Below, piece after piece: positions 1 through 64,000 of a stretch of DNA of 64,000 bases. The DNA is from Sphingomonadales bacterium (lineage in GTDB: Bacteria > Pseudomonadota > Alphaproteobacteria > Sphingomonadales > Sphingomonadaceae). Each line of letters begins with the position of its first letter. Within the stretch, counting starts at the first letter, position 1. The DNA is taken from positions 16,298 through 80,297 of the forward strand of contig JANNVL010000082.1 of the NCBI GenBank assembly GCA_031408195.1. The letters run 5' to 3'. The position numbers and the translations under genes were made by a program. The notes beneath the pieces are model-generated. The model was not told the DNA's origin, did not search any database, and worked only from the letters and a program-made list of their open reading frames with translations.

Positions 1-502
1 CGGCCAGTCCCGACCAATTCTGTTCGGCCAGCCCTTTGCAGGTCCCTGCGACGAAACTGACCGCCGACGACCAGTCGCGGTGGGTGAGCGGCAGCATTGC
101 TTCTGCGGCACAACCGAGGGCCGCCGACACGCCAGGGATGACTTCGACGGACAGTCCCGCTGCGCGCACCGCTTCGACTTCTTCGCCGCCGCGCCCGAAA
201 ACGAATGGGTCGCCGCCCTTTAGCCGGACGACAATCGCGCCGGTCTTTGCATGGGCAACGATCAGTGCATTGATCGCGTCCTGCGACAGGGTGTGGCGGT
301 CGCGTTTTTTGGCGACCGAGATGCGTTGGGCATGAGGCGGGACGTGCGCGAATACGCGATCGTCGATCAGACCGTCGTGCACGACGACATCGGCGGATTG
401 CAGCGCCGCAACCGCCTTCAACGTCAGTAATTCGGGGTCGCCCGGACCTGCCCCGACAAGGATGACGCGCCCACGTTGTTCTGGATGGAGGAGATTTGCC
501 AT
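1..502 (-). CDS. cobA: Uroporphyrinogen-III C-methyltransferase (SUMT); 3' end runs off the window
   Basis: Not in the ORF track. Manual minus-strand translation from ATG at 502 gives MANLLHPEQRGRVILVGAGPGDPELLTLKA...VVHDGLID...VVRLKGGDPFVFGRGGEE...VIPGVSAA, the tetrapyrrole methylase motifs. Confidence 0.92.
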   Translation of the reverse strand, partial: MANLLHPEQRGRVILVGAGPGDPELLTLKAVAALQSADVVVHDGLIDDRVFAHVPPHAQRISVAKKRDRHTLSQDAINALIVAHAKTGAIVVRLKGGDPFVFGRGGEEVEAVRAAGLSVEVIPGVSAALGCAAEAMLPLTHRDWSSAVSFVAGTCKGLAEQNWSGLA

Positions 503-571
503 ATTGCGCCTCTGCGCGCGCGGGCTGTGTGCCGCAACATAGCGATACTTGTTACGCGACCAGTGTCGCTT

Positions 572-1984
572 TCAGTCGAGGCGTAGCCCGACGCCAATCG
601 CAGCGCGCGGGTTGTCCTCTTCGGACGACACCACCGGATAGGCGCAATAATCGGCGGCGTAATAGGCACTGGGCCGGTGGTTACCCGACAGGCCGATTCC
701 GCCGAACGGCGCCGACGAAGAGGCGCCGCTGGTCGGTTTGTTCCAGTTGACGATGCCAGCCCGGCTGTTGGCCCAGAACCGGTCGTAAAGCTCGGGACTG
801 CCGCCGATGAGCGAGGCCGACAGGCCGAAGCGGGTGTTGTTGGCCTCGATCAGGGCCGCGTTGAAATCGGGCACGCGGATCATTTGCAGCAATGGGCCGA
901 ACAGCTCGATGTCGGGCCGGTCGCGGACTTCGGTCACGTCGATGATCGCGGGTGACAGGAACGGAAAATCGTCGAGCGGTCGCTCAAGCTGGACGATGGG
1001 GCGGCCGCCCTTCATCAACAGCGCGAGAAAGCTCTCCTGCAATCCGTCGGCAGCTTCGTTGTCGATCACCGGCCCCATAAACGGGGCGGGGGTCGAATGC
1101 GGGTCACCGACGATCAGGCGCGCAATCAACTTGCGGAGCTCGGCGACCAGCGGCTCGTGCATGCCGTCCTTGACGATCAACCGCCGCGCCGCCGTGCAGC
1201 GCTGGCCTGCCGACATGAAAGCCGACTGTGCCACAAGTACGGCGGCGGTATAGGCGTCGGGCGCATCCCACACGATGATCGGGTTATTGCCGCCCATCTC
1301 CAGCGCCAAAATCTTATTGGGCATATCGGCATATTGCCGGTTGAGGATCAGGCCGGTGTGCGCCGAACCGGTGAACAACAGCCCGTCGATGTCTTCGTTT
1401 CCCGCCAGCTGTTTGCCCTCGGCAGGGCCGCCGATGACGACGCGGACCAGATCTTCGGGGATACCGGCGGCATGATAGCATTCGACCAGCTTGATGCCCG
1501 ACAAAGGGGTCTTCTCACTCGGTTTGAACACGATGGCGTTACCCGCAAGCAGGGCAGGAACTATGTGCCCGTTGGCGAGGTGCATCGGGAAATTATACGG
1601 CCCCAGCACGCCCAACACGCCGTGCGGTTTGTGCCGCAGCGCAGTGCGCGCGCCCATCGCGCCGTCGATGCGGCGCTGGGCGGTGCGTTCGCTATAGGCG
1701 TTGACTGAAATCTCGACCTTGGCGATCACCGATTCAACCTCGGTACGCGCTTCCCATAACGGCTTGCCGGTTTCGCGGGCGATGGTGTCGGCCAGATCGT
1801 CGTGGCGGGCGCGCACGACATTGGCGAAACGGTGAAGCGTTTCGGTCCGGAATGTGAGTGACTGCGCCGCCCATTGCGGCCATGCGTCGCGCGCGCGGGC
1901 AACCTCTGCGGCGACGTCGCTTGACATGCCGCGCCACAATTCAGCCCCCGTTGCCGGTTCGATGGAAATCACTTCACCAGCCAT
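572..1984 (-). CDS. astD: Succinylglutamate-semialdehyde dehydrogenase
   Basis: ALDH motifs (LEMGGNNP, GQRCT, ELFGP) and the AstD-type C-terminus VNWNKPTSGASSSAPFGGIGLSGNHRPSAYYAADYCAYP. Confidence 0.88.
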   Translation of the reverse strand: MAGEVISIEPATGAELWRGMSSDVAAEVARARDAWPQWAAQSLTFRTETLHRFANVVRARHDDLADTIARETGKPLWEARTEVESVIAKVEISVNAYSERTAQRRIDGAMGARTALRHKPHGVLGVLGPYNFPMHLANGHIVPALLAGNAIVFKPSEKTPLSGIKLVECYHAAGIPEDLVRVVIGGPAEGKQLAGNEDIDGLLFTGSAHTGLILNRQYADMPNKILALEMGGNNPIIVWDAPDAYTAAVLVAQSAFMSAGQRCTAARRLIVKDGMHEPLVAELRKLIARLIVGDPHSTPAPFMGPVIDNEAADGLQESFLALLMKGGRPIVQLERPLDDFPFLSPAIIDVTEVRDRPDIELFGPLLQMIRVPDFNAALIEANNTRFGLSASLIGGSPELYDRFWANSRAGIVNWNKPTSGASSSAPFGGIGLSGNHRPSAYYAADYCAYPVVSSEEDNPRAAIGVGLRLD

Positions 1985-2024
1985 TAACTCCCCGCTTTAC
2001 ACCCGTATTATGGATTTATGGTTA

Positions 2025-3425
2025 TCATGCAGAAAGCATGTGCGCTTCGCCCATATGGCGGATGGCGGCAAGTTTCGAGTCGAACAAAGTCCAGTCGTCA
2101 TCGGCCGCTATGGATGCCCAGATCGCTTCCACCTCGTCGATGAGCATCGAGCAGGGGCCAGCACCGGACCAATAGTCATGGCCCAGGCCGCCGACCGGCG
2201 CATAGCCCGCCACAGCGGCGCGGAACGCCGCGAACGCATCGATGGAATAACCAGCATCGGGACGCCGCTGACGACCGCCGCGCCAGTCGAAGAAGAATTT
2301 GTCGAGCGGACATTGCGTGGTGACGAGCACAGCTTCCATGGCCTGCACCAGTGCCACATCGCTTCCCCCGCCCTTCGGAACAACGCCGAGCCGCCACAGC
2401 ATCCGGTCGATGATGGCGGCCCGATAGGCAGTACCAAATTGATCGACCGCCGCCGCAAGAGCGTCAGGCTCCGCGATTTCGCTCAGCGCAATCGCCAGCT
2501 GGACAACATCCCAGTGGATCGCTTCGGCTTGTCGCCCGAAAGCATAGAGCCCCGCCGAATCGAAATAGGCGGCGGTGAAGTCCGCATCGAACGTCGGCGC
2601 GAACCGCCACGGGCCGTAATCGAAACTCTCGCCGGTGATGTTGATATTGTCGCTGTTTAGTACGCCATGCACGAAACCTGCCGCCATGAACGATGCGGCC
2701 ATGCGTGTGGTGCGGGTAGCGACATGCCGAAGCAGACGCACGGGGCCGTCGGTGCCCATTTCCTCGCTGAAATAATGCTTCAAACTATAGGCTACGAGAC
2801 GGTCGAGTTCGGCCTTTTGCCCAAGCGTTGCCAGCCGCTGGAAACTGCCGATGCGGATATGGCCGTGGTTGAGGCGGACCAGCACTGCCGCGCGCGTCGG
2901 GGAAGGTTCGTCGCCCCGGTGTAAATGTTCGCCGGTCTCGATCACCGAGAACGTCCGCGATGTTTCGACGCCAAGTGCTTCGAGCATTTCGGTGGCAAGG
3001 ATTTCGCGGACCGCCCCCTTGAGCGTGAGTCGTCCGTCGCCGAAACGGCTGTGCGGCGTCGTGCCCGATCCCTTGGTGCCGAAGTCCATGAGCCGTCCGA
3101 CTTGATCTCGACACTGTGCGAACAGGAAGCCGCGCCCGTCGCCGATATCCGGATTGTACACGCGAAACTGGTGGCCGTGGTAGCGTAACGCGAGCGGCTG
3201 CGGCTGTGCGCCGGGAAGCGGCACGAAGTGGCCGAAGTGATCGATCCATGCCGCATCGGGCAAAACGTCCAGCCCGACCTGCGCGGCGGCGCGGTCGTTG
3301 CGGAACCGCAGCCGGTGTTGTGGGAAATCTGCCGCCGTCACCGGGTCGGCAATAAAGTCCGTAATTTCATCGATCGCCCGGGCCGAAATGAAGGCGGGTG
3401 TGAAAACTTGCGGTGTCGCGGCCAT
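2025..3425 (-). CDS. selO: Protein adenylyltransferase SelO (YdiU family)
   Basis: YHGHQF, KGSGTTPHSRFGDGRLTLKGAVREILATEML, GFVHGVLNSDN and DYGP motifs. Confidence 0.9.
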   Translation of the reverse strand: MAATPQVFTPAFISARAIDEITDFIADPVTAADFPQHRLRFRNDRAAAQVGLDVLPDAAWIDHFGHFVPLPGAQPQPLALRYHGHQFRVYNPDIGDGRGFLFAQCRDQVGRLMDFGTKGSGTTPHSRFGDGRLTLKGAVREILATEMLEALGVETSRTFSVIETGEHLHRGDEPSPTRAAVLVRLNHGHIRIGSFQRLATLGQKAELDRLVAYSLKHYFSEEMGTDGPVRLLRHVATRTTRMAASFMAAGFVHGVLNSDNINITGESFDYGPWRFAPTFDADFTAAYFDSAGLYAFGRQAEAIHWDVVQLAIALSEIAEPDALAAAVDQFGTAYRAAIIDRMLWRLGVVPKGGGSDVALVQAMEAVLVTTQCPLDKFFFDWRGGRQRRPDAGYSIDAFAAFRAAVAGYAPVGGLGHDYWSGAGPCSMLIDEVEAIWASIAADDDWTLFDSKLAAIRHMGEAHMLSA

Positions 3426-3462
3426 GCGGCGATATGGACGCGGGCGCAGGGAGCGGCAAGTC

Positions 3463-4329
3463 TTGGCTTTTACGGACGGATATTGGTGGTCGAACGACGG
3501 GTTGCGGCTGCACTACCGCGATTATGCGGGGCAAAGTGCTGCCGCCGCAACGCGTCCGCCGATCCTGTGCTTGCCCGGCCTGACCCGTAATGCCCGCGAT
3601 TTCGAGACGGTGGCTCAGCGGCTGTCGGCGGAGTGGCGCGTAATTGCGGTCGATCTGCGCGGGCGGGGCGAGAGCGCCTATGCCAAGGACGCGATGACCT
3701 ATGTCCCGCTGACCTATGTGCAGGATATCGAGCGGTTACTGACCGATCTGAAGATCGACCGGTTCGTGTCGTTTGGGACATCGCTAGGCGGAATCGTGAC
3801 GATGCTGCTCGCCGCGACTGGCCATGCGCGGCTGGCGGGCGCGGTGCTCAACGATGTCGGGCCAGTGATCGAGGCAGCGGGACTCGACCGCATTCGCGGC
3901 TATGTCGGGCGGGGCGGGGCGTATCCGACTTGGGTCCATGCAGCGCGCGGCATTGCAGAGACTAATGCGGCAGTGTTTCCGCGCTATAACCTGACCGACT
4001 GGCTGGCCATGGCGAAGCGGACCTACCGGCTGTCGTCGAACGGACGGATCGTGCAAGATTACGACAAGAAAATTGCCGAGCCGTTCCGCTTGCCGGGCGG
4101 CGAGGCGGGAATTGATCTGTGGCCTGCATTCGACGCGCTGGCCGACGTGCCGACGCTGATCGTGCGGGGCGGGCTGTCCGACTTGCTTGCGCCCGCAACC
4201 GTCACTGAAATGACCGGGCGGTTGCGTCGGGCGACAGCGGTGACTGTTGCCGACGTTGGCCATGCTCCGGTGCTCGACGAGTCCGAGGCAGCTGCTGCCA
4301 TCGACGCGTTGCTGGCCAAAATCGCCTGA
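3463..4329 (+). CDS. Alpha/beta-fold hydrolase
   Basis: CLPGLTRN, nucleophile elbow GTSLG, C-terminal GHAP. Likely start is TTG at 3463 with GGGAG upstream; the track start at 3298 overlaps selO. Confidence 0.85.
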   Translation: MAFTDGYWWSNDGLRLHYRDYAGQSAAAATRPPILCLPGLTRNARDFETVAQRLSAEWRVIAVDLRGRGESAYAKDAMTYVPLTYVQDIERLLTDLKIDRFVSFGTSLGGIVTMLLAATGHARLAGAVLNDVGPVIEAAGLDRIRGYVGRGGAYPTWVHAARGIAETNAAVFPRYNLTDWLAMAKRTYRLSSNGRIVQDYDKKIAEPFRLPGGEAGIDLWPAFDALADVPTLIVRGGLSDLLAPATVTEMTGRLRRATAVTVADVGHAPVLDESEAAAAIDALLAKIA

Positions 4330-5465
4330 TGCCGGTCAACGTCCTGCATTGCCATTCGACCTTTTCGCTCGGGGGCAAGGAAGCCCGCGCGGTGGCATTG
4401 ATGAACGCGTTCGGCGACCGGGCGCGACATACGATTATCAGTTCGGTGCCGGGCGCGCTCGACGCACGCGCTGCGATTGCGGCGGGGATCGATGCGCGTT
4501 TCCCCGATAATGTCCCGTCGCTGACCGGACGTCCCTCGGTGGCGCGGTACCGCGACATTGCCGACTATATGCGCGGGTTCGATCTGGTGCTGACCTATAA
4601 CTGGGGCGCGATGGACGCGGTGATGGCGCGGCGGATGTTTGGCAAATCACTGCCGCCGCTGGTTCATCACGAGGATGGCTTCAACGCCGACGAGGCGGTC
4701 CGCCTGAAACCCGAGCGCACCCTGATGCGGCGGCTTGCGTTTCCGGCGGCGTCGGCCGTGGTCGTGCCGTCTGGGACGCTCGAAGACATCGCGCTGAAGA
4801 CGTGGAAGCAGCCGCTATCGCGCATCCACCGCATCCCCAACGGCATCCAGACCGCGCGCTATGCGGTAAAACCCAAGCCCAACGCCATTCCGGGGTTACG
4901 CAAAAAGGCGGGCGAGATCGTCATCGGCACAGTTGCCGGTCTGCGTCCGGTCAAGAATTTGCCCCGCCTTGTCGAGGCGGCGCTAATGATCCCGGGCACG
5001 CGGCTCGTCATTATCGGCGAGGGGCCGGAGAAGGACGCGATTGCCGCGAAGGCGCGCGAGATGGGCGTGTTCCAGCGGCTGGTGATGCCGGGCTTCCTGC
5101 CCGACCCGCACCGCTACATCGGCCTGTTCGATATCTTCGCGCTGTCGTCGGACAGCGAGCAGTTCCCGATTGCACTCGTCGAGGCGATGGCGGCGGGACT
5201 GCCGGTCGCCACCACCCATGTTGGCGATGTCGCGGTCATCCTGCCGCCCGAACAATTGCCGCTGGTCACCGAGTGCGACGAATATGCGCTGGCGGCGGCG
5301 CTGCGCCAGCTTGTCGCCGACAAAACGCTGCGCGCCAAGCTCGGGGCGGCAAATCAGGCGCTGGCGACAGCCGCCTATGACGAAACGGCGATGGTCGCTT
5401 CCTACGCCAGGCTCTACGACAGCGCGCTCGGCAATACCGTGCATTTTGCATCCGGCACGCTATAA
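4329..5465 (+). CDS. GT4-family (GT-B fold) glycosyltransferase
   Basis: GGKE N-terminal motif, KNLPRL, SSDSEQFPIALVEAMAAG. TGATG overlap with the upstream hydrolase. Confidence 0.88.
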   Translation: MPVNVLHCHSTFSLGGKEARAVALMNAFGDRARHTIISSVPGALDARAAIAAGIDARFPDNVPSLTGRPSVARYRDIADYMRGFDLVLTYNWGAMDAVMARRMFGKSLPPLVHHEDGFNADEAVRLKPERTLMRRLAFPAASAVVVPSGTLEDIALKTWKQPLSRIHRIPNGIQTARYAVKPKPNAIPGLRKKAGEIVIGTVAGLRPVKNLPRLVEAALMIPGTRLVIIGEGPEKDAIAAKAREMGVFQRLVMPGFLPDPHRYIGLFDIFALSSDSEQFPIALVEAMAAGLPVATTHVGDVAVILPPEQLPLVTECDEYALAAALRQLVADKTLRAKLGAANQALATAAYDETAMVASYARLYDSALGNTVHFASGTL

Positions 5466-5482
5466 CCCCGTATCTAAGGGGT

Positions 5483-6901
5483 ATGGAGATCACCAACTTG
5501 TTCAAGGGTATATCGCCGATCACCTATCGGGGCCGCGAAGTCTGGCCACTGATCGAGGGCGGCAAGGGCGTTGCGGCCACCAATCATGCCAGCGCGGGTG
5601 CCTGGGCAGCTGCGGGCGGCATCGGCACGGTCAGTGCAGTCAACGCCGACAGCTACGACCCGACCGGCAAGATCATTCCGCAAGTCTATGCGGCGCGGAC
5701 ACGGACCGAGCGGCATCAGGAACTTATCGCCTATGCCATCGAGGGCGCGGTCGAACAGGTGAAGCGTGCCTATGACATCGCGTCAGGCAAGGGCGCGATC
5801 AACATCAATGTCCTTTGGGAAATGGGCGGCGCGCAGACGATTTTACACGGGGTGCTTGAACGCACCAAGGGGCTGGTGTCGGGCGTCACTTGCGGTGCCG
5901 GAATGCCTTATAAGCTTAGCGAGATCAGCGCGTCTTACGGGGTAAGCTACCTGCCTATCATCAGTTCAGCGCGTGCATTCCGTGCGCTTTGGAAGCGGGC
6001 CTATTCGAAGGCCGCCGATTATCTGTCGGCGGTGGTGTACGAAGACCCATGGCTCGCGGGCGGCCACAATGGCCTGTCGAATGCCGAAAATCCGCGCGTT
6101 CCCGAGCCGCCTTATCCGCGGGTCAAGGCGCTGCGCGAGACGATGCGCGAGGGCGGCATTCCAGACTCGACACCAATCGTGATGGCGGGCGGCGTCTGGC
6201 ATTTGCGCGACTGGTCCGACTGGATCGACAATCCCGAACTCGGCAGCATCGCGTTTCAGTTCGGCACACGCCCGCTACTGACGCAGGAAAGCCCGATCCC
6301 CCAGGGATGGAAGGACATCCTGACCAAGATCGAAGACGGCGACGTCCTGCTCCACAAATTCTCGCCGACCGGGTTCTACTCATCGGCGATCCGCAACCCG
6401 TTCCTTCGCAATCTCGAAGCGCGCAGCGAACGCCAGATCGCGTTTTCCGGCGAGCAGGCGGGGGATCATACCCACCAGCTCGATGTCGGTGTGAAGGGCA
6501 AGCATTTCTGGGTGACGCGCGGCGATCTGCTGCGCGCCCGCGAATGGTATGGGCTGGGCTATACCGACGCCCTGAAAACGCCCGACAACACTGTTGTGTT
6601 CGTGACTCCGGCGGAAAAAGCAACGATCCGCAAGGACCAGACCGATTGTATGGGGTGCCTGTCGCACTGCGCCTTTTCATCATGGAAGGACCATGACGAC
6701 TGGACAACCGGCTATCTCGCCGATCCGCGTAGCTTCTGCATCCAGAAGACATTGCAGGACGTGGTTCATGGCGGGCCGCTTGACGACAATCTCGTCTTTG
6801 CCGGACATGGCGCGTATAATTTCAAGCGAGACCCGTTCTACTCGAACGGTTTCGTGCCGACCGTCAAACAGCTGGTGGACCGCATCCGGACGGGGGATTA
6901 A
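5483..6901 (+). CDS. Nitronate monooxygenase / FabK-FabX-like flavin oxidoreductase with C-terminal Cys cluster
   Basis: PLIEGGKGV, VTCGAG, VYEDPWLAGGHNG, FQFGTR, and CMGCLSHC...FCIQKTL. Confidence 0.8.
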   Translation: MEITNLFKGISPITYRGREVWPLIEGGKGVAATNHASAGAWAAAGGIGTVSAVNADSYDPTGKIIPQVYAARTRTERHQELIAYAIEGAVEQVKRAYDIASGKGAININVLWEMGGAQTILHGVLERTKGLVSGVTCGAGMPYKLSEISASYGVSYLPIISSARAFRALWKRAYSKAADYLSAVVYEDPWLAGGHNGLSNAENPRVPEPPYPRVKALRETMREGGIPDSTPIVMAGGVWHLRDWSDWIDNPELGSIAFQFGTRPLLTQESPIPQGWKDILTKIEDGDVLLHKFSPTGFYSSAIRNPFLRNLEARSERQIAFSGEQAGDHTHQLDVGVKGKHFWVTRGDLLRAREWYGLGYTDALKTPDNTVVFVTPAEKATIRKDQTDCMGCLSHCAFSSWKDHDDWTTGYLADPRSFCIQKTLQDVVHGGPLDDNLVFAGHGAYNFKRDPFYSNGFVPTVKQLVDRIRTGD

Positions 6902-8133
6902 TCCCCGCGCGTCATCCGCATCGGGGCGACGACTGAAATGGTGAGTGCGGCCAATACTGTCGCAACCGCTGCCCAAAGCATGACGGCGAGCACGGCAATG
7001 GCCTGAGCGGCGATTTGCGTCACGACACCGGTACCCTCGTCGAAATCGGGGCCACCAAGAGCTGGGAGCACGAACAGCGGGAACAGCACCGCTCCGGCCA
7101 TCGCGGGCGCGCCGTGCAGGGTGAAGGCACCTGCTGCACTGCCGAGCCGTGTCCGGCGGACGAGTAACCCTGCCAGCACCGATACCAGCGCGCCGATGGC
7201 ACCCAGCGCCATTGCGCCGCCGGCCCCGACAAATCCCGCTCCGGCAGTGACGGCAGCAAGGCCGACGACTGCATTGTTGGCGATGCCATAGACCGACACG
7301 GCACCGCTTTGGCCACGTTCGATCATCATGCCGGTGACGATAGCAGCACTGGCCGCGAGATGCGCGTTGAGGATCGCGGTTGCGGCGTCGTCACTGCCGC
7401 CGAGTGCCGCTGCGCCGATAAACGCCAGAAACCCGACCCAGATCATCGCTGCGCCCGCAACGGCAAATCGCGAGTCATGCTGCACATCGCCCGGCACTGT
7501 GGCACGCAACAGTAAAGCAACCACGAGAGATGCAACGCCCGCTGCAATCTGGATCGGCATGGCTCCTGCAAAATCGATCGTACCGAGATCGCCCAGCCAG
7601 CCCGGCCATACCCAGCGGGCCAGCGGCACATAAGCGATCAGCAGCCACAGCCCGGAAAACGGCACCAGCCATGCCGGACGCGCTTTTTCACCGACCGAGG
7701 CACACAGAATGCCAACCGCGAAAAGCGCAGCGACCATTTCAAACACCGCGTAAATGGACTCGGAAATCGTCGCGCCATCGACAAGCTCGGACATATTGCC
7801 GAGCATCGCATTGCCGACGCCGCCGAGATACGGGCTGCCCGCACCAAAGGCGAGGCTGTAACCGATCCCGGCGAACAGCAATGACGCGACAGCAATGCCG
7901 CCGAACAGCGCGAAACCCGTCGGTCCGGCGCGTCCGCGACCATAGAATAACGCTAGCCCGGGCAGAATGGCTACGAGAGCGAGAATGGAGCTGGCCATCA
8001 CCCAAGCGCTGTCGCCGCTATCGGCGACGATCATCGGTTGCGCGAGCGCAGGCGCTGCCGTCAGCGCGATACCCGTTGTCAATACCGCCCTAATCGTCCG
8101 CATCGCAGCTGCACTCCCCGTTTGCATCGCCAC
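6898..8133 (-). CDS. Ammonium transporter (Amt) family protein, degenerate
   Basis: DSGDSAWV, PGLALFYG, GYSLAFG, DFAG and LHG match the AmtB scaffold; several pore residues are substituted (see findings). Confidence 0.85.
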   Translation of the reverse strand: MAMQTGSAAAMRTIRAVLTTGIALTAAPALAQPMIVADSGDSAWVMASSILALVAILPGLALFYGRGRAGPTGFALFGGIAVASLLFAGIGYSLAFGAGSPYLGGVGNAMLGNMSELVDGATISESIYAVFEMVAALFAVGILCASVGEKARPAWLVPFSGLWLLIAYVPLARWVWPGWLGDLGTIDFAGAMPIQIAAGVASLVVALLLRATVPGDVQHDSRFAVAGAAMIWVGFLAFIGAAALGGSDDAATAILNAHLAASAAIVTGMMIERGQSGAVSVYGIANNAVVGLAAVTAGAGFVGAGGAMALGAIGALVSVLAGLLVRRTRLGSAAGAFTLHGAPAMAGAVLFPLFVLPALGGPDFDEGTGVVTQIAAQAIAVLAVMLWAAVATVLAALTISVVAPMRMTRGD

Positions 8134-8186
8134 GCTAAGGCGTCGGAGTTAAAGGTTCAACAAAATGGGGAACAGACAGTCGCCGC

Positions 8187-8735
8187 TTGTCGCGCGGCTG
8201 CGGATTTGGCAGGTCGGGGTGCAGAACATCCGGGAGAACCGCCGTGCTTCGCTTATCGACTGTTGCGACCGCCGTCGCCGCTGTGCTGATCGCTACCACG
8301 CCCGCCACCGCTGCGCGCAAGCTCCCATATTGGGCGTCGCTCAATGCGACCGAGGTCATGATGCGGACCGGGCCGGGACGCAATTTTCCCGCTGACTGGC
8401 TTTACAAGCGTAAGGGGCTGCCGGTGAAGGTGGTCAAGACCTATAAGGCGCAACATGCCGAATGGCGGCGCATTCAGGATCCCGACGGAGCCGAGGGTTG
8501 GGTGCAGGCCAATTTGCTGACCGACGCACGGGCAGGGCTGGTGACCGGTGACGTCCGCCCGCTCCGCGATAAGCCGAATGCCGCCGCTGCGATCGTCTGG
8601 CGCGCCGAACCCGGTGTCGTGGGGAAGGTCAGCCAATGTGCTGGCGGCTGGTGCCTGTTCGATGCGCGCGGACGTGCAGGGTATATCGAGGTCGCGCACT
8701 TGTTCGGTGTGGGGACCGACGAAAAGCTGCCGTGA
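8187..8735 (+). CDS. Bacterial SH3-domain protein (two SH3_4-like repeats); start uncertain
   Basis: YWASL...MRTGPGRNFPADWLYKRKGLPVKV...WRRIQDPDGAEGWV, second repeat ending in GWC...GYI; hydrophobic signal-like segment. Confidence 0.8.
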   Translation: MSRGCGFGRSGCRTSGRTAVLRLSTVATAVAAVLIATTPATAARKLPYWASLNATEVMMRTGPGRNFPADWLYKRKGLPVKVVKTYKAQHAEWRRIQDPDGAEGWVQANLLTDARAGLVTGDVRPLRDKPNAAAAIVWRAEPGVVGKVSQCAGGWCLFDARGRAGYIEVAHLFGVGTDEKLP

Positions 8736-9466
8736 CTTGGCTATTGCCTGCGCTTGGCGCGGGCGCGGGCCTGATTGCGGGTAGTTTTCTGGCGACTTTG
8801 GTCGTTCGTTGGCCAATAGGCGCGGGGCTTGGCGGACGGTCGATATGCGATGGGTGCCATGTGCCGCTCGGGGTACGCGACCTGATCCCGCTGCTTTCGT
8901 TTGCGGCGGCAAGCGGGCGGTGCCGGACCTGCGGCGACGCGATCGATCCGGTTCATCCGATAGTGGAACTCTGCTGCGCGGCGGTGGGTGGGATTGCGCT
9001 TGCCTTGTCGCCCGACGCGGCAGGGCTGACGGGGATGTTTATCGGCTGGTTGCTCGTCGCGCTTGCGGCGCTCGACATCCGTGATTTCTGGTTGCCCGAC
9101 GTGCTGACGGCGGCGGTCGGGATGGTTGCGGCCCTGTCATGCTGGGTCGTCGATCCGCCGGGGACAATCGACCGGATCATCGGCGGCATTGCTGCATTCG
9201 GCAGCCTGTGGCTGATTGCCGCGCTCTATCGGCAGCTCAGGGCGCGCGAAGGGCTGGGCGGTGGCGACCCCAAGCTGTTCGGCGCGATAGGTTTGTGGCT
9301 CGGCTGGCAACCGTTGCCGTTCGTGCTGCTCGGGGCGAGCGGAGTCGGACTGGTTGCGGTGCTGGCGATGATGCTGCGCGGACGGACGGTGAGTGCGACA
9401 ACGCGGTTGCCGTTCGGGGCACTGCTGGCGGTGGCGGCATTGCCGGTTTGGGTGTTTATGCGTTGA
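8732..9466 (+). CDS. Prepilin peptidase (A24; PilD/GspO family)
   Basis: Two CxxC motifs (CDGC, CRTC), LDIRDFWLPD and GLGGGDPKL aspartyl motifs, LPFGALL. GTG start at 8732 overlaps the SH3 stop (GTGA). Confidence 0.88.
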   Translation: MTWLLPALGAGAGLIAGSFLATLVVRWPIGAGLGGRSICDGCHVPLGVRDLIPLLSFAAASGRCRTCGDAIDPVHPIVELCCAAVGGIALALSPDAAGLTGMFIGWLLVALAALDIRDFWLPDVLTAAVGMVAALSCWVVDPPGTIDRIIGGIAAFGSLWLIAALYRQLRAREGLGGGDPKLFGAIGLWLGWQPLPFVLLGASGVGLVAVLAMMLRGRTVSATTRLPFGALLAVAALPVWVFMR

Positions 9467-10067
9467 GTCGCGCAGCCGCCTCGGCCCGCGCCCGAATCAG
9501 CGCCGTATCGGGCACCCCCTTCGGCACGATCCAACTTCCCCCGACGCATAGCACGGCTTCTTCGGCGAGCCACTCTGCCGCCGTTGCCTCGGTAATGCCA
9601 CCAGTCGGGCAGAAGCGCACTTGGCCGAAGGGTGCGGCAAGCGCCTTGAGCGCGGGCAAGCCGCCGCTAGCCGTCGCCGGAAAAAACTTGAATCGGTTCA
9701 GCCCCAGATCGAGGCCGCGCATCAGGTCGCTGGCGTTGGCGGTGCCGGGCAGGAACGGGATGCCGCTGGCGATGGCGGCCCGGGCGAGGGGGTCGGTGAG
9801 GCCGGGACTGACAATGAACTTCGCGCCCGCATTCAGCGACGCATCGAGATCGGCGGCGTTTAGGACTGTTCCCGCACCGATAATGGCGCCCTCTACCTTG
9901 GCCATTTCGGCAATCACATCGAGCGCGACCGCTGTCCGCAACGTGACTTCGAGGACGCGCAGGCCGCCCGCCACCAGCGCCTCGGCAATCGGCGCGGCAT
10001 GGGCGACATCGTGGATCACCAGCACCGGGATGACCGGTGCGGTCCGCATGATCGCTTCGATATTCAT
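9456..10067 (-). CDS. eda: KDPG/KHG aldolase
   Basis: From ATG 10067: PVIPVL, LEVTLRT, GAGTV, FIVSPG, FKFFPA, FCPTGGI, VGGSW. ATGA overlap with the glk stop. Confidence 0.95.
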   Translation of the reverse strand: MNIEAIMRTAPVIPVLVIHDVAHAAPIAEALVAGGLRVLEVTLRTAVALDVIAEMAKVEGAIIGAGTVLNAADLDASLNAGAKFIVSPGLTDPLARAAIASGIPFLPGTANASDLMRGLDLGLNRFKFFPATASGGLPALKALAAPFGQVRFCPTGGITEATAAEWLAEEAVLCVGGSWIVPKGVPDTALIRARAEAAARLNA

Positions 10068-11032
10068 TGGGTATGCTCCCGGGCGAACGCGGCAGCAGCA
10101 CCGAACAGGCCGGGCTGCGGATGGGTGATAAGTTTCACGGGCACCGACCGTATCAGCGTTTCGAACCGGCCCTTGGCGGCGAAGCGTTCGGCAAATCCCG
10201 AGCGCGGCAGATGGTCGCGCAGACGCAGGCCGACTCCGCCCGCGATGACGACGGCGGTCGGCCCGTTGATAAGCGCACAATCGCCCGCGATGGCCCCAAG
10301 GCTAAGGCAAAACCGGTCGAGCGCGGCGGCAGCGAGGCTGTCGCTACCGTCGAGCGCCGCCTGCCACAATTGCTTGTCGTCGCGTTCGGGGATTGGGCGG
10401 CCCTCGAGCCGCGCGAGCACGGCGTGGATCGCGGCAAGCCCCGGTCCTGACACAATGCGCTCGACCGAGACGCGGCGGAACGTCTTGCGGAGGTCGGCGA
10501 GTATGGCATCCTCGATGCTGTCGAGCGGTGCGAAATCGACGTGGCCGCCTTCACAGGCGATCACATGATAGGCCGCGCCGTCGCGGAACAGCTGGCCGAC
10601 GCCAAGCCCGGTGCCGGGACCAACGATGCTGATTATCCCGTGCTCGGGCAACGGTTCATCGGGGCCGCAGATGTGGTGGAGGTCATTCGCGCCGACCTGT
10701 GCGACCGCATGGCCAACAGCTTCGAAGTCATTGACCAGCACATGGGCATCGACGCCCAGTTTTTCGGGGATGAGCGCGGGGCGGATGATCCACGGGTTAT
10801 TGGTGAGTTGCAGCACCTCGCCTTTGATCGGGCAGGCAATGGCGATGGCTGCGGCGTGGGGCAGGGGGGCGGCCTGCGTTGCGGCGAATGCTTCCCACGC
10901 AGTCTGGAAACTGGCGTGTTCGGCTGTCTTGAGCGTGACGGGATCGCCGAGCGACTGGACGCGCCCGTCCGCCACTTCGGCGAGTGCAAAGCGGGCGTGG
11001 GTGCCGCCGATGTCGACTGCGACGACGTTCAT
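10064..11032 (-). CDS. glk: Glucokinase
   Basis: VDIGGTHARFA, VNDFEA, GPGTGLG, EGGHVDF, ERIVSGPGL, GGV motifs. Confidence 0.93.
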   Translation of the reverse strand: MNVVAVDIGGTHARFALAEVADGRVQSLGDPVTLKTAEHASFQTAWEAFAATQAAPLPHAAAIAIACPIKGEVLQLTNNPWIIRPALIPEKLGVDAHVLVNDFEAVGHAVAQVGANDLHHICGPDEPLPEHGIISIVGPGTGLGVGQLFRDGAAYHVIACEGGHVDFAPLDSIEDAILADLRKTFRRVSVERIVSGPGLAAIHAVLARLEGRPIPERDDKQLWQAALDGSDSLAAAALDRFCLSLGAIAGDCALINGPTAVVIAGGVGLRLRDHLPRSGFAERFAAKGRFETLIRSVPVKLITHPQPGLFGAAAAFAREHTQ

Positions 11033-11036
11033 CTAA

Positions 11037-11159
11037 TTCCTCCCCGGAACGGGGAGGGGGACCACGGAGTGGTGGAGGGGGCTTGCCGCAGGAGCGGACC
11101 AAGCGTTGAGAGCCACCTCCGTCAGCCTTTGGCTGCCACCTCCCCGTACCGGGGAGGAG
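11037..11159 (-). repeat. ~123-bp dispersed intergenic hairpin repeat (REP/MITE-like), copy 1
   Basis: Its reverse complement aligns end to end with 49563-49686. The terminal 31 nt CGTGGTCCCCCTCCCCGTTCCGGGGAGGAAT are identical. CTCCCCG-N3-CGGGGAG hairpins at both ends. Confidence 0.9.
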
Positions 11160-11172
11160 CGATGGAGCACCC

Positions 11173-12978
11173 TCACAACCCCGCGCTCGCCAGCATTGCC
11201 GACGCCCCACGCTCGGCTTCGTCGGCACCATGGCGCATGAAGGCAAACAACTCGCGCCCAGTGCCATCGGCGGCGGGCGGAGTCGGCGCTTGCTCGCGTG
11301 CTGATAGGTCAGCCGATGTCGAGAGTGCTCCGGTGACTGCACATACCCGCACGATATCGCCGTCGACCAGCTTGCCGATACCGCCGCCCAGCGCCGCTTC
11401 GGGCGTGACGTGAATCGCGGCGGGCACCTTGCCGCTCGCGCCCGACATCCGTCCGTCGGTGACAAGCGCGACGCGGAAGCCCTTGTCCTGCAACACACCG
11501 AGCGCGGGCGTCAGCTTGTGCAGTTCGGGCATCCCGTTCGCATGCGGCCCCTGAAAGCGGACCACCACCACGACATCGCGGTCGAGTTCGCCCGCCTTGA
11601 ATGCGCGCAGTACATCGTCTTGGGTCGAAAATACCGCGCAGGGTGCTTCGATGGTCCAGCGGTCGGGCTGCACCGCGCTGGTTTTGATGACGCAGCGTCC
11701 GAGATTGCCCTGCAACAGGCGCATACCGCCGTCGGGCAGGAAAGGGGCGGCGACAGGAGAGAGCATCGTCGCATCGCGCGGCTCTGCAGGGGCAGCGTTC
11801 CATACCAATGCGTCGTCAATGAGTGTTGGTTCGACCGCGTAGTCCGACAGCGAGCGCCGCGCGACTGTCATGACGTCATTGTGCAGCAGCCCCGCACCGA
11901 GCAGTTCGCCAATGACATAACCGATCCCGCCTGCGTGATGGAAATCGTTCACGTCGCCCGATCCATTAGGATAAACGCGCGCGATCAGCGGCACGGTGGC
12001 GGACAATTCGTCGAAATCCTGCCAGTCGATGTGGATCCCCGCCGCGCGCGCCATTGCGGGCAGATGGATCGCATGGTTGGTCGATCCGCCCGTTGCCAGC
12101 AGTCCGACAATGGCGTTCACGATGGCTTTCTCGTCGACGACCCGCCCGAGCGGGCGGTAGTCATCGCCGTCCCAGCCGATGTCTGCGACACGGTGCGTTG
12201 CAGCTCGAGTGAGTTCGGACCGCAGTTTCGTCCCCGGATTGACGAAAGCGGCGGCGGGCATGTGCAGGCCCATCACTTCCATCATCATCTGGTTCGAATT
12301 TGCCGTGCCATAGAAGGTGCAGGTGCCCGCGTCATGGTAGCTCGCGCTTTCGGCCTCCAGTAGTTCGGCTTGCCCGACTTTCCCTTCCGCAAACAATTGC
12401 CGGATGCGGACCTTTTCCTTGTTGGGCAGACCCGACGGCATCGGCCCGCCGGGGACAAAGATCATCGGCAAATGCCCGAAACGCAGTGCCCCAATGAGCA
12501 AACCCGGCACGATTTTGTCGCAAATGCCGAGCAACAGCGCGCCCTCGAACATCGCATGGCTCAGCGCGACGGCCGTTGACAGCGCGATTACGTCGCGGCT
12601 GAACAACGACAGGTCCATACCCGCCTGACCCTGCGTCACGCCGTCGCACATTGCCGGGACGCCGCCCGCGACCTGTGCGGTCGCGCCGACTTCGCGGGCG
12701 TAGAGTTTGATCGCCTCGGGATAGCGGCCATAGGGTTGGTGTGCCGACAGCATGTCGTTGAACGCGGTGACGATGCCGATGTTCATCGCCTTGCCGCGCT
12801 TGATGACGGGCTTGTCCTCGCCCGATGCCGCGAAGCCATGCGCGAGATTGCCGCACGCCAGATTGTGGCGGTTGGTCCCGCCATCGCGCTGGCGGGCGAT
12901 CAGGTCGAGATAGGCCGCGCGGGTGAGGCGAGACCGCTCGACGATGCGCGCGGTGACGGCTTCAAGGACGGAGTTCAT
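11173..12978 (-). CDS. edd: 6-phosphogluconate dehydratase
   Basis: [63 protein letters not shown]. Confidence 0.96.
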
Positions 12979-12979
12979 G

Positions 12980-14482
12980 CTATAGCGATCCCTCGTGCCA
13001 GCTCGCCCCGTCGCGCTCGATCATGCCCATCGACGCTGATGGCCCCCAAGTGCCCGCTGTATAGGGCTTCACGGTGACGCCAGCTGCCGTCCACGCGTCA
13101 TGGATCGAATCGACCCATGTCCATGCCGCCTCTATTTCGTCGGCGCGGACGAACAAGGTCGTGTCGCCCTCCAGCAGGTCGAGCAGCAGTCGTTCATAGG
13201 CGACGCGGCGGCGCTGCCCCTCAAATGCGGCGGTCAGCGATACGTCGAGCTCGACTTCGCGCAACGCTACGCCGCCGCGGTCGAGGCCCGGCTCCTTGGT
13301 CATGATCGACAGCGACATGCCCTCGTTCGGTTGCAGGCGGATCACCAGACAATTCGCCGCCAGCCCCGGCCCGCGCCCGCTGAAGATCGAATGCGGGACA
13401 GGCTTGAACTGGATCAAAATTTCCGAATGCCGCATCGGCAACCGTTTGCCAGTGCGGAGGTAAAAGGGCACGCCCTTCCAGCGCCAATTGTCGAGGTGCG
13501 CTTTCACGGCAACGAACGTCTCGGTGTCCGAGGCCTTGCCCAGTTCGTCGGCGTAACCCGCGACCGGCTTTCCATCGATTGCGCCTGCGCGATACTGACC
13601 TTTGACGCTGTGGCTGTTTGCGGTCGCCGCGTCGAGTGGGCGCAGCGAGCGCAGCACCTTGACCTTCTCGTCGCGAACGGCGGTCGCGGTGTAGCTTGCC
13701 GGTGGCTCCATTGCGACGAGCGCGAGCAGTTGCAGCACATGGTTCTGCACCATGTCGCTAAGCGCGCCGACGCCGTCGTAATAGGACACGCGGCCTTCGA
13801 GGCCGACCGTCTCTGCGACAGTAATCTGGACGTGCTCGATCCCTTGCGAGTTCCACAACGGCTCGAACAACATGTTGCCGAAGCGCAGGACGAGCAGGTT
13901 CTGGACGGTTTCCTTGCCGAGGTAATGGTCGACCCGGAACACCTGATCCTCGGCGAATCCGTGTGCGACGGCGGCATTGACTTCGCGCGACGAGGGTAAG
14001 TCATGGCCGATGGGCTTTTCCATCGCGATGCGGGTCGCCGGACCCGTCAGCCCGACTGATTTCAACCCCGCCACAACGGGTGCGAACAGCGACGGCGGGG
14101 TCGAGAGGTAGAAGGCGACCCCGGCGTCTTTGGCAGGACCGATCTTTCCCGCCAGGCACTCGAAATCAGCGGGCGTGTCGACATCGACCGCGCAATAGCC
14201 GAGCCGTTTGAGGAAGCGGGCCTTCACCGCCGCGTCGATGCGCCCTTCCGGCAAATAACTGTCGAGCGCCGCCGCCACCTGATCGCGAAACGACACGTCG
14301 TCGAGTTTCGACCGTGCCGCACCGTGAATACGCACATCGGCACCCAGCAACCCGTCGGCGTCGAGATTATACAGCGACGGGAACAGCATCCGCTGCGCCA
14401 GATCGCCGGTTGCTCCAAAAATGACGATTGTCGCAAACGATTGCAGCAACTCAAAACTCCCGCTTTCCCTTACGGCTGCCAT
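12980..14482 (-). CDS. zwf: Glucose-6-phosphate 1-dehydrogenase (start ATG 14482 or TTG 14449)
   Basis: [41 protein letters not shown]. Only the last ~500 aa of the 982-aa track ORF are real. Confidence 0.93.
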
Positions 14483-14578
14483 AGCGTCCGCGAACCGTTC
14501 CGCAAGGCGCGCGGAACCGGTTGCGAATTGCGACGAAAGGGGACATTCGTATTCATCGAACGAGAACAGGAGAGCGAC

Positions 14579-16039
14579 GTGGCCGATATGGATACAGGCT
14601 TGTCGGGCGAAGCCGCGACACTGGCGCGACTGGCATCGGTGCGTGCGGCGCAACGCGCAGCGTTCGACGCCGAATTGCCCGTCTCCGCCGATGTCCGCCG
14701 CGATCGGCTGAAACGCTGCATCGCCATGATGCAGACGCACGGCGACGACTTTGCCAAGGCGATGTCCGAAGATTTCGGCCACCGAAGCCATGACCAGTCG
14801 ATGCTGACCGACATTGCCGCGTCGATCACACCGGCCAAACAGGCACTCAAAAACCTCGACAAATGGATGCGGCCCGAACGGCGCAGCGTGCAGTTTCCTT
14901 TGGGGCTGCTCGGGGCCAGCGCCCGCGTCGAATATCAGCCCAAGGGCGTGATCGGGGTCATTTCTCCTTGGAATTTCCCCGTTCAGCTGACGATGGCCCC
15001 GCTGGCGGGCATCTTCGCGGCGGGGAACCGGGCGATGGTCAAATCGTCGGAATTCACACCCGTGACAGCGGCCTTGTTCGAGGAAGTCGGCGCGAAATTC
15101 TTTGCCGATGATGAACTGGCCTTTTTCAGCGGCGGTCCCGACGTTGGGCAGGCATTTGCGAAACTGCCGTTCGACCATTTGATCTTTACCGGTGCGACCG
15201 GCGTCGGACGGCACATCCTTCATGCCGCCGCTGATAATTTGACGCCGGTCACGCTGGAACTCGGCGGCAAGTCGCCTGTCATCATCGGGAAATCGGCAGA
15301 TATGAAACAGGCCGCCGAGCGCATTGCTATCGGCAAGATGATGAACGCGGGGCAGATATGCCTTGCGCCCGATTATCTGCTGGTGCCGCAGGAGCGCGAG
15401 GCCGAGATCGTCGGCGAACTGACGAAGGCGGTGTCGGTGATGTACCCGACGTTGTTGAACAACAACGATTACACCTCGGTCGTGAACGCTCGCCACCGCG
15501 ACCGGCTGCGCGGCTATCTCGACGATGCCCGCGCCAAGGGGGGCGAGGTGGTCGAGATCAACCCTGGCAACGAGGATTTCGGCGCGTCGAACGGCACCAA
15601 GATGCCGCTCTACCTCGTCCGCAACCCGACCGACGATATGAAGGTGATGCAGGAGGAAATCTTCGGTCCCGTGCTGCCGATCAAAAGCGTTGCCAGCACC
15701 GATGAAGCGGTCGCCTATGTCAACGCACATGACCGGCCGCTCGGTCTGTACTATTTCGGCAAGGACGCGGGCGAGGAACGCCGCGTGCTCGAACTCACAA
15801 TTTCGGGCGGGGTCACGGTCAACGATGTCGTGTTCCATGTCAGCATGGAGGACTTGCCGTTCGGCGGGGTCGGGCCATCGGGGATGGGCAGCTACCACGG
15901 GTCTGACGGGTTCAAGACATTCAGCCACGCCAAGAGCATCTACCGCCAGCCCAAGATCGACGTTGCCAAACTGGCCGGGCTGAAGCCGCCCTATGGCAAG
16001 ACGACCCGCAGCACCGTGGCGCGCGAGATGAAGCCATAA
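14579..16039 (+). CDS. Aldehyde dehydrogenase, coniferyl-aldehyde dehydrogenase (CalB)-like
   Basis: PKGVIGVISPWNFP, FTG, LELGGKSP, GQICLAPDY, EEIFGP. GTG start at 14579 after AGGAGAG. Confidence 0.85.
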   Translation: MADMDTGLSGEAATLARLASVRAAQRAAFDAELPVSADVRRDRLKRCIAMMQTHGDDFAKAMSEDFGHRSHDQSMLTDIAASITPAKQALKNLDKWMRPERRSVQFPLGLLGASARVEYQPKGVIGVISPWNFPVQLTMAPLAGIFAAGNRAMVKSSEFTPVTAALFEEVGAKFFADDELAFFSGGPDVGQAFAKLPFDHLIFTGATGVGRHILHAAADNLTPVTLELGGKSPVIIGKSADMKQAAERIAIGKMMNAGQICLAPDYLLVPQEREAEIVGELTKAVSVMYPTLLNNNDYTSVVNARHRDRLRGYLDDARAKGGEVVEINPGNEDFGASNGTKMPLYLVRNPTDDMKVMQEEIFGPVLPIKSVASTDEAVAYVNAHDRPLGLYYFGKDAGEERRVLELTISGGVTVNDVVFHVSMEDLPFGGVGPSGMGSYHGSDGFKTFSHAKSIYRQPKIDVAKLAGLKPPYGKTTRSTVAREMKP

Positions 16040-16052
16040 TTGGACAGTGTGC

Positions 16053-16080
16053 TTAACAAAATCGAGGTTTCGCTAACCAT
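16053..16080 (+). promoter_or_regulatory. CtrA-like half-sites upstream of the CHASE2-EAL gene
   Basis: TTAAC at 16053-16057 and CTAACCAT at 16073-16080 in a short AT-rich intergenic gap. Confidence 0.35.
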
Positions 16081-16147
16081 TTATTCGGGACCGGTCGGGT
16101 AGCGCTGTCAGGCACAAGGACGCCCGACCGTAGATGACCCGACCCGA

Positions 16148-18499
16148 TTGCCCCCTGTGGCTGCAAAGCGGACTCGCCGGATGAGGCGCGTCTCGCTCCG
16201 CGCCCTGTGGTCACGCTTCCGCGCCGCATCGCGGGTACGGATCATGACCTATGCGCTGCTGGCATCGGTGTTGTGCGGAGTCACTGGCTTCCTCGAACCG
16301 CTCGACGATTTTGCGCGGAATATACGATACTCGTTGCGTCATGTGTCCGCTGATGGGTCAATCGTGGTTGTTTCCATTGACCAGAAAAGTGCCCGCGAAC
16401 TTGGTGGCAAGTATCCGTGGCCGCGGACCGTTGATGCCCAACTGATCGAACGGTTAAAATCGGCAGGCGCGAAAAAAATTGTCTTTGATCGTTCGTTCGC
16501 TGATGTCGATACTGCGGCAAATGATACGTCTTTGAACCGCACGCTAGATCGTTATCGCGGCGATATCTATTTTGGTTCCGGGATTTTGACGGTCAGTCGT
16601 GATGTGATCACCTCGACGATGATGCCTGCAGCCGTCTATCGACCTCATGTCGAAATCGGCACGTTGATGCAGTGGACCAACCCGATCGGGCAGCTGGCAG
16701 AATTGTACGTCGAAAACCCCAATGCGGATGCTCGCTATCCCGGGTTGTCTGTCATATTATCGGGGGCACCCGCGCCACGATCAGAACGGTTTCGTCCTGA
16801 TTTTGCCATCCGGAGTTCGACGTTTCCGACGTATTCGGTTTCCGATGTTGTATTAAATCGGGTTGGCCCGGACGAACTGGCTGGTCGAGATGTTATCATC
16901 GGCCTTGGTGAAATGGCATTCGGGGACAGCCATTACTTGCCCGGACAAGGTCGTATGCAAGGCGTTTACGCCCACGCCATCGGCGCGCAAACACTAAAGC
17001 GCGGAACACCGGTCGAACTCGGATGGTTCTATCCCATGTTGGCCGTTGGCATCGCGGCGTTCGCATTGCTTCGCACCCGTCGCGTTGCGTCTAGTGGCGC
17101 AACGGTAATGGGAGCGGGTGTTGCTCTGGCGTTCGTCCCGCTAGCTCTTGATGGGTACCTGCTGTCGGTTGACATTGCCCCTGCAACGCTGTTTTTTAGT
17201 ATCGTGTTGGTGCAGCACGCCCGATTGACTTTTGGCTGGCGCAAAAGTCGCACGCATGAGCATTCCGGGCTACCGAATGCCATTGCGCTGCGGGAAGTAA
17301 AGTCAGGTGCGGCACACGCGTTGATAGCAGCAAGGATAGACAATCACGCGGCGATCACCGCCAGCTTTGCCAAGGATGTCGAGCCTCTGATTGCCGCAGA
17401 AATTGTGGGGCGCCTGAAAGTCGGTGACGGCGGCATCAACGTCTATCAGGGCGATGAGGGTGTCTATTATCTGTTGTCGCCGATCACCGATACCATGCTT
17501 CTGTTCGAGCATCTCGACGGCCTTCATGCGCTGTTTTCTCAGCCAATTCGCGTTGGTGACCGCCAGGTCGATGTCGCGATTACATTTGGCATCGATAATA
17601 ATCCCGCTCGCGCAATGTCGAGCCGGGTTGGTAGCGCATTGCTGAGTGCTGAAGACGCGCGGCGGCAAGGTCTTCGCTGGAAACTCTATGAAGAGGCCCG
17701 CGGTGCCGATGCGGCGTGGGAACTCGCACTTGGCGGTGAAATCGATCGCGGGTTGGCGGCGGACGAATTCTGGCTAGCCTACCAGCCAAAGCTCGATCTC
17801 CGCACCGACACGATTGTCGGGGCGGAAGTTCTCGTGCGCTGGTCGCATCCCCAGCGCGGTGCAATCAGTCCGGTAGATTTCATCGCTGCTGCCGAACGCG
17901 ACCACAGGATCGAACGGCTAACCCGGTTCGTTTTCGAGCGTGCCGTGCAGGACGCAACAGTTATGGGGCGCACGGCTCAACTGTCGCTTGCCCTCAACGT
18001 CTCGGTCCCCGTGCTGCGCCGACCGGAATTTGCCGGCTATGTTATCGATCTCGTGACGCGACACGGGCTGGCCCCGCAACAGTTCACGATCGAAATTACC
18101 GAATCGGTGTTCTTTTCGGTCGATGACGATGTCGTTGTCGACAATCTGCAACGGTTGGGGGCGGCAGGTTTCGGCATTTCAATCGACGATTTCGGCACAG
18201 GCTATTCGACATTCGAATCGGTCCAGCGCATTCCCGCGACCGAAGTGAAGATCGACCAGACTTTCGTGAAAGCGCTGGGCGAACGCTCCGCCGACCGGAT
18301 CATTGTCGAATCGATCATCAAAATGGCGCAAGGACTGCGCCGTACCGTTGTCGCCGAAGGCGTCGAGGATGCCGCGACACTGGCCGAACTCAGGACGCTC
18401 GGGTGCGATCAAGTGCAGGGTTACTTCATCAGCCGACCGCAGCCGTTCGGCAGCTTCATCGATTTTGTTGCCCAGCGTTCGCAACGAAACGCAGCTTGA
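16148..18499 (+). CDS. CHASE2 sensor + degenerate GGDEF + EAL c-di-GMP phosphodiesterase; start uncertain (16148/16181/16244)
   Basis: Periplasmic CHASE2-like segment (YPWPR, IVFD, VIIG) then TM helices. GGDEF position reads QGDEG. EAL domain has AYQPK, AEVLVRW, DDFGTGYS, EVKIDQ, EGVE, QGYFISRP. Confidence 0.85.
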   Translation: MPPVAAKRTRRMRRVSLRALWSRFRAASRVRIMTYALLASVLCGVTGFLEPLDDFARNIRYSLRHVSADGSIVVVSIDQKSARELGGKYPWPRTVDAQLIERLKSAGAKKIVFDRSFADVDTAANDTSLNRTLDRYRGDIYFGSGILTVSRDVITSTMMPAAVYRPHVEIGTLMQWTNPIGQLAELYVENPNADARYPGLSVILSGAPAPRSERFRPDFAIRSSTFPTYSVSDVVLNRVGPDELAGRDVIIGLGEMAFGDSHYLPGQGRMQGVYAHAIGAQTLKRGTPVELGWFYPMLAVGIAAFALLRTRRVASSGATVMGAGVALAFVPLALDGYLLSVDIAPATLFFSIVLVQHARLTFGWRKSRTHEHSGLPNAIALREVKSGAAHALIAARIDNHAAITASFAKDVEPLIAAEIVGRLKVGDGGINVYQGDEGVYYLLSPITDTMLLFEHLDGLHALFSQPIRVGDRQVDVAITFGIDNNPARAMSSRVGSALLSAEDARRQGLRWKLYEEARGADAAWELALGGEIDRGLAADEFWLAYQPKLDLRTDTIVGAEVLVRWSHPQRGAISPVDFIAAAERDHRIERLTRFVFERAVQDATVMGRTAQLSLALNVSVPVLRRPEFAGYVIDLVTRHGLAPQQFTIEITESVFFSVDDDVVVDNLQRLGAAGFGISIDDFGTGYSTFESVQRIPATEVKIDQTFVKALGERSADRIIVESIIKMAQGLRRTVVAEGVEDAATLAELRTLGCDQVQGYFISRPQPFGSFIDFVAQRSQRNAA

Positions 18500-18503
18500 A
18501 AGC

Positions 18504-18538
18504 TTAACTCCTTGCTAACCACTTAATAATTCGGTAAC
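18504..18538 (+). promoter_or_regulatory. Two tandem CtrA-box-like motifs
   Basis: TTAA-CTCCTTG-CTAAC (18504-18519) and TTAA-TAATTCG-GTAAC (18523-18538), each one mismatch from TTAA-N7-TTAAC. Confidence 0.55.
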
Positions 18539-18584
18539 CAAATGACGCGCGCGCTGTATTGCGTGGCTTAACTAGGGGATCGAA

Positions 18585-18662
18585 ATGCGTAAGGTTATTC
18601 GCCCGACGCGCGGATTCTGGGACTGGCTCTTCGGATCCGGTAACGCAGGCGGCCGCGACTAA
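18585..18662 (+). CDS. Unannotated 25-aa small protein MRKVIRPTRGFWDWLFGSGNAGGRD
   Basis: ATG 18585 preceded by SD-like AGGGGA, TAA at 18660-18662, followed by a terminator. Below the ORF-track cutoff. Confidence 0.6.
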   Translation: MRKVIRPTRGFWDWLFGSGNAGGRD

Positions 18663-18675
18663 AGTCAGGTTTTAC

Positions 18676-18705
18676 GAAAAGGCCTCGGTAACCCGGGGCC
18701 TTTTC
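18676..18705 (+). terminator. Rho-independent terminator
   Basis: GAAAAGGCCTCGG-TAAC-CCGGGGCCTTTTC stem-loop (one G-U pair) with T tract. Confidence 0.8.
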
Positions 18706-18713
18706 TGTATCTG

Positions 18714-19481
18714 GTGTCGATGATCGAACCCGACGCCACATTTCACCACTTCACGGCACTCGACGGTGCCCAACTCGTCTGGCATGAAATGGGGGCGGGC
18801 AGACCAGTGGTTCTGCTCCACGGCCTTTTCTCCGACGCGCGGACAAACTGGATCCGCTACGGACATGCCAAACTACTGATAGAAAACGGTTTTCGGGTCA
18901 TCATGCCCAATCTGCGCGCGCATGGATCGAGCGCAAAATCGCATGACCCGGCGGCCTATCCGACCGATGTTCTCGTCGATGACGGCCTGTCGCTGATCGC
19001 CCATCTGGGCCTCTCCGACTATGATCTTGGGGGGTATTCGCTGGGCGGGCGGACGGCACTGCGGATGGTCGTGCGGGGCGCAAAACCCCGTCGCCTGATC
19101 GTGTCGGGCATGGGTCTGTCGGGGCTTACCGACACCACCCCACGCACGAATCACTTCAAGCACATTCTCGATAACCTTGGCCGATTCGAAAAGTTTACGC
19201 CCGAACGGAATGCCGAGTCGTTCCTGAAGACGACTCGGGGTGATTCGGTGGCATTGCGGCTGCTGCTCGACACATTTATTGACACTTCGCCGGAATCGAT
19301 TGCGGAAATTGCGGTTCCGACTCTGGTTTTGTCGGGCGAAGAGGACAGCGACAATGGATCGGTCGAGGCGCTGGCCGCGCTGCTTACCGATGCCCGTCTT
19401 GTCCGCACCCCCGGCGGCCATATGAGCGCCGTGACCAAGCCCGAACTGGGGCAAGCTATCGCCGATTTCCTGACCGCTTGA
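18714..19481 (+). CDS. Alpha/beta-fold hydrolase
   Basis: VVLLHGLFS, NLRAHGSS, GYSLG nucleophile elbow, PGGHMSA. Confidence 0.85.
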   Translation: MSMIEPDATFHHFTALDGAQLVWHEMGAGRPVVLLHGLFSDARTNWIRYGHAKLLIENGFRVIMPNLRAHGSSAKSHDPAAYPTDVLVDDGLSLIAHLGLSDYDLGGYSLGGRTALRMVVRGAKPRRLIVSGMGLSGLTDTTPRTNHFKHILDNLGRFEKFTPERNAESFLKTTRGDSVALRLLLDTFIDTSPESIAEIAVPTLVLSGEEDSDNGSVEALAALLTDARLVRTPGGHMSAVTKPELGQAIADFLTA

Positions 19482-19538
19482 TTCGGCCCGGAAGCGCGCT
19501 CAAGCAAGGCGCATCAAGATTTCGGAAGGAACCCAAAA

Positions 19539-21404
19539 GTGAAGTATTCGCTCGTTTCCGCGCTGGCACTGACCATCGCGACGCCCGCTGTCGCGCAAAA
19601 TGCTGCGCCGGTTACTGCGCCGACCGCAGCGGATGCCGATGCCTTTGTGGCGGCCGCTGAAAAGGAAGCATTCGATTTCAGCATTTTCGGCAGCCAGGTC
19701 GCCTGGGTCAACAACACCTATATCACCGACGATACCGACGCCTTGAACGCGCGCGTAGGGACGCAGGGGACCGAAATGGGGGTGCGTTACGCCAAGGGGG
19801 CGGCGCGGTTCAACGATGTTGCGGGCCTGTCATACGACACGAAGCGCAAACTCGACATGCTGCGCCAGGGACTCGTGCTGCCTGCGCCTTCGACGCCGGG
19901 TGCCGCGACCGAGCTCAACACGATCGCGACGCGACTGAATTCGACCTATGGCAAGGGCAAGGGCACGCTGAAGGGTGCGGCAATTAACGGTTCGGACATC
20001 GAGGCGGCAATGGGAACGAGCCGCAATCCTGACGAACTGAAAGAGATGTGGGCAAGCTGGCACACCCAAGTCGGTGCGCCGATGAAGGCCGATTACGCCC
20101 GCATGGTCGAAATCGCCAATCAGGGTGCCAAGGAGCTCGGCTATGCCGATGTCGGCGCGATGTGGCGCTCGGGCTATGACATGACGCCCGAGCAATTCGC
20201 GGCGCTAACCGACAAGCTCTGGGCGGAGGTCAAGCCGCTCTACGACCAGGTCCATTGCTACACCCGCGCCAAGCTCAACGAGAAATACGGCGACGCGGTG
20301 CAGGCCAAGACCGGCCCGATCCGTGCCGACCTGCTCGGCAATATGTGGGCGCAGGAATGGGGCGATGTTTACGATATCGTCGCACCAAAGGGCGCAGGTG
20401 ACGTGGGCTACGAGATCGGCGACCTGCTGAAGTCTAAGGGCTATATCGAAACCGATCCGCGCGAAACCGATGCGGCGAAACGCGGCAAGTGGGAAACCGC
20501 GATGTTCAAGATCGGCGAGGGTTTTTTCTCGTCGTTGGGTTTCGCGCCACTACCGAAAACATTCTGGGAACGCACCCAGTTCATCAAGCCGCTCGACCGC
20601 GATGTGGCGTGCCATGCCAGCGCATGGAATCTTGACCAGAAAGACGATCTCCGAGTCAAAATGTGTACGAAGGTCAATGGCAACGACTTTGTGACGATCC
20701 ACCACGAACTCGGCCACAACTATTACCAGCGCGCCTATAACAAGCAGCCGTATCTGTATCTCAATGGCGCAAACGACGGATTCCACGAGGCGATCGGCGA
20801 CACCGTCGCGCTGTCGATCACACCGCAATATCTGGTCCAGATCGGGTTGCTTGCGCCCGACAAGGTGCCGAGTGCCGACAAGGACATCGGCCTGCTGCTG
20901 AAACAGGCAATGGACAAGGTCGCGTTCCTGCCCTTCGGCCTGCTGGTCGATCGCTGGCGCTGGGGCGTTTTCGACGGGAGCACGACGCCCGCCAACTACA
21001 ACAAGGCGTGGACCGCACTGCGCCTGAAGTATCAGGGGATTACGCCGCCGGTCGCGCGCGACGATGCGACTGCATTCGATGCGGGTGCGAAGTACCACAT
21101 CCCCGGCAACACGCCCTACACGCGCTACTTCCTCGCGCGACTGCTGCAATTCCAGTTCTACGAAGCGGCCTGCAAGCAGGCCGGATGGAAGGGGCCGCTG
21201 CATCGCTGTTCGTTCTACGGCAACAAGGAAGTCGGCAAGCGATTCAATGCGATGCTGGAAATGGGCGCGTCGAAGCCGTGGCCCGACGCGCTGCAGGCGT
21301 TCACCGGAAGCCGCGAAATGAGCGGCAAGTCGATGATCGCGTACTTCAAGCCGCTGATGAGCTGGCTGAAAACGCAGAACAAGGGGCAGAGCTGTAGCTG
21401 GTAG
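19539..21404 (+). CDS. M2-family zinc peptidyl-dipeptidase (ACE-like), secreted
   Basis: Signal peptide; LLGNMWAQEW, CHASAW, HHELGH (HExxH), GANDGFHEAIGD, FDAGAKYHIP. Confidence 0.92.
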   Translation: MKYSLVSALALTIATPAVAQNAAPVTAPTAADADAFVAAAEKEAFDFSIFGSQVAWVNNTYITDDTDALNARVGTQGTEMGVRYAKGAARFNDVAGLSYDTKRKLDMLRQGLVLPAPSTPGAATELNTIATRLNSTYGKGKGTLKGAAINGSDIEAAMGTSRNPDELKEMWASWHTQVGAPMKADYARMVEIANQGAKELGYADVGAMWRSGYDMTPEQFAALTDKLWAEVKPLYDQVHCYTRAKLNEKYGDAVQAKTGPIRADLLGNMWAQEWGDVYDIVAPKGAGDVGYEIGDLLKSKGYIETDPRETDAAKRGKWETAMFKIGEGFFSSLGFAPLPKTFWERTQFIKPLDRDVACHASAWNLDQKDDLRVKMCTKVNGNDFVTIHHELGHNYYQRAYNKQPYLYLNGANDGFHEAIGDTVALSITPQYLVQIGLLAPDKVPSADKDIGLLLKQAMDKVAFLPFGLLVDRWRWGVFDGSTTPANYNKAWTALRLKYQGITPPVARDDATAFDAGAKYHIPGNTPYTRYFLARLLQFQFYEAACKQAGWKGPLHRCSFYGNKEVGKRFNAMLEMGASKPWPDALQAFTGSREMSGKSMIAYFKPLMSWLKTQNKGQSCSW

Positions 21405-21416
21405 AATGTGAGCCGC

Positions 21417-23198
21417 TTACACCCTCAGCCGCGCGACCATCTGGCGCAGCAGTGCCAGCATGGTCTGCGGAAAGGCAGTCAGGAACCGCTCGAACCGCTC
21501 GTAGCTGAGGGTCAACACGTTGGTTTCGGCGTCGGCGCGCAGTGACGCCGTGCGGTGCAGACCAGCGAAGAGTCCGTATTCGCCCGACAGTGCACCCGGA
21601 CCAAGCGACGCTACGGTCGCGCCTGCTGTATCAACCACGGTGAGGGAGCCGATTTCGACGAGGTAGACATGGTCCGCCGCGTCGCCCGCGCGGCAGAGCC
21701 AGTCGTTGGCCGCAACATGCTGCGGCTCGAACATCGTGGCGAGCAAGGCCAATTCGGTCGCGGGCACGTCGGCGAAGACGGGGTTCTCTACCAGCAGCGC
21801 CACGCGCGCCGCGATCGTCTTGGCGGGTAATTCGGCGATGCACAGATTGAAAAACCGGGTCGCGCGGGCAAGTTGTGCGCGCCAGCGGCGGTTCTCTGTG
21901 AAATTGCGCGGCGGCAGGATGCTGGCGTCGCCGGTCAGCCGGGCCGCTTCGCGAAGGCCCGAGAGATAGGCACCGTGCGCGGTTCCCCAATGCATTTCGC
22001 TACTTGCTTCGCCCGCGAACAACAGCGTGGCGCCGACCGGTGCCGCGAGTGCCGCCCGGTCTTCGGGCGTCGAGCCGATGGCTGCGTAACTATAGGCACC
22101 GAACGCGAAAGGATCGCTCGACCAACCGGTTCGGTGCAGGGCGACCGGCGCCGGACAATCACGCCCAAGCGCGCGGGCAATGGCATCCCGCGCAAAGGCA
22201 ATGGCCGCTGCATCGTCCATCGCTTCTACGGCAACGCCGGCACGGCCTCCGATCAGCACGGTCAGCCGCGCCGCACCACCGACGGGCAGGTCGCTAACCA
22301 CGAAGCAGGGTGTTGCACTGTCGCCGCCGCCCTCGACACCGAAACAATAAGGGCCGGCGGGCCAGAACGGCGCAGCAAAATCAAGCGCGACTTTGGCGAG
22401 CGTGCCGACCCCGAGCCGGGCAATCGCCACGGTCTTTGCCTCGGGAAGCGGCGGATCAAAGGCGATCTGTTCCCGTTTCAGCACACCGAGCGGGATCGTC
22501 ACGATCGCGGCGGCAGCAGTGTGGATGCCGCGCGTCGTCATGACCGTGATACCGTCGACATCGTGCTTGATCGCAACCACGCTCTCGCCGGTGAGGATGT
22601 TGAGTCCTTCGGCCAGCACTTCGGCAAAGCGCGAGAACCCGCCGCGCACGACGCTGTCGCCATAGCCATAGACCTCGAACCCTGCGTCCCAATAGCGCGC
22701 TGACATCTGCGCGGGATCGCACGCGCAATTGTCACGAACGAGCGCGTGTAGGTGCCAGCAGGCGTGTGCCCGATCCGCAAGTGACAGGCCAAGTTCGGTC
22801 ATCGCTTGTTCGGCGACATCGGCGATCGAGACGTCGTCACCGTCCTGACTTCTCAACTTGTCGATCCGGTCGGCAACATGGTCAGCAGCAAGGATGCTAT
22901 CGTCGCGGGCGAAGCCGTCGGGGAAGGCGAGGCGCTCCCAGGAACCGGTATAGGTGCTGTCGCCGCCGACAAAGACCAGCGGCAGTTCGTGGCGGTGGGC
23001 AAGCGAGGTAAGCGGATTGCCCTCGGTCTCGTGAATCCAGTGCGCGCCCAAGTCGATGCCATCGATACTGTGCACCCGCCCGCCGATGCGGTCGCGCCCT
23101 TCGATGATGCGGACACTGCGCCCGGCATCGGTCAGCGCGCGGGCAGCAGCAAGGCCCGCTAGACCTGCGCCTATGACAAGGACATCAACGGGTTTCAA
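21417..23198 (-). CDS. Flavin-dependent amine oxidase (MAO/PAO/LSD1 fold) fused to a C-terminal cyclic-nucleotide-binding domain
   Basis: IGAGLAGLAAA, EGRDRIGGR, DLGAHWIH, FAGEA...GTAHGAYLSGLREA, then a cNMP domain with GEYGLFAGLHRTASLRA. TTG start overlaps the upstream TGA. Confidence 0.85.
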   Translation of the reverse strand: MKPVDVLVIGAGLAGLAAARALTDAGRSVRIIEGRDRIGGRVHSIDGIDLGAHWIHETEGNPLTSLAHRHELPLVFVGGDSTYTGSWERLAFPDGFARDDSILAADHVADRIDKLRSQDGDDVSIADVAEQAMTELGLSLADRAHACWHLHALVRDNCACDPAQMSARYWDAGFEVYGYGDSVVRGGFSRFAEVLAEGLNILTGESVVAIKHDVDGITVMTTRGIHTAAAAIVTIPLGVLKREQIAFDPPLPEAKTVAIARLGVGTLAKVALDFAAPFWPAGPYCFGVEGGGDSATPCFVVSDLPVGGAARLTVLIGGRAGVAVEAMDDAAAIAFARDAIARALGRDCPAPVALHRTGWSSDPFAFGAYSYAAIGSTPEDRAALAAPVGATLLFAGEASSEMHWGTAHGAYLSGLREAARLTGDASILPPRNFTENRRWRAQLARATRFFNLCIAELPAKTIAARVALLVENPVFADVPATELALLATMFEPQHVAANDWLCRAGDAADHVYLVEIGSLTVVDTAGATVASLGPGALSGEYGLFAGLHRTASLRADAETNVLTLSYERFERFLTAFPQTMLALLRQMVARLRV

Positions 23199-23629
23199 CG
23201 TGCCGCCCGCCCTAGGCGTTCGAAAGCCGTCACCGCGATCGTGTAGAACACAGCGTCAGCCACGACCTTTCCGACGATAACGCCCAGCGCCGGACCCAGT
23301 AGCCAAACGGCGAGCCACGTTGTGCCCGGCCGAACGATCAGGAAATCGACCAGTTCGGCGGCACCGAATTCGGCAAGCAAGTTCCGCAGCATCCGCAATA
23401 ATTTGGCAGGGCTGCGGGGCGCGGGCAGCGCAGAATAGTCGCGCCCGCCGACAACGCCGTAGAACCCGATGTTCTCGCCGAACGCAGCGCCATAGGCGGC
23501 AAGTGCCGGGCCACCGCCGGCCAGCGTGACAACGTAATAGCCGGCGTAGCTGCCCAGCGTGCCCGCCAATTCGGCCAGCCCATAGCGCCGCACCCAGCTA
23601 TACCATCGTGCCTGTCGCCACCTGTGCAT
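23195..23629 (-). CDS. Hypothetical 144-aa integral membrane protein (GtrA-like topology possible)
   Basis: The last 144 codons of the 980-aa shadow ORF, from ATG 23629 ([10 protein letters not shown]...[14 protein letters not shown]), lie outside lon, are hydrophobic and are coupled to the oxidase by TTGA. Confidence 0.65.
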
Positions 23630-23708
23630 CCGGGCAAACTCCCTTCGCTCGGATGCATTAGGGAGAATTCGGCCATGCGATGCAAGTTTGGCATTTCTAC
23701 GCTGTATG

Positions 23709-23736
23709 TTGCAGGGCCGTCTCCATCCCCCCATAT
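23709..23736 (+). promoter_or_regulatory. RpoH (sigma32)-type promoter candidate for lon
   Basis: TTG at 23709-23711 and CCCCATAT at 23729-23736, ending 7 nt before the lon ATG. Confidence 0.45.
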
Positions 23737-23743
23737 GTGGCCC

Positions 23744-26140
23744 ATGAGCGAAATCTTCCCCGTCCTCCCACTGCGCGACATCGTCGTGTTTCCGCAGATG
23801 ATCGTCCCTCTGTTCGTCGGCCGCGACAAGTCGGTGTCGGCACTCGAAGCCGCGATGGCGGCCGACAAGGAGATTTTCCTGGTCGCGCAACTCGACCCGG
23901 CGGAGGACGATCCCGACCGCGACGATCTTTACGATCTTGGCGTGGTCGCCAGTGTCGTGCAGTTGCTGAAACTGCCCGACGGCACCGTTCGTGTGCTCGT
24001 CGAGGGTAAACGGCGCGCCAAGCTCGTCGAGTTGATGGGCACCGATGGCCATTTGAGCGCGACGATTGCCGAGGTCGGCGATCTGGAAGCGACAGGCGAC
24101 GAAGTCACCGCGCTGATGCGGTCGGTCGTCGATCAGTTCGATAACTACGCCAAGCTCAACAAGAAGCTGCCGGCCGAAACCGCCGTACAGCTTGCCGATT
24201 TCGAGGAGCCGGGGCGGCTTGCCGATGCGGTTGCGGCCAATATTTCGGTCAAGGTCGCCGACAAGCAAGCGCTGCTTGCCGAGGCCGATCCCGCCAAGCG
24301 GCTGGAGATGGTGTTCGCCTTCATGGAGGGCGAGCTCGGCGTGCTGCAGGTCGAGAAGAAAATCCGGGGGCGCGTGAAACGCCAGATGGAGAAGACCCAG
24401 CGCGAATATTACCTCAACGAGCAATTGAAGGCGATCCAGCGCGAGCTGGGCAACGACGGCGAGGAAGGCGACGGCAACGAGATTGCCGAACTGACCCACA
24501 AGATCGCCAATCTGAAACTGTCGAAGGAAGCGCGCACCAAGGCCACGGCGGAGCTTAAGAAGCTCAAGACCATGGCACCGATGTCTGCCGAGGCGACGGT
24601 GGTCCGCAATTATCTCGACGTGTTGCTGGGTCTGCCGTGGGGCAAGAAGTCGAAGCTGAAAAAGGATCTGGTCGCGGCACAGGCGGTCCTCGACGACGAT
24701 CATTATGCGCTCGACAAGGTCAAGGACCGGATCATCGAATATCTCGCGGTGCAGTCGCGCACCGGCAAGCTGAAGGGGCCGATCCTGTGTCTCGTCGGCC
24801 CGCCGGGCGTCGGCAAGACCTCGCTGGGCAAGAGCATTGCCAAGGCGACGGGGCGCGAATTCATCCGCCAGTCGCTGGGCGGCGTGCGCGACGAGGCCGA
24901 AATTCGCGGCCACCGGCGCACCTATATTGGCTCGCTGCCGGGCAAGATCGTCACCAACCTGAAAAAGGCTGGAACCAGCAACCCGCTGTTCCTGCTCGAC
25001 GAAATCGACAAGCTGGGCCAGGATTTCCGCGGCGATCCGGCCTCGGCTTTGCTCGAGGTGCTCGACCCCGAACAGAACGGCAAGTTCCAGGACCATTACC
25101 TGGAGGTCGATATCGACCTGTCGGACGTGATGTTCGTGACGACCGCGAACACGCTCAACCTGCCGCAGCCGCTGCTCGACCGGATGGAGATCATCCGGCT
25201 GGAGGGCTATACCGAGGACGAGAAGGTCGAGATCGCCAAGCGCCACCTGATCGAAAAGCAGATCGAGGCGCACGGGTTGAAGGGTGCGGAATTCGTTCTG
25301 ACCGACGAGGGTCTGCGCTCGCTGATCCAGCACTATACGCGCGAAGCTGGTGTCCGCACACTTGAGCGCGAGATCGCCAAGCTGGCGCGCAAGGTGTTGC
25401 GCCAGATACTGGAAAAGAAAGTCACCGGCGTCACGATCACCGCCGACAATCTTCACGAGTTTGCGGGCGTGCGTAAGTTCACGCACGGGCTGGGCGAAGA
25501 AGAAAACCAGATCGGCGCCGTCACCGGCCTTGCCTGGACCGAGGTCGGCGGCGAATTGCTGACGATCGAGGCGGTGACGGTGCAGGGCAAGGGCGCGGTG
25601 CGCTCTACCGGCAAGCTCGGCGACGTGATGGGTGAATCGATCCAGACCGCGCTCAGCTATGTGAAGGCGCGCGCGCCGTCGTACGGCATCAAGCCGAGCT
25701 TGTTCGCGCGCAAGGATTTGCACATCCATTTGCCCGAAGGCGCGGTGCCGAAGGACGGCCCGTCGGCGGGCGTCGGCATGGTCACCGCGATGGTGTCGAC
25801 GCTCACCGGCACGCCCGTACGCCGCGACATTGCAATGACGGGTGAAGTGACCTTGCGGGGACGGGTACTGCCCATCGGCGGTCTCAAGGAGAAACTGCTC
25901 GCGGCGCTGCGCGGGGGCATCACCACGGTGCTGATCCCGCACGAGAACGAGAAGGATTTGGTCGAAATCCCCGCGAACATCCGCGAGGGATTGAAGATCA
26001 TTCCTGTCCGCCATGTCGATGAAGTGCTCGCGCTGGCGCTGACCGAGCCGTTGGTGGCGATCGAATGGACCGAGGCCGACGAGCTTGCCGCCCAGCCACC
26101 GGCCGCAGCTGCCCTGTCCGAGGAAACAGTCCGGCATTGA
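23744..26140 (+). CDS. lon: ATP-dependent protease La
   Basis: [43 protein letters not shown]. Start ATG 23744. Confidence 0.98.
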
Positions 26141-26188
26141 GCGCCCGCGTATTCCGTCGGGTAATTGGCGATTTATGGCGTTTTTGTT

Positions 26189-26218
26189 TTGACAGACGGC
26201 GGTCTTGCGTCGTTATGT
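26189..26218 (+). promoter_or_regulatory. Sigma70-like promoter candidate for hupB
   Basis: Perfect TTGACA at 26189-26194 with TATGT-like -10 at about 26213-26218. Confidence 0.4.
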
Positions 26219-26278
26219 CCTTCCTTCGCGCCCCCGATTCCGCAGGGGCGCACTGGTTTACACAGGGGAATTCAGGGC

Positions 26279-26551
26279 ATGAACAAACAGGAATTGATCG
26301 GCCATGTCGCGGACACGGCGGGACTGTCGAAGGGCGACGCGGTCAAGGCAGTCGAAGCCGTATTCGACACGATCACGGCGACGCTGAAAAAGGGCGGCGA
26401 AGTCCGTCTGGTCGGGTTCGGCACCTTCTCTGTGTCGAAACGCAAGGCATCAACCGGCCGCAACCCGCGCACCGGCGAACCGATGGCAATCAAGGCATCG
26501 TCGCAGCCCAAGTTCAAATCGGGCAAGGGTTTGAAGGACAGCGTCAACTAA
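26279..26551 (+). CDS. hupB: DNA-binding protein HU
   Basis: MNKQELI...GFGTFSV...GRNPRTGE...PKFKSGKGLKD. Start ATG 26279. Confidence 0.95.
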   Translation: MNKQELIGHVADTAGLSKGDAVKAVEAVFDTITATLKKGGEVRLVGFGTFSVSKRKASTGRNPRTGEPMAIKASSQPKFKSGKGLKDSVN

Positions 26552-26615
26552 CCCAGCCGAAACCGATTGACCCGCCGACCGGCGTCGCTATCAGCGCCGC
26601 TCGGTCCCGGGCATC

Positions 26616-26690
<75 letters not shown>

Positions 26691-26731
26691 CCGCGCAGCG
26701 CGGGGCACGATTAGTGAAGCTAATCAGACCT

Positions 26732-26869
26732 CACGCAAGCGCAGCCGGCCTTGCGAAGCCAAGGACCGACGTCGCGGCTTTGCCGCGACGCGCCACTAGA
26801 TAAATAGTCCCGCCGTGGCAAAGCCACGTCGTCGGTCCTCGCTTTGGCGAGGCCGTCCGGGCTTGCGTG
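26732..26869. repeat. 138-bp imperfect palindrome with nested hairpins (REP-like)
   Basis: CACGCAAGC...GGACCGACG...GGCTTTGCC is mirrored by GGCAAAGCC...CGTCGGTCC...GCTTGCGTG. Confidence 0.8.
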
Positions 26870-26908
26870 TCTCGACGCTAGCTCCGCTAGCGGCGTGCAC
26901 GCTACACC

Positions 26909-28279
26909 TCAAACAAACCCCAAATTCCATGTCGACGCATTGTAGTTCCCCATGTTGGGCAACACCGTGGTCATGTCGGAATTCGCAACGCCAAACCAGT
27001 TCGCCAAGGTCGAGGCATATTGATCGACCGCGACCGCTGGCAGCAAGCGGCCCTGGCCGACATCGCTCGGGCCGTTGTTGGCGTATTCGGGTGCCGTTCC
27101 GAAGAACCGCCCGCCGTTGACTGCACCACCCAGCACGAAGTGCATCGATCCCCAGCCGTGGTCCGACCCGTCGGTGTTGGCGAGCAGGGTGCGCCCGAAA
27201 TCGGAGCCCGTGAACGACGTTACCTTGTCCGAAATGCCGAGTTCGACCGTCGCGTCGTAGAACGCTTTGGCCGAGGCGGCGACATTGGCGAGCAGGCCCG
27301 GATGTTGCGCGACCAGCGCGTCATGGTTGTCGAAGCCGCCGGTCGATACGAAGAACACCTGCCGCCGCGCGCCGAGCTGGCTCGACATCGAGATCGTGCG
27401 CGCCACGACTTGCAATTGCTGGCCGAGCGATGATGTCGGGAAAACCGTGCTCAGTGCAGGTGCCGCCGCGAGCGCGGTCGAAACCGCTGCATAGGCATCA
27501 AGCGAACGCTTCGACACCTTGGCATGTTCGTTGGCAAGCAAGCCGGGCGCAGTGCCGCCCATCATCGACTGGAGTGCGGAGCTTGCCGCTGCCGAGCCGA
27601 ACAGCGATGTGCGCGCGGTCAGCGCAATCGGCCCGCCAGTGCCGACCGAATATTGCACGGCCTGCCGCCCGGTCAGGAACACCGCATTGCCGCTGGCATT
27701 GATGCAGGTTAGCGTCGCATTGCCGTTGCCTGCCTGCATCAGGTCGCCGATGCGACCACCCCAGCCCGAATTCGCGCCTTCGGGGTTCGAGGCTTGCCAG
27801 AACGACTGCTGGTCGTTGTGCGAAAACAATTTGGGCGGGAGCCGAACCGAACGTGCGGTGTATTGCGCCTTGGTCGTCGGCTGGATCAGCGTGCCAACAT
27901 TGAGCACCGGGGCCATGCGACCAGCATTGAACACCGGCAACAACGGCGCGAGGCTAGGCGACAGCGCGAATTGCCGCCCGCCGGGCAGTGCAGTCGACGG
28001 ATTGAGCAAGGTCGCGGCCAGATCTGTGCGCTGATAGGCGAGCACGCTGCGCTGTGCCTGATAGGCGTTGTAGCTGGCTTGGTCGTACGGCGGCAGCGTG
28101 TTGGCCCAGTCGTTCCCGCCGAACAGGAAGATACAGACCAGCGCCTTGTAATCGGTATTCACCGATGCAGCCGCTTCGCCGATTGCGGCAAGGTTCATGA
28201 CGAACGGGCTTGCAGCGCCGACAATGCCGAGCGTCCCCGAACGCTTGAGAAAGGCGCGGCGCGATTGATCTTCGGTCAT
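26909..28279 (-). CDS. DUF1501-family protein with Tat signal
   Basis: SRRAFLK twin-arginine motif; LVCIFLFGGND, GGFDNH, SDFGRTL...GSDHGWG. Confidence 0.85.
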   Translation of the reverse strand: MTEDQSRRAFLKRSGTLGIVGAASPFVMNLAAIGEAAASVNTDYKALVCIFLFGGNDWANTLPPYDQASYNAYQAQRSVLAYQRTDLAATLLNPSTALPGGRQFALSPSLAPLLPVFNAGRMAPVLNVGTLIQPTTKAQYTARSVRLPPKLFSHNDQQSFWQASNPEGANSGWGGRIGDLMQAGNGNATLTCINASGNAVFLTGRQAVQYSVGTGGPIALTARTSLFGSAAASSALQSMMGGTAPGLLANEHAKVSKRSLDAYAAVSTALAAAPALSTVFPTSSLGQQLQVVARTISMSSQLGARRQVFFVSTGGFDNHDALVAQHPGLLANVAASAKAFYDATVELGISDKVTSFTGSDFGRTLLANTDGSDHGWGSMHFVLGGAVNGGRFFGTAPEYANNGPSDVGQGRLLPAVAVDQYASTLANWFGVANSDMTTVLPNMGNYNASTWNLGFV

Positions 28280-28291
28280 GCCCTTGTCCCC

Positions 28292-30046
28292 TTATTTCTG
28301 TGCCAGATAGTCGGGCGATGCCATCGTCAGCAGGATGGCGGTATAGACGCGGTTGGTCAGCAACGCCGGCGTGGTCGTGCCGATGCTATCGACCGCAGTA
28401 CGGATGGTCGTAACGGTTGCTGCCGACAATTGCCCTGCCGCGAGCACCGTGTTGACCTCGCCAACCAGCGACGCGCTATCAGTGGCGCGCGTCAGGATCG
28501 CGGTATAGTCGGCGCGGACATCGCCGGTGCCGGACTGGATCAGCGCCTGCATGTAGTTGACGTAAGCGATCACGCTGGGTTCGTTCGTAATCTGCATCTC
28601 GGGGGCAACGAGGCCCGCTGTCGCAATCGCGGTGTTCGGTGGCGTGTAGCCCGGGCGGAAGAAGTTGAACACGCTCGGGCTGTGGCCGATACTCTGCGCC
28701 AGACGGTTCAACGAACTGCTGGTGTTGCCGAATGCCCAAGCGTCGGACGGCGAGGTTGCGCCAAAGGCCCGCGCCCAGTTGGTCAGGCGAATGACCGGCT
28801 CGCGTAATTTGCCGAAGTTTGCCGCGGTCAAATTTGCGTCGGAACGCGCTTCGCTGTCCAACAGGATCGCGCGGATAACAGCCTTCATGTCGCCGCGTAC
28901 GCCCGACCCGTTGTTGGCGAAGACCGCCGACACGCGCCCGACATAGGCCGGGGTGGGGTTGCTGGTGACGAGCCGCTGGATGAGCTGTTTCGAAACGAAC
29001 GGTGGCACGTTGGTGTTGGCAAAGATCGTGTCGAGCGCGATCCGCAGGCTGGCAAAGCCATCGGTATTGGCGGGGATGGTGGTGCCGAGAAACACCTTTG
29101 TACCGAGCTCGTGGTTCGCCGCTTGCTGGACCAACGGACGCCGCAACCGGTCAGGCGTTGTCGAGTCGGTCGAGTCGAGATTGAACCCGGTAAAAACCCG
29201 CGCAAGGCCCGAAACATCGTCCTGTGTGTAGGCATCGATGGCGTTTCCACCCGACGTCTGCACCGTGCCGTCGGCGTCCAATTTGCTCACACCCAGCGTG
29301 AACAGCTGCATCAGTTCGCGTGCATAGTTTTCGTCGGGCTGGGCACCGGTCGCCGCATTGGCTTTGCGGTTGCCGAGATAGGTCAGGTAATAGCCCATTG
29401 CGGGGCTCGTCGTGACCTTGTCGAGGATGTCGCGATAGTTACCGAACGCATTGTCCATCAGGACATCGACGTAATTGCCAGCGGCAAAAGCGCGCCAGTT
29501 GGTGTTCAGCCCGTCGATGCCGACGACGAGAAGGCTCAGCAAGGCATTGCCGACACGCTGGCGCAACTGGTCCTGCCCGGTAATAGCCTGACGCCACATC
29601 GAATTGTCGAAGCCGTTCTGGCCGTTGATGTTGGCCGCCGCATTATAGCCGCCGGCAACAAGCCAGTCCCAGTGGCTGGTCGCACGGGCGGTTGCGAATT
29701 GCTCGGTGATCCAGGCGTCATAACCGCTGGCGACAACCTTAGCGATTTCGGCGCTGGTCGATCCCATCGACGATTGTGCCAGAAAACGGCTCGCTTGGGT
29801 GTTGGTCGGCGGCACGATGACAACGGGTGGGGGCGTCGGGGTCGGCGCGACGCCGGTGGGTGCGCCGCCACCGCCACCGCCACCGCCACAAGCGGCCAAC
29901 GCGAGGGCGGGCAATGTGGCCGACACGATTCCCGCAAGCGATCGTGGCACTGACACGTCATGAACGTCTATTTCGGGCGCGGCCCGGGGCGGATCAGTCA
30001 GGATAACGGTTTCGGCTTCGAGCCGGACTTCCGTGTCGTCGCGCAC
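28292..30046 (-). CDS. DUF1800-family protein, probable lipoprotein; start uncertain
   Basis: LALAAC lipobox followed by a Gly run and Pro/Thr linker; QLRQRV, PAMGYYL, PDENYARELMQLFTLG, GKLREP. Confidence 0.85.
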   Translation of the reverse strand: MRDDTEVRLEAETVILTDPPRAAPEIDVHDVSVPRSLAGIVSATLPALALAACGGGGGGGGAPTGVAPTPTPPPVVIVPPTNTQASRFLAQSSMGSTSAEIAKVVASGYDAWITEQFATARATSHWDWLVAGGYNAAANINGQNGFDNSMWRQAITGQDQLRQRVGNALLSLLVVGIDGLNTNWRAFAAGNYVDVLMDNAFGNYRDILDKVTTSPAMGYYLTYLGNRKANAATGAQPDENYARELMQLFTLGVSKLDADGTVQTSGGNAIDAYTQDDVSGLARVFTGFNLDSTDSTTPDRLRRPLVQQAANHELGTKVFLGTTIPANTDGFASLRIALDTIFANTNVPPFVSKQLIQRLVTSNPTPAYVGRVSAVFANNGSGVRGDMKAVIRAILLDSEARSDANLTAANFGKLREPVIRLTNWARAFGATSPSDAWAFGNTSSSLNRLAQSIGHSPSVFNFFRPGYTPPNTAIATAGLVAPEMQITNEPSVIAYVNYMQALIQSGTGDVRADYTAILTRATDSASLVGEVNTVLAAGQLSAATVTTIRTAVDSIGTTTPALLTNRVYTAILLTMASPDYLAQK

Positions 30047-30197
30047 ACCGATCCCCTTTTTCGTTTCGGAGCGATTATCGGATCTCGGCCCGATTGACGC
30101 ATCTTCGCCTCTGGTTCGTTAATAACTTGTTGCCAGCCCCGTTACGACCTGACGAAAACACTTACGAACGTGCGGCAAGAACCCTTCGCCGCAGAAA

Positions 30198-30464
30198 TCA
30201 GAAACCTTCATCGCGCAGCCGGACGCGGACGCATTGGTCGCGCTCGTATTCGCCATCGACTTCGCGGCGGCACAATTTGCGCGCTTTTTCCTCGGCTTTG
30301 CGGAGCTTGCGGCCACGGTTGCGGTCGGCTTCGGACTGGCTGGTGGTTGCCCAATCGACCCCTTTGGCAGCGACTTTGACCGGGGCGGTCACGACGGAAG
30401 CAACGGTCGACAGGCAGCCGCCGAGAAGCAGGGTGGGCAGGACGATTGTGACGACCTTTATCAT
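30198..30464 (-). CDS. Small hypothetical lipoprotein (88 aa)
   Basis: Signal with LLGGC lipobox, then a basic helical tail (RNRGRKLRKAEEKARK). Lies 11 nt after the monooxygenase stop. Confidence 0.6.
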   Translation of the reverse strand: MIKVVTIVLPTLLLGGCLSTVASVVTAPVKVAAKGVDWATTSQSEADRNRGRKLRKAEEKARKLCRREVDGEYERDQCVRVRLRDEGF

Positions 30465-30475
30465 GCGAGTGATCG

Positions 30476-31540
30476 TTACAGCATCAATGCGCCGTGGTCG
30501 AGATGCGGCAGGACGTGTCGGGCGAACAGGTCTGCTTCTGCGGCGTGCGGATAACCCGAAAGGATGAATGCCTCGATCCCCTCTGCCTGATAGGCGCGCA
30601 GCTTTGCCAGCACCTTATCCGGGTCGCCGACGATGGCGGCTCCGCAACCTGAGCGCGCGCGACCGATCCCGGTCCACAGATTGTCCTCGACATAGCCCTC
30701 ATCGCCCGCCGACGCGCGCAATTCTGCCTGGCGCAGCACGCCGACACTGGTCGAATCGAGCGACTTCGCACGGATCGCGTCGCCGGTTTCGGCATCGAGT
30801 TTCGACAGCAGCCGCGACGCATAGGCCCGCGCTTCGGTCTCGGTTTCGCGTACGATGACATGCGCGCGATAGCCATATTTAAGCGTGCGACCGTGGCGAG
30901 CAGCACGGGCGCGCATGTCACCGATGATCTCGCGCACGGCGGGCATGGTGTCGGGCCACATCAGATAAACGTCGCACCCTTGTGCAGCGGCCTCGCGCGC
31001 GTCTTCCGATAGACCGCCGAAGTATAGCGGTGGACATTTGCCGCTGACCGTCGTCATGCGCGGCGGGTCGATGTCGATCTTATAGTGTTCGCCGTGGGCC
31101 GAGAGATGTTCGCCGTTGAGCAAGGCCTTAAGGATTTTCATGACTTCGAGTGTGCGGGCGTAACGCGGCGCGCTCGCCAGCTTGTCGCCGGGCAGGTCCG
31201 ATGAGATGATGTTCACCGTCATCCGTCCGCCGGTAATCCGGTCGAGCGTCGCAATCTGGCGCGCCAATTGCGGCGGCCAGCTCTCGCCGATGCGGACCGC
31301 CATCAGCAGGCGGATACGGCTGGTGAGCGCAGCAATCGCCGCAGCAAAGGCGGTGGTATCGAGGCCCAACTGATAACCGCTCGGCAACAGGATATTGTCG
31401 AACCCGCCCTTTTCGGCGGTCAGCACGATGTTGCGGCAATGCTCCCACGATGACGCGAGCGCGGGGTCAGGTTGGCCGAGGAATTCATAGTCATCGTCGC
31501 ACAGTGCCGAAAACCAGCTGACTTCGCATTGTCCGCTCAC
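30476..31540 (-). CDS. smoC: LLM-class flavin monooxygenase, sulfoquinovose monooxygenase (SmoC/SquD)-like
   Basis: EVSWFSALCDDDYEFLGQPD..SSWEHC, NIISSD, LYFGG, DVYLMWP and LWTGIGRARSGCGAAIVG closely match my recollection of SmoC. GTG start at 31540 overlaps the AKR stop. Confidence 0.75.
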   Translation of the reverse strand: MSGQCEVSWFSALCDDDYEFLGQPDPALASSWEHCRNIVLTAEKGGFDNILLPSGYQLGLDTTAFAAAIAALTSRIRLLMAVRIGESWPPQLARQIATLDRITGGRMTVNIISSDLPGDKLASAPRYARTLEVMKILKALLNGEHLSAHGEHYKIDIDPPRMTTVSGKCPPLYFGGLSEDAREAAAQGCDVYLMWPDTMPAVREIIGDMRARAARHGRTLKYGYRAHVIVRETETEARAYASRLLSKLDAETGDAIRAKSLDSTSVGVLRQAELRASAGDEGYVEDNLWTGIGRARSGCGAAIVGDPDKVLAKLRAYQAEGIEAFILSGYPHAAEADLFARHVLPHLDHGALML

Positions 31541-32454
31541 GGCAATTTCTCCCCGCGCGAGGCCACCAATACCGCATACCAGCTCTCGCGTGTCCAACTG
31601 ATCTTATAGGCGTCGGCGGCTTCGCGGATGCGGTCGACATGCTGCGACCCGACAATGGGGATGGGGCGGGCGGGGTGCGCCATGATCCAGCTATAGGCGG
31701 CGGCGGTTCGCGATACCCCGTGCGCGTTTGCAACGCTGTCGAGTGCTGCCGCAACTGCCGTCTCGCGCGCATTGGTCGGGTTGGCAATCCGCCCCCCGCC
31801 GAGCGGCGACCACGCCATCGGCGCAAGATCGTATTGCATGGCGATGTCGAGCGTCCTGTCCTGAATAGCGCTTAGTTCGAGCGGCGAAATCTCGGGCTGG
31901 ATCGTCGAGAGCGTGATACCGTGCGCGGGCATAAGCGCTTGCAGCGTGCGGGTCTGCGCGGGGGTGAAGTTCGACACCCCGAAAGCGCCGATCTTGCCAA
32001 GCGCATAGGCTTTCTCGGCAAATTTTGCGATTTCGTGCGGGTGGGTGAGGATGTCGGGGCGGTGGATCTGATAGAGATCGACGCGGGGGATGCCCATTCG
32101 CCGAAGTGAGGCATCAAGCGCGGCGTCGAGATAAGCTGGTGAACTGTCATAGGGCAACGGCGGCATGATCCCGCCCTTGGTTGCCAGCACCATGCGGTCA
32201 CGCAGATGCGGAGCTTCGGCAAAAACTTGCCCCAACAGCGTCTCCGCGTTGCCGAACCCGCCGCTGCCGTCGAAGCCATAGATGTCGGCGGTGTCGAGCA
32301 GGGTGATCCCCGAGTCGAGCGCCGCCTCGACCAGCGCCCGCGCCTCGACAACACTGCGTCCGGCAAAGCGCCACATCCCCCATGCCATCGACGAAATGAC
32401 GATCCCGCTCTTGCCAAGTAGGCGCGTCGCGGGGACGGGGGGAAGGGTGGACAT
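31537..32454 (-). CDS. smoB: Aldo/keto reductase, 6-oxo-glucose reductase (SmoB/SquF)-like
   Basis: WGMWR, DTADIYG, LATKGG, YQIHRPD, GVSNF, MAWSPLGGG; coupled to the smoC-like gene. Confidence 0.7.
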   Translation of the reverse strand: MSTLPPVPATRLLGKSGIVISSMAWGMWRFAGRSVVEARALVEAALDSGITLLDTADIYGFDGSGGFGNAETLLGQVFAEAPHLRDRMVLATKGGIMPPLPYDSSPAYLDAALDASLRRMGIPRVDLYQIHRPDILTHPHEIAKFAEKAYALGKIGAFGVSNFTPAQTRTLQALMPAHGITLSTIQPEISPLELSAIQDRTLDIAMQYDLAPMAWSPLGGGRIANPTNARETAVAAALDSVANAHGVSRTAAAYSWIMAHPARPIPIVGSQHVDRIREAADAYKISWTRESWYAVLVASRGEKLP

Positions 32455-32473
32455 CAGCGTAATAGCTCCGGCG

Positions 32474-32489
32474 TATGACAGCGATGTCT
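32474..32489 (-). promoter_or_regulatory. LacI-type operator, copy A
   Basis: Minus strand reads AGACATCGCTGTCATA, identical to 33621-33636; pseudo-palindrome with central CG; about 20 nt upstream of the AKR ATG. Confidence 0.8.
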
Positions 32490-32514
32490 TATAGGCGAGA
32501 GGGAGGGGGTGGGG

Positions 32515-33519
32515 TCAACCCACCCGCGCCGTACTCGATCTCACCACCAGTTCGTGTTGCAACCGCCGGTGCTCGACCCCGTCGACTTTCTCGAACAACA
32601 AATTGGCTGCCGCAAAGGCAAGATCGCGGGTCGGCTGGCGGATCGTCGTCAACGGAGGCCACACCAGTTGCGCCAGTGGCGTGTCGTCGAACCCCGCCAC
32701 CGACAGATCGTCGGGCAAAGTCAGCCCCTTGCTGTGGGCCACCGTCAGCACACCTGCCGCCATATCGTCATTCGACGCGAAGATTGCGGTCGGGCGGCGG
32801 GGATAGCTGAGCAGTGAGTGCGCCGCGACAACGCCGCTGGCGAAGTCGAATTCTCCGGGGTGGACAAGGCCCGGCTCATATTCGATCCCTGCGCGGTCGA
32901 GCGCGCGGCGGTATCCGAACAGGCGCTGTTCGCTCGCCATATGGTTGGGGTGGCCGACAATGAACCCGATGACCCGGTGGCCCAGATTGATGAGGTGCGT
33001 CGTCATATCGTCCGCCGCCTGTACATCGTCCATATAGACGGACGAGGTCAGCGCATGGTTAGTGCCCGGTGAAATCCGCACGAACGGGATGCCGCGCCGT
33101 TCAAGTTCGGCGAGCACCGGCGCGCAATCGGTGACGGGAGACGACAGGATGATGCCGTCGACATGCGTTTCGTCAATCAGGCCGCCGACTTCCGCTGCGA
33201 TGCTTTCCGAAGCGACGTCGGCGGGCTGAGCGAGCATCCGCACGCCCGCTTCACGACACCGCGCCCAGACGCCTTCCTGAACGGCATGGATGTAATAGGG
33301 CGAGTGGTTGTCATAGATCAGCGCAATCTGGTGCGAGCGTTTGCCCGCCAGCGAGCGTGCCGCCAGGCTGGGGCTGAAGGCCAGCGCGGCCATTGCCGCC
33401 TCGACTTTCGCACGGGTGTCGGCGCGGACATAGCGTTCCTTGTTGAGGACGCGGCTCACCGTTTTGATCGACACGCCCGCCGCGCGCGCCACATCGTTGA
33501 TCGTATTGCGCGATGCCAT
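32515..33519 (-). CDS. LacI-family transcriptional regulator
   Basis: TINDVARAAGVSIKTVSRVLN HTH, IFASNDDMA, SVAGFDD, LTTIRQP. Confidence 0.95.
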   Translation of the reverse strand: MASRNTINDVARAAGVSIKTVSRVLNKERYVRADTRAKVEAAMAALAFSPSLAARSLAGKRSHQIALIYDNHSPYYIHAVQEGVWARCREAGVRMLAQPADVASESIAAEVGGLIDETHVDGIILSSPVTDCAPVLAELERRGIPFVRISPGTNHALTSSVYMDDVQAADDMTTHLINLGHRVIGFIVGHPNHMASEQRLFGYRRALDRAGIEYEPGLVHPGEFDFASGVVAAHSLLSYPRRPTAIFASNDDMAAGVLTVAHSKGLTLPDDLSVAGFDDTPLAQLVWPPLTTIRQPTRDLAFAAANLLFEKVDGVEHRRLQHELVVRSSTARVG

Positions 33520-33620
33520 GTGCGTACCCCTGTGGCGTTGTTGTAACCGCGCAACACCGTCCGGCGCAACGACTCTCGCCCCTTGCGGACCGTATCGATT
33601 CCATGCGAATGCACAATTTC

Positions 33621-33636
33621 AGACATCGCTGTCATA
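33621..33636 (+). promoter_or_regulatory. LacI-type operator, copy B
   Basis: AGACATCGCTGTCATA, 21 nt upstream of the Gfo/Idh/MocA ATG; identical to copy A. Confidence 0.8.
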
Positions 33637-33657
33637 AGCAGTGGTGCGGGGAGGAAG

Positions 33658-34734
33658 ATGACGCTGCGCTACGGCCTTGTCGGCACCGGCATGATGGGCA
33701 TCGAGCACATCAACAATGTCGCGATCACGCCGGGTGCCGAGATCGTGGCGCTCGCCGATCCTGTCGATACGTCGCTGTCCTGGGCAAAGAATGCGCTGGG
33801 CGAAGGTGCCACTCCGCAAGTGTTTTCTAGCGCCGCCGAACTGGCCAACGCAGGTCTCGATGCCGTGATCGTCGCCAGCCCCAACTACACCCACCGCGCG
33901 GTGCTTGAACCGCTGTTCGATGCAGGCCTCAACATCCTGTGCGAAAAACCAGTGGCGACGATCGTCGAGGACGCGCGCTGGATCGTCGAGCGCGCCGCGC
34001 AGTCTCCGGGCATTTTCTGGACCGCGATGGAATATCGCTTCATGCCGCCCGCCGCCGAATTCGTTCGGCAGGTGCACGACGGGCGCACCGGCAAATTGCA
34101 GATGCTCAGCATCCGCGAGCACCGATTCCCCTTCTTGCCGAAGGTCGGAGACTGGAACCGTTTCGCCGAAAACACTGGCGGGACGATGGTCGAGAAATGC
34201 TGCCATTTCTTCGACCTGATGCGCCTGATTATCGGCAGCGAGGCGGTGCGCGTCTTTTGCTCGGGCGCAATGGACGTGAACCATCTCGACGAGACCTACG
34301 ATGGTCGCACACCCGACATAATCGACAACAGCTATACGACAGTGGACTTTGCCAATGGCGTGCGGGCGATGCTTGACCTGTCGATGTTTGCCGAAGGGGC
34401 GGAGAATCAGGAAGAGATTACGGCGGTCGGCGACAAGGCGCGGCTCGATTGCCTGATCCCGGCCGGCGACCTCGTGTTTTCCCCACGCACCGGGTTCATG
34501 CAGCCCAAGGCCGTGACGCGCGAGCATGTTGCGGTCGAGGCCCATGCGCTGAACGCCGGGCACCACCATGGCGCGACCTTTTACCAGCACCAGAAATTCT
34601 GTGCTGCCGTGAAAGGCGAGGGTGCCGTAGAAGTATCTGCGACCGACGGGATGATGGCGGTCGCCATCGGCACCGCCGCCGAAATCAGCGCACGCGAACA
34701 CCGCGTCGTCGAGATGAGTGAATTGGGTTTCTAA
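33658..34734 (+). CDS. Gfo/Idh/MocA-family protein, probable NAD+-dependent sulfoquinovosidase (GH188, SqgA-like)
   Basis: GTGMMG, CEKP, MEYRF, REHRFPFLPKVGDWNRF, GGTMVEKCCHFFDL. Start ATG 33658 after GGGGAGG. Context fits a SQ locus. Confidence 0.75.
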   Translation: MTLRYGLVGTGMMGIEHINNVAITPGAEIVALADPVDTSLSWAKNALGEGATPQVFSSAAELANAGLDAVIVASPNYTHRAVLEPLFDAGLNILCEKPVATIVEDARWIVERAAQSPGIFWTAMEYRFMPPAAEFVRQVHDGRTGKLQMLSIREHRFPFLPKVGDWNRFAENTGGTMVEKCCHFFDLMRLIIGSEAVRVFCSGAMDVNHLDETYDGRTPDIIDNSYTTVDFANGVRAMLDLSMFAEGAENQEEITAVGDKARLDCLIPAGDLVFSPRTGFMQPKAVTREHVAVEAHALNAGHHHGATFYQHQKFCAAVKGEGAVEVSATDGMMAVAIGTAAEISAREHRVVEMSELGF

Positions 34735-34786
34735 TCAAACAAATGGCAACGGCCACGGGCCGCGCCACACGCAGGAAGGACGAAAA

Positions 34787-37177
34787 ATGACCAAGACCCT
34801 GATGATGGCAAGTGTTGCCGGTTTTGCCCTGATTACCGCTGCCCCCGCGCTGGCGCAGGGTGCCGCTCCGGCAGCCGAGGACGGCGCACCTGCCGAAATC
34901 GTCGTCACCGCGCAAAAGCGCACCGAGCGTCTGCAGGACGTGCCGGTTGCGGTCAGCGTCATTTCGGGCGCGTCGCTCGAAGCCAAGGGCGGTGTGAACA
35001 TCGAGAGCGCGCAGTATCTCGTGCCCACCTTGAACTTCCGCAAATCGGGCGCCGCGATCAACCAGTCGCTGTTCCTGCGTGGTGTCGGCACCTCGACTTT
35101 CTCGATCGCCGGTGAGCCTTCGGTTTCGACCGTTGTCGACGGCGTCGTGTTTAGCCGCGCGGGCGAAGCATTTAGCGATTTGGTCGATATCGAGCGGATC
35201 GAAGTGCTGCGCGGGCCGCAGGGCACATTGTTCGGCAAGAACGCGAGCGCGGGCGTGGTCAACATCGTGACCAAAAAGCCGACCAAGGATCTGGAAGGCT
35301 CGGTCGAAGCAAGCTATTTCGACCGCAGCGAGTTCAAGGGACGTGCGGTCATCAACCTGCCGTTTAGCGACACAGCGGGCATCCGCGTCACCGGCTTCTA
35401 CGGTAAGTATAACGGCAATATCTTCAACGCGGCAGCCAATGTGAACCGCAATGTCAACGGTTACGAGCGTTATGGCTTCCGCGCGACCATCGTCGGCGAA
35501 ATTACGCCCGACCTGATCGCCACGATCAGTGCCGACTGGCGCAAAGCGAACGACGAATGCTGTGCGGAAGTGATCGGCGGCATCAACCCGACCGGCACCG
35601 CCATCGCGCCGCCGACTGGCCTCGCGTTGCTCGCGCTGGCCGGCACCAACTTCGCTGGCGATCAGTCGCGCATCATTCGCCAGAACCTGATCACGGCAAG
35701 CCGTCAGACGAGCTATGGCACGTCAGTGCAGCTCGATTGGCAGCTCGGCACGCAAACGGTCACATCGATCACCGCCTTTCGTGCCTATAACGAGCTTGAA
35801 GTTCGCGACGGCGACTTCGTCGATACGGCGTATAACGGTTTGAACCAGTTGCACGACGTAGGGCCGCAGACGGGTCGCACCTTCACGCAGGAATTCCGCC
35901 TGACCTCGCCGGGCGGCCAGTTCTTCAACTATGTGCTGGGTGCCTTCTACAGCTGGGCGAAAACCGACCGCACTTTCACGCGCAACGACATCGTCTGCAA
36001 CTCCACGCCCGCACCGACGGTGCTGATCCCTTGCGGATCGATCGGGACAAACCCGCCGCCAGCATCGACTTTCCCGACGGGCACAGCGACCTTTGGCTCG
36101 GTGTTCAAGAACCTCGCGTTCTTTGGACAGGGCACGATCAATATTGCCGATAACTTCCGCCTGATCGCCGGTCTGCGTTACACGGCGGATCAGCTCGATG
36201 TATCCCTCGGCCGTACGACGGCGCTTGCGGGACCGGGCATCCAACCGAACTTCGACGCGGGCGTGTTCAACAACGGCGCAACCAATCCAGCAGGCGGGTT
36301 TATCGCGGGTCCGTCGAACGGTGTGCCGTTCACGAACAAGGCCACCAGCACCAACTGGTCGGGCAAGGCAGGCGCGCAGTTCGACCTGAGCCGCAACTCG
36401 ACCGTCTACGCAACCTATTCGCGTGGCTATAAGGGGCCGGCGTTCAACATCTTCTTCAACCTGACCGCGACCGGTTCAGGCGTGATCGACCCCGAAACCT
36501 CGGACGCGTTCGAAATCGGCGCGAAGAACACGTTGTTCGGTGGCAAGCTCGTGCTGAACCTCGCGGCCTATTACGCGAAGTACAAGAACTTCCAGGCCAA
36601 CAACCCCGACATCGTCGCGGGCGTGGTGGTGACGCGGTTTACGAACGCGGGCGACATTTCGACCCGCGGCATCGAAGCGGACTTCATCCTCCGTCCGGTG
36701 CGCGACCTCAACATCTCGGGCGGCGTCGCCTATACCGATGCGAAGGTCGATGCGTTCCGCGCACCGCCGGGCGCTGCGGCCACAGCGATCGTGCCGTCGG
36801 GAACGCCGCTCGCCTATGCACCGAAGTTCAAGGCATCACTGGGCGTCGATTACCGCTGGCGCACCGGTGGCAGCATCGACGCACGCTTCGGCGCGCAGGG
36901 ATCGTACCAGTCGAGCCAGTTGTCGCTGTTCGACCCGAATCCAATCGTGCGCGAAGCGGGCAGGATCAAGGCCTATGGGCTTGTCGATCTGTCGGCAGGG
37001 ATCATCAGTGCCGATGATCGCTATAGCCTGACGCTTCAGGTCAAGAACGCGTTCAACCAGAGCTTTGCCGCGGCCATCACCAACGGTGGACCGGGCGGTG
37101 CCTACCGCTACCTGATCCCGCGCGAGGCTGACCGGTATTTCGGCGTGACCGGCAAGATCAGCTTCGGCGGTCGCTGA
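34787..37177 (+). CDS. TonB-dependent receptor
   Basis: Signal peptide, TonB box EIVVTAQKR, LRGVGT, DIERIEVLRGPQGTLFGKN, terminal beta strand. Start ATG 34787. Confidence 0.95.
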   Translation: MTKTLMMASVAGFALITAAPALAQGAAPAAEDGAPAEIVVTAQKRTERLQDVPVAVSVISGASLEAKGGVNIESAQYLVPTLNFRKSGAAINQSLFLRGVGTSTFSIAGEPSVSTVVDGVVFSRAGEAFSDLVDIERIEVLRGPQGTLFGKNASAGVVNIVTKKPTKDLEGSVEASYFDRSEFKGRAVINLPFSDTAGIRVTGFYGKYNGNIFNAAANVNRNVNGYERYGFRATIVGEITPDLIATISADWRKANDECCAEVIGGINPTGTAIAPPTGLALLALAGTNFAGDQSRIIRQNLITASRQTSYGTSVQLDWQLGTQTVTSITAFRAYNELEVRDGDFVDTAYNGLNQLHDVGPQTGRTFTQEFRLTSPGGQFFNYVLGAFYSWAKTDRTFTRNDIVCNSTPAPTVLIPCGSIGTNPPPASTFPTGTATFGSVFKNLAFFGQGTINIADNFRLIAGLRYTADQLDVSLGRTTALAGPGIQPNFDAGVFNNGATNPAGGFIAGPSNGVPFTNKATSTNWSGKAGAQFDLSRNSTVYATYSRGYKGPAFNIFFNLTATGSGVIDPETSDAFEIGAKNTLFGGKLVLNLAAYYAKYKNFQANNPDIVAGVVVTRFTNAGDISTRGIEADFILRPVRDLNISGGVAYTDAKVDAFRAPPGAAATAIVPSGTPLAYAPKFKASLGVDYRWRTGGSIDARFGAQGSYQSSQLSLFDPNPIVREAGRIKAYGLVDLSAGIISADDRYSLTLQVKNAFNQSFAAAITNGGPGGAYRYLIPREADRYFGVTGKISFGGR

Positions 37178-37185
37178 TTCGAATG

Positions 37186-37225
37186 AGTTGCCAGCGGGCA
37201 CCCAAAAGCTGCTCCGCTGGCAACT
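37186..37225 (+). terminator. Intergenic stem-loop after the TonB receptor (terminator or RNA stabiliser)
   Basis: 12-bp perfect stem AGTTGCCAGCGG/CCGCTGGCAACT with no strong U tract. Confidence 0.5.
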
Positions 37226-37249
37226 TCCGATTAAGGGGCTGAAAGCAGC

Positions 37250-38137
37250 ATGGTGCGACCATCGTTCCTCCTTGATCGGACCGACGCTAAGCTGTTCGTA
37301 TGCGGTCGCACAAACGGAACAATACCCGTTCTGATACTGGCAGCATTGCTCGGTATCGACGCGGATGTTGCGCGGGCCGAAGCACCGGTTGATCCTGCGA
37401 GGATGGCAACAGAAAGTTGCGATCCGCAGGCTGCATCGCAATCACCAACGGGCGTCTATGTGCCCGCAATACGACCCCCCGAAACATCCTCCGGCACCAC
37501 GCGATATCGCCCGCCGGGCGACTGGCCATGGCTCTGCCGATATCGTGCAGACAATCAGGCCGCCCTGACTCTTGCTCCGCCGGAAATCGTCTTCTACGGG
37601 GATTCAATCACCGAAAACTGGGCAAAGATCGACCCCGCTTTTTTCAGCCGCTCCGCCATCAATCGAGGCATCAGTGGTCAAACTTCTGCCCAGCTCCTCC
37701 TGCGGTTTTATCAGGATGTCGTCGCCCTGCGTCCTCGCAAGGTTCACATTGTCGTGGGAACCAACGATATCGCCGGCAATCCGGGCGCTCTCGACGCGCA
37801 AAGCTACAAGAACAACATGCTTGCCATGGTCGACCTTGCACGGATCCATCGTATCAAGGTCATCCTGGGCAGCGTTCCTCCGGCGGCACGCTTTCCTTGG
37901 CGGAGCGAAGTGCCAGCGCTGGTCAAATTCGAACCGGTGCGCGAAATCCAGGACTTGAACCTCTGGTTGCAGAGGCTTGCGAAGGAACGCAATCTCATGT
38001 TCGTTAACTATCACGACGCAATGGCCGATGTCGACGGCGCGATGCAGACCGCCTTGACGCGAGACGGGGTTCACCCAAACGCCAAAGGATATGAGGTGAT
38101 GCGCCGAATGGCAGTGACAGCGGTGGCGAAGCCATGA
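37250..38137 (+). CDS. SGNH/GDSL hydrolase (esterase/lipase), probably exported; start uncertain
   Basis: Blocks GDSIT, RGISG, GTND and DGVHP. ATGA overlap with the MFS gene. Confidence 0.88.
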   Translation: MVRPSFLLDRTDAKLFVCGRTNGTIPVLILAALLGIDADVARAEAPVDPARMATESCDPQAASQSPTGVYVPAIRPPETSSGTTRYRPPGDWPWLCRYRADNQAALTLAPPEIVFYGDSITENWAKIDPAFFSRSAINRGISGQTSAQLLLRFYQDVVALRPRKVHIVVGTNDIAGNPGALDAQSYKNNMLAMVDLARIHRIKVILGSVPPAARFPWRSEVPALVKFEPVREIQDLNLWLQRLAKERNLMFVNYHDAMADVDGAMQTALTRDGVHPNAKGYEVMRRMAVTAVAKP

Positions 38138-39408
38138 ATGCAAGTCGGCAAGATGAGCTTGGTCGGCACGCGCCGTGCGAGAGCCGGGGTAGGGCGAGCA
38201 TCCTCTCCCCGGCGCGCGCATGGACTTTGTTCGCGCTGCTCTGCGTCGCGGGCATTTTCAATCTTATGGATCGCCCGATCATTGCGATCCTGAAACCCGA
38301 TATGTCGGCCGATCTCGGCTGGACCGATGCCGAATTCGGGCGATTGGCGCTTATCACGCAACTCGCCGCCGCGTCCTCGTTCCTGTTCACCGGCTGGTTG
38401 ATCGACAAATTGGGCATCTGGCGCTCGATGGTCGCGGGTGTTTCAGCGTGGAGTTTCGCAGCGATGGCGCACGGCTGGGCGTTTGCCGGATGGCAGGTCG
38501 TTGCCGCGCGCGTTGGCCTCGGCGTCACCGAAGCGATGCAGACGCCGCTGACGGTCAAGACTGCCGCCACATTATTCCCGAAAGAACGCCGCTCGCTCGC
38601 GCTCGGCATCAATACGCTGATTGGCAGCGCGGGGACGATCCTGTTGCCGTTCTTCATCCCCATTATGGCTGTCACAATGGGCTGGCGCGGCGCGTTGCTG
38701 TTTGCAGGCATCGGCGGATTCGTAACGCTTGCCGCTTGGCTCGCGGTCGCGCGCGGGGTGAAGTTCGACGATGCGGCGGAGGACGAGCACCTCGATTTCT
38801 CCGACGATGGCAAGCCCTATGGCCCGATCCTGCGCGAGCGGCGGACATGGGCGATCGTCATTGCCAAGGCGCTGTCGGATTCGACCTTCTGGCTGCTGAC
38901 GTTCTGGCTGCCCGACTTTTACCGCAAGACCTTCGACCTTTCGACGTCCGAACTGGCCATTCCGATGGCGCTTGCCTTTGCAGGGTCTGCTATCGGCGGG
39001 CTGACGGCGGGGATCGTGTCGACGCGGCTGATCGCGCAGGGGTGGGATGTGCTGCGCGTTCGTCGCGTCGTTATGCTCGTTTCCGCCCTGATCGTCGTGC
39101 CGGTGCCCTTCGTGCTGCAACTGAACAGCATTTGGCCCATCGCCTTTATGATGGCGGTTGTGCTCGCCGGACACCAGGGATTCTCGTTGTCGATCTTTGG
39201 CCTCATTACCGATGTTGTGCCGCGCTCGAAGGTTGGGCGGGTGACCGCGTTCGGTGCGTTCTGCGGCAATGTCGCGGGCGGGTTACTGGTCTATGGCGTC
39301 GGCCTCGCTCTAACAGCGGGTTATAGCTTCACGCCGTTCTTCATGTTTGCGGCAGTGTCGTATCTGCTTGCAATCGGCTGGCTACGGATGGTTATGCCGC
39401 GCGGGTGA
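38134..39408 (+). CDS. MFS transporter (ExuT/ACS-like sugar-acid type)
   Basis: About 12 hydrophobic segments; MDRPII, GWLIDKLG, RVGLGVTEA, FPKERRSLA, FWLPDF. Confidence 0.85.
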   Translation: MNASRQDELGRHAPCESRGRASILSPARAWTLFALLCVAGIFNLMDRPIIAILKPDMSADLGWTDAEFGRLALITQLAAASSFLFTGWLIDKLGIWRSMVAGVSAWSFAAMAHGWAFAGWQVVAARVGLGVTEAMQTPLTVKTAATLFPKERRSLALGINTLIGSAGTILLPFFIPIMAVTMGWRGALLFAGIGGFVTLAAWLAVARGVKFDDAAEDEHLDFSDDGKPYGPILRERRTWAIVIAKALSDSTFWLLTFWLPDFYRKTFDLSTSELAIPMALAFAGSAIGGLTAGIVSTRLIAQGWDVLRVRRVVMLVSALIVVPVPFVLQLNSIWPIAFMMAVVLAGHQGFSLSIFGLITDVVPRSKVGRVTAFGAFCGNVAGGLLVYGVGLALTAGYSFTPFFMFAAVSYLLAIGWLRMVMPRG

Positions 39409-40454
39409 CCGAACGACGCAGCCTGCCGCTTGCCGCCGACCTTTATGGCGATCTGCTCGACGTTGCGCCTGCCGGGCCGGTCGGGCTGACTGCCTATTTC
39501 CCCGGGCTTGTCCTGACCATCGTGGCGGCGCTGGCGGCGGCTTATCTGTCCGAACATTACGGCGCGCCGATCATGCTGATGGGCTTGCTCATCGGCTTGG
39601 CGTTCAATTTCGCCAATGCCGATGTGCGCCTGCATCCCGGACTTGGGTTTGCCTCGAAGACCCTGTTGCGCTGGGGCATTGTGCTGGTCGGGTTGCAGGT
39701 GACTTTCGGCGAGATTGCGAGCCTCGGAGCACCTGCTTTCGCCGCCATTGCGGCAATGGTCGCGCTAGTGACGCTCAGCGGCACGGTCATGTCGAAATGG
39801 ATCGGACGCGGAGCCGCCTTTGGGACATTGGCAGGGGGCGCGGTTGCCATCTGCGGCGCGTCGGCCGCACTCGCGCTGTCGAGCGTGCTCGGTGAAAAGC
39901 GCACGTCGCAGGCGCAATTGACGCTGGTGCTGGTGGCGGTGTCGGCGGCGAGCGCGCTGGCGATGTCGCTCTATCCAGTGTTGGCGCAGTTGCTCGATCT
40001 AACCGACCGGCAGGCCGGGTTCCTGATGGGCGCGTCGATCCATGACGTCGCGCAAGCGCTGGGCGCGGGCTATTCCTACTCGCCCGAGGCCGGTGCGACG
40101 GCGACAGTCGTGAAGCTGACGCGCGTGGCATTGTTAGCACCCGCGCTTGCAGTCGTGGCCTACGCCTATCGCGACGAAGCAGGCGTGAAGCGCGGCGGCG
40201 TTGGCGTACCGTGGTTCGTGCTCGGCTTCCTGGGCCTGTGTGCCCTGCATTCGCTGGTCGCGCTGCCCCAGCCTGTGCTCGACGCGGCCAAACCAACTGC
40301 GACCGCGCTGCTGGTGCTCGCGGTGACTGCGACGGGCATCCGATCACCGATGAACCTGCTGCTCGAACAGGGGTGGCGCGCATCTATGCCAGTGATCGCG
40401 GCGACAATCGTATCGTTCGTGCTCGCGCTCGGTGCCGCGCTGATTCTCGTCTAA
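39405..40454 (+). CDS. YeiH/TauZ-family putative sulfite/sulfate exporter
   Basis: LLRWGIVLVG, GGAVAICGASAA, GASIHDVAQA, VVKLTRV, VPWFVLGF. GTGA overlap with the MFS gene. Confidence 0.85.
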   Translation: MTERRSLPLAADLYGDLLDVAPAGPVGLTAYFPGLVLTIVAALAAAYLSEHYGAPIMLMGLLIGLAFNFANADVRLHPGLGFASKTLLRWGIVLVGLQVTFGEIASLGAPAFAAIAAMVALVTLSGTVMSKWIGRGAAFGTLAGGAVAICGASAALALSSVLGEKRTSQAQLTLVLVAVSAASALAMSLYPVLAQLLDLTDRQAGFLMGASIHDVAQALGAGYSYSPEAGATATVVKLTRVALLAPALAVVAYAYRDEAGVKRGGVGVPWFVLGFLGLCALHSLVALPQPVLDAAKPTATALLVLAVTATGIRSPMNLLLEQGWRASMPVIAATIVSFVLALGAALILV

Positions 40455-40477
40455 TCATACCCGCCCGACTATCCCCA

Positions 40478-40539
40478 GTGTCACATTGCCGTAACGTCAG
40501 AGTCTCCGATCTGACGCCATAACTGCGCCGTCCTGTCAC
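40478..40539 (+). promoter_or_regulatory. Pho-box-like half-site array
   Basis: GTGTCAC (40478), CCGTAAC (40489) and CTGTCAC (40533) all lie on an 11-bp register. Confidence 0.65.
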
Positions 40540-40646
40540 ACGGCCCGCCTACCCGAGCCTCGGGACAGAAAAAGGGGCCGGTTGAGTCGGTCATCTTTCG
40601 CACCCTCGATATTCACTCGAAGCCGGTGCGCCGGAGCGGAGATTTT

Positions 40647-42230
40647 ATGGCCTCGTTCAAACGCTTTACCAAAGTCATGCTGTCGGGCGCGTCGTTCGCG
40701 GCGCTCGCGGCCTGTGGTGCCAGCGATATTGCTTCGCCAGGGACTGGCGGCAATGTCACGATCAACAATGTCACGCCTGCCCCGACGCCGACCCCCACGC
40801 CTACGCCGACCGGCGTGACCCCCGCTGGCGGTTGCCCGACGATTGCGTCGGATCAGGGCACGATTACTGGCACGACCGGTACCTATCGCGTCTGCCGTCT
40901 GCCCAATTTGATCACGTCGTCGATCAGCCTGCCCAAGGTTGCCGGGTTGCTTTACGAGCTCAACGGTCGCGTCAATGTTGGTTGCGATGGCGGCTTTGCA
41001 GCCCCGACCGCCGCTGCACCAGTGGCCTCTACAACGATCGGTTGCGGCAATCTGACTGCCGATACGGCAGTGACCCTGACGATTGCCCCGGGCGTCATCC
41101 TTTATGGATCGACCGGACAGTCATGGCTCGCCGTCAATCGCGGCAACCAAATCCAGGCCGTCGGCACGGCCGCAGCCCCGATCGTGTTCACGAGCCGCGA
41201 CAATGTTCTTGGCATCAATGATGACACATCGCAGGGGCAATGGGGCGGGGTTGTCCTGATGGGCCGCGGCGTCGTCACTGACTGCAACGTCGGCTCGACC
41301 GCCGCGAACACCTGCGAGCGCGACACCGAGGGCGCAGCCGATCTCGCGCGCTTCGGCGGCACGAACAATGCGTACAACGCGGGCCGGATGAGCTTTGTCC
41401 AGATCCGCTATTCGGGGTTCGTGCTCGGCGCGAACCGCGAGCTTCAGGCCTTGACGACCGAAGGTATCGGCACAGGCACAGTCCTGAACAATATCCAGTC
41501 GCACAACAGCTCTGACGACGGCGCGGAGTTCTTCGGCGGCGCGATCAACATGAAATACTATATTGCGACGGGGGCCGATGACGACAGCCTCGACGTTGAC
41601 ACCGGCGCGCAGATGAATGTCCAGTATGCGCTGCTCCTGCCACGGGCGACGAAGGGCGATGCGCTGTTCGAAATCGACAGCAACGGACTCGAAACCGACC
41701 TGCCGCGCACGCGCCTCAACGTCGCCAACTTTACCGCGATCCAGTCAGTAGCGAGCGCCGACAACGAGGCGAACGATCTTGCCGCCGCACTTTTCCGTGG
41801 CAATTCGGACACGACGCTGGTGAACGGCCTGATCATTACGCCGAACAACGAATGTATCCGGATGAACGGGTCCGGGACCACGCCGGTCACTCTGGCAGTC
41901 CGGTCGGTGGCGATGCAGTGTAACGCGACCAAATATCTCGGGTCGGGCTCGCTTACCGCAGCGCAGGTCGCCGCCGCATTTGCGACCGGCACGAATAACA
42001 ACAACGACAGTTTCACAGCGTCGCTCGCCAACGTTTTCATCAACGGCGCGAACGAAACCGCCGTGGTCGGGACCGATCCGAAGACAATCAATGCGTTCTT
42101 CGACACGACGACATGGGCCGGTGCGGTGCGAAACAGCACCGACACCTGGTACGCCGGATGGACCTGCAACAGCGCGACAGTGAATTTTGGTGCGGGTTCG
42201 ACGTCGTGCACGTCGCTGCCCACGACCTGA
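40647..42230 (+). CDS. Exported lipoprotein, ElpS-like by synteny
   Basis: Lipobox LAAC, PAPTPTPTPTPT linker, repetitive Gly/Asn/Asp beta-rich body with DDG/DDD motifs. First gene before the TBDR and gsp genes. Start ATG 40647. Confidence 0.7.
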   Translation: MASFKRFTKVMLSGASFAALAACGASDIASPGTGGNVTINNVTPAPTPTPTPTPTGVTPAGGCPTIASDQGTITGTTGTYRVCRLPNLITSSISLPKVAGLLYELNGRVNVGCDGGFAAPTAAAPVASTTIGCGNLTADTAVTLTIAPGVILYGSTGQSWLAVNRGNQIQAVGTAAAPIVFTSRDNVLGINDDTSQGQWGGVVLMGRGVVTDCNVGSTAANTCERDTEGAADLARFGGTNNAYNAGRMSFVQIRYSGFVLGANRELQALTTEGIGTGTVLNNIQSHNSSDDGAEFFGGAINMKYYIATGADDDSLDVDTGAQMNVQYALLLPRATKGDALFEIDSNGLETDLPRTRLNVANFTAIQSVASADNEANDLAAALFRGNSDTTLVNGLIITPNNECIRMNGSGTTPVTLAVRSVAMQCNATKYLGSGSLTAAQVAAAFATGTNNNNDSFTASLANVFINGANETAVVGTDPKTINAFFDTTTWAGAVRNSTDTWYAGWTCNSATVNFGAGSTSCTSLPTT

Positions 42231-42252
42231 TCGCAAACCACCTCAACACCGG

Positions 42253-42280
42253 CGGGGGCAGCTTCCTGGGGCTGCCCCCG
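42253..42280 (+). terminator. Intergenic stem-loop between lipoprotein and TonB receptor
   Basis: CGGGGGCAGC-TTCCTGGG-GCTGCCCCCG, 10-bp stem followed by TATTT. Confidence 0.55.
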
Positions 42281-42309
42281 TATTTGCACCCGAAATTGGG
42301 GGATTGAAA

Positions 42310-45000
42310 ATGTTGAAGCCGCTGCACCTCGCGCGGATATTGCTGGCATCGTCGGCGCTGGCAGCACCTTCGTTTGCGTTTGCGTTCGCGCAAGCCACCG
42401 CACCGGCGACGACCACGCCACCTGCTGACGCTCCGGCGACTGCCGAATCCGCTCCCGAAGCGCCCGCGCAGGAAGAGGTCGAAATTTCAGCGCCCGGTGC
42501 GAACGAGATTGTCGTGACGGGGCGGCGCGACCGTAACATTGCCAAGACATCGGATCAGGTCGTGTCAGTGCTCGGTGCCGCTGAAATCGCGCGCACAGGC
42601 GACGGCAACATCGCGGGTGCGCTCGGTCGCGTGACCGGCCTCAGCGTCGTCGGCAGCGGATTCGTCTATGTGCGCGGTCTTGGCGACCGCTATTCGCTGG
42701 CGCTGCTCAACGGGTCGCCTTTGCCCAGCCCCGAGCCGCTTCGCCGGGTCGTGCCGCTCGACATTTTCCCGAGCGGCGTTATCGCGTCGTCGCTTGTCCA
42801 GAAAAGCTATTCGGTGAACTACCCCGGCGAGTTCGGCGGCGGGGTCATCAACCTGACCACCCGCGCCGTCCCGCGCGAACCGTTCTTCAATGTCGGTATC
42901 GGCATGTCGGGCGACAGCGAAACGACAGGCAACATCGGCTATACCTATTATGGTGCGCGCTGGGACAATCTCGGCTTCGACAACGGCGTCCGCAACACGC
43001 CCGCGCCGCTCGCCGCTTTCCTCGCGAGTGGCGCGCGGACCAGCTCGGGCACCGTCAACACCTCGGCGATCGCCAATGGCCTCGTCACCGGCCAGAACGG
43101 CGTGATCCAGCGCTGGCAGGTAGCACCCAATTTTTCGGCGAACATTACCGGCGGGCGATCCTTTCCGCTTGGCACCGGGGAACTCGGCGTGATCGCCGCG
43201 GTGGGGTACAACAACAAATACACGACGCGGCAGGCGCTGCGTCAGGCGTCGCTCAGCGCCGATGTCTCGACGCTGGAGTCGAACTTCAACGAGGTCAACA
43301 CCGACCAGCGTATCGTCGTCAACGGTTTGCTCGGCCTCGGCTATGAGTGGGACGATCACAAGATCCGCATCACCAATCTCTATATCCGCGACACGATCAA
43401 GCAGGCGCGGCTGTCGCTCGGCAACCGTCAGGGAACCGGTGTCGATTACCAGCAACAGAAGACTGCTTGGTACGAACGCCAGCTGATCAACACGCAATTC
43501 GTCGGCGAGTATAAGCTGGCCGATGGGCTTCGGCTCGACCTGCGTGCGGCTTATGCCAATTCGCAGCGCGAAGCGCCCGGCGAGCTGTTCCTCGAGTATG
43601 TCCGCACCAATTCCACCGCCGATCCCCTCGGCCGGTTTTTCGTCAACCGTCTCAACAACGGCAATGGCGGTGATGCGCGCATCACTTATTCGGACCTGAA
43701 TGAAGATCTGTATTCGGCCAGTGCCGACCTCAGCTACCGTATCAATGACCGGCTGAGCGCGACCATCGGCGGGGCGTGGGGCGACACCAAGCGCACCAGT
43801 TCGCGTCGCGATTTCCAGTTTCAGGCACCCGGCAATTTCCCGAGCGGCGTCGGCCTATTGCGGCCCGACCTGCTGCTCGGCGCGAACGTCATCAATGCGT
43901 TCCGGATCGCGCTCATCGAAACCGACGAGGGCAACCCCGCGTTTTTTGCCCGGCTGAAGAATTATGCCGGCTATGCAAAGTTCAATGCCAAGTTCACTGA
44001 CACGCTCAGCCTCGATGCCGGTGTCCGCTATGAAAGCGCGACACAGACGGTGACACCGGTGCAGGTCTTTACGGTGCCGGGTGCATCGACCGCCGGAACC
44101 AGCCTCAAGCGCAACTATTGGTTGCCTGCCGCAACGCTGACCTGGGAGGTCGATAACGGGATGCAGGTGCGCCTCAGTGCTTCCAAAACCATCGCTCGCC
44201 CGCAGTTCCGCGAACTCATCAACCAGCCCTATTTCGACCCCGATTCCAACCGTCAATATCGCGGAAATCCGCTGCTGGTCGATAGCCAGCTCTACAATGC
44301 CGAAGCGCGCTTCGAATGGTATTTCGCGCCCGAACAGCGACTGTCGGTTTCGGGCTTTTACAAGAAAATCGACAAGCCAATCGAAGCGTTCATTACTGGC
44401 GGCGACCTCGTCACCTCGTTCGCCAACGCGCCGACGGCGACCTTGTACGGGGCCGAGGTCGAGTTCCAGAAGAATTTCAATCTTGACGGGCTGTTCAAGG
44501 CGGGTGGGCTGTCCGAACGGCGCATCGTGCTGACCGCGAATTACACCTACACCAAGTCGAAAATCAAAGTGGCAACGGGCGATACGACTTCGGTGTTCGG
44601 GGCGTTTTCGTCCAGAGCGTCGGACTATTTCCGCGATGGCGGGCCGCTGACCGGCCAGTCGGACCATATCGCCAATTTGCAGATCGGGTTGGAACACCCC
44701 GACCGGCTATCGCAACAGACGATCCTGCTCGGCTATTCGAGCAACCGCGTCATCAGCCGCGGCCTCAACGGTTCGGTTCCACAGCCCGACGTCATCGAGC
44801 GCCCCGGCTTTCGCCTGGATTTTGTCGCGCGTGAGGGGATTGAAGTACTCGGCAAGGAAATCGAACTGAAGTTCGAGGCACGCAATATCACCGGCCAGCG
44901 CCACGAGGAGTTTCAGCGGTCGGGTAACAACCGCATCGATATCAACAGCTATGCAGTGGGCACGACGCTGGCGCTGTCTGCGACGGTCAAGTTCCAATAG
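42310..45000 (+). CDS. TonB-dependent receptor
   Basis: Signal peptide, EIVVTG, YVYVRGLGDRYS, PLDIFP, NPLL/NAEARFEWY barrel motifs, terminal VKFQ. Start ATG 42310. Confidence 0.92.
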   Translation: MLKPLHLARILLASSALAAPSFAFAFAQATAPATTTPPADAPATAESAPEAPAQEEVEISAPGANEIVVTGRRDRNIAKTSDQVVSVLGAAEIARTGDGNIAGALGRVTGLSVVGSGFVYVRGLGDRYSLALLNGSPLPSPEPLRRVVPLDIFPSGVIASSLVQKSYSVNYPGEFGGGVINLTTRAVPREPFFNVGIGMSGDSETTGNIGYTYYGARWDNLGFDNGVRNTPAPLAAFLASGARTSSGTVNTSAIANGLVTGQNGVIQRWQVAPNFSANITGGRSFPLGTGELGVIAAVGYNNKYTTRQALRQASLSADVSTLESNFNEVNTDQRIVVNGLLGLGYEWDDHKIRITNLYIRDTIKQARLSLGNRQGTGVDYQQQKTAWYERQLINTQFVGEYKLADGLRLDLRAAYANSQREAPGELFLEYVRTNSTADPLGRFFVNRLNNGNGGDARITYSDLNEDLYSASADLSYRINDRLSATIGGAWGDTKRTSSRRDFQFQAPGNFPSGVGLLRPDLLLGANVINAFRIALIETDEGNPAFFARLKNYAGYAKFNAKFTDTLSLDAGVRYESATQTVTPVQVFTVPGASTAGTSLKRNYWLPAATLTWEVDNGMQVRLSASKTIARPQFRELINQPYFDPDSNRQYRGNPLLVDSQLYNAEARFEWYFAPEQRLSVSGFYKKIDKPIEAFITGGDLVTSFANAPTATLYGAEVEFQKNFNLDGLFKAGGLSERRIVLTANYTYTKSKIKVATGDTTSVFGAFSSRASDYFRDGGPLTGQSDHIANLQIGLEHPDRLSQQTILLGYSSNRVISRGLNGSVPQPDVIERPGFRLDFVAREGIEVLGKEIELKFEARNITGQRHEEFQRSGNNRIDINSYAVGTTLALSATVKFQ

Positions 45001-45012
45001 GACTCGCGGGCG

Positions 45013-45052
45013 CAGTCACAATCTTGTCGCATGTCGCCAGTGTATCCGTCAT
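45013..45052 (+). promoter_or_regulatory. Pho-box-like half-sites upstream of gspC
   Basis: CAGTCAC (45013), TTGTCGC (45024) and CCGTCAT (45046) on an 11-bp register. Confidence 0.5.
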
Positions 45053-45093
45053 ACAGCGACGCTGGTCAGCGGTTAGAAGGGCATCGGCGCAAC

Positions 45094-45912
45094 ATGCAAT
45101 TCAAGCTCGGCGCGTGGCCGGTCCGTGCCATAAGCGGCAAGTCGGGGTTTCCTGCCGCGACAATTGCCGATGTGCTTCTGATTTTTGCACTGGCGGGTGC
45201 GGCGGTGATGTTGTTCTGGGCGCTGTTCCGTCCGCTCGGACCTGTCGGCTCCTGGCAGGCAGTGCGTGGTGTACCGGTGGTGTCCGATCCGATGCTGCTC
45301 ACCCGCTTCGACCCCTTCTTCCGCAGCAGCGGGGCAAGCGGACCGACCACTGTCACGTCGCTGGCGCTGAAACTCTTTGGCATCCGCGTCGATCAGGCAA
45401 TGGGGCGCGGATCGGCAATTATCGCGACACCCGATGGCGTGCAGAGCAGCTATGCGGTCGGTGACGAGATCGTGCCGGGCGTGAAACTCAAGTCGGTGGC
45501 TTTCGACTATATCGTGCTCGAACGCGGCGGTGTGGACGAGCAATTGTTCCTCGACCAGTCGGTTGCCGCTCCCGTTGCCGGTGCTGCGGCTGCGGCACCC
45601 GGCGCAACGCCCGCGCCAGCCACTACGGCGCAATTGTCACCGCAAGCCCTTGCCGAGGGTATCGCCTTTGCGCCACGGAGCGAGAAGGGTGCCGCCCCCG
45701 GCCTCGTTGTGGCTCCAAAGGGAAGCGGCAATTTGTTCGCGCAATCCGGGTTGGTGCAGGGAGACGTCGTGACGCAAATCAACGGACAGCCGGTTCGGTC
45801 GGTCGATGATATCGCCAATGCGGTTGTGCGGGTGCCGCCGGGCGGTCGCCTGAATTTCATGATCGAGCGCAACGGCACGACGATGAATGTGTCCGCAGGA
45901 GCACCCAAGTGA
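45094..45912 (+). CDS. gspC: Type II secretion protein C with PDZ domain
   Basis: Single TM, HR domain (LFGIR...GSAII...Y.VGDEI), C-terminal PDZ (GLVQGDVVTQING). Start ATG 45094. Confidence 0.8.
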   Translation: MQFKLGAWPVRAISGKSGFPAATIADVLLIFALAGAAVMLFWALFRPLGPVGSWQAVRGVPVVSDPMLLTRFDPFFRSSGASGPTTVTSLALKLFGIRVDQAMGRGSAIIATPDGVQSSYAVGDEIVPGVKLKSVAFDYIVLERGGVDEQLFLDQSVAAPVAGAAAAAPGATPAPATTAQLSPQALAEGIAFAPRSEKGAAPGLVVAPKGSGNLFAQSGLVQGDVVTQINGQPVRSVDDIANAVVRVPPGGRLNFMIERNGTTMNVSAGAPK

Positions 45913-48071
45913 AGCGTTTCGGACTGATTGCGGCGATTGTGCTGGCGGGCGCTGCACCGACGATTTCGCTTGCCCAGCAAGTGCTGAACCTGCGCGATGC
46001 CGATATCCGTGCGTTCATTCAGGATGCGGCACGGGTGACGGGGCGCACCTTCATCATCGATGCGCGGGTCGCGGGGAAAGTGTCGGTGGTTACCGACCGT
46101 CCGCTCAGCCGCTCCGAATATTTCGAGGTGTTCCTATCGACGCTGCGCGCCAATGGCTTGGTCGCGGTGCCGACCGGCAATGGTGCCTATCGCATCCAGC
46201 CGGTCGACGGAGCCGCCGCACAACCCGGGCGCGTCGGATCTTCGGGCGCGGCACGCAATAGCTTCGTCACCGAAGTCTTCCGCCTCCGTGCCATCGACGC
46301 GGCGCAAGCGGTGGAAACGGTTCGCCCATTGGTCAGCCGCGAGGGATCGGTCACCGCCAACGTCGCGGGCAACAGCCTCGTGGTTGCCGACTATGCCGAC
46401 AATATCCGCCGCATCCGCAGTGTGATCGCGCGGATCGACAGCGATTCAGCCGAAACCCGCATTGTCCCGCTCCGCAACGCGGGCGCGCGCGAGATTGCGA
46501 CGGCGCTCCAGACATTGGCGACGGTCGGCGGTCCGCGCGGGACGGTGGCGATTTCACCCATCGACAGCTCGAACGCGATTGCCCTGCGCGGTGATGCGCG
46601 CGCGGTTGCACGCTTTGCCGAAATTATTGCCGACCTGGACCGGCGCGCGGCGGCGGGTTCCGAAATCCGCGTGATTTTCTTGCAGCACGCCGATGCCGAG
46701 AAATTGTTGCCAGTGCTCCAGACGCTCGTCGGCCAGACGCCGAGCATTACCGCGCAAGTCGTGTCGAACGCCCAGACGCGCAGCCTGCCCGGAACGACGC
46801 CGCAGCCTGCGGCGATTAGTGCGCCTTCGTCCTCGGGTGGTAGCTCCGGCGGTTCGGGCATCAGCCGGTCGCCCGCGATTATTGCCCGGTACGAGGGCAC
46901 CAACGCGATCATCATTTCCGCCTCTGCCGATGTCCAGCGCACATTGGGCGAAGTGATCCGCCAGCTCGATACACGCCGCGAACAGGTGCTGATCGAGGCC
47001 ATCGTTGTCGAAATTTCGGACACGGCGGCGCGCAAACTCGGCATCCAGCTCGGTTTCGGCGGTCCCGGCGGAGGGGCGTTCACCACCTACTCGAATGTCA
47101 CCCCGTCGATCGTGCCAATTGCGGGCGGCATCCTGCAGAACCAGTTGAGCGGCGGGTCCACGACAACGACGACAGTCAACGGCACCACGACGACGACGAC
47201 CTCTGGCAACACCAACGGCAGCACTTTGCTCCAAGGTGCGCTGGGCGCGGTCAATGCGGCGACTGGTGGCACGGCAGGTGCGGCGTTTGGCCTCGGCAAC
47301 AACTTGTACCTCGGCGCGATTATCAATGCGGTTAGCCAGGATAACCAGTCGAACCTGCTCCAGACTCCCTCGGTTGTGACGCTCGACAATCAGGAAGCGA
47401 AAATCCTGGTCGGTCAGGAAATTCCGGTGACGACGGGAGAAGCACTCGGCGGCAATTTCGACAACGCGTTCCGCACGGTGCAGCGCCAGAACGTTGGTAT
47501 CCAGCTGGAGGTCAAGCCGCAGATCGGGGAAGGCGGATCGATCAAGCTGTTTTTGCGTCAGGAGGTCAGCTCGATCGCGGGTGCCGTCACGAACAACTCT
47601 TCGGATCTCATTCTCAACAAGCGCGAAATCCAGACGACGATGACGGTTGACGACGGGCAGATCATGGCCATTGGTGGACTGCTCGACGACAATGAGCGGC
47701 GCACTCTCGAAAAAGTGCCGGTGCTCGGCGACATTCCGTTGCTTGGGGAATTGTTCCGCTCGCGCAGTAAATCGCGCGGCAAAACCAATTTGATGGTCTT
47801 CATCCGTCCGACCATCCTTCGCACGGCAGCAGACGCCAAAGCCTATGCAGAGCGCCGATACGGTTATGTTCGCTCGCAGCAATTGCTTGGCAACCCCGAT
47901 CAGGAACCAAGCATTGACGAACTGATGCGCGATTACATGGGCGCGCCGTTGCCCGGGCCCGTCGCTGCGCCGCAGGTTGCGCCGGGCGAGGCGCCGCCTC
48001 CGCCGCAAGTCATTCCATCGACAAGCTCGACGCAGATTATCCGTCCCGTCGCAGTGCCGAAGGACAAATGA
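45909..48071 (+). CDS. gspD: Type II secretion secretin
   Basis: LNLRDADIRAFI, QVLIEAIVVE, PSVVTLDNQEA, KVPVLGDIPLLGELFRS, NLMVFIRP. Confidence 0.96.
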   Translation: MKRFGLIAAIVLAGAAPTISLAQQVLNLRDADIRAFIQDAARVTGRTFIIDARVAGKVSVVTDRPLSRSEYFEVFLSTLRANGLVAVPTGNGAYRIQPVDGAAAQPGRVGSSGAARNSFVTEVFRLRAIDAAQAVETVRPLVSREGSVTANVAGNSLVVADYADNIRRIRSVIARIDSDSAETRIVPLRNAGAREIATALQTLATVGGPRGTVAISPIDSSNAIALRGDARAVARFAEIIADLDRRAAAGSEIRVIFLQHADAEKLLPVLQTLVGQTPSITAQVVSNAQTRSLPGTTPQPAAISAPSSSGGSSGGSGISRSPAIIARYEGTNAIIISASADVQRTLGEVIRQLDTRREQVLIEAIVVEISDTAARKLGIQLGFGGPGGGAFTTYSNVTPSIVPIAGGILQNQLSGGSTTTTTVNGTTTTTTSGNTNGSTLLQGALGAVNAATGGTAGAAFGLGNNLYLGAIINAVSQDNQSNLLQTPSVVTLDNQEAKILVGQEIPVTTGEALGGNFDNAFRTVQRQNVGIQLEVKPQIGEGGSIKLFLRQEVSSIAGAVTNNSSDLILNKREIQTTMTVDDGQIMAIGGLLDDNERRTLEKVPVLGDIPLLGELFRSRSKSRGKTNLMVFIRPTILRTAADAKAYAERRYGYVRSQQLLGNPDQEPSIDELMRDYMGAPLPGPVAAPQVAPGEAPPPPQVIPSTSSTQIIRPVAVPKDK

Positions 48072-49552
48072 GCGAAGCCGACGCCCTGACTCTGGTCACC
48101 ATCCCCTATGCTTTCGCACGCCGTTTTGGCGTGGTGATGCAGCCGGGGACGGATGGACGGCTATCGGTGGCGTTGCGCGAAGGCGCGGACCCGGCAGTAT
48201 TGCTCGAAGTGAAGCGCCATCTGGCCCAGCCCTTCGATGTGACTCCTGTGGGGACGACCGCTTTTGATCGGTTGCTTTCCGACCACTATATGACCGATGG
48301 CGAAGCAGCTGCCGTTGCGATGGGCGCCGAGGAAATCGACGCGCTGGCGAGCGGCATCCCGAGCGCGGAGGATTTGCTCGACACTGCCGATGACGCCCCC
48401 GCCATCCGTCTGATCAACGGCATCATTGCCGAGGCGGTGCGGCAGGGTGTCTCGGACATCCATATCGAGCCGTATGAAAGCGGCCTGATCGTGCGGATGC
48501 GGATCGACGGCGTGTTGCGCGAAACCTTGCGGATGCCGCCGCATGTGGCGCCCGTTATCGTCAGCAGGGTCAAAGTGATGGCGCGGCTCGACATCGCCGA
48601 GCGGCGTATTCCGCAGGACGGACGCATCGGGCTGACGCTGGGCGGTAAATTGCTCGACGTGCGCGTTTCCACGTTGCCCAGCCGTGCGGGCGAGCGCGTC
48701 GTGCTGCGTATTCTCGACAAGGAAAATGCCGGGATCGACCTCGACGTTCTCGGCATGACGCCGGGGACGTTGGCGCTGCTGCGGGATGCCTTGTCCGAGC
48801 CGAACGGCATCATCCTCGTCACCGGCCCGACCGGTAGCGGCAAGACCACAACGCTTTATGCGGGGTTGCGGCTGCTGAACGACGGCACGCGCAACATCCT
48901 GACCGTCGAAGACCCGGTCGAATATGCCATCGACGGCGTCGGGCAGACGCAGGTCAATTCGAAGGTGGGCCTGACCTTCGCGGCGGGGCTGCGCGCGATC
49001 CTGCGCCAGGATCCCGATGTCGTGATGATCGGCGAAATCCGCGACCGTGAGACGGCTGAAATCGCGGTGCAGGCGTCGTTGACGGGGCACCTCGTGCTGT
49101 CGACGGTCCACACCAATGATGCGGCCGGCGCGATCACGCGGATGCGCGACATGAAGGTCGAACCGTTTTTGCTCGCCTCCACCTTGCGCGCCGTCATCGC
49201 GCAACGGCTCGTGCGGAGGCTCTGCCCTGATTGCCGCCGCGCAGTGCCTGCGGATGCAGCGGTGGCGAAGCTGCTCGATGTCGATGAAGGCGCAGTCATT
49301 TACGAACCCGGCGGCTGTGCGGCGTGCGGTAATACGGGGTTCAAAGGGCGTGTCGGTGTGTTCGAGGCTGTCAGGATCGACGACACCATCCGCCGTCTCA
49401 TCAACAGCGACGCTGACGAGGACGCGATTGCAAAACATGCCTTTGCCAAATCGCCCAATCTCGGCGCGGCGGCCCGGGCGCTGGTCCGCGAGGGACTGAC
49501 GACGCCAGAGGAAGCGGTGAGGATATCGCGGCGAGGTAGTGAGGATGGGTGA
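48068..49552 (+). CDS. gspE: Type II secretion ATPase
   Basis: SDIHIEP, GPTGSGKTT, LTVEDPVE, LRQDPD, STVHTN, two CxxC motifs. Confidence 0.97.
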   Translation: MSEADALTLVTIPYAFARRFGVVMQPGTDGRLSVALREGADPAVLLEVKRHLAQPFDVTPVGTTAFDRLLSDHYMTDGEAAAVAMGAEEIDALASGIPSAEDLLDTADDAPAIRLINGIIAEAVRQGVSDIHIEPYESGLIVRMRIDGVLRETLRMPPHVAPVIVSRVKVMARLDIAERRIPQDGRIGLTLGGKLLDVRVSTLPSRAGERVVLRILDKENAGIDLDVLGMTPGTLALLRDALSEPNGIILVTGPTGSGKTTTLYAGLRLLNDGTRNILTVEDPVEYAIDGVGQTQVNSKVGLTFAAGLRAILRQDPDVVMIGEIRDRETAEIAVQASLTGHLVLSTVHTNDAAGAITRMRDMKVEPFLLASTLRAVIAQRLVRRLCPDCRRAVPADAAVAKLLDVDEGAVIYEPGGCAACGNTGFKGRVGVFEAVRIDDTIRRLINSDADEDAIAKHAFAKSPNLGAAARALVREGLTTPEEAVRISRRGSEDG

Positions 49553-49562
49553 GGTGCAACTA

Positions 49563-49686
49563 CTCCTCCCCGGACCGGGGAGGTGGCAGGCGAAGCCTGA
49601 CGGAGGGGGTTCTCCGCGCGAGACGAACCAAGTGTGGCGAGCCCCCTCCACCACTTCGTGGTCCCCCTCCCCGTTCCGGGGAGGAA
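49563..49686 (+). repeat. ~124-bp dispersed intergenic hairpin repeat (REP/MITE-like), copy 2
   Basis: Homologous to the reverse complement of 11037-11159; ends GGGGAGGAA just before the gspF GTG. Confidence 0.9.
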
Positions 49687-49689
49687 TAA

Positions 49690-50925
49690 GTGGCTGAATT
49701 CGACTATCACGTCATCGACACGGCGGGACGCGAGCGGCGCGGGTCGCTGGCCGCCGCCAGTCTCGACGATGCGCGGGGCAAACTCGGTGCGCGGCGGTTC
49801 TATATCGTCCGGCTCGACACCGCTTCGGGCAACAAACCGCGCGCCGCTTCACCCTTGGCCTCGTTCAACACCCTCATCGGCCCGCGCCGCCTGAGTGCCA
49901 AGGCGCTGACCCTGTTTACGCGCCAGCTCGCTACGCTGTCGCTGGTCACGCCTCTCGAGGAAGCACTGCGGACCATCGCGCGCCAGACCGAGGGCGATCA
50001 TGTCCGCGCCATCCTCGACCGGGTGCACGCGGGCGTCGTCGAGGGGCGTCGCCTGTCCGACGCCATGGGCCGCGAACCGCGCAGTTTCCCGCCGCTTTAC
50101 CGCGCTATGGTGCAGGCGGGGGAGGGTGCGGGGACACTGCCGTTGATTCTCGAACGCCTTGCGGGCCTGCTCGAACGTCAGGCGCAGATGCGCGCCAAAA
50201 TCACGACCGCCATCGCCTATCCGGTTGTGCTCGCCATCGTCGCGACACTGGTCGTGATGGCGCTGATGATTTTCGTCGTGCCACAGGTTGTCGAGCAGTT
50301 CGACACTGTCGGGCAGCAACTGCCGCTGCTGACGCGCATCGTCATCGGTATTTCGTGGTTTCTCGCCAATTTCTGGTGGGCGTTGCTGATCGTGCTCGGG
50401 CTGCTTGCCGTTGGGGCGAGCTATGCATTGAAGGACGAGGCGATCCGCCTGCGTTTCGACCGCGCATGGTTGCGCTTCCCGCTGATCGGCCGTCTGACCC
50501 GCGATCTGCACGCCGCGCGCATGGCGCGGACTTTGTCGACGATGGTCGGCAGCCGCTTGCCGTTGCTCGAGGGGCTGACCCTGACTGCCGCGACCGTCCA
50601 TAACCGCGCGCTGCGGGCGGCATCCGACGAAATCGCTGAATCGGTCCGCACCGGCGGCAGTCTGTCGGCGGCGCTCAAACGCTCGGATATTTTCCCGCCG
50701 TTGCTCGTTTACATGTCGGCGTCGGGCGAGGCATCGGGGCAGCTCGACACGATGCTCGAACGTGCGGCGGATTATCTCGAACGCGAATTCGACACCTTCA
50801 CGTCGAGTGCGCTGTCGCTGCTCGAGCCCGCGATCATCGTCATCATGGGCGGCGTGGTCGGTGCCATCGTGCTATCGATCTTGCTGCCGATCCTCCAACT
50901 CGAAACACTGGCTGGTTCATCATGA
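49690..50925 (+). CDS. gspF: Type II secretion inner-membrane platform protein
   Basis: LFTRQLATL, GEGAGTL, AYPVV, FVVPQV, GEASGQL, LLEPAII. Confidence 0.95.
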   Translation: MAEFDYHVIDTAGRERRGSLAAASLDDARGKLGARRFYIVRLDTASGNKPRAASPLASFNTLIGPRRLSAKALTLFTRQLATLSLVTPLEEALRTIARQTEGDHVRAILDRVHAGVVEGRRLSDAMGREPRSFPPLYRAMVQAGEGAGTLPLILERLAGLLERQAQMRAKITTAIAYPVVLAIVATLVVMALMIFVVPQVVEQFDTVGQQLPLLTRIVIGISWFLANFWWALLIVLGLLAVGASYALKDEAIRLRFDRAWLRFPLIGRLTRDLHAARMARTLSTMVGSRLPLLEGLTLTAATVHNRALRAASDEIAESVRTGGSLSAALKRSDIFPPLLVYMSASGEASGQLDTMLERAADYLEREFDTFTSSALSLLEPAIIVIMGGVVGAIVLSILLPILQLETLAGSS

Positions 50926-51365
50926 AAAAACCGCTTTCCGCCCGCGCAGCAGCTGAAGAAGGTTTTACGCTCGTAGAGCTGATGGTCGTCATCGTGATTC
51001 TCGCGTTGCTGTCGGTCATCGTGGCAGTGAACGTTCTGCCACAACTCGGGCGCGCCAAGAGCGAAACTGCCAAGATCGACATCACCAACATCGATCAGGC
51101 GATGGAACTCTACCGGCTCAACAACCTGAATTACCCCTCGACCGCCGACGGACTTGGCGCGTTGGTCACGGCACCGCCGTCGCTGGCCGATCCGTCGCGC
51201 TATCAGGCAGGCGGCTATATCAAAAAGCTTCCCAAAGACCCCTGGGGCCGCGATTACAAGTTCGAAAGCCCGGGCAAACGCGGCGCGTACGACATCTACA
51301 GCCTCGGGGCCGATGGTGCGGAAGGGGGCACGGGCGAAAATGCCGATATCGGCAACTGGCAATAA
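50922..51365 (+). CDS. gspG: Major pseudopilin
   Basis: GFTLVELMVV, LYRLNN..YP, LPKDPWG, SLGADG. Confidence 0.95.
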   Translation: MKKPLSARAAAEEGFTLVELMVVIVILALLSVIVAVNVLPQLGRAKSETAKIDITNIDQAMELYRLNNLNYPSTADGLGALVTAPPSLADPSRYQAGGYIKKLPKDPWGRDYKFESPGKRGAYDIYSLGADGAEGGTGENADIGNWQ

Positions 51366-51810
51366 GCGCGGCCTGTCCGAAAAAGGCTTCACGCTTATCG
51401 AGCTGATGGTCGTGCTCGTCATTCTCGGCATTACATCGGCAGCCGTGGTGCTGGCGATCCCCGACCCTGGCGGAAGGGTGCGCGACGAAGGCGAACGGCT
51501 TGCGGCGCGCGCGCTGGCGGTCCGCGACGATGCGATCCTCGGCGGCCGGAGCACGCGGATAGTTGTCGAGGCGGGCGGCTACAGCGCCGAGCGCCGGACG
51601 CAGGGACGCTGGCAGCCGTATGTCGGCAAGGGCTTCGGCATTGTTGCGTTCCCCGCTGGCGTGACTGCGGCAACCGCTGAAACGGGCAAAGTGATCGTGA
51701 CCTTCGACACGACCGGGGCGGTTGCCGAACCAGCGGCCATCGACCTGTCGAAAGATGCGGTTGTCGTGCGGATCGACATTCCGGCCAACGGAGCCGTCCG
51801 TGTCTCGTAA
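51340..51810 (+). CDS. gspH: Minor pseudopilin H
   Basis: GFTLIELMVVLVILG after ATG 51340; position in the operon. Confidence 0.85.
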   Translation: MPISATGNKRGLSEKGFTLIELMVVLVILGITSAAVVLAIPDPGGRVRDEGERLAARALAVRDDAILGGRSTRIVVEAGGYSAERRTQGRWQPYVGKGFGIVAFPAGVTAATAETGKVIVTFDTTGAVAEPAAIDLSKDAVVVRIDIPANGAVRVS

Positions 51811-52159
51811 GAACGGCTTTACCCTCATAGAAATGCTGGTCGCGCTGGCGATCTTCAGCCTGTCGGCGCTCGCTTTGCTGCGGCTGGAGGGTGCAACATT
51901 GTTCAGCACGCAGCGGCTTGCCGACACCACCGTCTCACAGATCGTGGCGCGCAATCTGGCGGTGAACCTGCTCACCGATCCTCGCCCGCCTGCGTTCGGG
52001 ACCGATCAGGGCGAAGTGACGAATGCGGGCGCAACATGGCGCTGGATCCGCGAGACCAAGCGCACCGACGACGTCCGCATCGTGCGGATCGACCTCGCCG
52101 TCACCGATGCTGCAGGTCGCCCGATGACGCGGCTCTCGCTGGCAAGGGCGGTGGAATGA
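51800..52159 (+). CDS. gspI: Minor pseudopilin I
   Basis: GFTLIEMLVALAIF after GTG 51800; ARNL...W.W motif. Confidence 0.88.
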   Translation: MSRKNGFTLIEMLVALAIFSLSALALLRLEGATLFSTQRLADTTVSQIVARNLAVNLLTDPRPPAFGTDQGEVTNAGATWRWIRETKRTDDVRIVRIDLAVTDAAGRPMTRLSLARAVE

Positions 52160-52791
52160 CGCGCCGCGCCGTGGACGGCTTTACATCTTTGGGGCGTTCC
52201 GCCGAACACGGCTTCACGCTCATCGAACTCATGGTCGCGCTGCTCATCTTCGCGATGATTGCCGCTGCCGGGGTGTCGCTGCTCAGCTTTGGCGTTCGCG
52301 CGCAGGCGGCGGCGACGCAGAGGCTGGAGGATACGGCCGATCTCCGCCGCTTCTCGACGCTGCTGGCGAACGATCTCGCGCAAGCCTTGCCACGCATTGC
52401 CCGTGCGCCCGACGGACAGCCAGTGCGTGCGTTCACGGGCAATGACGGGCGCAGCGATCCGCTGGTGCTCGGCTATGTGCGTGGCGGCTGGACCAACCCC
52501 GATGGTGCAGAGCGCGCGGGCATCCAGCGTGTCGATGTGACATTCGCCGAAGGTCGCCTGACCCGCACCGCCTACCCGATGGTCGATGGCAGCGCCGCCC
52601 CCGCCGGGATCGTCCTCGCCGACCGGGTGGAGCAACTCACCATGCGCTACCGCGAGCGAAAAGGCGGATGGCGGCCGCGCTGGGACGATGCGTTGCTCGA
52701 CTCGCTGCCCGCCGCTGTCGAATTGACGGTTAAGCGCACCGGCCAACCGCCGCTTGTGCTCGCCTTCGTGACCGGGCCGGCCTACCCGTGA
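52156..52791 (+). CDS. gspJ: Minor pseudopilin J
   Basis: GFTLIELMVALLIFA after ATG 52156; ANDLAQA, RGGWTNP, LPAAVEL. Confidence 0.88.
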   Translation: MTRRAVDGFTSLGRSAEHGFTLIELMVALLIFAMIAAAGVSLLSFGVRAQAAATQRLEDTADLRRFSTLLANDLAQALPRIARAPDGQPVRAFTGNDGRSDPLVLGYVRGGWTNPDGAERAGIQRVDVTFAEGRLTRTAYPMVDGSAAPAGIVLADRVEQLTMRYRERKGGWRPRWDDALLDSLPAAVELTVKRTGQPPLVLAFVTGPAYP

Positions 52792-53768
52792 AGCGCATCC
52801 CGAAACACGAAGAGGGTGCCGCTCTCCTGACCGTCCTGCTGATCGTCGCGGTGATGGCGGTGCTCGCCGCCGCCGCGCTCGAACGGCTCAAGATCGGCAC
52901 GCGCTTGACCGCAAACAGTGGCGCGACCGAACAGGCGCGCGCCTATGCAATGGCCGCCGAAACCGTCGCACGCTACCGCATCGGCGACCTAATCCAGCGC
53001 GACGCAGCGCGGACCACGTTGGCAGGCAATTGGGCGGGCCAACCGACCAATTTCCCTATCGACGGCGGTATTGCCACGGCGCGCCTCGACGACGGCGGCA
53101 ATTGCTTCAATCTCAACAGCGTCGTCGATCAGGCACCGGACCGGACGGCGATTGCCCGCCCGTTTGCCGTCGCGCAGTTCGCGCGGCTGCTGACGCTGCT
53201 CGAAGTTCCCGGTCGCGATGCCGATGCGCTGGCCAATGCGACCGCCGACTGGATCGACAGCGATGCTCAGCCGCTGGCGGGCGGGGCCGAGGACGCGGCC
53301 TATGCCAATGCTCGCATTGCCTATTTGCCAGCCAATATGCCGATGGCCGACACCAGCGAGTGGCGCGCGGTTGCCGGGGTGACACCTGCTCTCTATGCGC
53401 GGATACGCCCCTATCTTTGCGCGCTACCGGTGACCGATTTGACTGCCCTTAACGTCAACACGCTGCGCCGCGATCAGGCCGTTTTGCTCGCTACGGTGGT
53501 GCCGACGCTCGACGTCGCGCGCGCTGCGTCGGTTGTCGAGGCGCGGCCCGAAAACGGGTGGGAGTCGCTGGCGACGGTGTGGGCATTGCCCCAGCTTGCC
53601 CCGAGCGCCGCCGATGCGGGTCGCGCGCAGGTCAAGCTGGTCACGCGCTGGTTTCGGCTCGCGCTCAATGTCGAACTCGCCGGGGCCGATCTCGAAGAGC
53701 ACGCACTGATCGACGCGGCGCTGAAACCCGCCAAGCTCGTGCGCCGCAGCTATGGCGAGCCGTCATGA
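52788..53768 (+). CDS. gspK: Minor pseudopilin K
   Basis: GAALLTVLLIV, DGGNCFNLN, DWIDSD, LNVNT. Confidence 0.9.
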   Translation: MKRIPKHEEGAALLTVLLIVAVMAVLAAAALERLKIGTRLTANSGATEQARAYAMAAETVARYRIGDLIQRDAARTTLAGNWAGQPTNFPIDGGIATARLDDGGNCFNLNSVVDQAPDRTAIARPFAVAQFARLLTLLEVPGRDADALANATADWIDSDAQPLAGGAEDAAYANARIAYLPANMPMADTSEWRAVAGVTPALYARIRPYLCALPVTDLTALNVNTLRRDQAVLLATVVPTLDVARAASVVEARPENGWESLATVWALPQLAPSAADAGRAQVKLVTRWFRLALNVELAGADLEEHALIDAALKPAKLVRRSYGEPS

Positions 53769-54844
53769 GCACGCTCGTCGTCTTTGCCGACGGGCGCTGG
53801 CTTCGGATCGTGGCGGGGGACATCCTGTCGCGGGGTGACGATCTTGCTGTCGCGCTGCCGCAATCCGATGATGAGCGCACCGTCGTTATCGTCCCCGCCG
53901 CCGACACGATTGTCCGCACGATCAATTTGCCCGACCTCGCCGATCTACAAGCGCAAGGCGCGGCACGCATCGCGCTCGCCGATGTCAGCATGTTGCCGCC
54001 CGAGGCGCTGCATGTTGCCGTCGGCGCTGCCGATACCGAGGGACACCGGATTGCGGTCGGCGTGCCAGTCGCCAGCCTGACCGCGTTGCTCGCCGCGCTC
54101 GCCGAAGCGGGACTCGATCCCGACCATCTGGTTGCTGCACCGTTACTGCTGACGCGTCCCGAAACGGGTTTCGTGCGCGGCGACCTCGGTAGCGAGATTG
54201 TCGTGCGTGGAAACGAAACTGCCTTTGCCGACGACCCCGTGCTGACGCCGTTGCTGACCGGCGACAATCCGGTCGAGACGTTCGACCGTCCTGAGCTTGA
54301 AGCGGCGCTGATCGCGGCTGTAGAATTCCCCGAAGCCGATTTACGCCACGGCCCGTTCGCCAAGCGCCGCCGCTGGCCAGTCGATATGGCACGTCTGCGA
54401 CGCTACGCCGTTATGACGCTCATTATCGGTGCGCTTATCCTGACCGCGCAAATTGTCAGCATCGTCCGCCTCAACGCGCGCGCCTCGACTATCGAGGCGG
54501 AGACGCTGATTCAGGCCACGGCTGTCCTGCCCCCGGGCACAACCGTCACCGATGCTGTGCTCCAGTCCGAAGCACGGCTCGCCGCGATGCAAGGGGCAGG
54601 GGGCGGTTTCGAACCGCTTGCTGCTGCCGTCGGTGCAGCGGTCAACGCCACGCCCAATGTCGAGCTCGGCTCGATGGTGTTCGACGGCGAAGGCGGCCTG
54701 CGCGCCACTGTCCGTGCCGCGACTGCCGCTGACCTCAGCGCGGTGGAAGCCAAGCTCGGCGTGAGTGGCCTGCAAGTCATGCCCGGACCGATCGTGGCCA
54801 ATCAGGGCCGCCCCTACCGTGACATCACGGTGCGGGCGCGATGA
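53765..54844 (+). CDS. gspL: Type II secretion protein L
   Basis: Actin-like cytoplasmic domain, DLRHGPF, single TM; ATG 53765; position after gspK. Confidence 0.8.
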   Translation: MSTLVVFADGRWLRIVAGDILSRGDDLAVALPQSDDERTVVIVPAADTIVRTINLPDLADLQAQGAARIALADVSMLPPEALHVAVGAADTEGHRIAVGVPVASLTALLAALAEAGLDPDHLVAAPLLLTRPETGFVRGDLGSEIVVRGNETAFADDPVLTPLLTGDNPVETFDRPELEAALIAAVEFPEADLRHGPFAKRRRWPVDMARLRRYAVMTLIIGALILTAQIVSIVRLNARASTIEAETLIQATAVLPPGTTVTDAVLQSEARLAAMQGAGGGFEPLAAAVGAAVNATPNVELGSMVFDGEGGLRATVRAATAADLSAVEAKLGVSGLQVMPGPIVANQGRPYRDITVRAR

Positions 54845-55320
54845 TGGCACAGGCACTTCTCTGGTGGTCGGGCCGCAGCGAGCGCGAACGGATTCTGCTC
54901 GGTGTCATGGGCGCGTTGATCGGCCTGTTGCTGTTCTGGTTGCTTATCATCCGGCCCATCGACGGTGCCAAAGCCAGCGCGCAGTTCCGCCTCAACACCG
55001 CAACCGAAGCGGCGGGCCGCGTCGCCGCCGTCGCCGATAGCGTGCGTCAGGCGCGGCGACTGGCTCCGGTGTCGCTGTCGGCTTCGCTGCCATCGGCGGT
55101 CGGTCAGGCGGCGGAACGCGCTGGATTCACTCTCTCACGCCTCGATCCGCAGGGGCCGGACCGCGTTGTCATCGGCATTTCGACGGCGCGCAGCCCCGCA
55201 CTGTTCGGCTGGCTCGTCGCGCTCCAGCAACAGGGTGTGATTGTCGAACGGATGACGCTTCGCACCAACAGCGACGCGACGCTTGCCGTCGAGGCGACGC
55301 TCAGGGTCCGTGCTCGGTGA
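54841..55320 (+). CDS. gspM: Type II secretion protein M
   Basis: WW..RSERERILL, single TM, LFGWL motif. Confidence 0.85.
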   Translation: MMAQALLWWSGRSERERILLGVMGALIGLLLFWLLIIRPIDGAKASAQFRLNTATEAAGRVAAVADSVRQARRLAPVSLSASLPSAVGQAAERAGFTLSRLDPQGPDRVVIGISTARSPALFGWLVALQQQGVIVERMTLRTNSDATLAVEATLRVRAR

Positions 55321-56021
55321 TCGTTCTGACCCGTCGCGCCCGCTGGATCATCGGCATCAGTGCCGCCGCCGTGATGGCGTTCATGTCGCTGCCGCTTGCA
55401 CTCGTCCTGCCAATGGCGCTGCCTGCCGACAGCGGGCTGAGCGCCCGCCGTGCAGAGGGTACGCTCTGGAATGGGATGCTTCGCGAAGCCAATGTCGCCG
55501 GACTACCGCTGGGCGATACCCGCATCGGGTTCGACATGTTGCCGCTGCTCATCGGGCAGGCGCGCATGGGCTTCGCCTCAGCGGGCCTGCGCGGCATTTT
55601 GACATCATCCTCGGGCAGCGTCGGCCTGTCGCGCGGCAATGGAGTTGTCGATCTAGCGGGGCGTCTGCGCCCGTTGCCGGTGTCGCGCTTCACGCTCGAC
55701 GATATTGCGGCCGAGTTTCGCAATGACCGCTGCGTGTCGGCCAAAGGTCGTGTGCGGGCCGATGTGGCTGGCGATATTGCCGGTCTTGCATTGCCGGGCG
55801 GGCTCAGCGGTACGCTGCGGTGCGACGGGGCGGACCTTGTCGTGCCGCTGGCGGGTCAGTCGGGCATGGAGCGCATCGACCTACGCGTTGCTGCTTCGGG
55901 GAAATGGCGCGCCGACCTGTCAGTGCGAACAAGCGACCCCGCGATTGCGGGCAAGCTGATCTCCTCGGGCTTTTCCTCCGGTCCTGCCGGGTACACCGTC
56001 CGCTTTTCGGGTTCGCTTTGA
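55317..56021 (+). CDS. gspN: Type II secretion protein N
   Basis: N-terminal anchor, GTLWNG, beta-rich body; last gene of the gsp operon. Confidence 0.8.
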   Translation: MIVLTRRARWIIGISAAAVMAFMSLPLALVLPMALPADSGLSARRAEGTLWNGMLREANVAGLPLGDTRIGFDMLPLLIGQARMGFASAGLRGILTSSSGSVGLSRGNGVVDLAGRLRPLPVSRFTLDDIAAEFRNDRCVSAKGRVRADVAGDIAGLALPGGLSGTLRCDGADLVVPLAGQSGMERIDLRVAASGKWRADLSVRTSDPAIAGKLISSGFSSGPAGYTVRFSGSL

Positions 56022-56082
56022 CTTGACGCTTAGACACTGCGCCGCGTAGGGCGACGCGCGCTCACCGCTTCGATGCGGGCAT

Positions 56083-56160
56083 GGCGATCGTAGCTCAATT
56101 GGTTAGAGCGCCGGTTTGTGGTACCGGAGGTTGCGGGTTCAATCCCCGTCGATCGCCCCA
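56083..56160 (+). tRNA. tRNA-His(GTG) with encoded G-1 and C73
   Basis: G-GCGATCG/CGATCGC-C acceptor, anticodon arm CCGGT-TTGTGGT-ACCGG, GGTTCAATC T-loop, CCA. Confidence 0.95.
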
Positions 56161-56245
56161 AGCGTCTCCTCGAATCTCTGAATTGCATAGCACTCGGGGT
56201 TGCCAACATTGCTTTGCCCGCCACAAATCTAATCTGATATAAAAA

Positions 56246-56321
<76 letters not shown>

Positions 56322-56380
56322 ATCGCGGGTCGCCCTGCGAAGAGGCGCGCGTAGCATTGGCGATTTACCCGCGCAAGGGG

Positions 56381-57331
56381 TCAGAGCGTGCCCATCGATA
56401 GGAACTTGCGGCGGCGAGCGGCTTGCAACGCAGCAGGGGCTTCCTTTGACAATGTCGCTAGTTCCTCGCCCAAGGCAGCTTTCAGCGTCGCCGCTGCTGC
56501 CTGGGGCGCGCGGTGCGCGCCGCCAACGGGTTCCGCGACGATACGGTCGATGACGCCGAGGCGTAGCAGATCCTGCGCGGTGACTTTCATCGCTTCGGCG
56601 GCGAGCGCGGCCTGATTAGTGGTGCTCCCGTCGGCGCGCCACAGGATCGACGCGCAGCCTTCGGGGCTGATCACCGAATAAATCGCGTTTTCGAACATCA
56701 GCACACGGTTGGCGGCAGCCAGCGCGACCGCGCCGCCGCTGCCGCCCTCACCGACAATAGCCGCGACCATCGGGACGGTGAGGGCAAGGCAAGCCTCGGT
56801 CGCGCGCGCGATGGCCTCGGCCTGACCGCGCGCCTCGGCATCGATGCCGGGGAAGGCACCGGCAGTGTCGACAAGCGTTACAACTGGCAGGCCGAATTTA
56901 CCCGCGAGTTCCATCAGGCGGATGGCTTTGCGATACCCCTCGGGTCGGCCCATGCCGAAGTTATGCGTCAGCCGCGACGTGGTATCATGGCCCTTTTCAT
57001 GGCCGATCAACACGACCTTGCGTCCGGCGATGGTGGCAAAACCGCCAATGATTGCGGGGTCGTCGGCAAAGGCACGGTCGCCTGACAGCGGCATCCAGTC
57101 GTCGGCCAGCGCGGCGCGATAGGCCGAGAAGCGCGGACGGTGCGGATGCCGCGCAACTTGTGTTCGCTGCCACGGGGTTAGCTTGCTGTAGAGATCGGTA
57201 ATCATCTTTGCGGCGCGTGCATCAAGCCGGTCGGCTTCGGCGGCAGCTTCAGGCGTATCGGTGGCGCGAAGCTCTTCGGCGCTGCGGGCGAGCGCGGCGA
57301 CGGGCTTCTCGAACTCGAGATAGTCGATCAT
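56381..57331 (-). CDS. accA: Acetyl-CoA carboxylase carboxyltransferase alpha
   Basis: [56 protein letters not shown]. Confidence 0.96.
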
Positions 57332-57371
57332 TGGGCCGGACTAGTCGCCGCCGCTGCATGAGGCAACGACT

Positions 57372-58490
57372 TCAGTCGAAGCGCCCGCGCCGGACGCGTC
57401 CTTCGCGCTCGATCCCCATCAGGATGCCAATGCACAGCATGACGGTCAGCATCGCCGTGCCGCCATGGCTGACCAGCGGCAACGGGATGCCGACGACGGG
57501 AGCAAGACCCATTACCATCGACAGGTTGATCGCCACATAGAAAAAGATTGTCGCGGTCAAGCCTGCTGCGGTCAGCTTGCCGAACCGCGTCGGGGCACGG
57601 TTGGCTACGCGCATCCCCCAGCGGAACAACATCAGGAACGCGCCGATCAGGAATAATCCGCCAAGCAGTCCCCATTCCTCGGCCATTGTCGCAAAGACGA
57701 AGTCAGTCTGTGGCTCGGGAAGGTAGCTCAAATGCGATTGCGACCCTTGCAAGAAGCCCTTGCCAAAGATGCCGCCTGACCCGATCGCGATTTTCGACTG
57801 GGTAATGTGATAGCCGGTGCCGAGCGGATCGCTTTCGGGATTGAGGAAGATCAGAACGCGGTTGCGCTGGTAATCGTGCATGCCGATCCACACCAGCGGC
57901 AGCGCGGCGGCGAGCGCGGCGGCGGCGCCGACGAATAACCGCACCGGCACGCCCGAGAGGAAGACAATGACGACGCCGCCAAGCGCGATCATGAGCGCGG
58001 TGCCGAGGTCTGGCTGGAGCAGCACCAACACGAACGGCACGACAATCGCGACGCCCGACGGCCACAGCGCGTTCCAGCCCCTGATCTCGCCCGCAGGCAG
58101 CTGGTCATAGAATTTGGCGAGCGCGAGAACGATCATCAATTTCATCAGCTCGGAGGGTTGCAGACGGATAAACCCCAGATCGAGCCAACGTTGGCTGCCC
58201 CCACCGACAAAGCCGAATAGTTCGACCACCAGCAACAGGGCCAGAATGATGACATAGCCTGGCCAGGCGATCCCTTTCCAGAACTCGACCCGCATCCGCG
58301 ACATGGCCAGCGCCATGACGAGATAGACGGCGAATTTGGTGCCGTTGCTGAATGCCCAAGGCCGGATGTTGCCGCCCGCTGCCGAATACAGCACGACCAG
58401 CCCGAATCCGCCGATGGCGAGGATGAGGAACAGCACCCGCCAAGGCAGCGAACGGAGCTGCGCGGGCACGATGCCGGGTTGCGCGCTCAT
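57372..58490 (-). CDS. rodA: Rod shape-determining protein RodA (SEDS)
   Basis: GSQRWLDLGFIRLQPSELMK, QPDLGT, GYHITQS, LPEPQTDFVF, GIPLPLVSHGGT. Start ATG 58490. Confidence 0.95.
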   Translation of the reverse strand: MSAQPGIVPAQLRSLPWRVLFLILAIGGFGLVVLYSAAGGNIRPWAFSNGTKFAVYLVMALAMSRMRVEFWKGIAWPGYVIILALLLVVELFGFVGGGSQRWLDLGFIRLQPSELMKLMIVLALAKFYDQLPAGEIRGWNALWPSGVAIVVPFVLVLLQPDLGTALMIALGGVVIVFLSGVPVRLFVGAAAALAAALPLVWIGMHDYQRNRVLIFLNPESDPLGTGYHITQSKIAIGSGGIFGKGFLQGSQSHLSYLPEPQTDFVFATMAEEWGLLGGLFLIGAFLMLFRWGMRVANRAPTRFGKLTAAGLTATIFFYVAINLSMVMGLAPVVGIPLPLVSHGGTAMLTVMLCIGILMGIEREGRVRRGRFD

Positions 58491-58497
58491 CGCCCGG

Positions 58498-60426
58498 TCA
58501 CCTTGGCGTCTCGGCGGCGTTGTCGCCCGCCTCGACCGTCGGGGTTGCCGCAGCCCCCTCGGCCTGCCGCGCCATGCGCGTGGCAATGTCGCCGCCCCAG
58601 CCCTTTTCCATCTCGACCAGCGTCGCCATCGCTTTCACCGGATCGAACAAATAAGTCAGCACGTCTTTCGCCACCGGCGCTGCCGCGCGCGCGCCGCCAA
58701 GGCCGTGCTCGATCACTACCGAAGCAGCATAGCGCGGATTGTCGGTCGGTGCGAAGCAGACGAACAGGCCGTGGTCGCGGTATCTCCACGCGCCCGACTG
58801 GCCGCGTTGCGATCCTTCGATCTTGCGGACCTGCGCGGTCCCGGTCTTGCCCGCCATCGCGACACCCGGCACTTGCAGGATGCTGCGCCCCGCCGTCCCG
58901 TTGAAGCTCACGACTTCCTTCATCCCCTGCCGGACCACGGCAAGATGCTCATCGGGGCATGACAAATGTGCAGCGGCGGGAGCCCGGCCCATCAGGTGCG
59001 GCACGAGCAAGCGGCCCGAGGCGATCCGCGACGCCATAACCGCGAGCTGGAACGGGCTGGTCAGCACATAGCCCTGTCCGATGGTCGCGTTCAGCGTGTC
59101 CGAGTCAGACCATTTCTGTTTGTACTTACGGAGCTTCCATTCGCTGTCTGGAATGGTCCCATAGCGTTGCGACGTCGCGGGCAGGTCGTATTCAGCGCCC
59201 AGCCCCAGCTCGCGCGCCATCGCCGCGATCTTGTCGTACCCGATGCGGCGGCCCATCGTGTAGAAATAGGTATTGCAGCTCCGCGCGATGGCACGGGTCA
59301 TGTTCATCGGGCCATGCCGCCCCAGACACCGGAACGTGCGGTTGCCCAGTCGATAGCCGCCCCCGCAGAACACAGTCTCGTCGGGATCGACTCCGGCTTT
59401 GAGCAGGGCCAGTGCCGCCGCCGGTTTCAGCGTCGAACCAGGGGGGTAGAGCGATTGCAGCGTCTTGTTGACCAGCGGCAGTCGCTCGTCGCCCGACAGC
59501 CGCGCCCACTCCGCGCGCCCGATGCCGTCAGTGAACGCATTGGGATCGAACGAGGGCATCGACGCGAGTGCGAGGATCGCCCCGGTCGCGGTGTCGATCA
59601 CCGTCACTGCGCCCGAATTGTCGCCCAGCCGTCGCGCCGCATATTCCTGCAACCCGCCGTCGATGGTCATCTGCAATGATTGCCCCGGCACATCGGCGCG
59701 GGTCGCCAGTTCTCGGACCAGCTTGCCGCGCGCGGTGACTTCACTGCGCCGCGCGCCCGGTGTGCCTTTCAGCCGCTCCTGCTCGATCTTTTCGACGCCC
59801 GCCTTGCCGACTTTATAGCCGGGCGTGACCATCAGCGGGTCTTTGGCTTTTTCGTAATCCGCGCCGCTGGCCGCGCCGACATAGCCGAGCAATTGCCCGA
59901 CGGCGGCCCCTGCAGGGTAATAACGCGCAAACCCCTGCGCCGGGATAACGCCCGGCAATTCCTGCGCGCGCACCGACAGCGCGGCATAGCGTTCCCAGTC
60001 GAGGTTCTCGGCGACCTGCACCGGCTGGAAGCCCGTGCCGGTCTTGATATCGTCGGCAATGCGCTCGCGTTCGTCTGGGGTCAGGCCGATGAGGCGGACC
60101 AGTGCGTCAAGCGTTGCGTCCTTGTCGACGAGCCGGTCGGGAATGATATCGACGCGAAATACCGTCCGGTTGAGTGCGAGTGGTTTGCCGTGCCGGTCGA
60201 TCACCCAGCCGCGGCGCGGCGGGATCAGCGATAGATTGACCCGGTTGCTCTCCGCCAGCAGATTGTATTTGTCGTTATCGACAATCGAAATCCACGCCAT
60301 CCGGCCTGCCAGTACGCCGCACAGCCCGATCTGTGCCGCGCCCAGCACGAATCCGCGCCGGGTAAAGCTCATCTGCACTTGCGCTTCGGAAAGGCTGCGC
60401 TTGCCCAGCAAGCGGTCGAGTTTCAT
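58498..60426 (-). CDS. mrdA: Penicillin-binding protein 2
   Basis: PPRRG, YPPGSTLK (SxxK), SCN (SxN), GKTGTAQ (KTG). Confidence 0.95.
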   Translation of the reverse strand: MKLDRLLGKRSLSEAQVQMSFTRRGFVLGAAQIGLCGVLAGRMAWISIVDNDKYNLLAESNRVNLSLIPPRRGWVIDRHGKPLALNRTVFRVDIIPDRLVDKDATLDALVRLIGLTPDERERIADDIKTGTGFQPVQVAENLDWERYAALSVRAQELPGVIPAQGFARYYPAGAAVGQLLGYVGAASGADYEKAKDPLMVTPGYKVGKAGVEKIEQERLKGTPGARRSEVTARGKLVRELATRADVPGQSLQMTIDGGLQEYAARRLGDNSGAVTVIDTATGAILALASMPSFDPNAFTDGIGRAEWARLSGDERLPLVNKTLQSLYPPGSTLKPAAALALLKAGVDPDETVFCGGGYRLGNRTFRCLGRHGPMNMTRAIARSCNTYFYTMGRRIGYDKIAAMARELGLGAEYDLPATSQRYGTIPDSEWKLRKYKQKWSDSDTLNATIGQGYVLTSPFQLAVMASRIASGRLLVPHLMGRAPAAAHLSCPDEHLAVVRQGMKEVVSFNGTAGRSILQVPGVAMAGKTGTAQVRKIEGSQRGQSGAWRYRDHGLFVCFAPTDNPRYAASVVIEHGLGGARAAAPVAKDVLTYLFDPVKAMATLVEMEKGWGGDIATRMARQAEGAAATPTVEAGDNAAETPR

Positions 60427-60435
60427 GGTGCCGCT

Positions 60436-60969
60436 TTAACGCGGACTCCGCCAGCGGTCGAGCGCCGCGCACAGCCGCGCGACCAGCGGAAACAGCAGGG
60501 CGGAAAGCATGATTTGCGGCACCAGCGCCATCGGCGACGTCCCGCCGCCCGTAACCCGCGCGATCATCAGCGCAAACAACAGATATCCCCCGATGGCTAG
60601 CCCCGCCAGCACCCAGTCCTGCCGGTGATCGCGGAACGGGGTTCGCCGGTCGAGATTGTCGAGCAGCAGCATGATTGCGGTCCAGCCGCACATCGCGGTC
60701 CCGATCGGCTGTCCGCTGAACAGATCGTCCCACAGGCCCAGCGGCAATCCCATCCACAACGGCCAGATGTCGCCGCGCAATAGCCGCCAGCCGAGGAACA
60801 CCATCAGGCCAAAAGGCGGCAGCAAAGGCTCGGTCGCGACCACGGGGATTAGCACCGCGAGCGAGCCGATCATCGTCGTCACCACTGGCACCAATTGCCG
60901 TTCGAGTGCGGTCGGGGGCGGCGTAAATGCCGTGCGCCGCATGATCGGCAGTCGCTTAAGAGGAAGCAT
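60436..60969 (-). CDS. mreD: Rod shape-determining protein MreD
   Basis: Hydrophobic; GLWDDLFSGQPIG; between mreC and mrdA. Confidence 0.88.
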   Translation of the reverse strand: MLPLKRLPIMRRTAFTPPPTALERQLVPVVTTMIGSLAVLIPVVATEPLLPPFGLMVFLGWRLLRGDIWPLWMGLPLGLWDDLFSGQPIGTAMCGWTAIMLLLDNLDRRTPFRDHRQDWVLAGLAIGGYLLFALMIARVTGGGTSPMALVPQIMLSALLFPLVARLCAALDRWRSPR

Positions 60970-60972
60970 CGC

Positions 60973-61851
60973 TCAGGGCGCTCCCTCTACGACCGGTGCC
61001 GTGACGACCGGCGGCACATAGGGCGGCAAGGCGATGGCGAAGTCGAGCCGGTTCGGATCCGCGAACGGCCGGGCAATTGTCAGGTCTCGGCTGGACGCAC
61101 GGGCGACCGCGACCGGCACATCGGGCGGATAGACGCCGCCCGCGCCCGAGGTGACAAAGATGTCGCCGACCTTGAACGGGTTCGATCCGGCCTCGAGCGC
61201 ACGGATGTCGAGCGCGCCGTCGCCGCGCCCTGTGGCCAATGCGGGCATCCCGTCGCCGACACGTTTGACCGGCACGACGTTGCCGCCGTCGGTGATGAGC
61301 AACACGCGAGCTGTCACCCGTGAGGCCATGACGACGCGCCCGACCAGCCCCTCGGGCGCGCGGACTGGCTGTCCTGTCGCGACACCCTGCACCGTTCCTG
61401 CCGAAAACGTCGCATAGCGGCGTGTGCTGGCCCCGGTCGAAGCAATCAGGCGCGCGGTTGCCACTTTTTCGACCGTAGTTTCGTTGAGCTGGACAAGGCG
61501 TTTCAACCTTACATTCTCGCGCGCCAGCGCCTGTGCCTCGATCAATTTGGTGCGGCTGGCGCGGAGCTCGGCTTCCATCGCGGTGTTCTTCGACCCGGCT
61601 TCGATATAGGCCGAAACGCCGTCGACGCCCGCCGACACACCACCGACGGCGCTGCGTGCGGCACCCGAGATCGGGGAAGAGATATCGGCAAACACGCCCT
61701 GAATGGCGGCATGGCCTGCGGGATCGAACCGCGCTGTAATCGCCAGCAATAGGCCGACCAACATGCCTGCAATCGCAATGACATAGCTGGCAAACAGGCC
61801 ATATTGCGCGCGCCGTGAAAAACCGGGGCGCCGGGGATTTGGCGGCGCCAT
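60973..61851 (-). CDS. mreC: Rod shape-determining protein MreC
   Basis: TM, coiled coil (ENVRLKRL), GLVGRV, VTSGAGGVYP. Confidence 0.92.
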   Translation of the reverse strand: MAPPNPRRPGFSRRAQYGLFASYVIAIAGMLVGLLLAITARFDPAGHAAIQGVFADISSPISGAARSAVGGVSAGVDGVSAYIEAGSKNTAMEAELRASRTKLIEAQALARENVRLKRLVQLNETTVEKVATARLIASTGASTRRYATFSAGTVQGVATGQPVRAPEGLVGRVVMASRVTARVLLITDGGNVVPVKRVGDGMPALATGRGDGALDIRALEAGSNPFKVGDIFVTSGAGGVYPPDVPVAVARASSRDLTIARPFADPNRLDFAIALPPYVPPVVTAPVVEGAP

Positions 61852-61863
61852 GGTCGCCAGTCC

Positions 61864-63003
<1,140 letters not shown>

Positions 63004-63017
63004 CTAGGGGGTAGTTA

Positions 63018-64000
63018 ATGTCAATACGCCGCCTGCCCGCTCATCTGGTCAATCGAATCGCGGCGGGCGAGGTCGTAGAACGGCCCGCATCTGCGTTGAA
63101 GGAACTGGTCGAAAACGCCATCGACGCCGGGGCAAGGCGGATTTCGGTGGTGCTGGCAGGCGGCGGCATCGAAGGGATCGAAGTCGTCGACGACGGCTGC
63201 GGCATGTCGCCAAGCGATATCGCTTTGGCGCTCGAACGCCACGCCACGTCGAAACTGCCCGACGAGTTCATCGAGAACGTCTCGACCATGGGGTTTCGCG
63301 GCGAGGCGTTGCCGTCGATTGCAAGCGTTGCACGGTTGACCATCGAGAGCAGGACCGCAGGCGGGGAAGGGTGGTCGCGTACCGTCGACAATGGCGATGT
63401 GGTGGCGGATGGCCCCGCCGCGCTGCCGCCCGGCACGCGCGTCAAGGTCGAGGGTCTGTTCGCTCGCGTCCCCGCCCGTGCCAAATTCCTCCGCAGCCCT
63501 CGCAGCGAGTACGCCGCCTGTGTCGATGTCCTCAAACGTCTCGCCATGTCGCGGCACGATATCGCGTTTACGCACGACCATGACGGGCGGCGGACGCTGT
63601 CGGTAGCGAGCGAAGAACAGGCCTCGCGCGTGGCGGCACTGACCGACCGATTGCTGGTCGATAATAGTGTTTCCGTCGATGCAGTGCGCGAGGGTGTGCA
63701 CTTGGGCGGGGTCGCGGGCCTGCCGACGTTCAATCGCGGCGTTGCCGACCACCAATATCTGTTCGTCAACGGACGACCCGTGAAGGACCGGCTGCTGATC
63801 GGTGCCGTGCGCGGTGCCTATGCCGAAATGCTGGCGCGCGACCGCCATGCCGTGGTCGCGCTGTTCCTCGACGTGCCATGCGACATGGTCGATGTGAACG
63901 TGCATCCAGCGAAGACCGAAGTCCGTTTCCGCGACCCTGCGATGATACGCGGGCTGATCGTCGGCGGGTTGCGGGCGGCGCTGGACGCCGCAGGGCATCG
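63018..64000 (+). CDS. mutL: DNA mismatch repair protein MutL; 3' end runs off the window
   Basis: Not in the ORF track (no stop). From ATG 63018: MSIRRLPAHLVNRIAAGEVVERPASALKELVENAIDAG...HATSKL...GFRGEALPSI...VNVHPAKTEVRF. Confidence 0.96.
   Translation, partial: MSIRRLPAHLVNRIAAGEVVERPASALKELVENAIDAGARRISVVLAGGGIEGIEVVDDGCGMSPSDIALALERHATSKLPDEFIENVSTMGFRGEALPSIASVARLTIESRTAGGEGWSRTVDNGDVVADGPAALPPGTRVKVEGLFARVPARAKFLRSPRSEYAACVDVLKRLAMSRHDIAFTHDHDGRRTLSVASEEQASRVAALTDRLLVDNSVSVDAVREGVHLGGVAGLPTFNRGVADHQYLFVNGRPVKDRLLIGAVRGAYAEMLARDRHAVVALFLDVPCDMVDVNVHPAKTEVRFRDPAMIRGLIVGGLRAALDAAGH

Follow-up and report, generated by a model that had tools for sequence, protein, structure and literature searches.

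Short ribosomal peptides that are encoded next to their presumed membrane receptors are best described for the double-glycine-leader pheromones of the ComC/ComAB/ComD type, in which an acidic, amphipathic leader directs export by a peptidase-containing ABC transporter (PCAT) and the receptor is a histidine kinase. A second kind of peptide partner is represented by small proteins of fewer than 50 amino acids that act on one membrane sensor, such as MgrB or SafA with PhoQ; these are separately regulated, have a true transmembrane helix and are usually not encoded next to the sensor. CHASE2 (PF05226) is a widespread periplasmic sensor domain whose ligands are essentially unknown and for which no structure or ligand complex is known. 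The only studied CHASE2 inputs, those of the Sinorhizobium (S. meliloti) cyclases CyaD1, CyaD2 and CyaK, respond to a signal of protein nature, plant uL2 sensed via the outer-membrane protein NsrA (PMC13001267). Finally, short open reading frames with clustered aromatic codons followed by an intrinsic terminator are known as attenuation leader peptides (trpL, pheL).

Here, we describe an unannotated 25-codon gene in a 64,000-nucleotide stretch of DNA from a Sphingomonadales bacterium (hereafter, the window), which lies directly behind a gene for a membrane protein with a periplasmic CHASE2 domain, a degenerate GGDEF-like domain and an EAL phosphodiesterase domain. It belongs to a widespread, previously undescribed family of peptides of 24-27 amino acids with the consensus MKK-x3-6-R-G-F-W-x-W-L-x-G-x-G-(W)-x3-G-x-x-G, of which more than 130 copies were recovered, and it is probably the peptide signal or modulator of the adjacent c-di-GMP-degrading sensor. 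An earlier note, made from the sequence alone, had described a self-contained unit of CtrA-like boxes, Shine-Dalgarno sequence, peptide gene and terminator, and this observation is confirmed. The note had further proposed that the peptide may be the ligand or modulator of the neighbouring CHASE2 sensor, in a two-gene module controlling c-di-GMP; this interpretation is partly supported, as the genetic tie to the receptor gene holds, whereas action of the peptide as the CHASE2 ligand is inferred only. The coordinates of the unit are collected in the table.

Features of the peptide gene and its surroundings (positions in the 64,000-nucleotide window)
Positions	Strand	Feature	Details
16181..18499	+	Receptor gene, CHASE2 / GGDEF-like / EAL	Start at ATG 16181 set by the 772-aa orthologues
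18500..18541	+	Conserved promoter/operator-like motif of the peptide gene	Starts directly after the receptor stop codon; contains TTGCTAACC and GGTAACC; best hit of the family position-weight matrix in the whole 64 kb (9.5 bits; next best -12)
18504..18519	+	CtrA-box-like site 1	TTAA-N7-CTAAC, overlapping the -35-like hexamer TTGCTA; the same site is conserved in the main clade (TTAATCGTTTGCTAAC) and is a perfect TTAA-N7-TTAA in locus L211
18523..18538	+	CtrA-box-like site 2	TTAA-N7-GTAAC
18574..18579	+	Shine-Dalgarno sequence	AGGGGA, 5 nt before the ATG; AGGGG conserved 5-8 nt before the start codon in all orthologues
18585..18662	+	Peptide gene	MRKVIRPTRGFWDWLFGSGNAGGRD, ATG at 18585, TAA at 18660-18662; basic N-terminus, conserved F-W-x-W-L-x-G-x-G core, variable Gly-rich tail
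18677..18708	+	Intrinsic terminator	A-tract, 8-bp GC-rich stem, UAAC loop, U-tract; would end both the peptide transcript and any read-through receptor transcript
18681..18700		Hairpin of the terminator	GGCCTCGG-TAAC-CCGGGGCC, flanked by an A-tract and TTTTCTGT
18720		ATG of the alpha/beta-hydrolase gene	12 nt after the T-run of the terminator; followed by a gene for an M2 (ACE-like) peptidase

A 25-codon reading frame alone means little, since 149 open reading frames of at least 20 amino acids are present in 9 kb of this DNA, and it is conservation that identifies it as a gene. A scan of a genome collection with the receptor protein returned only EAL-domain paralogues at 30-43% identity, and a DNA search of plasmids gave no match. 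In contrast, a protein search yielded a graded series of receptor orthologues from 95% down to 32% identity, including those of Sphingomonas sp. SUN039 (CP096972) and Sphingomicrobium, so the window comes from a sphingomonad. The small reading frame was found behind the orthologues whose contigs were fetched, encoding MRKVIRPTRGFWDWLFGSGNAGSRD, MRKVVRPTRGFWDWLFGTGNAGSRD, MRKVNRPARGFWDWLFGDGNAGGRN (SUN039), MRKVNCPARGFWDWLCGDGNSGSRN, MRKDKRPNRGFWTWLFGDGAAGSR, MKKNIPARWSFWSWLLGSGSANGGATG and MKKQTRGFWSWLMGSGWASGGGNG. A pattern built only from the peptide gene (AGGGG, ATG, M-[RK]-K, F-W-x-W-L-x-G) was then scanned over a metagenome collection and matched at least 120 stretches. From these and the orthologue loci 134 reading frames were extracted (111 distinct DNA sequences, 102 distinct peptides), almost all of 24-27 amino acids.

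Several features that the pattern did not impose are conserved in this set, including R or K before G-F-W, the second Gly of G-x-G (101 of 102), an aromatic residue after it (73 of 102), Gly at two tail positions and the position of the stop codon. Conserved columns use all synonymous codons, with Gly GGC/GGT/GGG/GGA at 37/27/21/9, Arg CGC/CGT/CGG/CGA/AGG, five Leu codons, and Ser in both TCN and AGY, and the stop is TAA in 72, TGA in 32 and TAG in 7 cases. Entropy is highest at third codon positions (0.77, 0.66 and 1.14 for the three positions). Judged from codon use, this is a translated gene under purifying selection, and we are highly confident that it is real. Within the clade of the window the peptide coding sequence is the most conserved DNA of the locus, at 83-90% identity against 63-65% for the end of the EAL gene. 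No Pfam or NCBIfam model matches the peptides, and no Rfam family reaches its gathering score at the locus, the best hits being 18-21 bits against thresholds of 43-55 and covering the terminator. Of the 10 peptide sequences looked up in a collection of 15 billion proteins, the four from the window's clade and locus L085 (including that of the finished SUN039 genome) and two others are absent, and two main-clade members were called by JGI without a name. The case also shows that conserved genes of fewer than 30 codons are missed by annotation.

The gene has its own promoter-like motif and terminator. About 70 nt before the ATG lies a 42-nt motif with the family consensus ATGGTTAATCGTTTGCTAACCATATCGATTAAGGTTAATATC (median 66 bits), which in 734 kb of fetched DNA was found only in front of peptide genes, including extra tandem copies that the peptide pattern had missed because they use GTG starts. 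The motif contains a -35-like TTGCTA, a 17-nt spacer and TAATAT, with a TTAA-N7-CTAAC site over the -35, and the window's clade keeps TTGCTAACC and both TTAA-N7-xTAAC sites. The two sites in the window are the only matches to TTAA-N8-TAAC in its 64 kb, where 0.13 are expected by chance. Each matches 8 of 9 positions, one base short of the TTAA-N7-TTAA(C) consensus for CtrA boxes, and the CtrA label, which the earlier note had also used, rests on sequence resemblance only. A sigma-28 promoter was considered and rejected, as GCCGAATC resembles a -10 element but the spacing to any TAAA is wrong. Of the family members with enough downstream sequence, 120 of 130 have a hairpin of -10 kcal/mol or stronger followed by a T-run; in the window the hairpin was missed by a consensus terminator scan, probably because the A/T tracts extend the stem. 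Only 5 of 65 loci have a terminator between the EAL stop codon and the peptide promoter, and the window has none there, so that the peptide gene probably also lies on the receptor mRNA. Seven loci have two pattern-matching copies of the peptide and more have divergent second copies, but no second peptide gene was found behind the second, convergent CHASE2-EAL gene of locus L085.

Conservation of the reading frame and the constancy of its CHASE2-EAL neighbour had been named in advance among the points on which the proposal could fail, and the peptide-only scan addresses the latter without circularity. Of the metagenome loci with at least 450 nt of upstream sequence, 94 of 95 have an EAL domain ending 90-420 nt upstream on the same strand, and all 60 loci with at least 2.6 kb upstream have CHASE2 and EAL. 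The one exception, locus L150, carries the same peptide as three loci that do have the receptor, and changes to unrelated DNA about 110 nt before the promoter; it is probably an assembly junction or a rearrangement. Conversely, all 10 group-I receptors, the window's own and nine fetched by protein look-up, carry the peptide. Many of the 94 loci share synteny (pntAB ... yjbQ) and are not independent. Nevertheless, other neighbours, with genes called using a GC3 filter because longest-ORF calling gives spurious antisense frames in this high-GC DNA, are not constant. Upstream of the pair lie zwf and aldehyde dehydrogenase genes, pntAB or a YbaK-like gene, and downstream lie the hydrolase and M2 peptidase genes (the window's clade only), a convergent second CHASE2-EAL gene, yjbQ-ybaK, glycosyltransferase (GT2) genes or convergent pntA. 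The pair survives several such rearrangements, and divergence down to 32% receptor identity. We are confident, though less so than of the gene itself, that the peptide is functionally tied to this receptor.

The receptor scores 82.6 bits for CHASE2 (cut-off 26.3) and 226 bits for EAL (PF00563; cut-off 31.3). Hydropathy and motifs predict TM1 at residues 33-51 (783-aa ORF numbering), a periplasmic CHASE2 domain at about 52-290, three transmembrane segments at 293-358, a degenerate GGDEF-like domain (SGLPN..., with YQGDEG in place of GGDEF) and an EAL domain in which the catalytic motifs EVL, N, EITE, DDFGTGYS, KID, EGVE and QG are intact, so that it is, as judged from sequence, probably an active phosphodiesterase. 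GGDEF-EAL proteins in the PDB (DosP, MorA and FimX) align from about residue 390-440 onwards, and the sequence search of the PDB gave no informative relative for CHASE2. An AlphaFold2 model of the periplasmic domain is confident (pLDDT 94), but a Foldseek search with it found no structural neighbour in the PDB, the best match having E 0.07 and TM 0.2. There is no structural precedent for what the domain binds.

The most distant receptor relatives were informative. Receptor P0047 (32% identity) is followed by MDVFKGIWAWFRESFGQR, an 18-aa reading frame with a Shine-Dalgarno sequence, a terminator, the ATTAAGGTTAAT element and a perfect TTAA-N7-TTAA site, so the W-x-W core goes deep. Receptor P0045 (33%, an Allosphingosinicella-type clade) has no downstream peptide, but is the last gene of an operon comprising a 32-aa double-glycine-leader precursor, MEKRDIVELTEAEIAAVAGG/ARGTEQSTGIRG, a CvaA/HlyD-like protein and a C39-peptidase ABC exporter. 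Receptor P0179, 49% identical to P0045, repeats this operon with MQIEQDVPVELTDAEIAEVAGG/VINGNQGSTGVKG, a full HlyD adaptor and the exporter, and is followed by a convergent PilZ gene. The catalytic Cys and His of the C39 domain are present, and the leaders give weak hits to TIGR03949 (E 0.003). Precursor homologues form clusters of 10 and 4, with invariant leaders and cores that vary in the middle, and lie on contigs equal in length to those carrying three other receptor orthologues. The rigid promoter matrix does not detect the promoters of these GG-type peptide genes, and only loose words (TTGCTA, GCCGA(A)T) are shared, so common regulation of the two peptide types is not shown. A neighbour-joining tree places all W-x-W-linked receptors in one group, which is sister to a group holding this GG/PCAT clade and a clade whose receptor gene overlaps a ShlB/POTRA gene. 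Thus, the receptor orthogroup is coupled to a small peptide gene in both major branches, and in one of them the peptide is evidently exported.

The peptide of the window has the layout of a leader plus core, as the earlier note had suggested, with a conserved N-terminal two-thirds and a variable Gly-rich tail. The tail of the window's clade ([SDT]GN[AS]G[GS]R[DN]; SGNAGGRD in the window) resembles the exported core NSGNAGVKG of the sister clade more than composition-preserving shuffles do (z about 4; 0 of 300 shuffles reach it), although these are short, low-complexity Gly/Ser/Asn sequences from non-independent relatives. Among 67 receptor-peptide pairs (effective number about 55), the receptor columns covarying most with tail columns lie in the periplasmic CHASE2 domain in 47 of 84 cases (32 expected), against 14 of 84 for N-terminal peptide columns of similar entropy. 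The contrast holds within entropy strata (nominal p of 0.003-0.01), but the effect is modest (about 1.5-fold) and is not corrected for phylogeny, and we treat it as a hint. In a first covariation pass the top pairs overall were enriched in the GGDEF-like domain and TM1, an enrichment driven by the clade-marker columns 3, 11 and 30.

Evidence for export of the peptide itself is lacking among the signals examined. There is no Sec, Tat or lipoprotein signal; RR occurs in only a few members, and Cys in only a subset and in the wrong context for a lipobox. A double-glycine leader has 15-30 residues and ends in GG, GA or GS, with hydrophobic residues at -4, -7 and -12 and acidic residues. In the peptide of the window G-S-G lies at residues 17-19, with L at -4 and W at -7 if cleavage follows G-S, but the N-terminus (MRKVIRPTR) is basic, without acidic residues, and gives no hit to leader HMMs. 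G-x-G before the tail would suit either a GG-type protease or signal peptidase I, which is speculation. Searches by tblastn with the exporters of the sister-clade loci L210 and L213 and the HlyD adaptor found nothing in the 64-kb window or in the flanks of any W-x-W locus. The earlier note had stated that the peptide does not fit lasso rules, and this holds. A lasso precursor has Thr at -2 of the leader, a ring-forming Asp or Glu at core position 7-9, and adjacent B (protease/RRE) and C (Asn-synthetase-like cyclase) genes. Here no acidic residue sits at the required position, no such genes or other modifying enzymes appear in any neighbourhood by Pfam search of the neighbours, and the only conserved neighbour is the receptor.

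Taken together, the reading that we favour, though at no better than even confidence, is that the microprotein is the dedicated signalling partner of the CHASE2 / GGDEF-like / EAL protein. In this view it would be transcribed from its own promoter, and probably also by read-through on the receptor mRNA, and translated from a strong Shine-Dalgarno sequence. The basic and F-W-x-W-L-x-G-x-G part would act as a leader or membrane-targeting segment, and the Gly-rich tail (here GNAGGRD-like) would be presented to, or released into, the periplasm, where CHASE2 would sense it and change the activity of the cytoplasmic EAL domain and so the c-di-GMP level, as an autocrine or quorum-type loop. The analysis itself establishes that the gene is real and under protein-level selection, that it has a conserved promoter-like motif and terminator of its own, that it is strictly linked to this receptor family, that the receptor has a periplasmic CHASE2 domain and intact EAL motifs, and that the sister receptor clade sits in an operon with an exported-type double-glycine peptide. 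Translocation and processing of the peptide, its binding to CHASE2 or any other part of the sensor, the direction of its effect on the phosphodiesterase, and binding and control by CtrA are inferences from sequence and context. The conservation of the W-x-W-L core above that of the tail could also mean that the core itself is the binding surface, and the operon evidence comes from a different clade with a different peptide type and gene order.

The main alternative, possible but less likely, is that the peptide stays inside the cell as a membrane-interface or cytoplasmic modulator, with its basic N-terminus and Trp-rich segment at the inner leaflet, and binds the transmembrane or juxtamembrane region or the GGDEF-like/EAL module of the receptor to tune its phosphodiesterase activity or localisation; it would work like MgrB or SafA on PhoQ, without being a diffusible signal. 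The absence of an export signal and of a nearby exporter, the invariance of the aromatic core, the strict linkage in cis and probable co-transcription with the receptor, and the first covariation pass would fit this view, and a cationic N-terminus plus a Trp-rich segment is typical of interface-binding peptides. However, the hydrophobic run of about 6-8 residues is too short for a transmembrane helix, the first-pass enrichment reflects clade markers, tail columns point to the periplasmic domain, and the sister clade uses an evidently exported peptide. It is unlikely that the peptide has a function unrelated to the receptor, for example as a stress, membrane or antimicrobial peptide merely inherited next to the CHASE2-EAL gene in Sphingomonadaceae and sharing its 3' end. 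All evidence for a functional link is contextual, many loci are not independent, and a cationic Trp-rich composition resembles antimicrobial peptides; yet the pair survives where both flanks have changed, the promoter-like motif occurs nowhere else in 734 kb, the single possible exception looks like an assembly junction, and the sister clade independently couples a peptide gene to the same receptor family.

Two further readings are essentially excluded. Ribosome stalling at the Phe and Trp codons (two of each within six codons) could in principle control read-through of the terminator into the hydrolase and M2-peptidase genes, since the short distance to the hydrolase ATG leaves no room for a promoter. 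However, downstream genes differ between clades and are sometimes convergent (loci L085 and L117) while the reading frame, its amino-acid sequence and its terminator are kept, the conservation is of peptide sequence and not only of codon type, no antiterminator alternative was found, and the Rfam Phe_leader hit covers only the terminator, at 20.8 bits against a gathering threshold of 55. A non-coding small RNA with an incidental reading frame would be consistent with the promoter-like motif and terminator, a transcript of about 130-170 nt and the very high nucleotide conservation within the window's clade. Against this stand the synonymous-codon turnover, the TCN/AGY serine switches, three different stop codons at a fixed position, the conserved Shine-Dalgarno sequence and ATG, a fold z-score of only -1.8 and the lack of an Rfam match, although a dual-function RNA is not excluded.

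Finding what activates individual c-di-GMP enzymes is a long-standing problem, and a co-inherited 25-aa peptide offers a concrete, testable candidate input for a sensor domain of this kind, an idea also supported by the operon of the sister clade. In a more far-reaching reading, which the evidence permits but which we consider somewhat less likely than not, sphingomonads would use self-encoded ribosomal peptides as extracellular signals that the orphan CHASE2 domain reads and converts directly into c-di-GMP degradation. There would be two interchangeable delivery formats, a classical GG leader with a PCAT exporter in one clade and a new, exporter-less basic/W-x-W leader in the other. This would provide the first ligand class for CHASE2, a peptide quorum or autocrine circuit in Gram-negative alphaproteobacteria wired to a second messenger without a kinase, and a new kind of leader or export route. 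As peptide-based cell-cell signalling is regarded as typical of Gram-positive bacteria, such a circuit would widen that picture.

The principle of a peptide and its cognate receptor is known, and literature searches found no CHASE2-peptide system; what is new here is the peptide family, the proposed leader type, the receptor class and the proposed direct second-messenger output. Compared with attenuation leaders such as trpL and pheL, the locus shares a short reading frame with clustered aromatic codons, a following terminator and, in the window, a position directly upstream of other genes, but it is not tied to those genes and is conserved as an amino-acid sequence. Like MgrB and SafA, it encodes a peptide of fewer than 50 amino acids, separately regulated and thought to act on one membrane sensor, but its longest hydrophobic or aromatic run, FWDWLF, is flanked by Gly and falls short of the 18 or so residues of a transmembrane helix, and it lies strictly adjacent to its presumed sensor. 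With CyaD1, CyaD2 and CyaK the receptor shares the periplasmic sensor domain and topology, but its output is EAL rather than a cyclase and the proposed input is a self-encoded 25-aa peptide. Finally, in common with the ComC/ComAB/ComD type, a short ribosomal peptide with a conserved N-terminal and a variable C-terminal part is encoded next to its presumed membrane receptor, and the sister clade has the full set of GG leader, HlyD adaptor and C39-ABC exporter; the peptide of the window differs in its basic, Trp-rich N-terminal part, in the absence of a PCAT nearby, in a receptor that is a CHASE2-EAL c-di-GMP phosphodiesterase by prediction rather than a histidine kinase, and in its occurrence in Gram-negative alphaproteobacteria.

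In the window, the alpha/beta-hydrolase ATG lies only 12 nt after the peptide gene's terminator, leaving no room for a promoter, and the hydrolase gene is followed by a gene for a secreted ACE-like M2 dipeptidyl-carboxypeptidase. Transcription of these two genes must come through the terminator. This arrangement is confined to the window's clade, and the notion that the peptidase might process or degrade the peptide is pure speculation. Beyond the peptidase, a flavin amine oxidase is fused to a C-terminal cyclic-nucleotide-binding domain (593 aa in all), which is an unusual pairing near a c-di-GMP locus. The coordinates of these and the further features considered here are collected in the table.

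Positions of additional features in the window and in the loci compared with it
Feature	Sequence	Position	Strand
Region upstream of the receptor gene with a word loosely resembling part of the peptide promoter	window	16050-16095	
CHASE2 periplasmic domain	window	16301-17017	
Junction between the peptide gene's terminator and the alpha/beta-hydrolase gene	window	18709-18722	
Alpha/beta-hydrolase gene	window	18720-19481	
M2 peptidase gene	window	19539-21404	
Flavin amine oxidase gene with C-terminal cyclic-nucleotide-binding domain	window	21417-23198	-
Region of the second, divergent CHASE2-EAL gene, convergent to the first	L085 (also L086)	7035-10322	
Region of the peptide gene and promoter not preceded by the receptor	L150	1700-2320	
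Region of the CHASE2-EAL gene overlapping a ShlB/POTRA gene	L215 (also L216, L217)	2858-6777	
Conserved 5′ element of the peptide gene	main-clade loci (e.g. L095, L100)	about 25-40 nt before the ATG	

Some genomes carry two tandem paralogous peptide genes, 270-420 nt apart, behind one receptor gene, as seen in the peptide-bearing loci L091, L134, L140, L154, L155, L169 and L175, and also in L137, L143, L151, L161 and L186. Each copy has its own promoter motif and terminator, and some copies use GTG starts. Locus L150 is the only one in which the peptide gene and its promoter are not preceded by the receptor. There, the sequence switches to an unrelated gene about 110 nt upstream of the promoter motif, whereas identical peptides in three other loci (L099, L170 and L194) do have the receptor. 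L150 is therefore probably an assembly chimera or a strain-level rearrangement.

CHASE2-EAL genes were also found without an accompanying peptide gene of this type. In L085, one of the loci carrying the receptor and its peptide, and also in L086, a second, divergent CHASE2-EAL gene lies convergent to the first and next to a FecR-domain gene, and it has no W-x-W peptide gene behind it. In a third receptor clade (37% identity), represented by the loci L215, L216 and L217, the CHASE2-EAL gene overlaps the end of a gene for a ShlB/POTRA outer-membrane transporter. A signal-peptide-bearing, possibly FecR-like protein seems to be encoded divergently upstream, and no small peptide gene was seen. For the periplasmic CHASE2 domain of the window's own receptor, AlphaFold2 gives a confident alpha/beta model (pLDDT 94, pTM 0.91), but a Foldseek search with this model returned no significant match in the PDB, and CHASE2 appears to have no solved structural relative.

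The region upstream of the window's receptor gene contains TTAAC...TTCGCTAACCAT, which loosely resembles the TTGCTAACCA word of the peptide promoter; however, it does not score with the family matrix, and common regulation is therefore not shown. In main-clade loci, the 5′ region of the peptide gene carries a conserved CTGCCGAATCGCAG element, a small hairpin with a GCCGAAT loop. A similar GCCGA(A)T word precedes the Shine-Dalgarno sequence of the GG-leader peptide genes in L210 and L213, two loci in which a double-glycine-leader peptide is encoded together with a CHASE2-EAL receptor.

Follow-up and report, generated by a model that had tools for sequence, protein, structure and literature searches.

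The oxidase considered here is most closely related to two kinds of described enzymes. Spermine oxidase (SMOX), PAOX and the maize polyamine oxidase (PAO) resemble it in their FAD amine-oxidase fold, their size, an active-site lysine and a pocket motif of the form 'G-A-x-W-I-H-G-x-x-G-N-P', but they have neither a regulatory domain nor a membrane partner, and carry Gly where the lineage of the window (the whole 64-kb stretch of DNA that was analysed) has Glu57. The other kind comprises LSD1/KDM1A and LSD2/KDM1B, which match the oxidase domain best in both sequence and structure but have SWIRM, Tower or zinc-finger modules; the window protein is without these modules and its pocket is of the SMOX type. 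With respect to regulation, the point of comparison is the mycobacterial protein Pat (Rv0998/MSMEG_5458), which, like the window protein, carries a cyclic-nucleotide-binding (cNMP) domain and an enzyme on one polypeptide. In Pat, cAMP relieves autoinhibition, and we propose the same model for the window oxidase. To our knowledge, few enzymes apart from kinases and mycobacterial Pat are directly switched by a fused cNMP domain, and we know of no bacterial polyamine-type oxidase that is under second-messenger control.

The gene in question and the parts of its product are as follows.

21417..23198, minus strand: oxidase-cNMP fusion gene, 593 aa, with a TTG start at 23198-23196 and a stop at 21419-21417 (from the ORF list and translation)
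21924..23198, minus strand: FAD amine-oxidase domain of the PAO/LSD type, residues 1-425 (Pfam PF01593)
21831..21911, minus strand: conserved Arg-rich linker helix, residues 430-456, P-R-N-F-T-E-N-R-R-W-R...R..R-F-F-N-L
21420..21788, minus strand: cyclic-nucleotide-binding domain, residues 471-593, with N-terminal helices, beta-barrel, cassette, and C-terminal hinge and lid helices
21543..21584, minus strand: phosphate-binding cassette, G539-E540-Y-G-L-F-A-G-L-H-R549-T550-A551-S552

Both Pfam domains, Amino_oxidase and cNMP_binding, lie on this single intact ORF, each scoring far above its curated cutoff, which bears out the initial annotation of an oxidase fused to an intact cNMP domain. The AF2 model of the 593-aa protein has a pLDDT of 90 and a pTM of 0.80. 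That annotation had also raised the prospect of a frameshift or assembly artefact. Independent per-run contigs from two runs (X2, 2499 bp; X3, 2581 bp) extend over the gene and its upstream neighbour without a single gap, and all 120 of the 120 best database homologs (44–72% identity, 571–662 aa, full-length) contain both PF01593 and PF00027. The full-length homologs and the gap-free contigs across the domain junction thus rule out a frameshift or chimera at that point, and the fusion is real. A scan of positions 21200-23900 for promoter and terminator consensus sequences recovered no sites.

The fusion is a conserved and widespread family. Relatives are encoded in 120 stretches of a one-genome-per-species collection spanning about eight phyla, with hosts that include sphingomonads, Hyphomicrobiales, Gemmatimonadota, myxobacteria and many antibiotic-producing actinomycetes; the source bacterium of the window comes from soil and sediment. 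The architecture, first described as unfamiliar, is therefore not rare, and an automatic JGI label, 'monoamine oxidase/CRP-like cAMP-binding protein', is already attached to the large family, although a literature search for the oxidase-cNMP fusion returned no paper: in a paper on S. erythraea the two terms do occur, but attached to different genes and not to a fusion. A tree of 81 sequences resolved two large, deep and mostly phylum-coherent clades, and judging from this topology the family is old. The window protein falls in clade A, whose cassette is the canonical G-E...R-T-A, while the actinomycete clade B accounts for 50 of the 81 sequences and about 60% of the sampled genomes. We also searched a set of 1.84 billion proteins for the linker-cNMP module. 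Nearly all candidates for new architectures among the matches of 205–468 aa were fragments of the oxidase fusion ended by contig edges, and another, P0153 (314 aa), was set aside on account of an internal gap.

The oxidase domain matched the Amino_oxidase profile PF01593 over residues 13-421 (E 8.8e-66; 223.4 bits against a cutoff of 19.8), covering the profile almost end to end (positions 1-442 of 443), and what had been called a complete oxidase of the MAO/PAO/LSD1 type is thus complete and of the PAO/LSD type. The dinucleotide fold is represented by GAGLAG at residues 10-15, whose glycines G10, G12 and G15 are each kept in 83 of 84 family members, and the C-terminal FAD-contact motif by FAGEAS at residues 394-399; both align to their counterparts in LSD2. 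Lys269, in the segment 'GTLAKVAL', aligns to the lysine of 'GIIEKIAL' in LSD2 and is retained in 82/84 members; we take it to be the active-site lysine near flavin N5, in the position of LSD1 K661 and maize PAO K300. The pocket motif GAHWIHETEGNP spans residues 51-62 of the oxidase and includes H56, found in 82 of the 84 members, and in the alignment its family-wide form, GAHWIH.T(E/D)GNP, agrees with 'GATWIHGSHGNP' of SMOX. Position 57 is Glu in the window's lineage and Gly in 82/84 relatives, a departure that we counted against our preferred reading. A sequencing error at this position is ruled out, the residue being common to the three nearest homologs (71–72% identity) and its codon showing no read variant. 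The fusion protein is predicted to be cytoplasmic, since it has no signal peptide.

In sequence searches the oxidase matched LSD2 (3e-44), LSD1 (1e-42), spermine oxidase (4e-41) and PAOX (4e-35), and the best Foldseek matches of the fusion model were LSD2, LSD1, maize PAO and SMOX, with E-values from 1e-36 to 1e-31 (LSD2 2.6e-36, at 30% identity; maize PAO about 1e-32); the TM-score of 0.65 over the query for the LSD-type match reflects the oxidase part only. The lead of LSD2 and LSD1 in both kinds of search would be expected of an LSD-like bacterial enzyme that demethylates methyl-lysine in a protein substrate under cNMP control. However, LSD2, a protein-lysine demethylase, is only marginally ahead of the polyamine oxidases, and therefore the ranking of matches does not fix the substrate class. 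Neither SWIRM, zinc finger nor Tower insertion was detected by Pfam, in the alignment or in the model, the domain of about 425 aa has the size of a polyamine oxidase, and the pocket has the WIH..GNP form of SMOX and PAOX where LSD2 has 'QIVNGCINNP'. Also speaking against a demethylase are the small-molecule amine-forming decarboxylases that are the other neighbours of the membrane partner (see below). On these sequence features a protein substrate is unlikely, and we regard the demethylase reading as quite improbable.

Between the two domains lies the Arg/Phe-rich linker noted at the outset, which reads N-F-T-E-N-R-R-W-R-A-Q-L-A-R-A-T-R-F-F-N-L at residues 432-452. It is predicted to be helical at 437-456 in the AF2 model and has invariant columns in an alignment of 48 sequences. 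Among 84 sequences drawn from both clades, R437 is found in 83 and R445 and R448 in all 84, a pattern of conservation that fits a role of these arginines as a relay element.

The cNMP_binding profile PF00027 matched residues 493-573 (E 5e-15; 55.7 bits against a cutoff of 27.5). In the AF2 model, where pLDDT in this part is mostly 76–95, helices at 459-470 and 480-489 precede strands from 491 to 565, followed by helices at 566-575 and 577-592; hence the beta-barrel is accompanied by both the flanking N-terminal helices and the C-terminal hinge and lid helices. The CRP/FNR-type C-terminal helix-turn-helix is absent, the protein terminating at the lid helix, and the match to the CRP model is limited to its positions 26-130 of 214. 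The domain is complete, and the cassette earlier given as GE-YGL-FAGLH-RTA is present as S-G-E-Y-G-L-F-A-G-L-H-R-T-A-S-L at residues 538-553. Across 48 full-length homologs (45–71% identity) G539, E540 and R549 never vary, and A551 is conserved in at least 90%. Given that the oxidase and the cNMP domain are both complete and the cassette is conserved, invariantly or nearly so, across these 48 homologs, a second-messenger-switched oxidase, as originally suggested, is the most economical reading of the protein. The accompanying suggestion that Thr after the Arg favours cGMP did not hold as a diagnostic: the domain scored about equally against those of PKA-R, PKG, MloK1, HCN and CNG (E 3e-11 to 1e-7), and according to Kannan et al. 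2007 (PMC2246266) the channel cNMP-domain families of bacteria and protozoa likewise have R-T-A in their consensus cassette. The sequence by itself does not favour cAMP over cGMP or the reverse.

The two clades differ in this very region. In clade B the cassette takes the form G-H/G/S-Y/H-D...A-R-T-T, in which Glu is replaced by His, Gly, Ser, Ala or Thr and the loop is shorter, while the Arg is kept. As clade B is without the cassette Glu, the domain may not bind a classical cyclic nucleotide family-wide. This loss of the ribose-contacting Glu leads to a reading in which the C-terminal cNMP fold senses a ligand that is not a 3',5'-cyclic nucleotide (a metabolite related to the substrate, for example, or a different nucleotide), or only dimerises or docks the partner, with the oxidase being regulated but not by cAMP or cGMP. 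cNMP-fold domains of the CRP/FNR superfamily are indeed known to bind haem, 2-oxoglutarate, chlorophenols and other ligands, which we counted in its favour. However, in the window's own clade the invariance or near-invariance of G539, E540, R549, T/S550 and A551 is hard to explain without a classical ligand.

The neighbourhood of the gene bears on this reading as well as on a further one. Of 84 loci, just two (L012, L052) have a class III cyclase next to the oxidase, a rarity that favours a non-cyclic-nucleotide ligand, although the same two loci, together with the class III cyclases beside the partner in other lineages, speak for a classical one. On balance we consider it unlikely that the domain senses something other than a cyclic nucleotide or serves for docking alone. 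In the 64-kb window an ad hoc HMM for class III cyclases found no match at E≤10, in accordance with the earlier remark that no cyclase is present there; we counted this negative result against our preferred reading as well. The oxidase locus is surrounded by housekeeping genes (Lon, HU, M2 peptidase), and ORF clustering over 84 oxidase loci revealed no neighbour besides the partner that is conserved across phyla, the remaining clusters representing synteny within the genus Lentzea.

The joining of a cNMP domain to an effector follows the logic of Pycsar systems, and an analogy with immunity had been drawn for this gene on that ground. Under it, a phage-triggered cyclic nucleotide would switch the oxidase on, with toxic H2O2 and aminoaldehyde or polyamine depletion resulting in abortive infection. 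PADLOC did return weak matches (E 1e-9 to 7e-6) to the cNMP parts of Pycsar models, but these are generic, span residues 479-592 only and do not surpass the match to PKA; the partner had no match, and no PADLOC effector model matched the whole protein, whose effector half is an amine oxidase and has no TIR or transmembrane effector domain. The scarcity of cyclases, the housekeeping neighbours, which differ from genome to genome and among the annotated ones include no defence genes, and the age and mostly phylum-coherent clades of the family further argue against such a role. The immunity analogy is thus not supported, and we consider an anti-phage effector very improbable. Actual Pycsar effectors share with the window protein the fusion of a cNMP domain to an effector, but at the window locus there is neither a PycC cyclase next to the gene nor a TIR or transmembrane effector, and the surroundings are not those of a defence island.

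The conserved neighbour lies immediately upstream of the oxidase.

23195..23629, minus strand: upstream partner gene, 144 aa, a four-helix, probably four-pass membrane protein (from sequence)

Its TGA stop overlaps the TTG start of the oxidase (TTGA), and it is buried within a spurious 980-aa ORF antisense to lon. The AF2 model of the partner has a pLDDT of 93.6 and a pTM of 0.85, and the protein has no Pfam match at E≤10, no match in PADLOC and no fold match in the PDB (best Foldseek E 3.2). The cores of its helices reach a moderate 0.9–1.7 on the Kyte-Doolittle scale and its charges follow a positive-inside pattern, from which insertion into the membrane is likely; invariant acidic and aromatic residues are found in the helices and cytoplasmic termini. 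The partner adjoins the oxidase in 16 of 86 loci, where it lies upstream on the same strand, downstream on the same strand or downstream on the opposite strand. Adjacency is limited to two sub-clades of clade A, and in none of 500 label shuffles was the clustering as tight. The coupling of oxidase and partner is therefore conserved, and the upstream gene, which had been mentioned in passing in a proposed phage challenge, proved to be important. We counted the 70 of 86 loci in which the partner is not adjacent against our preferred reading.

Searches for the partner, among them a metagenome scan using an alignment of 7 sequences, showed that it is recurrently associated with amine-forming decarboxylases, with cyclases and with the cNMP domain subtype of the oxidase. 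In 8 lineages sharing less than 70% mutual identity it is accompanied by a PF02784 decarboxylase, always immediately downstream or fused, and in one lineage of 11 loci by an AdiA-like Orn/Lys/Arg decarboxylase (PF01276), 81 bp apart; the two are basic-amino-acid decarboxylase types of different folds. The PF02784 proteins are LysA-like but score 174–204 bits against the LysA cutoff of 297.9, so that their identity as bona fide ornithine or arginine decarboxylases was not confirmed, and the link to polyamines is suggestive rather than proven. Class III cyclases adjoin the partner in 2 lineages (L102 and L128/L129). The oxidase-type cNMP domain subtype is fused to the C-terminus of the partner in L121 and P0264, the latter being the only addition, as a second partner-cNMP fusion, from the 205–468-aa module matches, and is encoded by the next ORF in L109. 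The direct fusions suggest that docking could be the main job of the domain, as in the unlikely reading considered above.

Taken together, we favour a cNMP-switched cytoplasmic oxidase of the polyamine type that acts with a membrane partner handling cationic amines, and put its probability at about one half. In this reading the locus would be a two-gene operon, with the partner first and the cNMP-controlled FAD oxidase of the polyamine-oxidase/LSD clade second. In the nucleotide-free state the cNMP domain and the Arg-rich linker helix would keep the oxidase at low activity; binding of cAMP or cGMP through G539, E540, R549 and T550 would then shift the hinge and lid helices and the linker. That regulation takes the form of activation is a guess by analogy with other cNMP-enzyme fusions. 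The active oxidase would convert a cationic secondary or primary amine to an aminoaldehyde, a shorter amine and H2O2, with polyamines (spermidine, spermine, acetylated or related ones) as its most likely substrates. The partner may be a small transporter or channel that brings or removes the amine, or a membrane tether of the enzyme.

A more extended proposal, which we put forward tentatively and consider rather doubtful, places the four-helix protein at the centre of a cationic-amine module that has so far gone unrecognised. It would represent a new family of mini-transporters or channels whose cytoplasmic face recruits interchangeable enzymes (a PAO-type oxidase or decarboxylases of two folds), with gating by cyclic nucleotides through a single cNMP-domain subtype that comes fused either to the oxidase or to the partner, or as a separate protein; under this view a cNMP-controlled device for polyamine homeostasis would be spread across many phyla, with the oxidase-cNMP fusion as one of its forms.

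What emerges is a widespread fusion family for which we found no literature and which suggests that bacteria control polyamine-type amine breakdown through second messengers. If the favoured reading is true, it would tie cAMP or cGMP signalling to polyamine turnover and to local production of H2O2 and aminoaldehyde in the hosts of the family. It would moreover offer a first clue to the function of a family of small membrane proteins that has no Pfam model or structural relative and is repeatedly wired to amine-forming decarboxylases and cyclases. The hypothesis lends itself to direct testing, given that the family is large, takes up no more than one or two genes and has a soluble enzymatic part.

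Among known systems, the pairing of a gene for a membrane protein with one for a basic-amino-acid decarboxylase, as seen for the partner, recalls AdiA-AdiC, CadA-CadB and SpeF-PotE; however, the APC-family antiporters have 12 transmembrane segments, whereas the partner, at 144 aa and four helices, is only a putative transporter. For the fusion itself, a term search of the main text of Kannan et al. 2007 (PMC2246266) found neither 'oxidase' nor 'amine', and the sole redox-enzyme-linked cNMP family that such a search brought up in that paper was 'Bact_Pyrredox'. This is likewise a bacterial flavoprotein-type oxidoreductase with cNMP domains, but there the domains are in tandem, the enzyme that carries them is a pyridine nucleotide-disulphide oxidoreductase and the cassette reads GEMGLISGRRRGATVRA, whereas the window protein has a single cNMP domain with GEYGLF...RTA on an Amino_oxidase domain. 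The NCBIfam model of Pat matches residues 474-591 of the fusion (E 1.7e-8). Pat, however, has a GNAT catalytic domain, an N-terminal cNMP domain and no membrane partner, whereas the window protein is a flavin oxidase with its cNMP domain at the C-terminus.

The oxidase gene and its upstream neighbour, which encodes a small four-helix protein termed here the partner, lie in the window as follows:

21417-23198, minus strand: oxidase-cNMP fusion gene, a single ORF of 593 aa with a TTG start
23195-23629, minus strand: partner gene, a 144-aa ORF overlapping the oxidase start by TTGA

Pfam profiles place Amino_oxidase, over nearly its entire length, at residues 13-421 of the fusion protein (E 8.8e-66) and cNMP_binding at residues 493-573 (E 5e-15, twice the gathering threshold). 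The initial annotation had described a complete MAO/PAO/LSD1-type oxidase, and the nearest matches are indeed of the LSD/PAO type; the Arg/Phe-rich linker (N-F-T-E-N-R-R-W-R-A-Q-L-A-R-A-T-R-F-F-N-L, residues 432-452) and the cassette (S-G-E-Y-G-L-F-A-G-L-H-R-T-A-S-L, residues 538-553) that it described are likewise present. As the FAD-binding beta-alpha-beta fold begins at the very N-terminus, the protein is predicted to lack a signal peptide and to be cytoplasmic. The stretch derives from a freshwater-sediment metagenome. Two further runs gave independently assembled contigs, of 2499 and 2581 bp, that span the oxidase and the upstream gene gap-free and differ by a few substitutions, which shows that the fusion exists in the DNA. 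An artefact, which had been considered, is contradicted by these contigs and by 120 full-length homologs in which the fusion is intact. Runs X2 and X3, which belong to the best holder's study, have C in place of A at 23010 and G in place of A at 23294, indicating that closely related strains occur together in the sediment samples.

A search of 5.8 billion proteins yielded 1327 matches among 8000 scored candidates. The best 120 of these are all full-length (571-662 aa, 44-72% identity), and the domain pair, whose frequency had been proposed as a check, is present in every one (PF01593 and PF00027). Annotation pipelines have already recorded the pair, and some homologs bear automatic names, for example 'monoamine oxidase/CRP-like cAMP-binding protein' (JGI) or 'Putrescine oxidase' (Tsuneonella dongtanensis). 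When a single genome of each prokaryotic species was scanned, 120 stretches proved to encode relatives; the 80 listed belong to Sphingomonadales, Hyphomicrobiales, Zavarzinia, Gemmatimonadota, Myxococcota, Acidobacteriota, Binatota, Chloroflexota and, as the commonest groups, Pseudonocardiaceae, Micromonosporaceae and Nocardiaceae (Lentzea, Saccharothrix, Umezawaea, Catellatospora, Nocardia). A maximum-likelihood tree divides the family into clade A (30 sequences, support 98), with the window protein and its nearest relative L002, and clade B (50 sequences, support 100), comprising actinomycetes with nested Sorangium and Ardenticatenaceae sequences. The nesting of the latter two (L041, Sorangium cellulosum So ce26; L045, an Ardenticatenaceae MAG; support 97) suggests horizontal transfer out of actinomycetes. 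The long-branched Zavarzinia sequence (L084) falls beside clade B yet has a clade A-type cassette, making its placement uncertain. A contig labelled as an Akkermansia muciniphila MAG groups among Hyphomicrobiales sequences and is probably mis-binned.

By sequence, the nearest solved proteins are LSD2 (3e-44), LSD1 (1e-42), human spermine oxidase (4e-41), PAOX (4e-35) and maize PAO (3e-26), with putrescine oxidase and MAO being far poorer matches (~1e-20). The AF2 model of the fusion protein (pLDDT 90, pTM 0.80) gives the same ranking by fold, and a fold search with it found no PDB entry whose match reaches beyond the oxidase half (TM-score 0.65 over the query). Lys269, present in 82 of 84 family members, aligns with the flavin-N5 lysine of the LSD/PAO clade. 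The near-invariant pocket motif G-A-H-W-I-H-G-T-(E/D)-G-N-P is matched by SMOX ('GATWIHGSHGNP'), whereas LSD2 has 'GAQIVNGCINNP' at this position; the SWIRM domain, Tower and zinc finger are absent from the fusion protein. Given the SMOX-type pocket, Lys269 and the lack of these three elements, we read the oxidase half as a polyamine-oxidase-like small-molecule amine oxidase, and an LSD-like protein demethylase, with which the LSDs at the head of the ranking would agree, appears improbable. Residue 57 (codon 23028-23030) is Gly in 82 of 84 members and in SMOX and the LSDs, and Glu in the window protein and in the three homologs closest to it (71-72% identity; W-I-H-E-T-E-G-N-P). A sequencing error is ruled out by these three homologs; Glu57 is, from the alignment, a lineage trait under selection that may change substrate preference. 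In one metagenomic relative (L005, 46% identity), the oxidase-cNMP homolog (6001-7827) is overlapped at its start by a gene (5714-6004, plus strand) for a 96-aa thioredoxin-like 2Fe-2S ferredoxin (PF01257), in the place of the partner, which hints that some members may use ferredoxin rather than O2 as electron acceptor.

The cNMP half is complete in the AF2 model, with N-terminal helices, hinge and lid helices, and the classical contacts G539, E540, R549, T/S550 and A551 show little or no variation in clade A. With these contacts, the window protein is a good candidate cNMP binder. The fusion gene, intact and conserved, combines an LSD/PAO-type catalytic apparatus with a ligand site that is canonical in clade A. 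The clade B cassette, G-(H/G/S/A/T)-(Y/H)-D-(L/M)-F-F-x-A-R-T-T, retains the Arg but has lost the ribose-contacting Glu and has a loop one residue shorter than in clade A; because of this loss the ligand may differ between parts of the family. Thr after Arg, which the initial annotation linked to cGMP, is not diagnostic for it, as R-T-A is also the consensus of bacterial and protozoan channel families in Kannan et al. 2007 (PMC2246266). The domain scores alike against those of PKA-R (3e-11), PKG (2.5e-9), MloK1, HCN and CNG. Linker residues R437, R445 and R448 are found in 83-84 of 84 sequences from both clades, with conservation equal to that of the active site, and the model predicts a long helix over residues 437-456, as expected for a helix that relays allosteric signals or serves for docking. 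That the cNMP-fold domain senses some other ligand, or mainly docks, would suit the clade B cassette, but is unlikely beside the conserved contacts of clade A.

A 980-aa minus-strand ORF (23195-26137) upstream of the oxidase is spurious, being an antisense frame of lon (23735-26140, plus strand); only its last 144 codons (23195-23629) constitute a real gene, the partner. Of 86 oxidase loci, 16 have a partner homolog next to the oxidase gene, placed in one of three ways. In the first it lies upstream in the same orientation, overlapping by the identical 4 bp in Tsuneonella and the L002 genome; further cases of upstream placement occur in sphingomonad-type and Gemmatimonadota loci. In Hyphomicrobiaceae it is downstream with an overlap, and in L011 and L012 it is downstream and encoded on the other strand. 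On the tree, the partner-adjacent oxidases are confined to two sub-clades within clade A, a clustering that 500 shuffles of the labels never equalled, and ORF clustering of 84 oxidase loci found the partner to be the sole neighbour kept across phyla. It has no match in Pfam or PADLOC; its AF2 model is a four-helix bundle (pLDDT 93.6, pTM 0.85), with no significant fold match in the PDB (best E 3.2). Its hydropathy is moderate. The basic residues gather at the N-terminus, central loop and C-terminus, a pattern that fits a four-pass membrane protein with both termini cytoplasmic. Invariant or near-invariant residues are R15, E20, E52, Y57, E87, F88, G89, E92, D95, R100, P101, K121, D125, F128 and Y129; acidic and aromatic side chains set within hydrophobic helices typify cation or polyamine binding sites.

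Partner homologs lie directly upstream of a PF02784 PLP decarboxylase in Microbacterium aureliae (4-bp overlap) and a Saccharimonadales genome (2-nt gap). A metagenome scan gave at least 227 relatives, of which 80 loci were examined, 39 with at least 700 bp on each side. Beside the partner were the oxidase-cNMP fusion (12/80), an amine oxidase without the cNMP domain (1/80, L166), a PF02784 decarboxylase (6/80, one an in-frame fusion, L167), a divergent PF01276 Orn/Lys/Arg decarboxylase 81 bp away (11/80), a Zn-ribbon class III cyclase (3/80; L102, L128, L129) and the fusion family's cNMP domain subtype (2/80; fused in L121, the next ORF in L109). The PF02784 link spans 8 independent lineages (the six metagenome loci, Microbacterium and Saccharimonadales; partners 30-69% mutually identical), the cyclase and cNMP links two each and the PF01276 link one. 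The PF02784 enzymes are LysA-like (174-204 bits, well under the LysA cutoff of 297.9); the PF01276 enzyme (L125:1596-3929, minus strand, and ten related loci of one freshwater lineage) is AdiA-like, its 921 bits falling under the arginine decarboxylase cutoff of 1167. Both are predicted to act on basic or diamino acids. L152 has BBP2 porin genes downstream, and so does L121, which is outside the PF01276 lineage. Two natural fusions are attached at the partner's C-terminus:

L167:3920-6157, plus strand: partner and LysA-like PF02784 decarboxylase
L121:2166-3191, plus strand: partner and cNMP domain

The L121 domain reads 'LSLSYEKFRRFLLAFPE' against 'LTLSYERFERFLTAFPQ' in the window, and a search of 1.84 billion proteins gave a second partner-cNMP fusion, a fragment (P0264). 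Being joined at the partner's C-terminus, the L167 and L121 fusions agree with a cytoplasmic location of that end and with physical contact between the partner and the attached enzyme or domain. A translationally coupled small predicted membrane protein recurs with amine-forming decarboxylases, cyclases and the fusion family's cNMP domain.

Class III cyclases flank the oxidase in L052 and in L012, a Hyphomicrobium MAG in which the partner is also present:

about 1-3609, minus strand: large class III cyclase with a Zn-ribbon, transcribed away from the oxidase-cNMP gene
4001-5812, plus strand: oxidase-cNMP gene
5843-6523, minus strand: partner, convergent, downstream of the oxidase-cNMP gene

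Among the loci examined, this is the fullest candidate set of signal maker, sensor-enzyme and membrane partner. The analogy with Pycsar-type immunity drawn in the initial annotation found little to sustain it: no cyclase adjoins the window oxidase, PADLOC similarity stops at the generic cNMP domain, the genes on either side are of housekeeping type (CHASE2-EAL, alpha/beta hydrolase, M2 peptidase, Lon, HU) and differ from genome to genome, and the phylogeny is deep and phylum-coherent. A Pycsar-like defence effector is accordingly very improbable. The CHASE2-EAL gene (16148-18499, plus strand), about 3 kb from the oxidase, encodes a c-di-GMP phosphodiesterase-type sensor of another second-messenger system, linked to the oxidase in none of the related loci.

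To a polyamine-type amine oxidase modulated by a cyclic nucleotide, with an amine-handling or anchoring partner, we assign about even odds (roughly 0.5). The cytoplasmic enzyme would oxidise a polyamine-type amine, cNMP binding would alter its activity, and the partner would bring or take away the amine or anchor the enzyme.

Full-text literature searches found no description of an amine oxidase-cNMP fusion. A term search of the cNMP-family census of Kannan et al. 2007 (PMC2246266) turned up just one redox-enzyme-linked family, which is joined to Pyr_redox and carries its cNMP domains in tandem, and no mention of amine oxidase. The fusion would be a type of cNMP-regulated enzyme with a catalytic module not described before, and the uncharacterised membrane-protein hub may be a newer element than the fusion itself. 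The mycobacterial acetyltransferase Pat is activated via relief of autoinhibition. The NCBIfam Pat model matches residues 474-591 of the fusion protein, and by analogy we would guess that ligand binding activates the oxidase in the same manner.

Follow-up and report, generated by a model that had tools for sequence, protein, structure and literature searches.

The smo cluster of Agrobacterium tumefaciens C58 (Atu3277-3285) converts sulfoquinovose (SQ) to 6-oxo-glucose and sulfite with the monooxygenase SmoC, and 6-oxo-glucose to glucose with the aldo-keto reductase (AKR) SmoB. It also encodes the flavin reductase SmoA, the dedicated GH31 sulfoquinovosidase SmoI, and a dedicated importer made up of the ABC transporter SmoEGH with its binding protein SmoF (Sharma et al. 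2022, PMC8795539). The squ cluster of Novosphingobium aromaticivorans, which belongs to the same order (Sphingomonadales) as the DNA studied here, was found through its GH31 sulfoquinovosidase YihQ. In the accounts of that work (Liu et al. 2021) given in PMC9594981 and PMC12890257, it carries the monooxygenase SquD and the AKR SquF and has no linked flavin reductase. NAD+-dependent sulfoquinovosidases of family GH188 (SqgA) have been assayed from Flavobacterium, Arthrobacter and Cryobacterium, and cleave alpha and beta SQ glycosides alike (Kaur et al. 2023, PMC10755693; PDB 8QC2/3/5/6/8). The same study lists Sphingomonas proteins of 358 aa as members of GH188 and shows a cluster from Sphingomonas sp. 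Leaf17 as one of its representative clusters (Fig. 5c). The sulfo-SDO cluster of Alteromonas macleodii uses an Fe/2-oxoglutarate dioxygenase and contains a strongly SQ-induced TonB-dependent receptor (TBDR), MASE_18030, which is its proposed SQ importer; genes for a sulfate transporter and for a sulfite dehydrogenase are present as well (Ma et al. 2025, PMC12780224). In taurine and sulfolactate dissimilation, putative sulfate exporters (TauZ/SuyZ) are encoded beside the desulfonating enzyme, and TauZ has been described as a sulfate exporter (PMC5320631).

Composition of the locus and its relatives

Judged from sequence, positions 30476-40454 of the window (the whole 64,000-nucleotide stretch of DNA that was analysed) probably constitute a LacI-repressed SQ catabolic locus of the sulfo-SMO/sulfo-ASMO type from a Sphingomonas-like alphaproteobacterium. 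The region holds eight genes in two divergent operons predicted to be under LacI control. Pfam searches place each gene in the family that a preliminary description of this DNA had named, with three starts corrected, and the boundaries given there are right, since the flanking genes are unrelated (DUF1800/DUF1501 upstream; a lipoprotein, a second TBDR and T2SS downstream). The remark that such genes carry generic annotations is also fair, as the homologous S. paeninsulae locus in RefSeq bears generic names only. The pathway is of an already known kind and no new pathway has been discovered, because sphingomonad GH188s and the Leaf17 cluster have already been published.

The locus resembles A. 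tumefaciens smo in its SmoC-type monooxygenase (54% identity), adjacent SmoB-like AKR, dedicated sulfoquinovosidase and importer, and in the predicted route from SQ through 6-oxo-glucose and sulfite to glucose. It differs in having no counterpart of SmoA, a GH188 NAD+-dependent enzyme in place of GH31 SmoI, and a TBDR and MFS symporter in place of SmoF and SmoEGH, and it adds an SGNH esterase, a YeiH-type putative exporter and the arrangement in two divergent LacI-controlled operons. The pair of monooxygenase and AKR without a linked flavin reductase recalls squ as described in the accounts cited above, whereas the sulfoquinovosidase is of a different family. The GH188 is a sphingomonad protein, unlike the assayed SqgA enzymes, and like SqgA it sits in an SQ cluster without GH31. 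As in the A. macleodii cluster, a TBDR is the proposed importer and a sulfur-oxyanion export function may be encoded, here through YeiH, although desulfonation would be carried out by a flavin monooxygenase.

We surveyed 58 related genome loci with enough flank around the monooxygenase (LLM) gene. An AKR gene accompanies the LLM gene in 57 of them and a TBDR homologue in 55, and a LacI gene lies beside the AKR-LLM pair in 49. The sulfoquinovosidase is of the GH31 type in 41 loci and of the GH188 type in 15; the two never occur together, and two loci have neither, which is the complementary pattern published for SQ loci (PMC10755693). Genes for the monooxygenase, the putative 6-oxo-glucose reductase and a sulfoquinovosidase stand together in 56 of the 58, as they do in the window. 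In at least ten cases the locus is directly flanked by GlpD-like genes, which fits a glycerol glycoside as the substrate. In the Novosphingobium loci of the survey, the LLM and AKR proteins are 74-79% and 59-64% identical to those of the window, and LacI and TBDR genes are found alongside.

The preliminary description had called the locus complete. This holds for the monooxygenase, AKR and sulfoquinovosidase genes but not for a flavin reductase: the pathway has an obligatory NAD(P)H:flavin reductase (SmoA/SsuE; FMN_red, Flavin_Reduct), and none is encoded at the locus or among the annotated ORFs of the window, so the monooxygenase would depend on an unlinked enzyme. A linked flavin reductase is likewise missing from published sulfo-ASMO clusters, that of N. 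aromaticivorans among them (PMC9594981), so this gene is not strictly defining.

Operators and transport genes

The LacI-family repressor (32515..33519, - strand) carries both an HTH and a sugar-binding domain (Pfam LacI HTH and Peripla_BP_1/3), and predicted inverted-repeat sites are present at both promoters. The twin operators noticed previously are real: the 16-nucleotide sequence TATGACAGCGATGTCT occurs as O1 at 32474..32489 (+), about 19 nucleotides upstream of the AKR start, and as the exact copy O2 at 33621..33636 (-), 21 nucleotides upstream of the GH188 start in the divergent region between the LacI and GH188 genes. It is an imperfect version of the palindrome TGACAGCGCTGTCA, which is the cross-locus consensus. 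With up to three mismatches allowed, the pattern has three matches in 64 kb (0.25 expected), the third being a three-mismatch site, and none of 100 shuffles gave three. The motif keeps its position in about 9-10 related loci (L001, L004-L007, L009, L012, L043 and L088), and L004, L006 and L088 have a third copy at the start of the MFS gene.

The TBDR gene (34787..37177, +; Pfam Plug and beta-barrel) has a corrected ATG start at 34787 that is followed by a signal peptide. With the corrected starts, the GH188 and TBDR genes are separated by 52 nucleotides and do not overlap. In the PDB the protein resembles siderophore receptors at the level of the plug only, and we propose that it imports SQ glycosides. 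Directly 3' of its stop codon is a strong stem-loop (37185..37227, +) with a perfect 11-bp stem and a minimum free energy of -34.5 kcal/mol (z = -4.4; not equalled by any of 200 shuffles). The absence of a T-run indicates that this is not a classical terminator, and it is possibly a transcript-processing or attenuation element.

The MFS transporter (38134..39408, +; MFS_1) is of the DgoT-like anion:cation symporter type and is a proposed inner-membrane importer of SQ-glycerol or SQ. It scores 105 bits on TIGR00893, which is under the cut-off of that model, and the only relative in the PDB is DgoT (6E9N), an acid-sugar symporter for D-galactonate and H+, which we count as support for an SQ-type substrate. 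No ABC importer is present at the locus, in keeping with the earlier suggestion that a TBDR and an MFS protein take the place of ABC uptake. The MFS gene overlaps the YeiH gene (39405..40454, +) by GTGA (39405-39408); here, as in the SGNH/MFS and LLM/AKR pairs, the translational coupling described previously can be read from overlapping codons.

The YeiH protein is clearly a member of Cons_hypoth698/PF03601 (2.2e-57, 194.7 bits). It also matches the family named by NCBI as "YeiH family putative sulfate export transporter" (TIGR00698), with a score of 113.1 bits that is below the cut-off of 232.6. In this last respect it differs from TauZ/SuyZ, although it too is a membrane protein with a desulfonating enzyme encoded nearby, and TauZ presumably belongs to PF03601 as well. 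Of the 58 related loci, 23 carry a homologue. We know of no YeiH or MFS family member with demonstrated transport of sulfite or SQ, and we propose the window protein as a sulfite or sulfate exporter.

The SGNH esterase

The unusual part of the locus is the gene at 37250..38137 (+), which encodes an exported SGNH/GDSL esterase (Pfam Lipase_GDSL_2, 2.7e-25). Blocks I, II, III and V are intact with their Ser, Gly, Asn and His residues (GDSITE, GISGQTS, GTNDI and DGVHPN) and are invariant across the clade to which the protein belongs. The signal-peptide-like N-terminus leads into a disordered Pro/Ser/Thr linker, after which come two cysteines that are also clade-invariant. On the basis of genomic association, we regard the protein as a candidate deacylase of sulfolipid or of acyl-SQ-glycerol.

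A rival view, to which we give a considerable chance but one somewhat short of even, is that the SQ core of the locus holds while the esterase came in by insertion, as a passenger or as a carbohydrate O-acetyl esterase of general function, and has no role in the use of sulfolipid or SQ glycosides. The gene is found in just one of the 58 related loci; L005 is among the 57 from which it is missing and has the same TBDR-MFS-YeiH order. Its GC content is 58.3%, below the 62-66% of its neighbours. Among solved and structural relatives, Bacteroides acylhydrolases, themselves uncharacterised, come nearest; acetyl-specific esterases (sialate O-acetylesterase, PAF acetylhydrolase and acetylxylan esterase) come next and are the nearest that are characterised, which argues against a long-chain lipase. 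However, the stop codon of the gene overlaps the MFS start by ATGA (38134-38137), from which it would be co-translated with the operon. Moreover, every gene of the clade whose surroundings were examined lies directly 3' of a TBDR gene, and three or more distinct SQ-type arrangements are represented. One clade member sits within the same eight-gene order (L081), another with GH31, LacI, AKR and LLM genes (L045), and others with MFS and YeiH genes (L083/L084). A further member (L085) is beside PF00920 and PF03328 genes, the signature pair of sulfo-ED (PMC9594981). In contrast, SQ genes are absent from all 80 loci encoding distant relatives of the esterase (40-54% identity).

Predicted enzymes of SQ degradation

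The gene at 33658..34734 (+) encodes a 358-aa Gfo/Idh/MocA protein (Pfam GFO_IDH_MocA N and C domains) that is predicted to be an SqgA-type GH188 NAD+-dependent sulfoquinovosidase, as had been suggested earlier. Its corrected ATG start at 33658 is preceded by GGAGGAAG, and the protein is predicted to be cytoplasmic, with an N-terminal Rossmann motif (GxGxxG at residues 8-13) and no signal peptide. It matches FlSqgA (8QC2/8QC8) at 2.7e-105 and 356 bits and ArSqgA (8QC3) at 1.2e-100, and the best Gfo/Idh/MocA protein from outside GH188 reaches about 80 bits. The likeness to SqgA extends over the fold and the NAD+-binding Rossmann domain to the tabulated SQ-contacting residues. All five catalytic-site and SQ-hydroxyl contacts are kept (K97, within EKP, Y126, E179, H183 and H303, corresponding to ArSqgA K107, Y136, E189, H193 and H321). 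The sulfonate triad is also kept, with R156, L160 and K162 in EHRFPFLPK corresponding to ArSqgA R166, L170 (backbone) and K172.

The predicted SmoC/SquD-type FMNH2-dependent SQ monooxygenase (30476..31540, -; Pfam Bac_luciferase, 2.6e-49) is a protein of 354 aa with a GTG start. A start at 31597 was rejected because homologues of 354 aa and reading of the sequence place the GTG start at 31540. The best PDB matches are RoSmoC (7OH2; 1.6e-110, 373 bits) and AtSmoC (7OLF; 369 bits), compared with 230 bits for MsuD and 207 bits for SsuD, and identity is 54% to both SmoC proteins but 37-39% to SsuD and MsuD. The protein thus groups with SmoC, and the grouping with SsuD/MsuD that the preliminary description had set out as counter-evidence is not what is found. 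Motifs of the SmoC type (EVSWFSALCxDDY, ISSDxPG with a short loop, LMWP and WTGIGRARSGCGAA) differ in SsuD and MsuD. Residues W195, R225, H227, Y330 and H332 align with the sulfonate-binding constellation of SmoC, W206-R236-H238-Y341-H343 (PMC8795539). MsuD and SsuD have the same residues at the aligned positions, where they have been tied to peroxyflavin stabilisation (PMC8795539); these residues are therefore necessary rather than discriminating and do not prove specificity for SQ.

The SmoB/SquF-type AKR (31537..32454, -; Pfam Aldo_ket_red, 3.4e-50) is the putative 6-oxo-glucose reductase. Its nearest solved relative is SmoB, as expected (7BBZ/7BBY; 1.2e-48, 169 bits), by a narrow margin of 11-19 bits over YdhF-type AKRs of undefined substrate (7TWZ, 158; 4R9O, 157; YdhF, 150 bits). 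The residues corresponding to the catalytic tetrad of SmoB (Asp71-Tyr76-Lys104-His151) are present, with D-x4-Y in LLDTADIYG, K in LATKGG and H in QIHRPD, although this tetrad is generic to AKRs. Sequence thus supports the SmoB assignment marginally, and the assignment leans mainly on the GTGA shared by the AKR stop and the LLM start (31537-31540) and on the adjacency of the two genes in 57 of 58 related loci.

The monooxygenase might act not on SQ but on a related sulfonated or 6-modified glycoside, for example beta-linked SQ glycans, acylated SQ derivatives or another 6-sulfo sugar. Its identity to the assayed SmoC proteins is only 54%, there is no structure of SmoC with bound SQ from which specificity residues could be read (PMC8795539), and GH188 enzymes accept both anomers. 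We nevertheless consider this improbable, given that the sulfonate triad and sugar-hydroxyl contacts of the GH188 are all kept, that GH31 sulfoquinovosidase-type genes stand in for GH188 in 41 otherwise syntenic loci, and that the Novosphingobium SquD/SquF pair has been assayed on SQ (PMC9594981) and the surveyed Novosphingobium loci share the LLM-AKR pairing. It is very unlikely indeed that the LLM and AKR are a sulfur-scavenging alkanesulfonate system (ssu/msu-like) merely lying beside unrelated sugar-uptake genes: pipelines do give homologues the generic name alkanesulfonate monooxygenase and the SsuD equivalog TIGR03565 is the top NCBIfam match, but the score of 263.5 bits is half the cut-off of 518.2, SsuE, SsuABC and a sulfur-starvation regulator are all absent, the genes are accompanied instead by a LacI sugar repressor whose operators lie on the two operons, and sulfoquinovosidase genes are linked in 56 of the 58 surveyed loci.

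For SQ as the substrate, the pathway that we infer from these genes would run as follows. SQ glycosides from sulfolipid (SQ-glycerol, possibly mono-acylated lyso-sulfolipid) would cross the outer membrane through the TBDR, and a leftover acyl group would be taken off by the exported SGNH esterase, either on the cell surface or in the periplasm. The DgoT-like symporter would carry the anionic glycoside into the cytoplasm, where GH188 may free SQ in an NAD+-dependent reaction. The monooxygenase would convert SQ and O2 to 6-oxo-glucose and sulfite, using FMNH2 supplied by a flavin reductase whose gene lies elsewhere, and the coupled AKR would reduce 6-oxo-glucose to glucose. Glucose could enter the Glk-Zwf-Edd-Eda route, whose genes (zwf-edd-glk-eda; Pfam G6PD, ILVD_EDD, Glucokinase and KDPG aldolase) do lie in the window outside the locus, as previously pointed out, at 9456..14440 (-), 16-21 kb away. 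The YeiH-family protein would export sulfite, or sulfate once oxidised. LacI would occupy both copies of the operator, some 20 nucleotides upstream of the AKR and GH188 starts, until an SQ-derived effector releases it.

To our knowledge, no enzyme that strips the fatty acids off sulfolipid has been identified so far. If the SGNH esterase deacylates sulfolipid, this missing enzyme would have a candidate gene.

Gene content and predicted regulation of the locus

The predicted sulfoquinovose (SQ) locus at 30476-40454 consists of two divergent units, and each of the eight genes claimed for it in the preliminary description was assigned to its family by Pfam (E-values from 1e-16 to 1e-57). The three genes on the minus strand encode a LacI regulator (32515-33519), an aldo-keto reductase (AKR, 31537-32454) and a luciferase-like monooxygenase (LLM, 30476-31540). 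The five on the plus strand encode a Gfo/Idh/MocA protein (33658-34734), a TonB-dependent receptor (TBDR, 34787-37177), an SGNH hydrolase (37250-38137), an MFS transporter (38134-39408) and a YeiH/PF03601 protein (39405-40454). Three start codons were revised relative to the longest-ORF calls. The LLM is taken to begin at GTG 31540, from the sequence reading and the 354-aa length of its homologues, the Gfo/Idh/MocA protein at ATG 33658, which is preceded by GGAGGAAG, and the TBDR at ATG 34787, after which a typical signal peptide follows. Translational couplings had also been proposed, and all are read directly from the sequence: GTGA at the AKR stop and LLM start, ATGA between SGNH and MFS, and GTGA between MFS and YeiH.

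Upstream the locus is flanked by a DUF1800/DUF1501 pair, and downstream by a lipoprotein, a second TBDR and a type II secretion cluster. Because these flanking genes are unrelated, the boundaries originally drawn hold. We rejected the lipoprotein and second TBDR (40626-45000, plus strand) as members of the locus: no LacI operator occurs at the pair, it is kept after YeiH in the related locus L081 (53% and 61% identity), and the match in another related locus, L005, is weak (31%, to the lipoprotein only). In the lipoprotein, a LAAC lipobox and a (TP)n linker accompany a beta-helix domain (PF28492, Beta_helix_4, in the L081 homologue), and the 937-aa TBDR comes directly after it; the two may form a second, independent uptake unit. 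The type II secretion cluster (45031-56021, plus strand; GspC, D, E, F, pseudopilins, J, K, M and N) adjoins the locus downstream in L081 also.

The twin operators reported earlier are an exact 16-nt sequence, TATGACAGCGATGTCT, whose two copies, at 32474-32489 and 33621-33636, are inverted relative to each other. Allowing up to three mismatches yields one further, weak match in the window, and three matches were reached in 0/100 shuffles. Each operator ends about 20 nucleotides upstream of a start codon, that of the AKR or that of the Gfo/Idh/MocA protein, a position suited to roadblock repression by a LacI-type protein. Ten related loci carry the motif at both of these positions (consensus palindrome TGACAGCGCTGTCA), and L004 (2995), L006 (2996) and the Sphingomonas paeninsulae locus L088 (5060) have a third copy at the start of an MFS gene. 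This recurrence at two fixed positions, together with the third copy, supports a single LacI regulon spanning both operons. The MFS gene with the third operator is differently oriented, its product is 35-43% identical to the MFS protein of the window, and it appears to belong to the same regulon.

A consensus scan of the window for promoters and terminators gave counts no higher than shuffles. The TBDR and SGNH genes are separated by a region with a very stable stem-loop (37185-37227, plus strand), whose 11-bp stem is perfect (-34.5 kcal/mol, z = -4.4) and which lacks a T-run; the element may cause the receptor to be expressed at a different transcript level from the genes after it. Elsewhere, GC content falls to 57-59% at 16000-20000, compared with 63% across the window; this stretch, possibly acquired DNA, encodes a CHASE2-EAL signalling protein (16148-18499) and an alpha/beta hydrolase (18714-19481). 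An M2 (angiotensin-converting-enzyme-like) peptidase (19539-21404) adjoins a gene of unusual architecture (21417-23198, minus strand), whose product combines a flavin amine oxidase domain with a cyclic-nucleotide-binding domain at the C-terminus.

Core enzymes and their closest characterized relatives

The identity of the Gfo/Idh/MocA protein as an NAD+-dependent sulfoquinovosidase of family GH188 is borne out by its scores against FlSqgA (8QC2/8QC8, 356 bits) and ArSqgA (8QC3, 340 bits) and by conservation of the ArSqgA sulfonate triad R166/L170/K172. An inositol-type dehydrogenase, the best match among ordinary members of the fold, reaches only about 80 bits and was rejected given this difference and the presence of the triad. 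Five other ArSqgA contacts (K107, Y136, E189, H193 and H321, in a comparison made without Glu163) are likewise conserved. The protein begins with an N-terminal Rossmann motif and has no signal peptide, and therefore the glycoside must reach the cytoplasm. An exact-sequence look-up gave no record of this protein.

A grouping of the LLM with SsuD or MsuD had been named in advance as evidence against SQ breakdown. The LLM is instead closer to SmoC, both by bit score (RoSmoC 7OH2, 373 bits; AtSmoC 7OLF, 369 bits; MsuD, 230 bits; Escherichia coli SsuD, 207 bits) and by pairwise identity (54% to both SmoCs and 37-39% to SsuD/MsuD). It also scores 263.5 bits against the NCBI SsuD equivalog, below the cut-off of 518.2, and we reject a generic ssu-type system for sulfur scavenging on these grounds. 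The 7OH2 and 7OLF structures are those of assayed SQ monooxygenases (PMC8795539). The LLM has the W-R-H-Y-H constellation described for SmoC, which has been tied to peroxyflavin stabilization in MsuD and SsuD (PMC8795539); since the aligned MsuD and SsuD carry the same residues, the constellation is uninformative on SQ specificity. The closest relatives of the LLM are proteins from Sphingomonas metagenome-assembled genomes, at 92-94% identity. The S. paeninsulae locus, with an LLM 89.5% identical, has only generic RefSeq product names, in line with the earlier remark that such loci are hidden behind generic annotations. A few kilobases from that SQ locus, the same plasmid (L088, 14505-19474) encodes another LLM oxidoreductase as well as a TauD/TfdA dioxygenase that has an MFS transporter and TBDRs of its own; these may be further organosulfonate genes.

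The best solved relative of the AKR is SmoB (169 bits), with YdhF-type AKRs so close (150-158 bits) that sequence alone does not decide its identity. Its stop codon overlaps the LLM start, and the AKR-LLM pair recurs in 57 of 58 related loci (from the best 80 of 576).

The locus had been called complete. This slightly overstates the case, as a linked flavin reductase is missing: neither the locus nor the ORFs annotated across the 64-kb window include one. Novosphingobium aromaticivorans reportedly has no linked flavin reductase either, and a housekeeping reductase is assumed to supply FMNH2 (PMC9594981). The window also contains a compact Entner-Doudoroff cluster (9456-14440, minus strand) with zwf (12980-14440), edd (11173-12978), glk (10064-11032) and eda (9456 to about 10067), all on the minus strand; no pgl gene was seen among them.

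Proposed uptake and export routes and the receptor-linked SGNH hydrolase

A scan of one genome per species found 576 relatives of the LLM, and the best 80 of these 576 loci were kept. Almost all derive from Sphingomonadales, with a few from Caulobacterales and Rhizobium. Gene content was counted in the 58 loci among these best 80 of 576 that have at least 8 kb of flank. A TBDR is encoded in 55/58, LacI in 49/58, an MFS transporter in 34/58, YeiH in 23/58 and an SGNH hydrolase in 1/58. In the same 58 loci from the best 80 of 576, a GH31 glycosidase (identified by Pfam in two examples) occurs in 41 and GH188 in 15, never together, and only two have neither. The same alternation of GH31 and GH188 has been described for SQ clusters (Kaur et al. 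2023, PMC10755693). Genes for GlpD-like glycerol-3-phosphate dehydrogenases abut the locus in at least ten related loci, and because they adjoin so many sphingomonad SQ loci, SQ-glycerol would fit as the natural substrate. The GlpD-like gene lies downstream of the LLM in L045, L038, L027, L064 and L069, beside YeiH in L058, L016, L068 and L076, and is absent from the window.

Gene content agrees with the proposal that uptake relies on a TBDR and an MFS protein rather than an ABC system, as the locus contains neither an ABC transporter nor a binding protein. SQ glycosides would thus enter through the TBDR and the MFS protein. In Alteromonas macleodii a TBDR is reported to be induced 107-fold by SQ (PMC12780224). 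The only solved relative of the MFS protein is the D-galactonate:H+ symporter DgoT, a kinship that suits a predicted anionic sugar cargo. The YeiH protein contains PF03601, and its match to the NCBI model 'YeiH family putative sulfate export transporter' stays under the cut-off. TauZ-type proteins have been described as sulfate exporters of desulfonation pathways (PMC5320631), and it is reasonable to regard the YeiH protein as a putative sulfite/sulfate exporter.

The SGNH hydrolase is the sole component that is unusual among related loci; the S. paeninsulae YZ-8 locus, for example, lacks its gene. Its GDS, G, GxND and DxxH blocks are intact, its N-terminus is signal-peptide-like and precedes a disordered Pro/Ser/Thr-rich linker, and its clade has two invariant cysteines; together these features point to an exported enzyme. 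The gene has a GC content of 58.3%, under that of its neighbors. In every context examined, the gene for a clade member (48-93% identity) comes immediately after a TBDR gene. The gene order of the window recurs in L081 (visible from LacI to YeiH) and in L082, a 2.3-kb fragment. The TBDR-SGNH pair also occurs in L045, a Novosphingobium sulfo-SMO locus with GH31, in L083 and L084, where the TBDR is followed by two SGNH genes, MFS and YeiH, and on the short contigs L086, L169 and L170, in L169 followed by an Abhydrolase_3 esterase. On L085 (1-7259, a contig of GCA_031430555.1) the pair precedes a PF00920 dehydratase, a PF03328 aldolase and a MalK-type ABC ATPase. PF00920 and PF03328 are the signature pair of the sulfo-ED pathway (PMC9594981), and L085 looks like a case of the esterase-receptor pair attached to a sulfo-ED rather than a sulfo-SMO locus. 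A metagenome scan with the SGNH-clade alignment, whose patterns were generic, returned only 40-54% relatives and no new clade members; used as a negative control, the 80 metagenome loci encoding these relatives contained no SQ genes.

The catalytic domain of the SGNH hydrolase is predicted with confidence, and the best Foldseek matches are uncharacterized Bacteroides proteins; its nearest solved and structural relatives are uncharacterized Bacteroides acylhydrolases. The next relatives are acetyl-specific (sialate O-acetylesterase, PAF acetylhydrolase and acetylxylan esterase), and because these are the nearest characterized ones they count against a true lipase. The enzyme might deacylate the cargo of the receptor in the periplasm or at the cell surface, a minority possibility in our estimation; lyso-sulfolipid and acylated SQ glycosides are candidates for that cargo. 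Likewise a minority possibility is the specific proposal that the TBDR-linked SGNH hydrolase is the missing bacterial 'sulfolipase', which would convert lyso-sulfolipid (SQMG) or receptor-imported acylated SQ glycosides to SQ-glycerol.

Relation to known systems and implications

Some 10 billion tonnes of sulfoquinovose are produced annually, and the sulfur cycle has one of its major branches in the turnover of this sugar. Within the limits of sequence analysis, the interpretation of the locus as one for SQ catabolism is supported. The sulfo-SMO/sulfo-ASMO systems of Agrobacterium tumefaciens and N. aromaticivorans share its chemistry and core gene set, and its GH188 gateway matches the description in Kaur et al. 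2023 (PMC10755693), whose family list includes several 358-aa Sphingomonas proteins and whose Fig. 5c shows a cluster from Sphingomonas sp. Leaf17. Since chemistry, core genes and gateway have all been described, the locus, judged by its genes, is not a new pathway. For a specialist the core is ordinary; the TBDR-SGNH-MFS-YeiH module is what supplies concrete candidates.

In the literature surveyed we found no description of the near-universal TBDR in the sphingomonad/caulobacter version of the pathway, of the LacI operator or of the TBDR-SGNH pairing. TonB, PF00593, PF13472, PF03601 and PF07690 are absent from the accessible part of the supplementary text of Kaur et al. 2023. A 2026 review describes the deacylating enzymes of aquatic bacteria as unidentified and their uptake of SQ substrates as still largely unknown (PMC13436972).

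With this locus, a soil or freshwater Sphingomonas lineage joins the organisms predicted to mineralize SQ completely to glucose and sulfite. The sphingomonad/caulobacter version is TBDR-centered (55/58 loci, from the best 80 of 576), with a GH31 or GH188 gateway and a LacI regulator with a definable operator, a concrete signature for annotating loci that RefSeq now labels only generically. It offers testable candidates for Gram-negative uptake of SQ glycosides without an ABC transporter, namely the TBDR and DgoT-like MFS protein, and for acyl removal from sulfolipid, namely the TBDR-linked SGNH clade. If the sulfolipase proposal is true, the TBDR-SGNH pair would be a previously unrecognized front end through which sphingomonads feed directly on partly degraded thylakoid sulfolipid.
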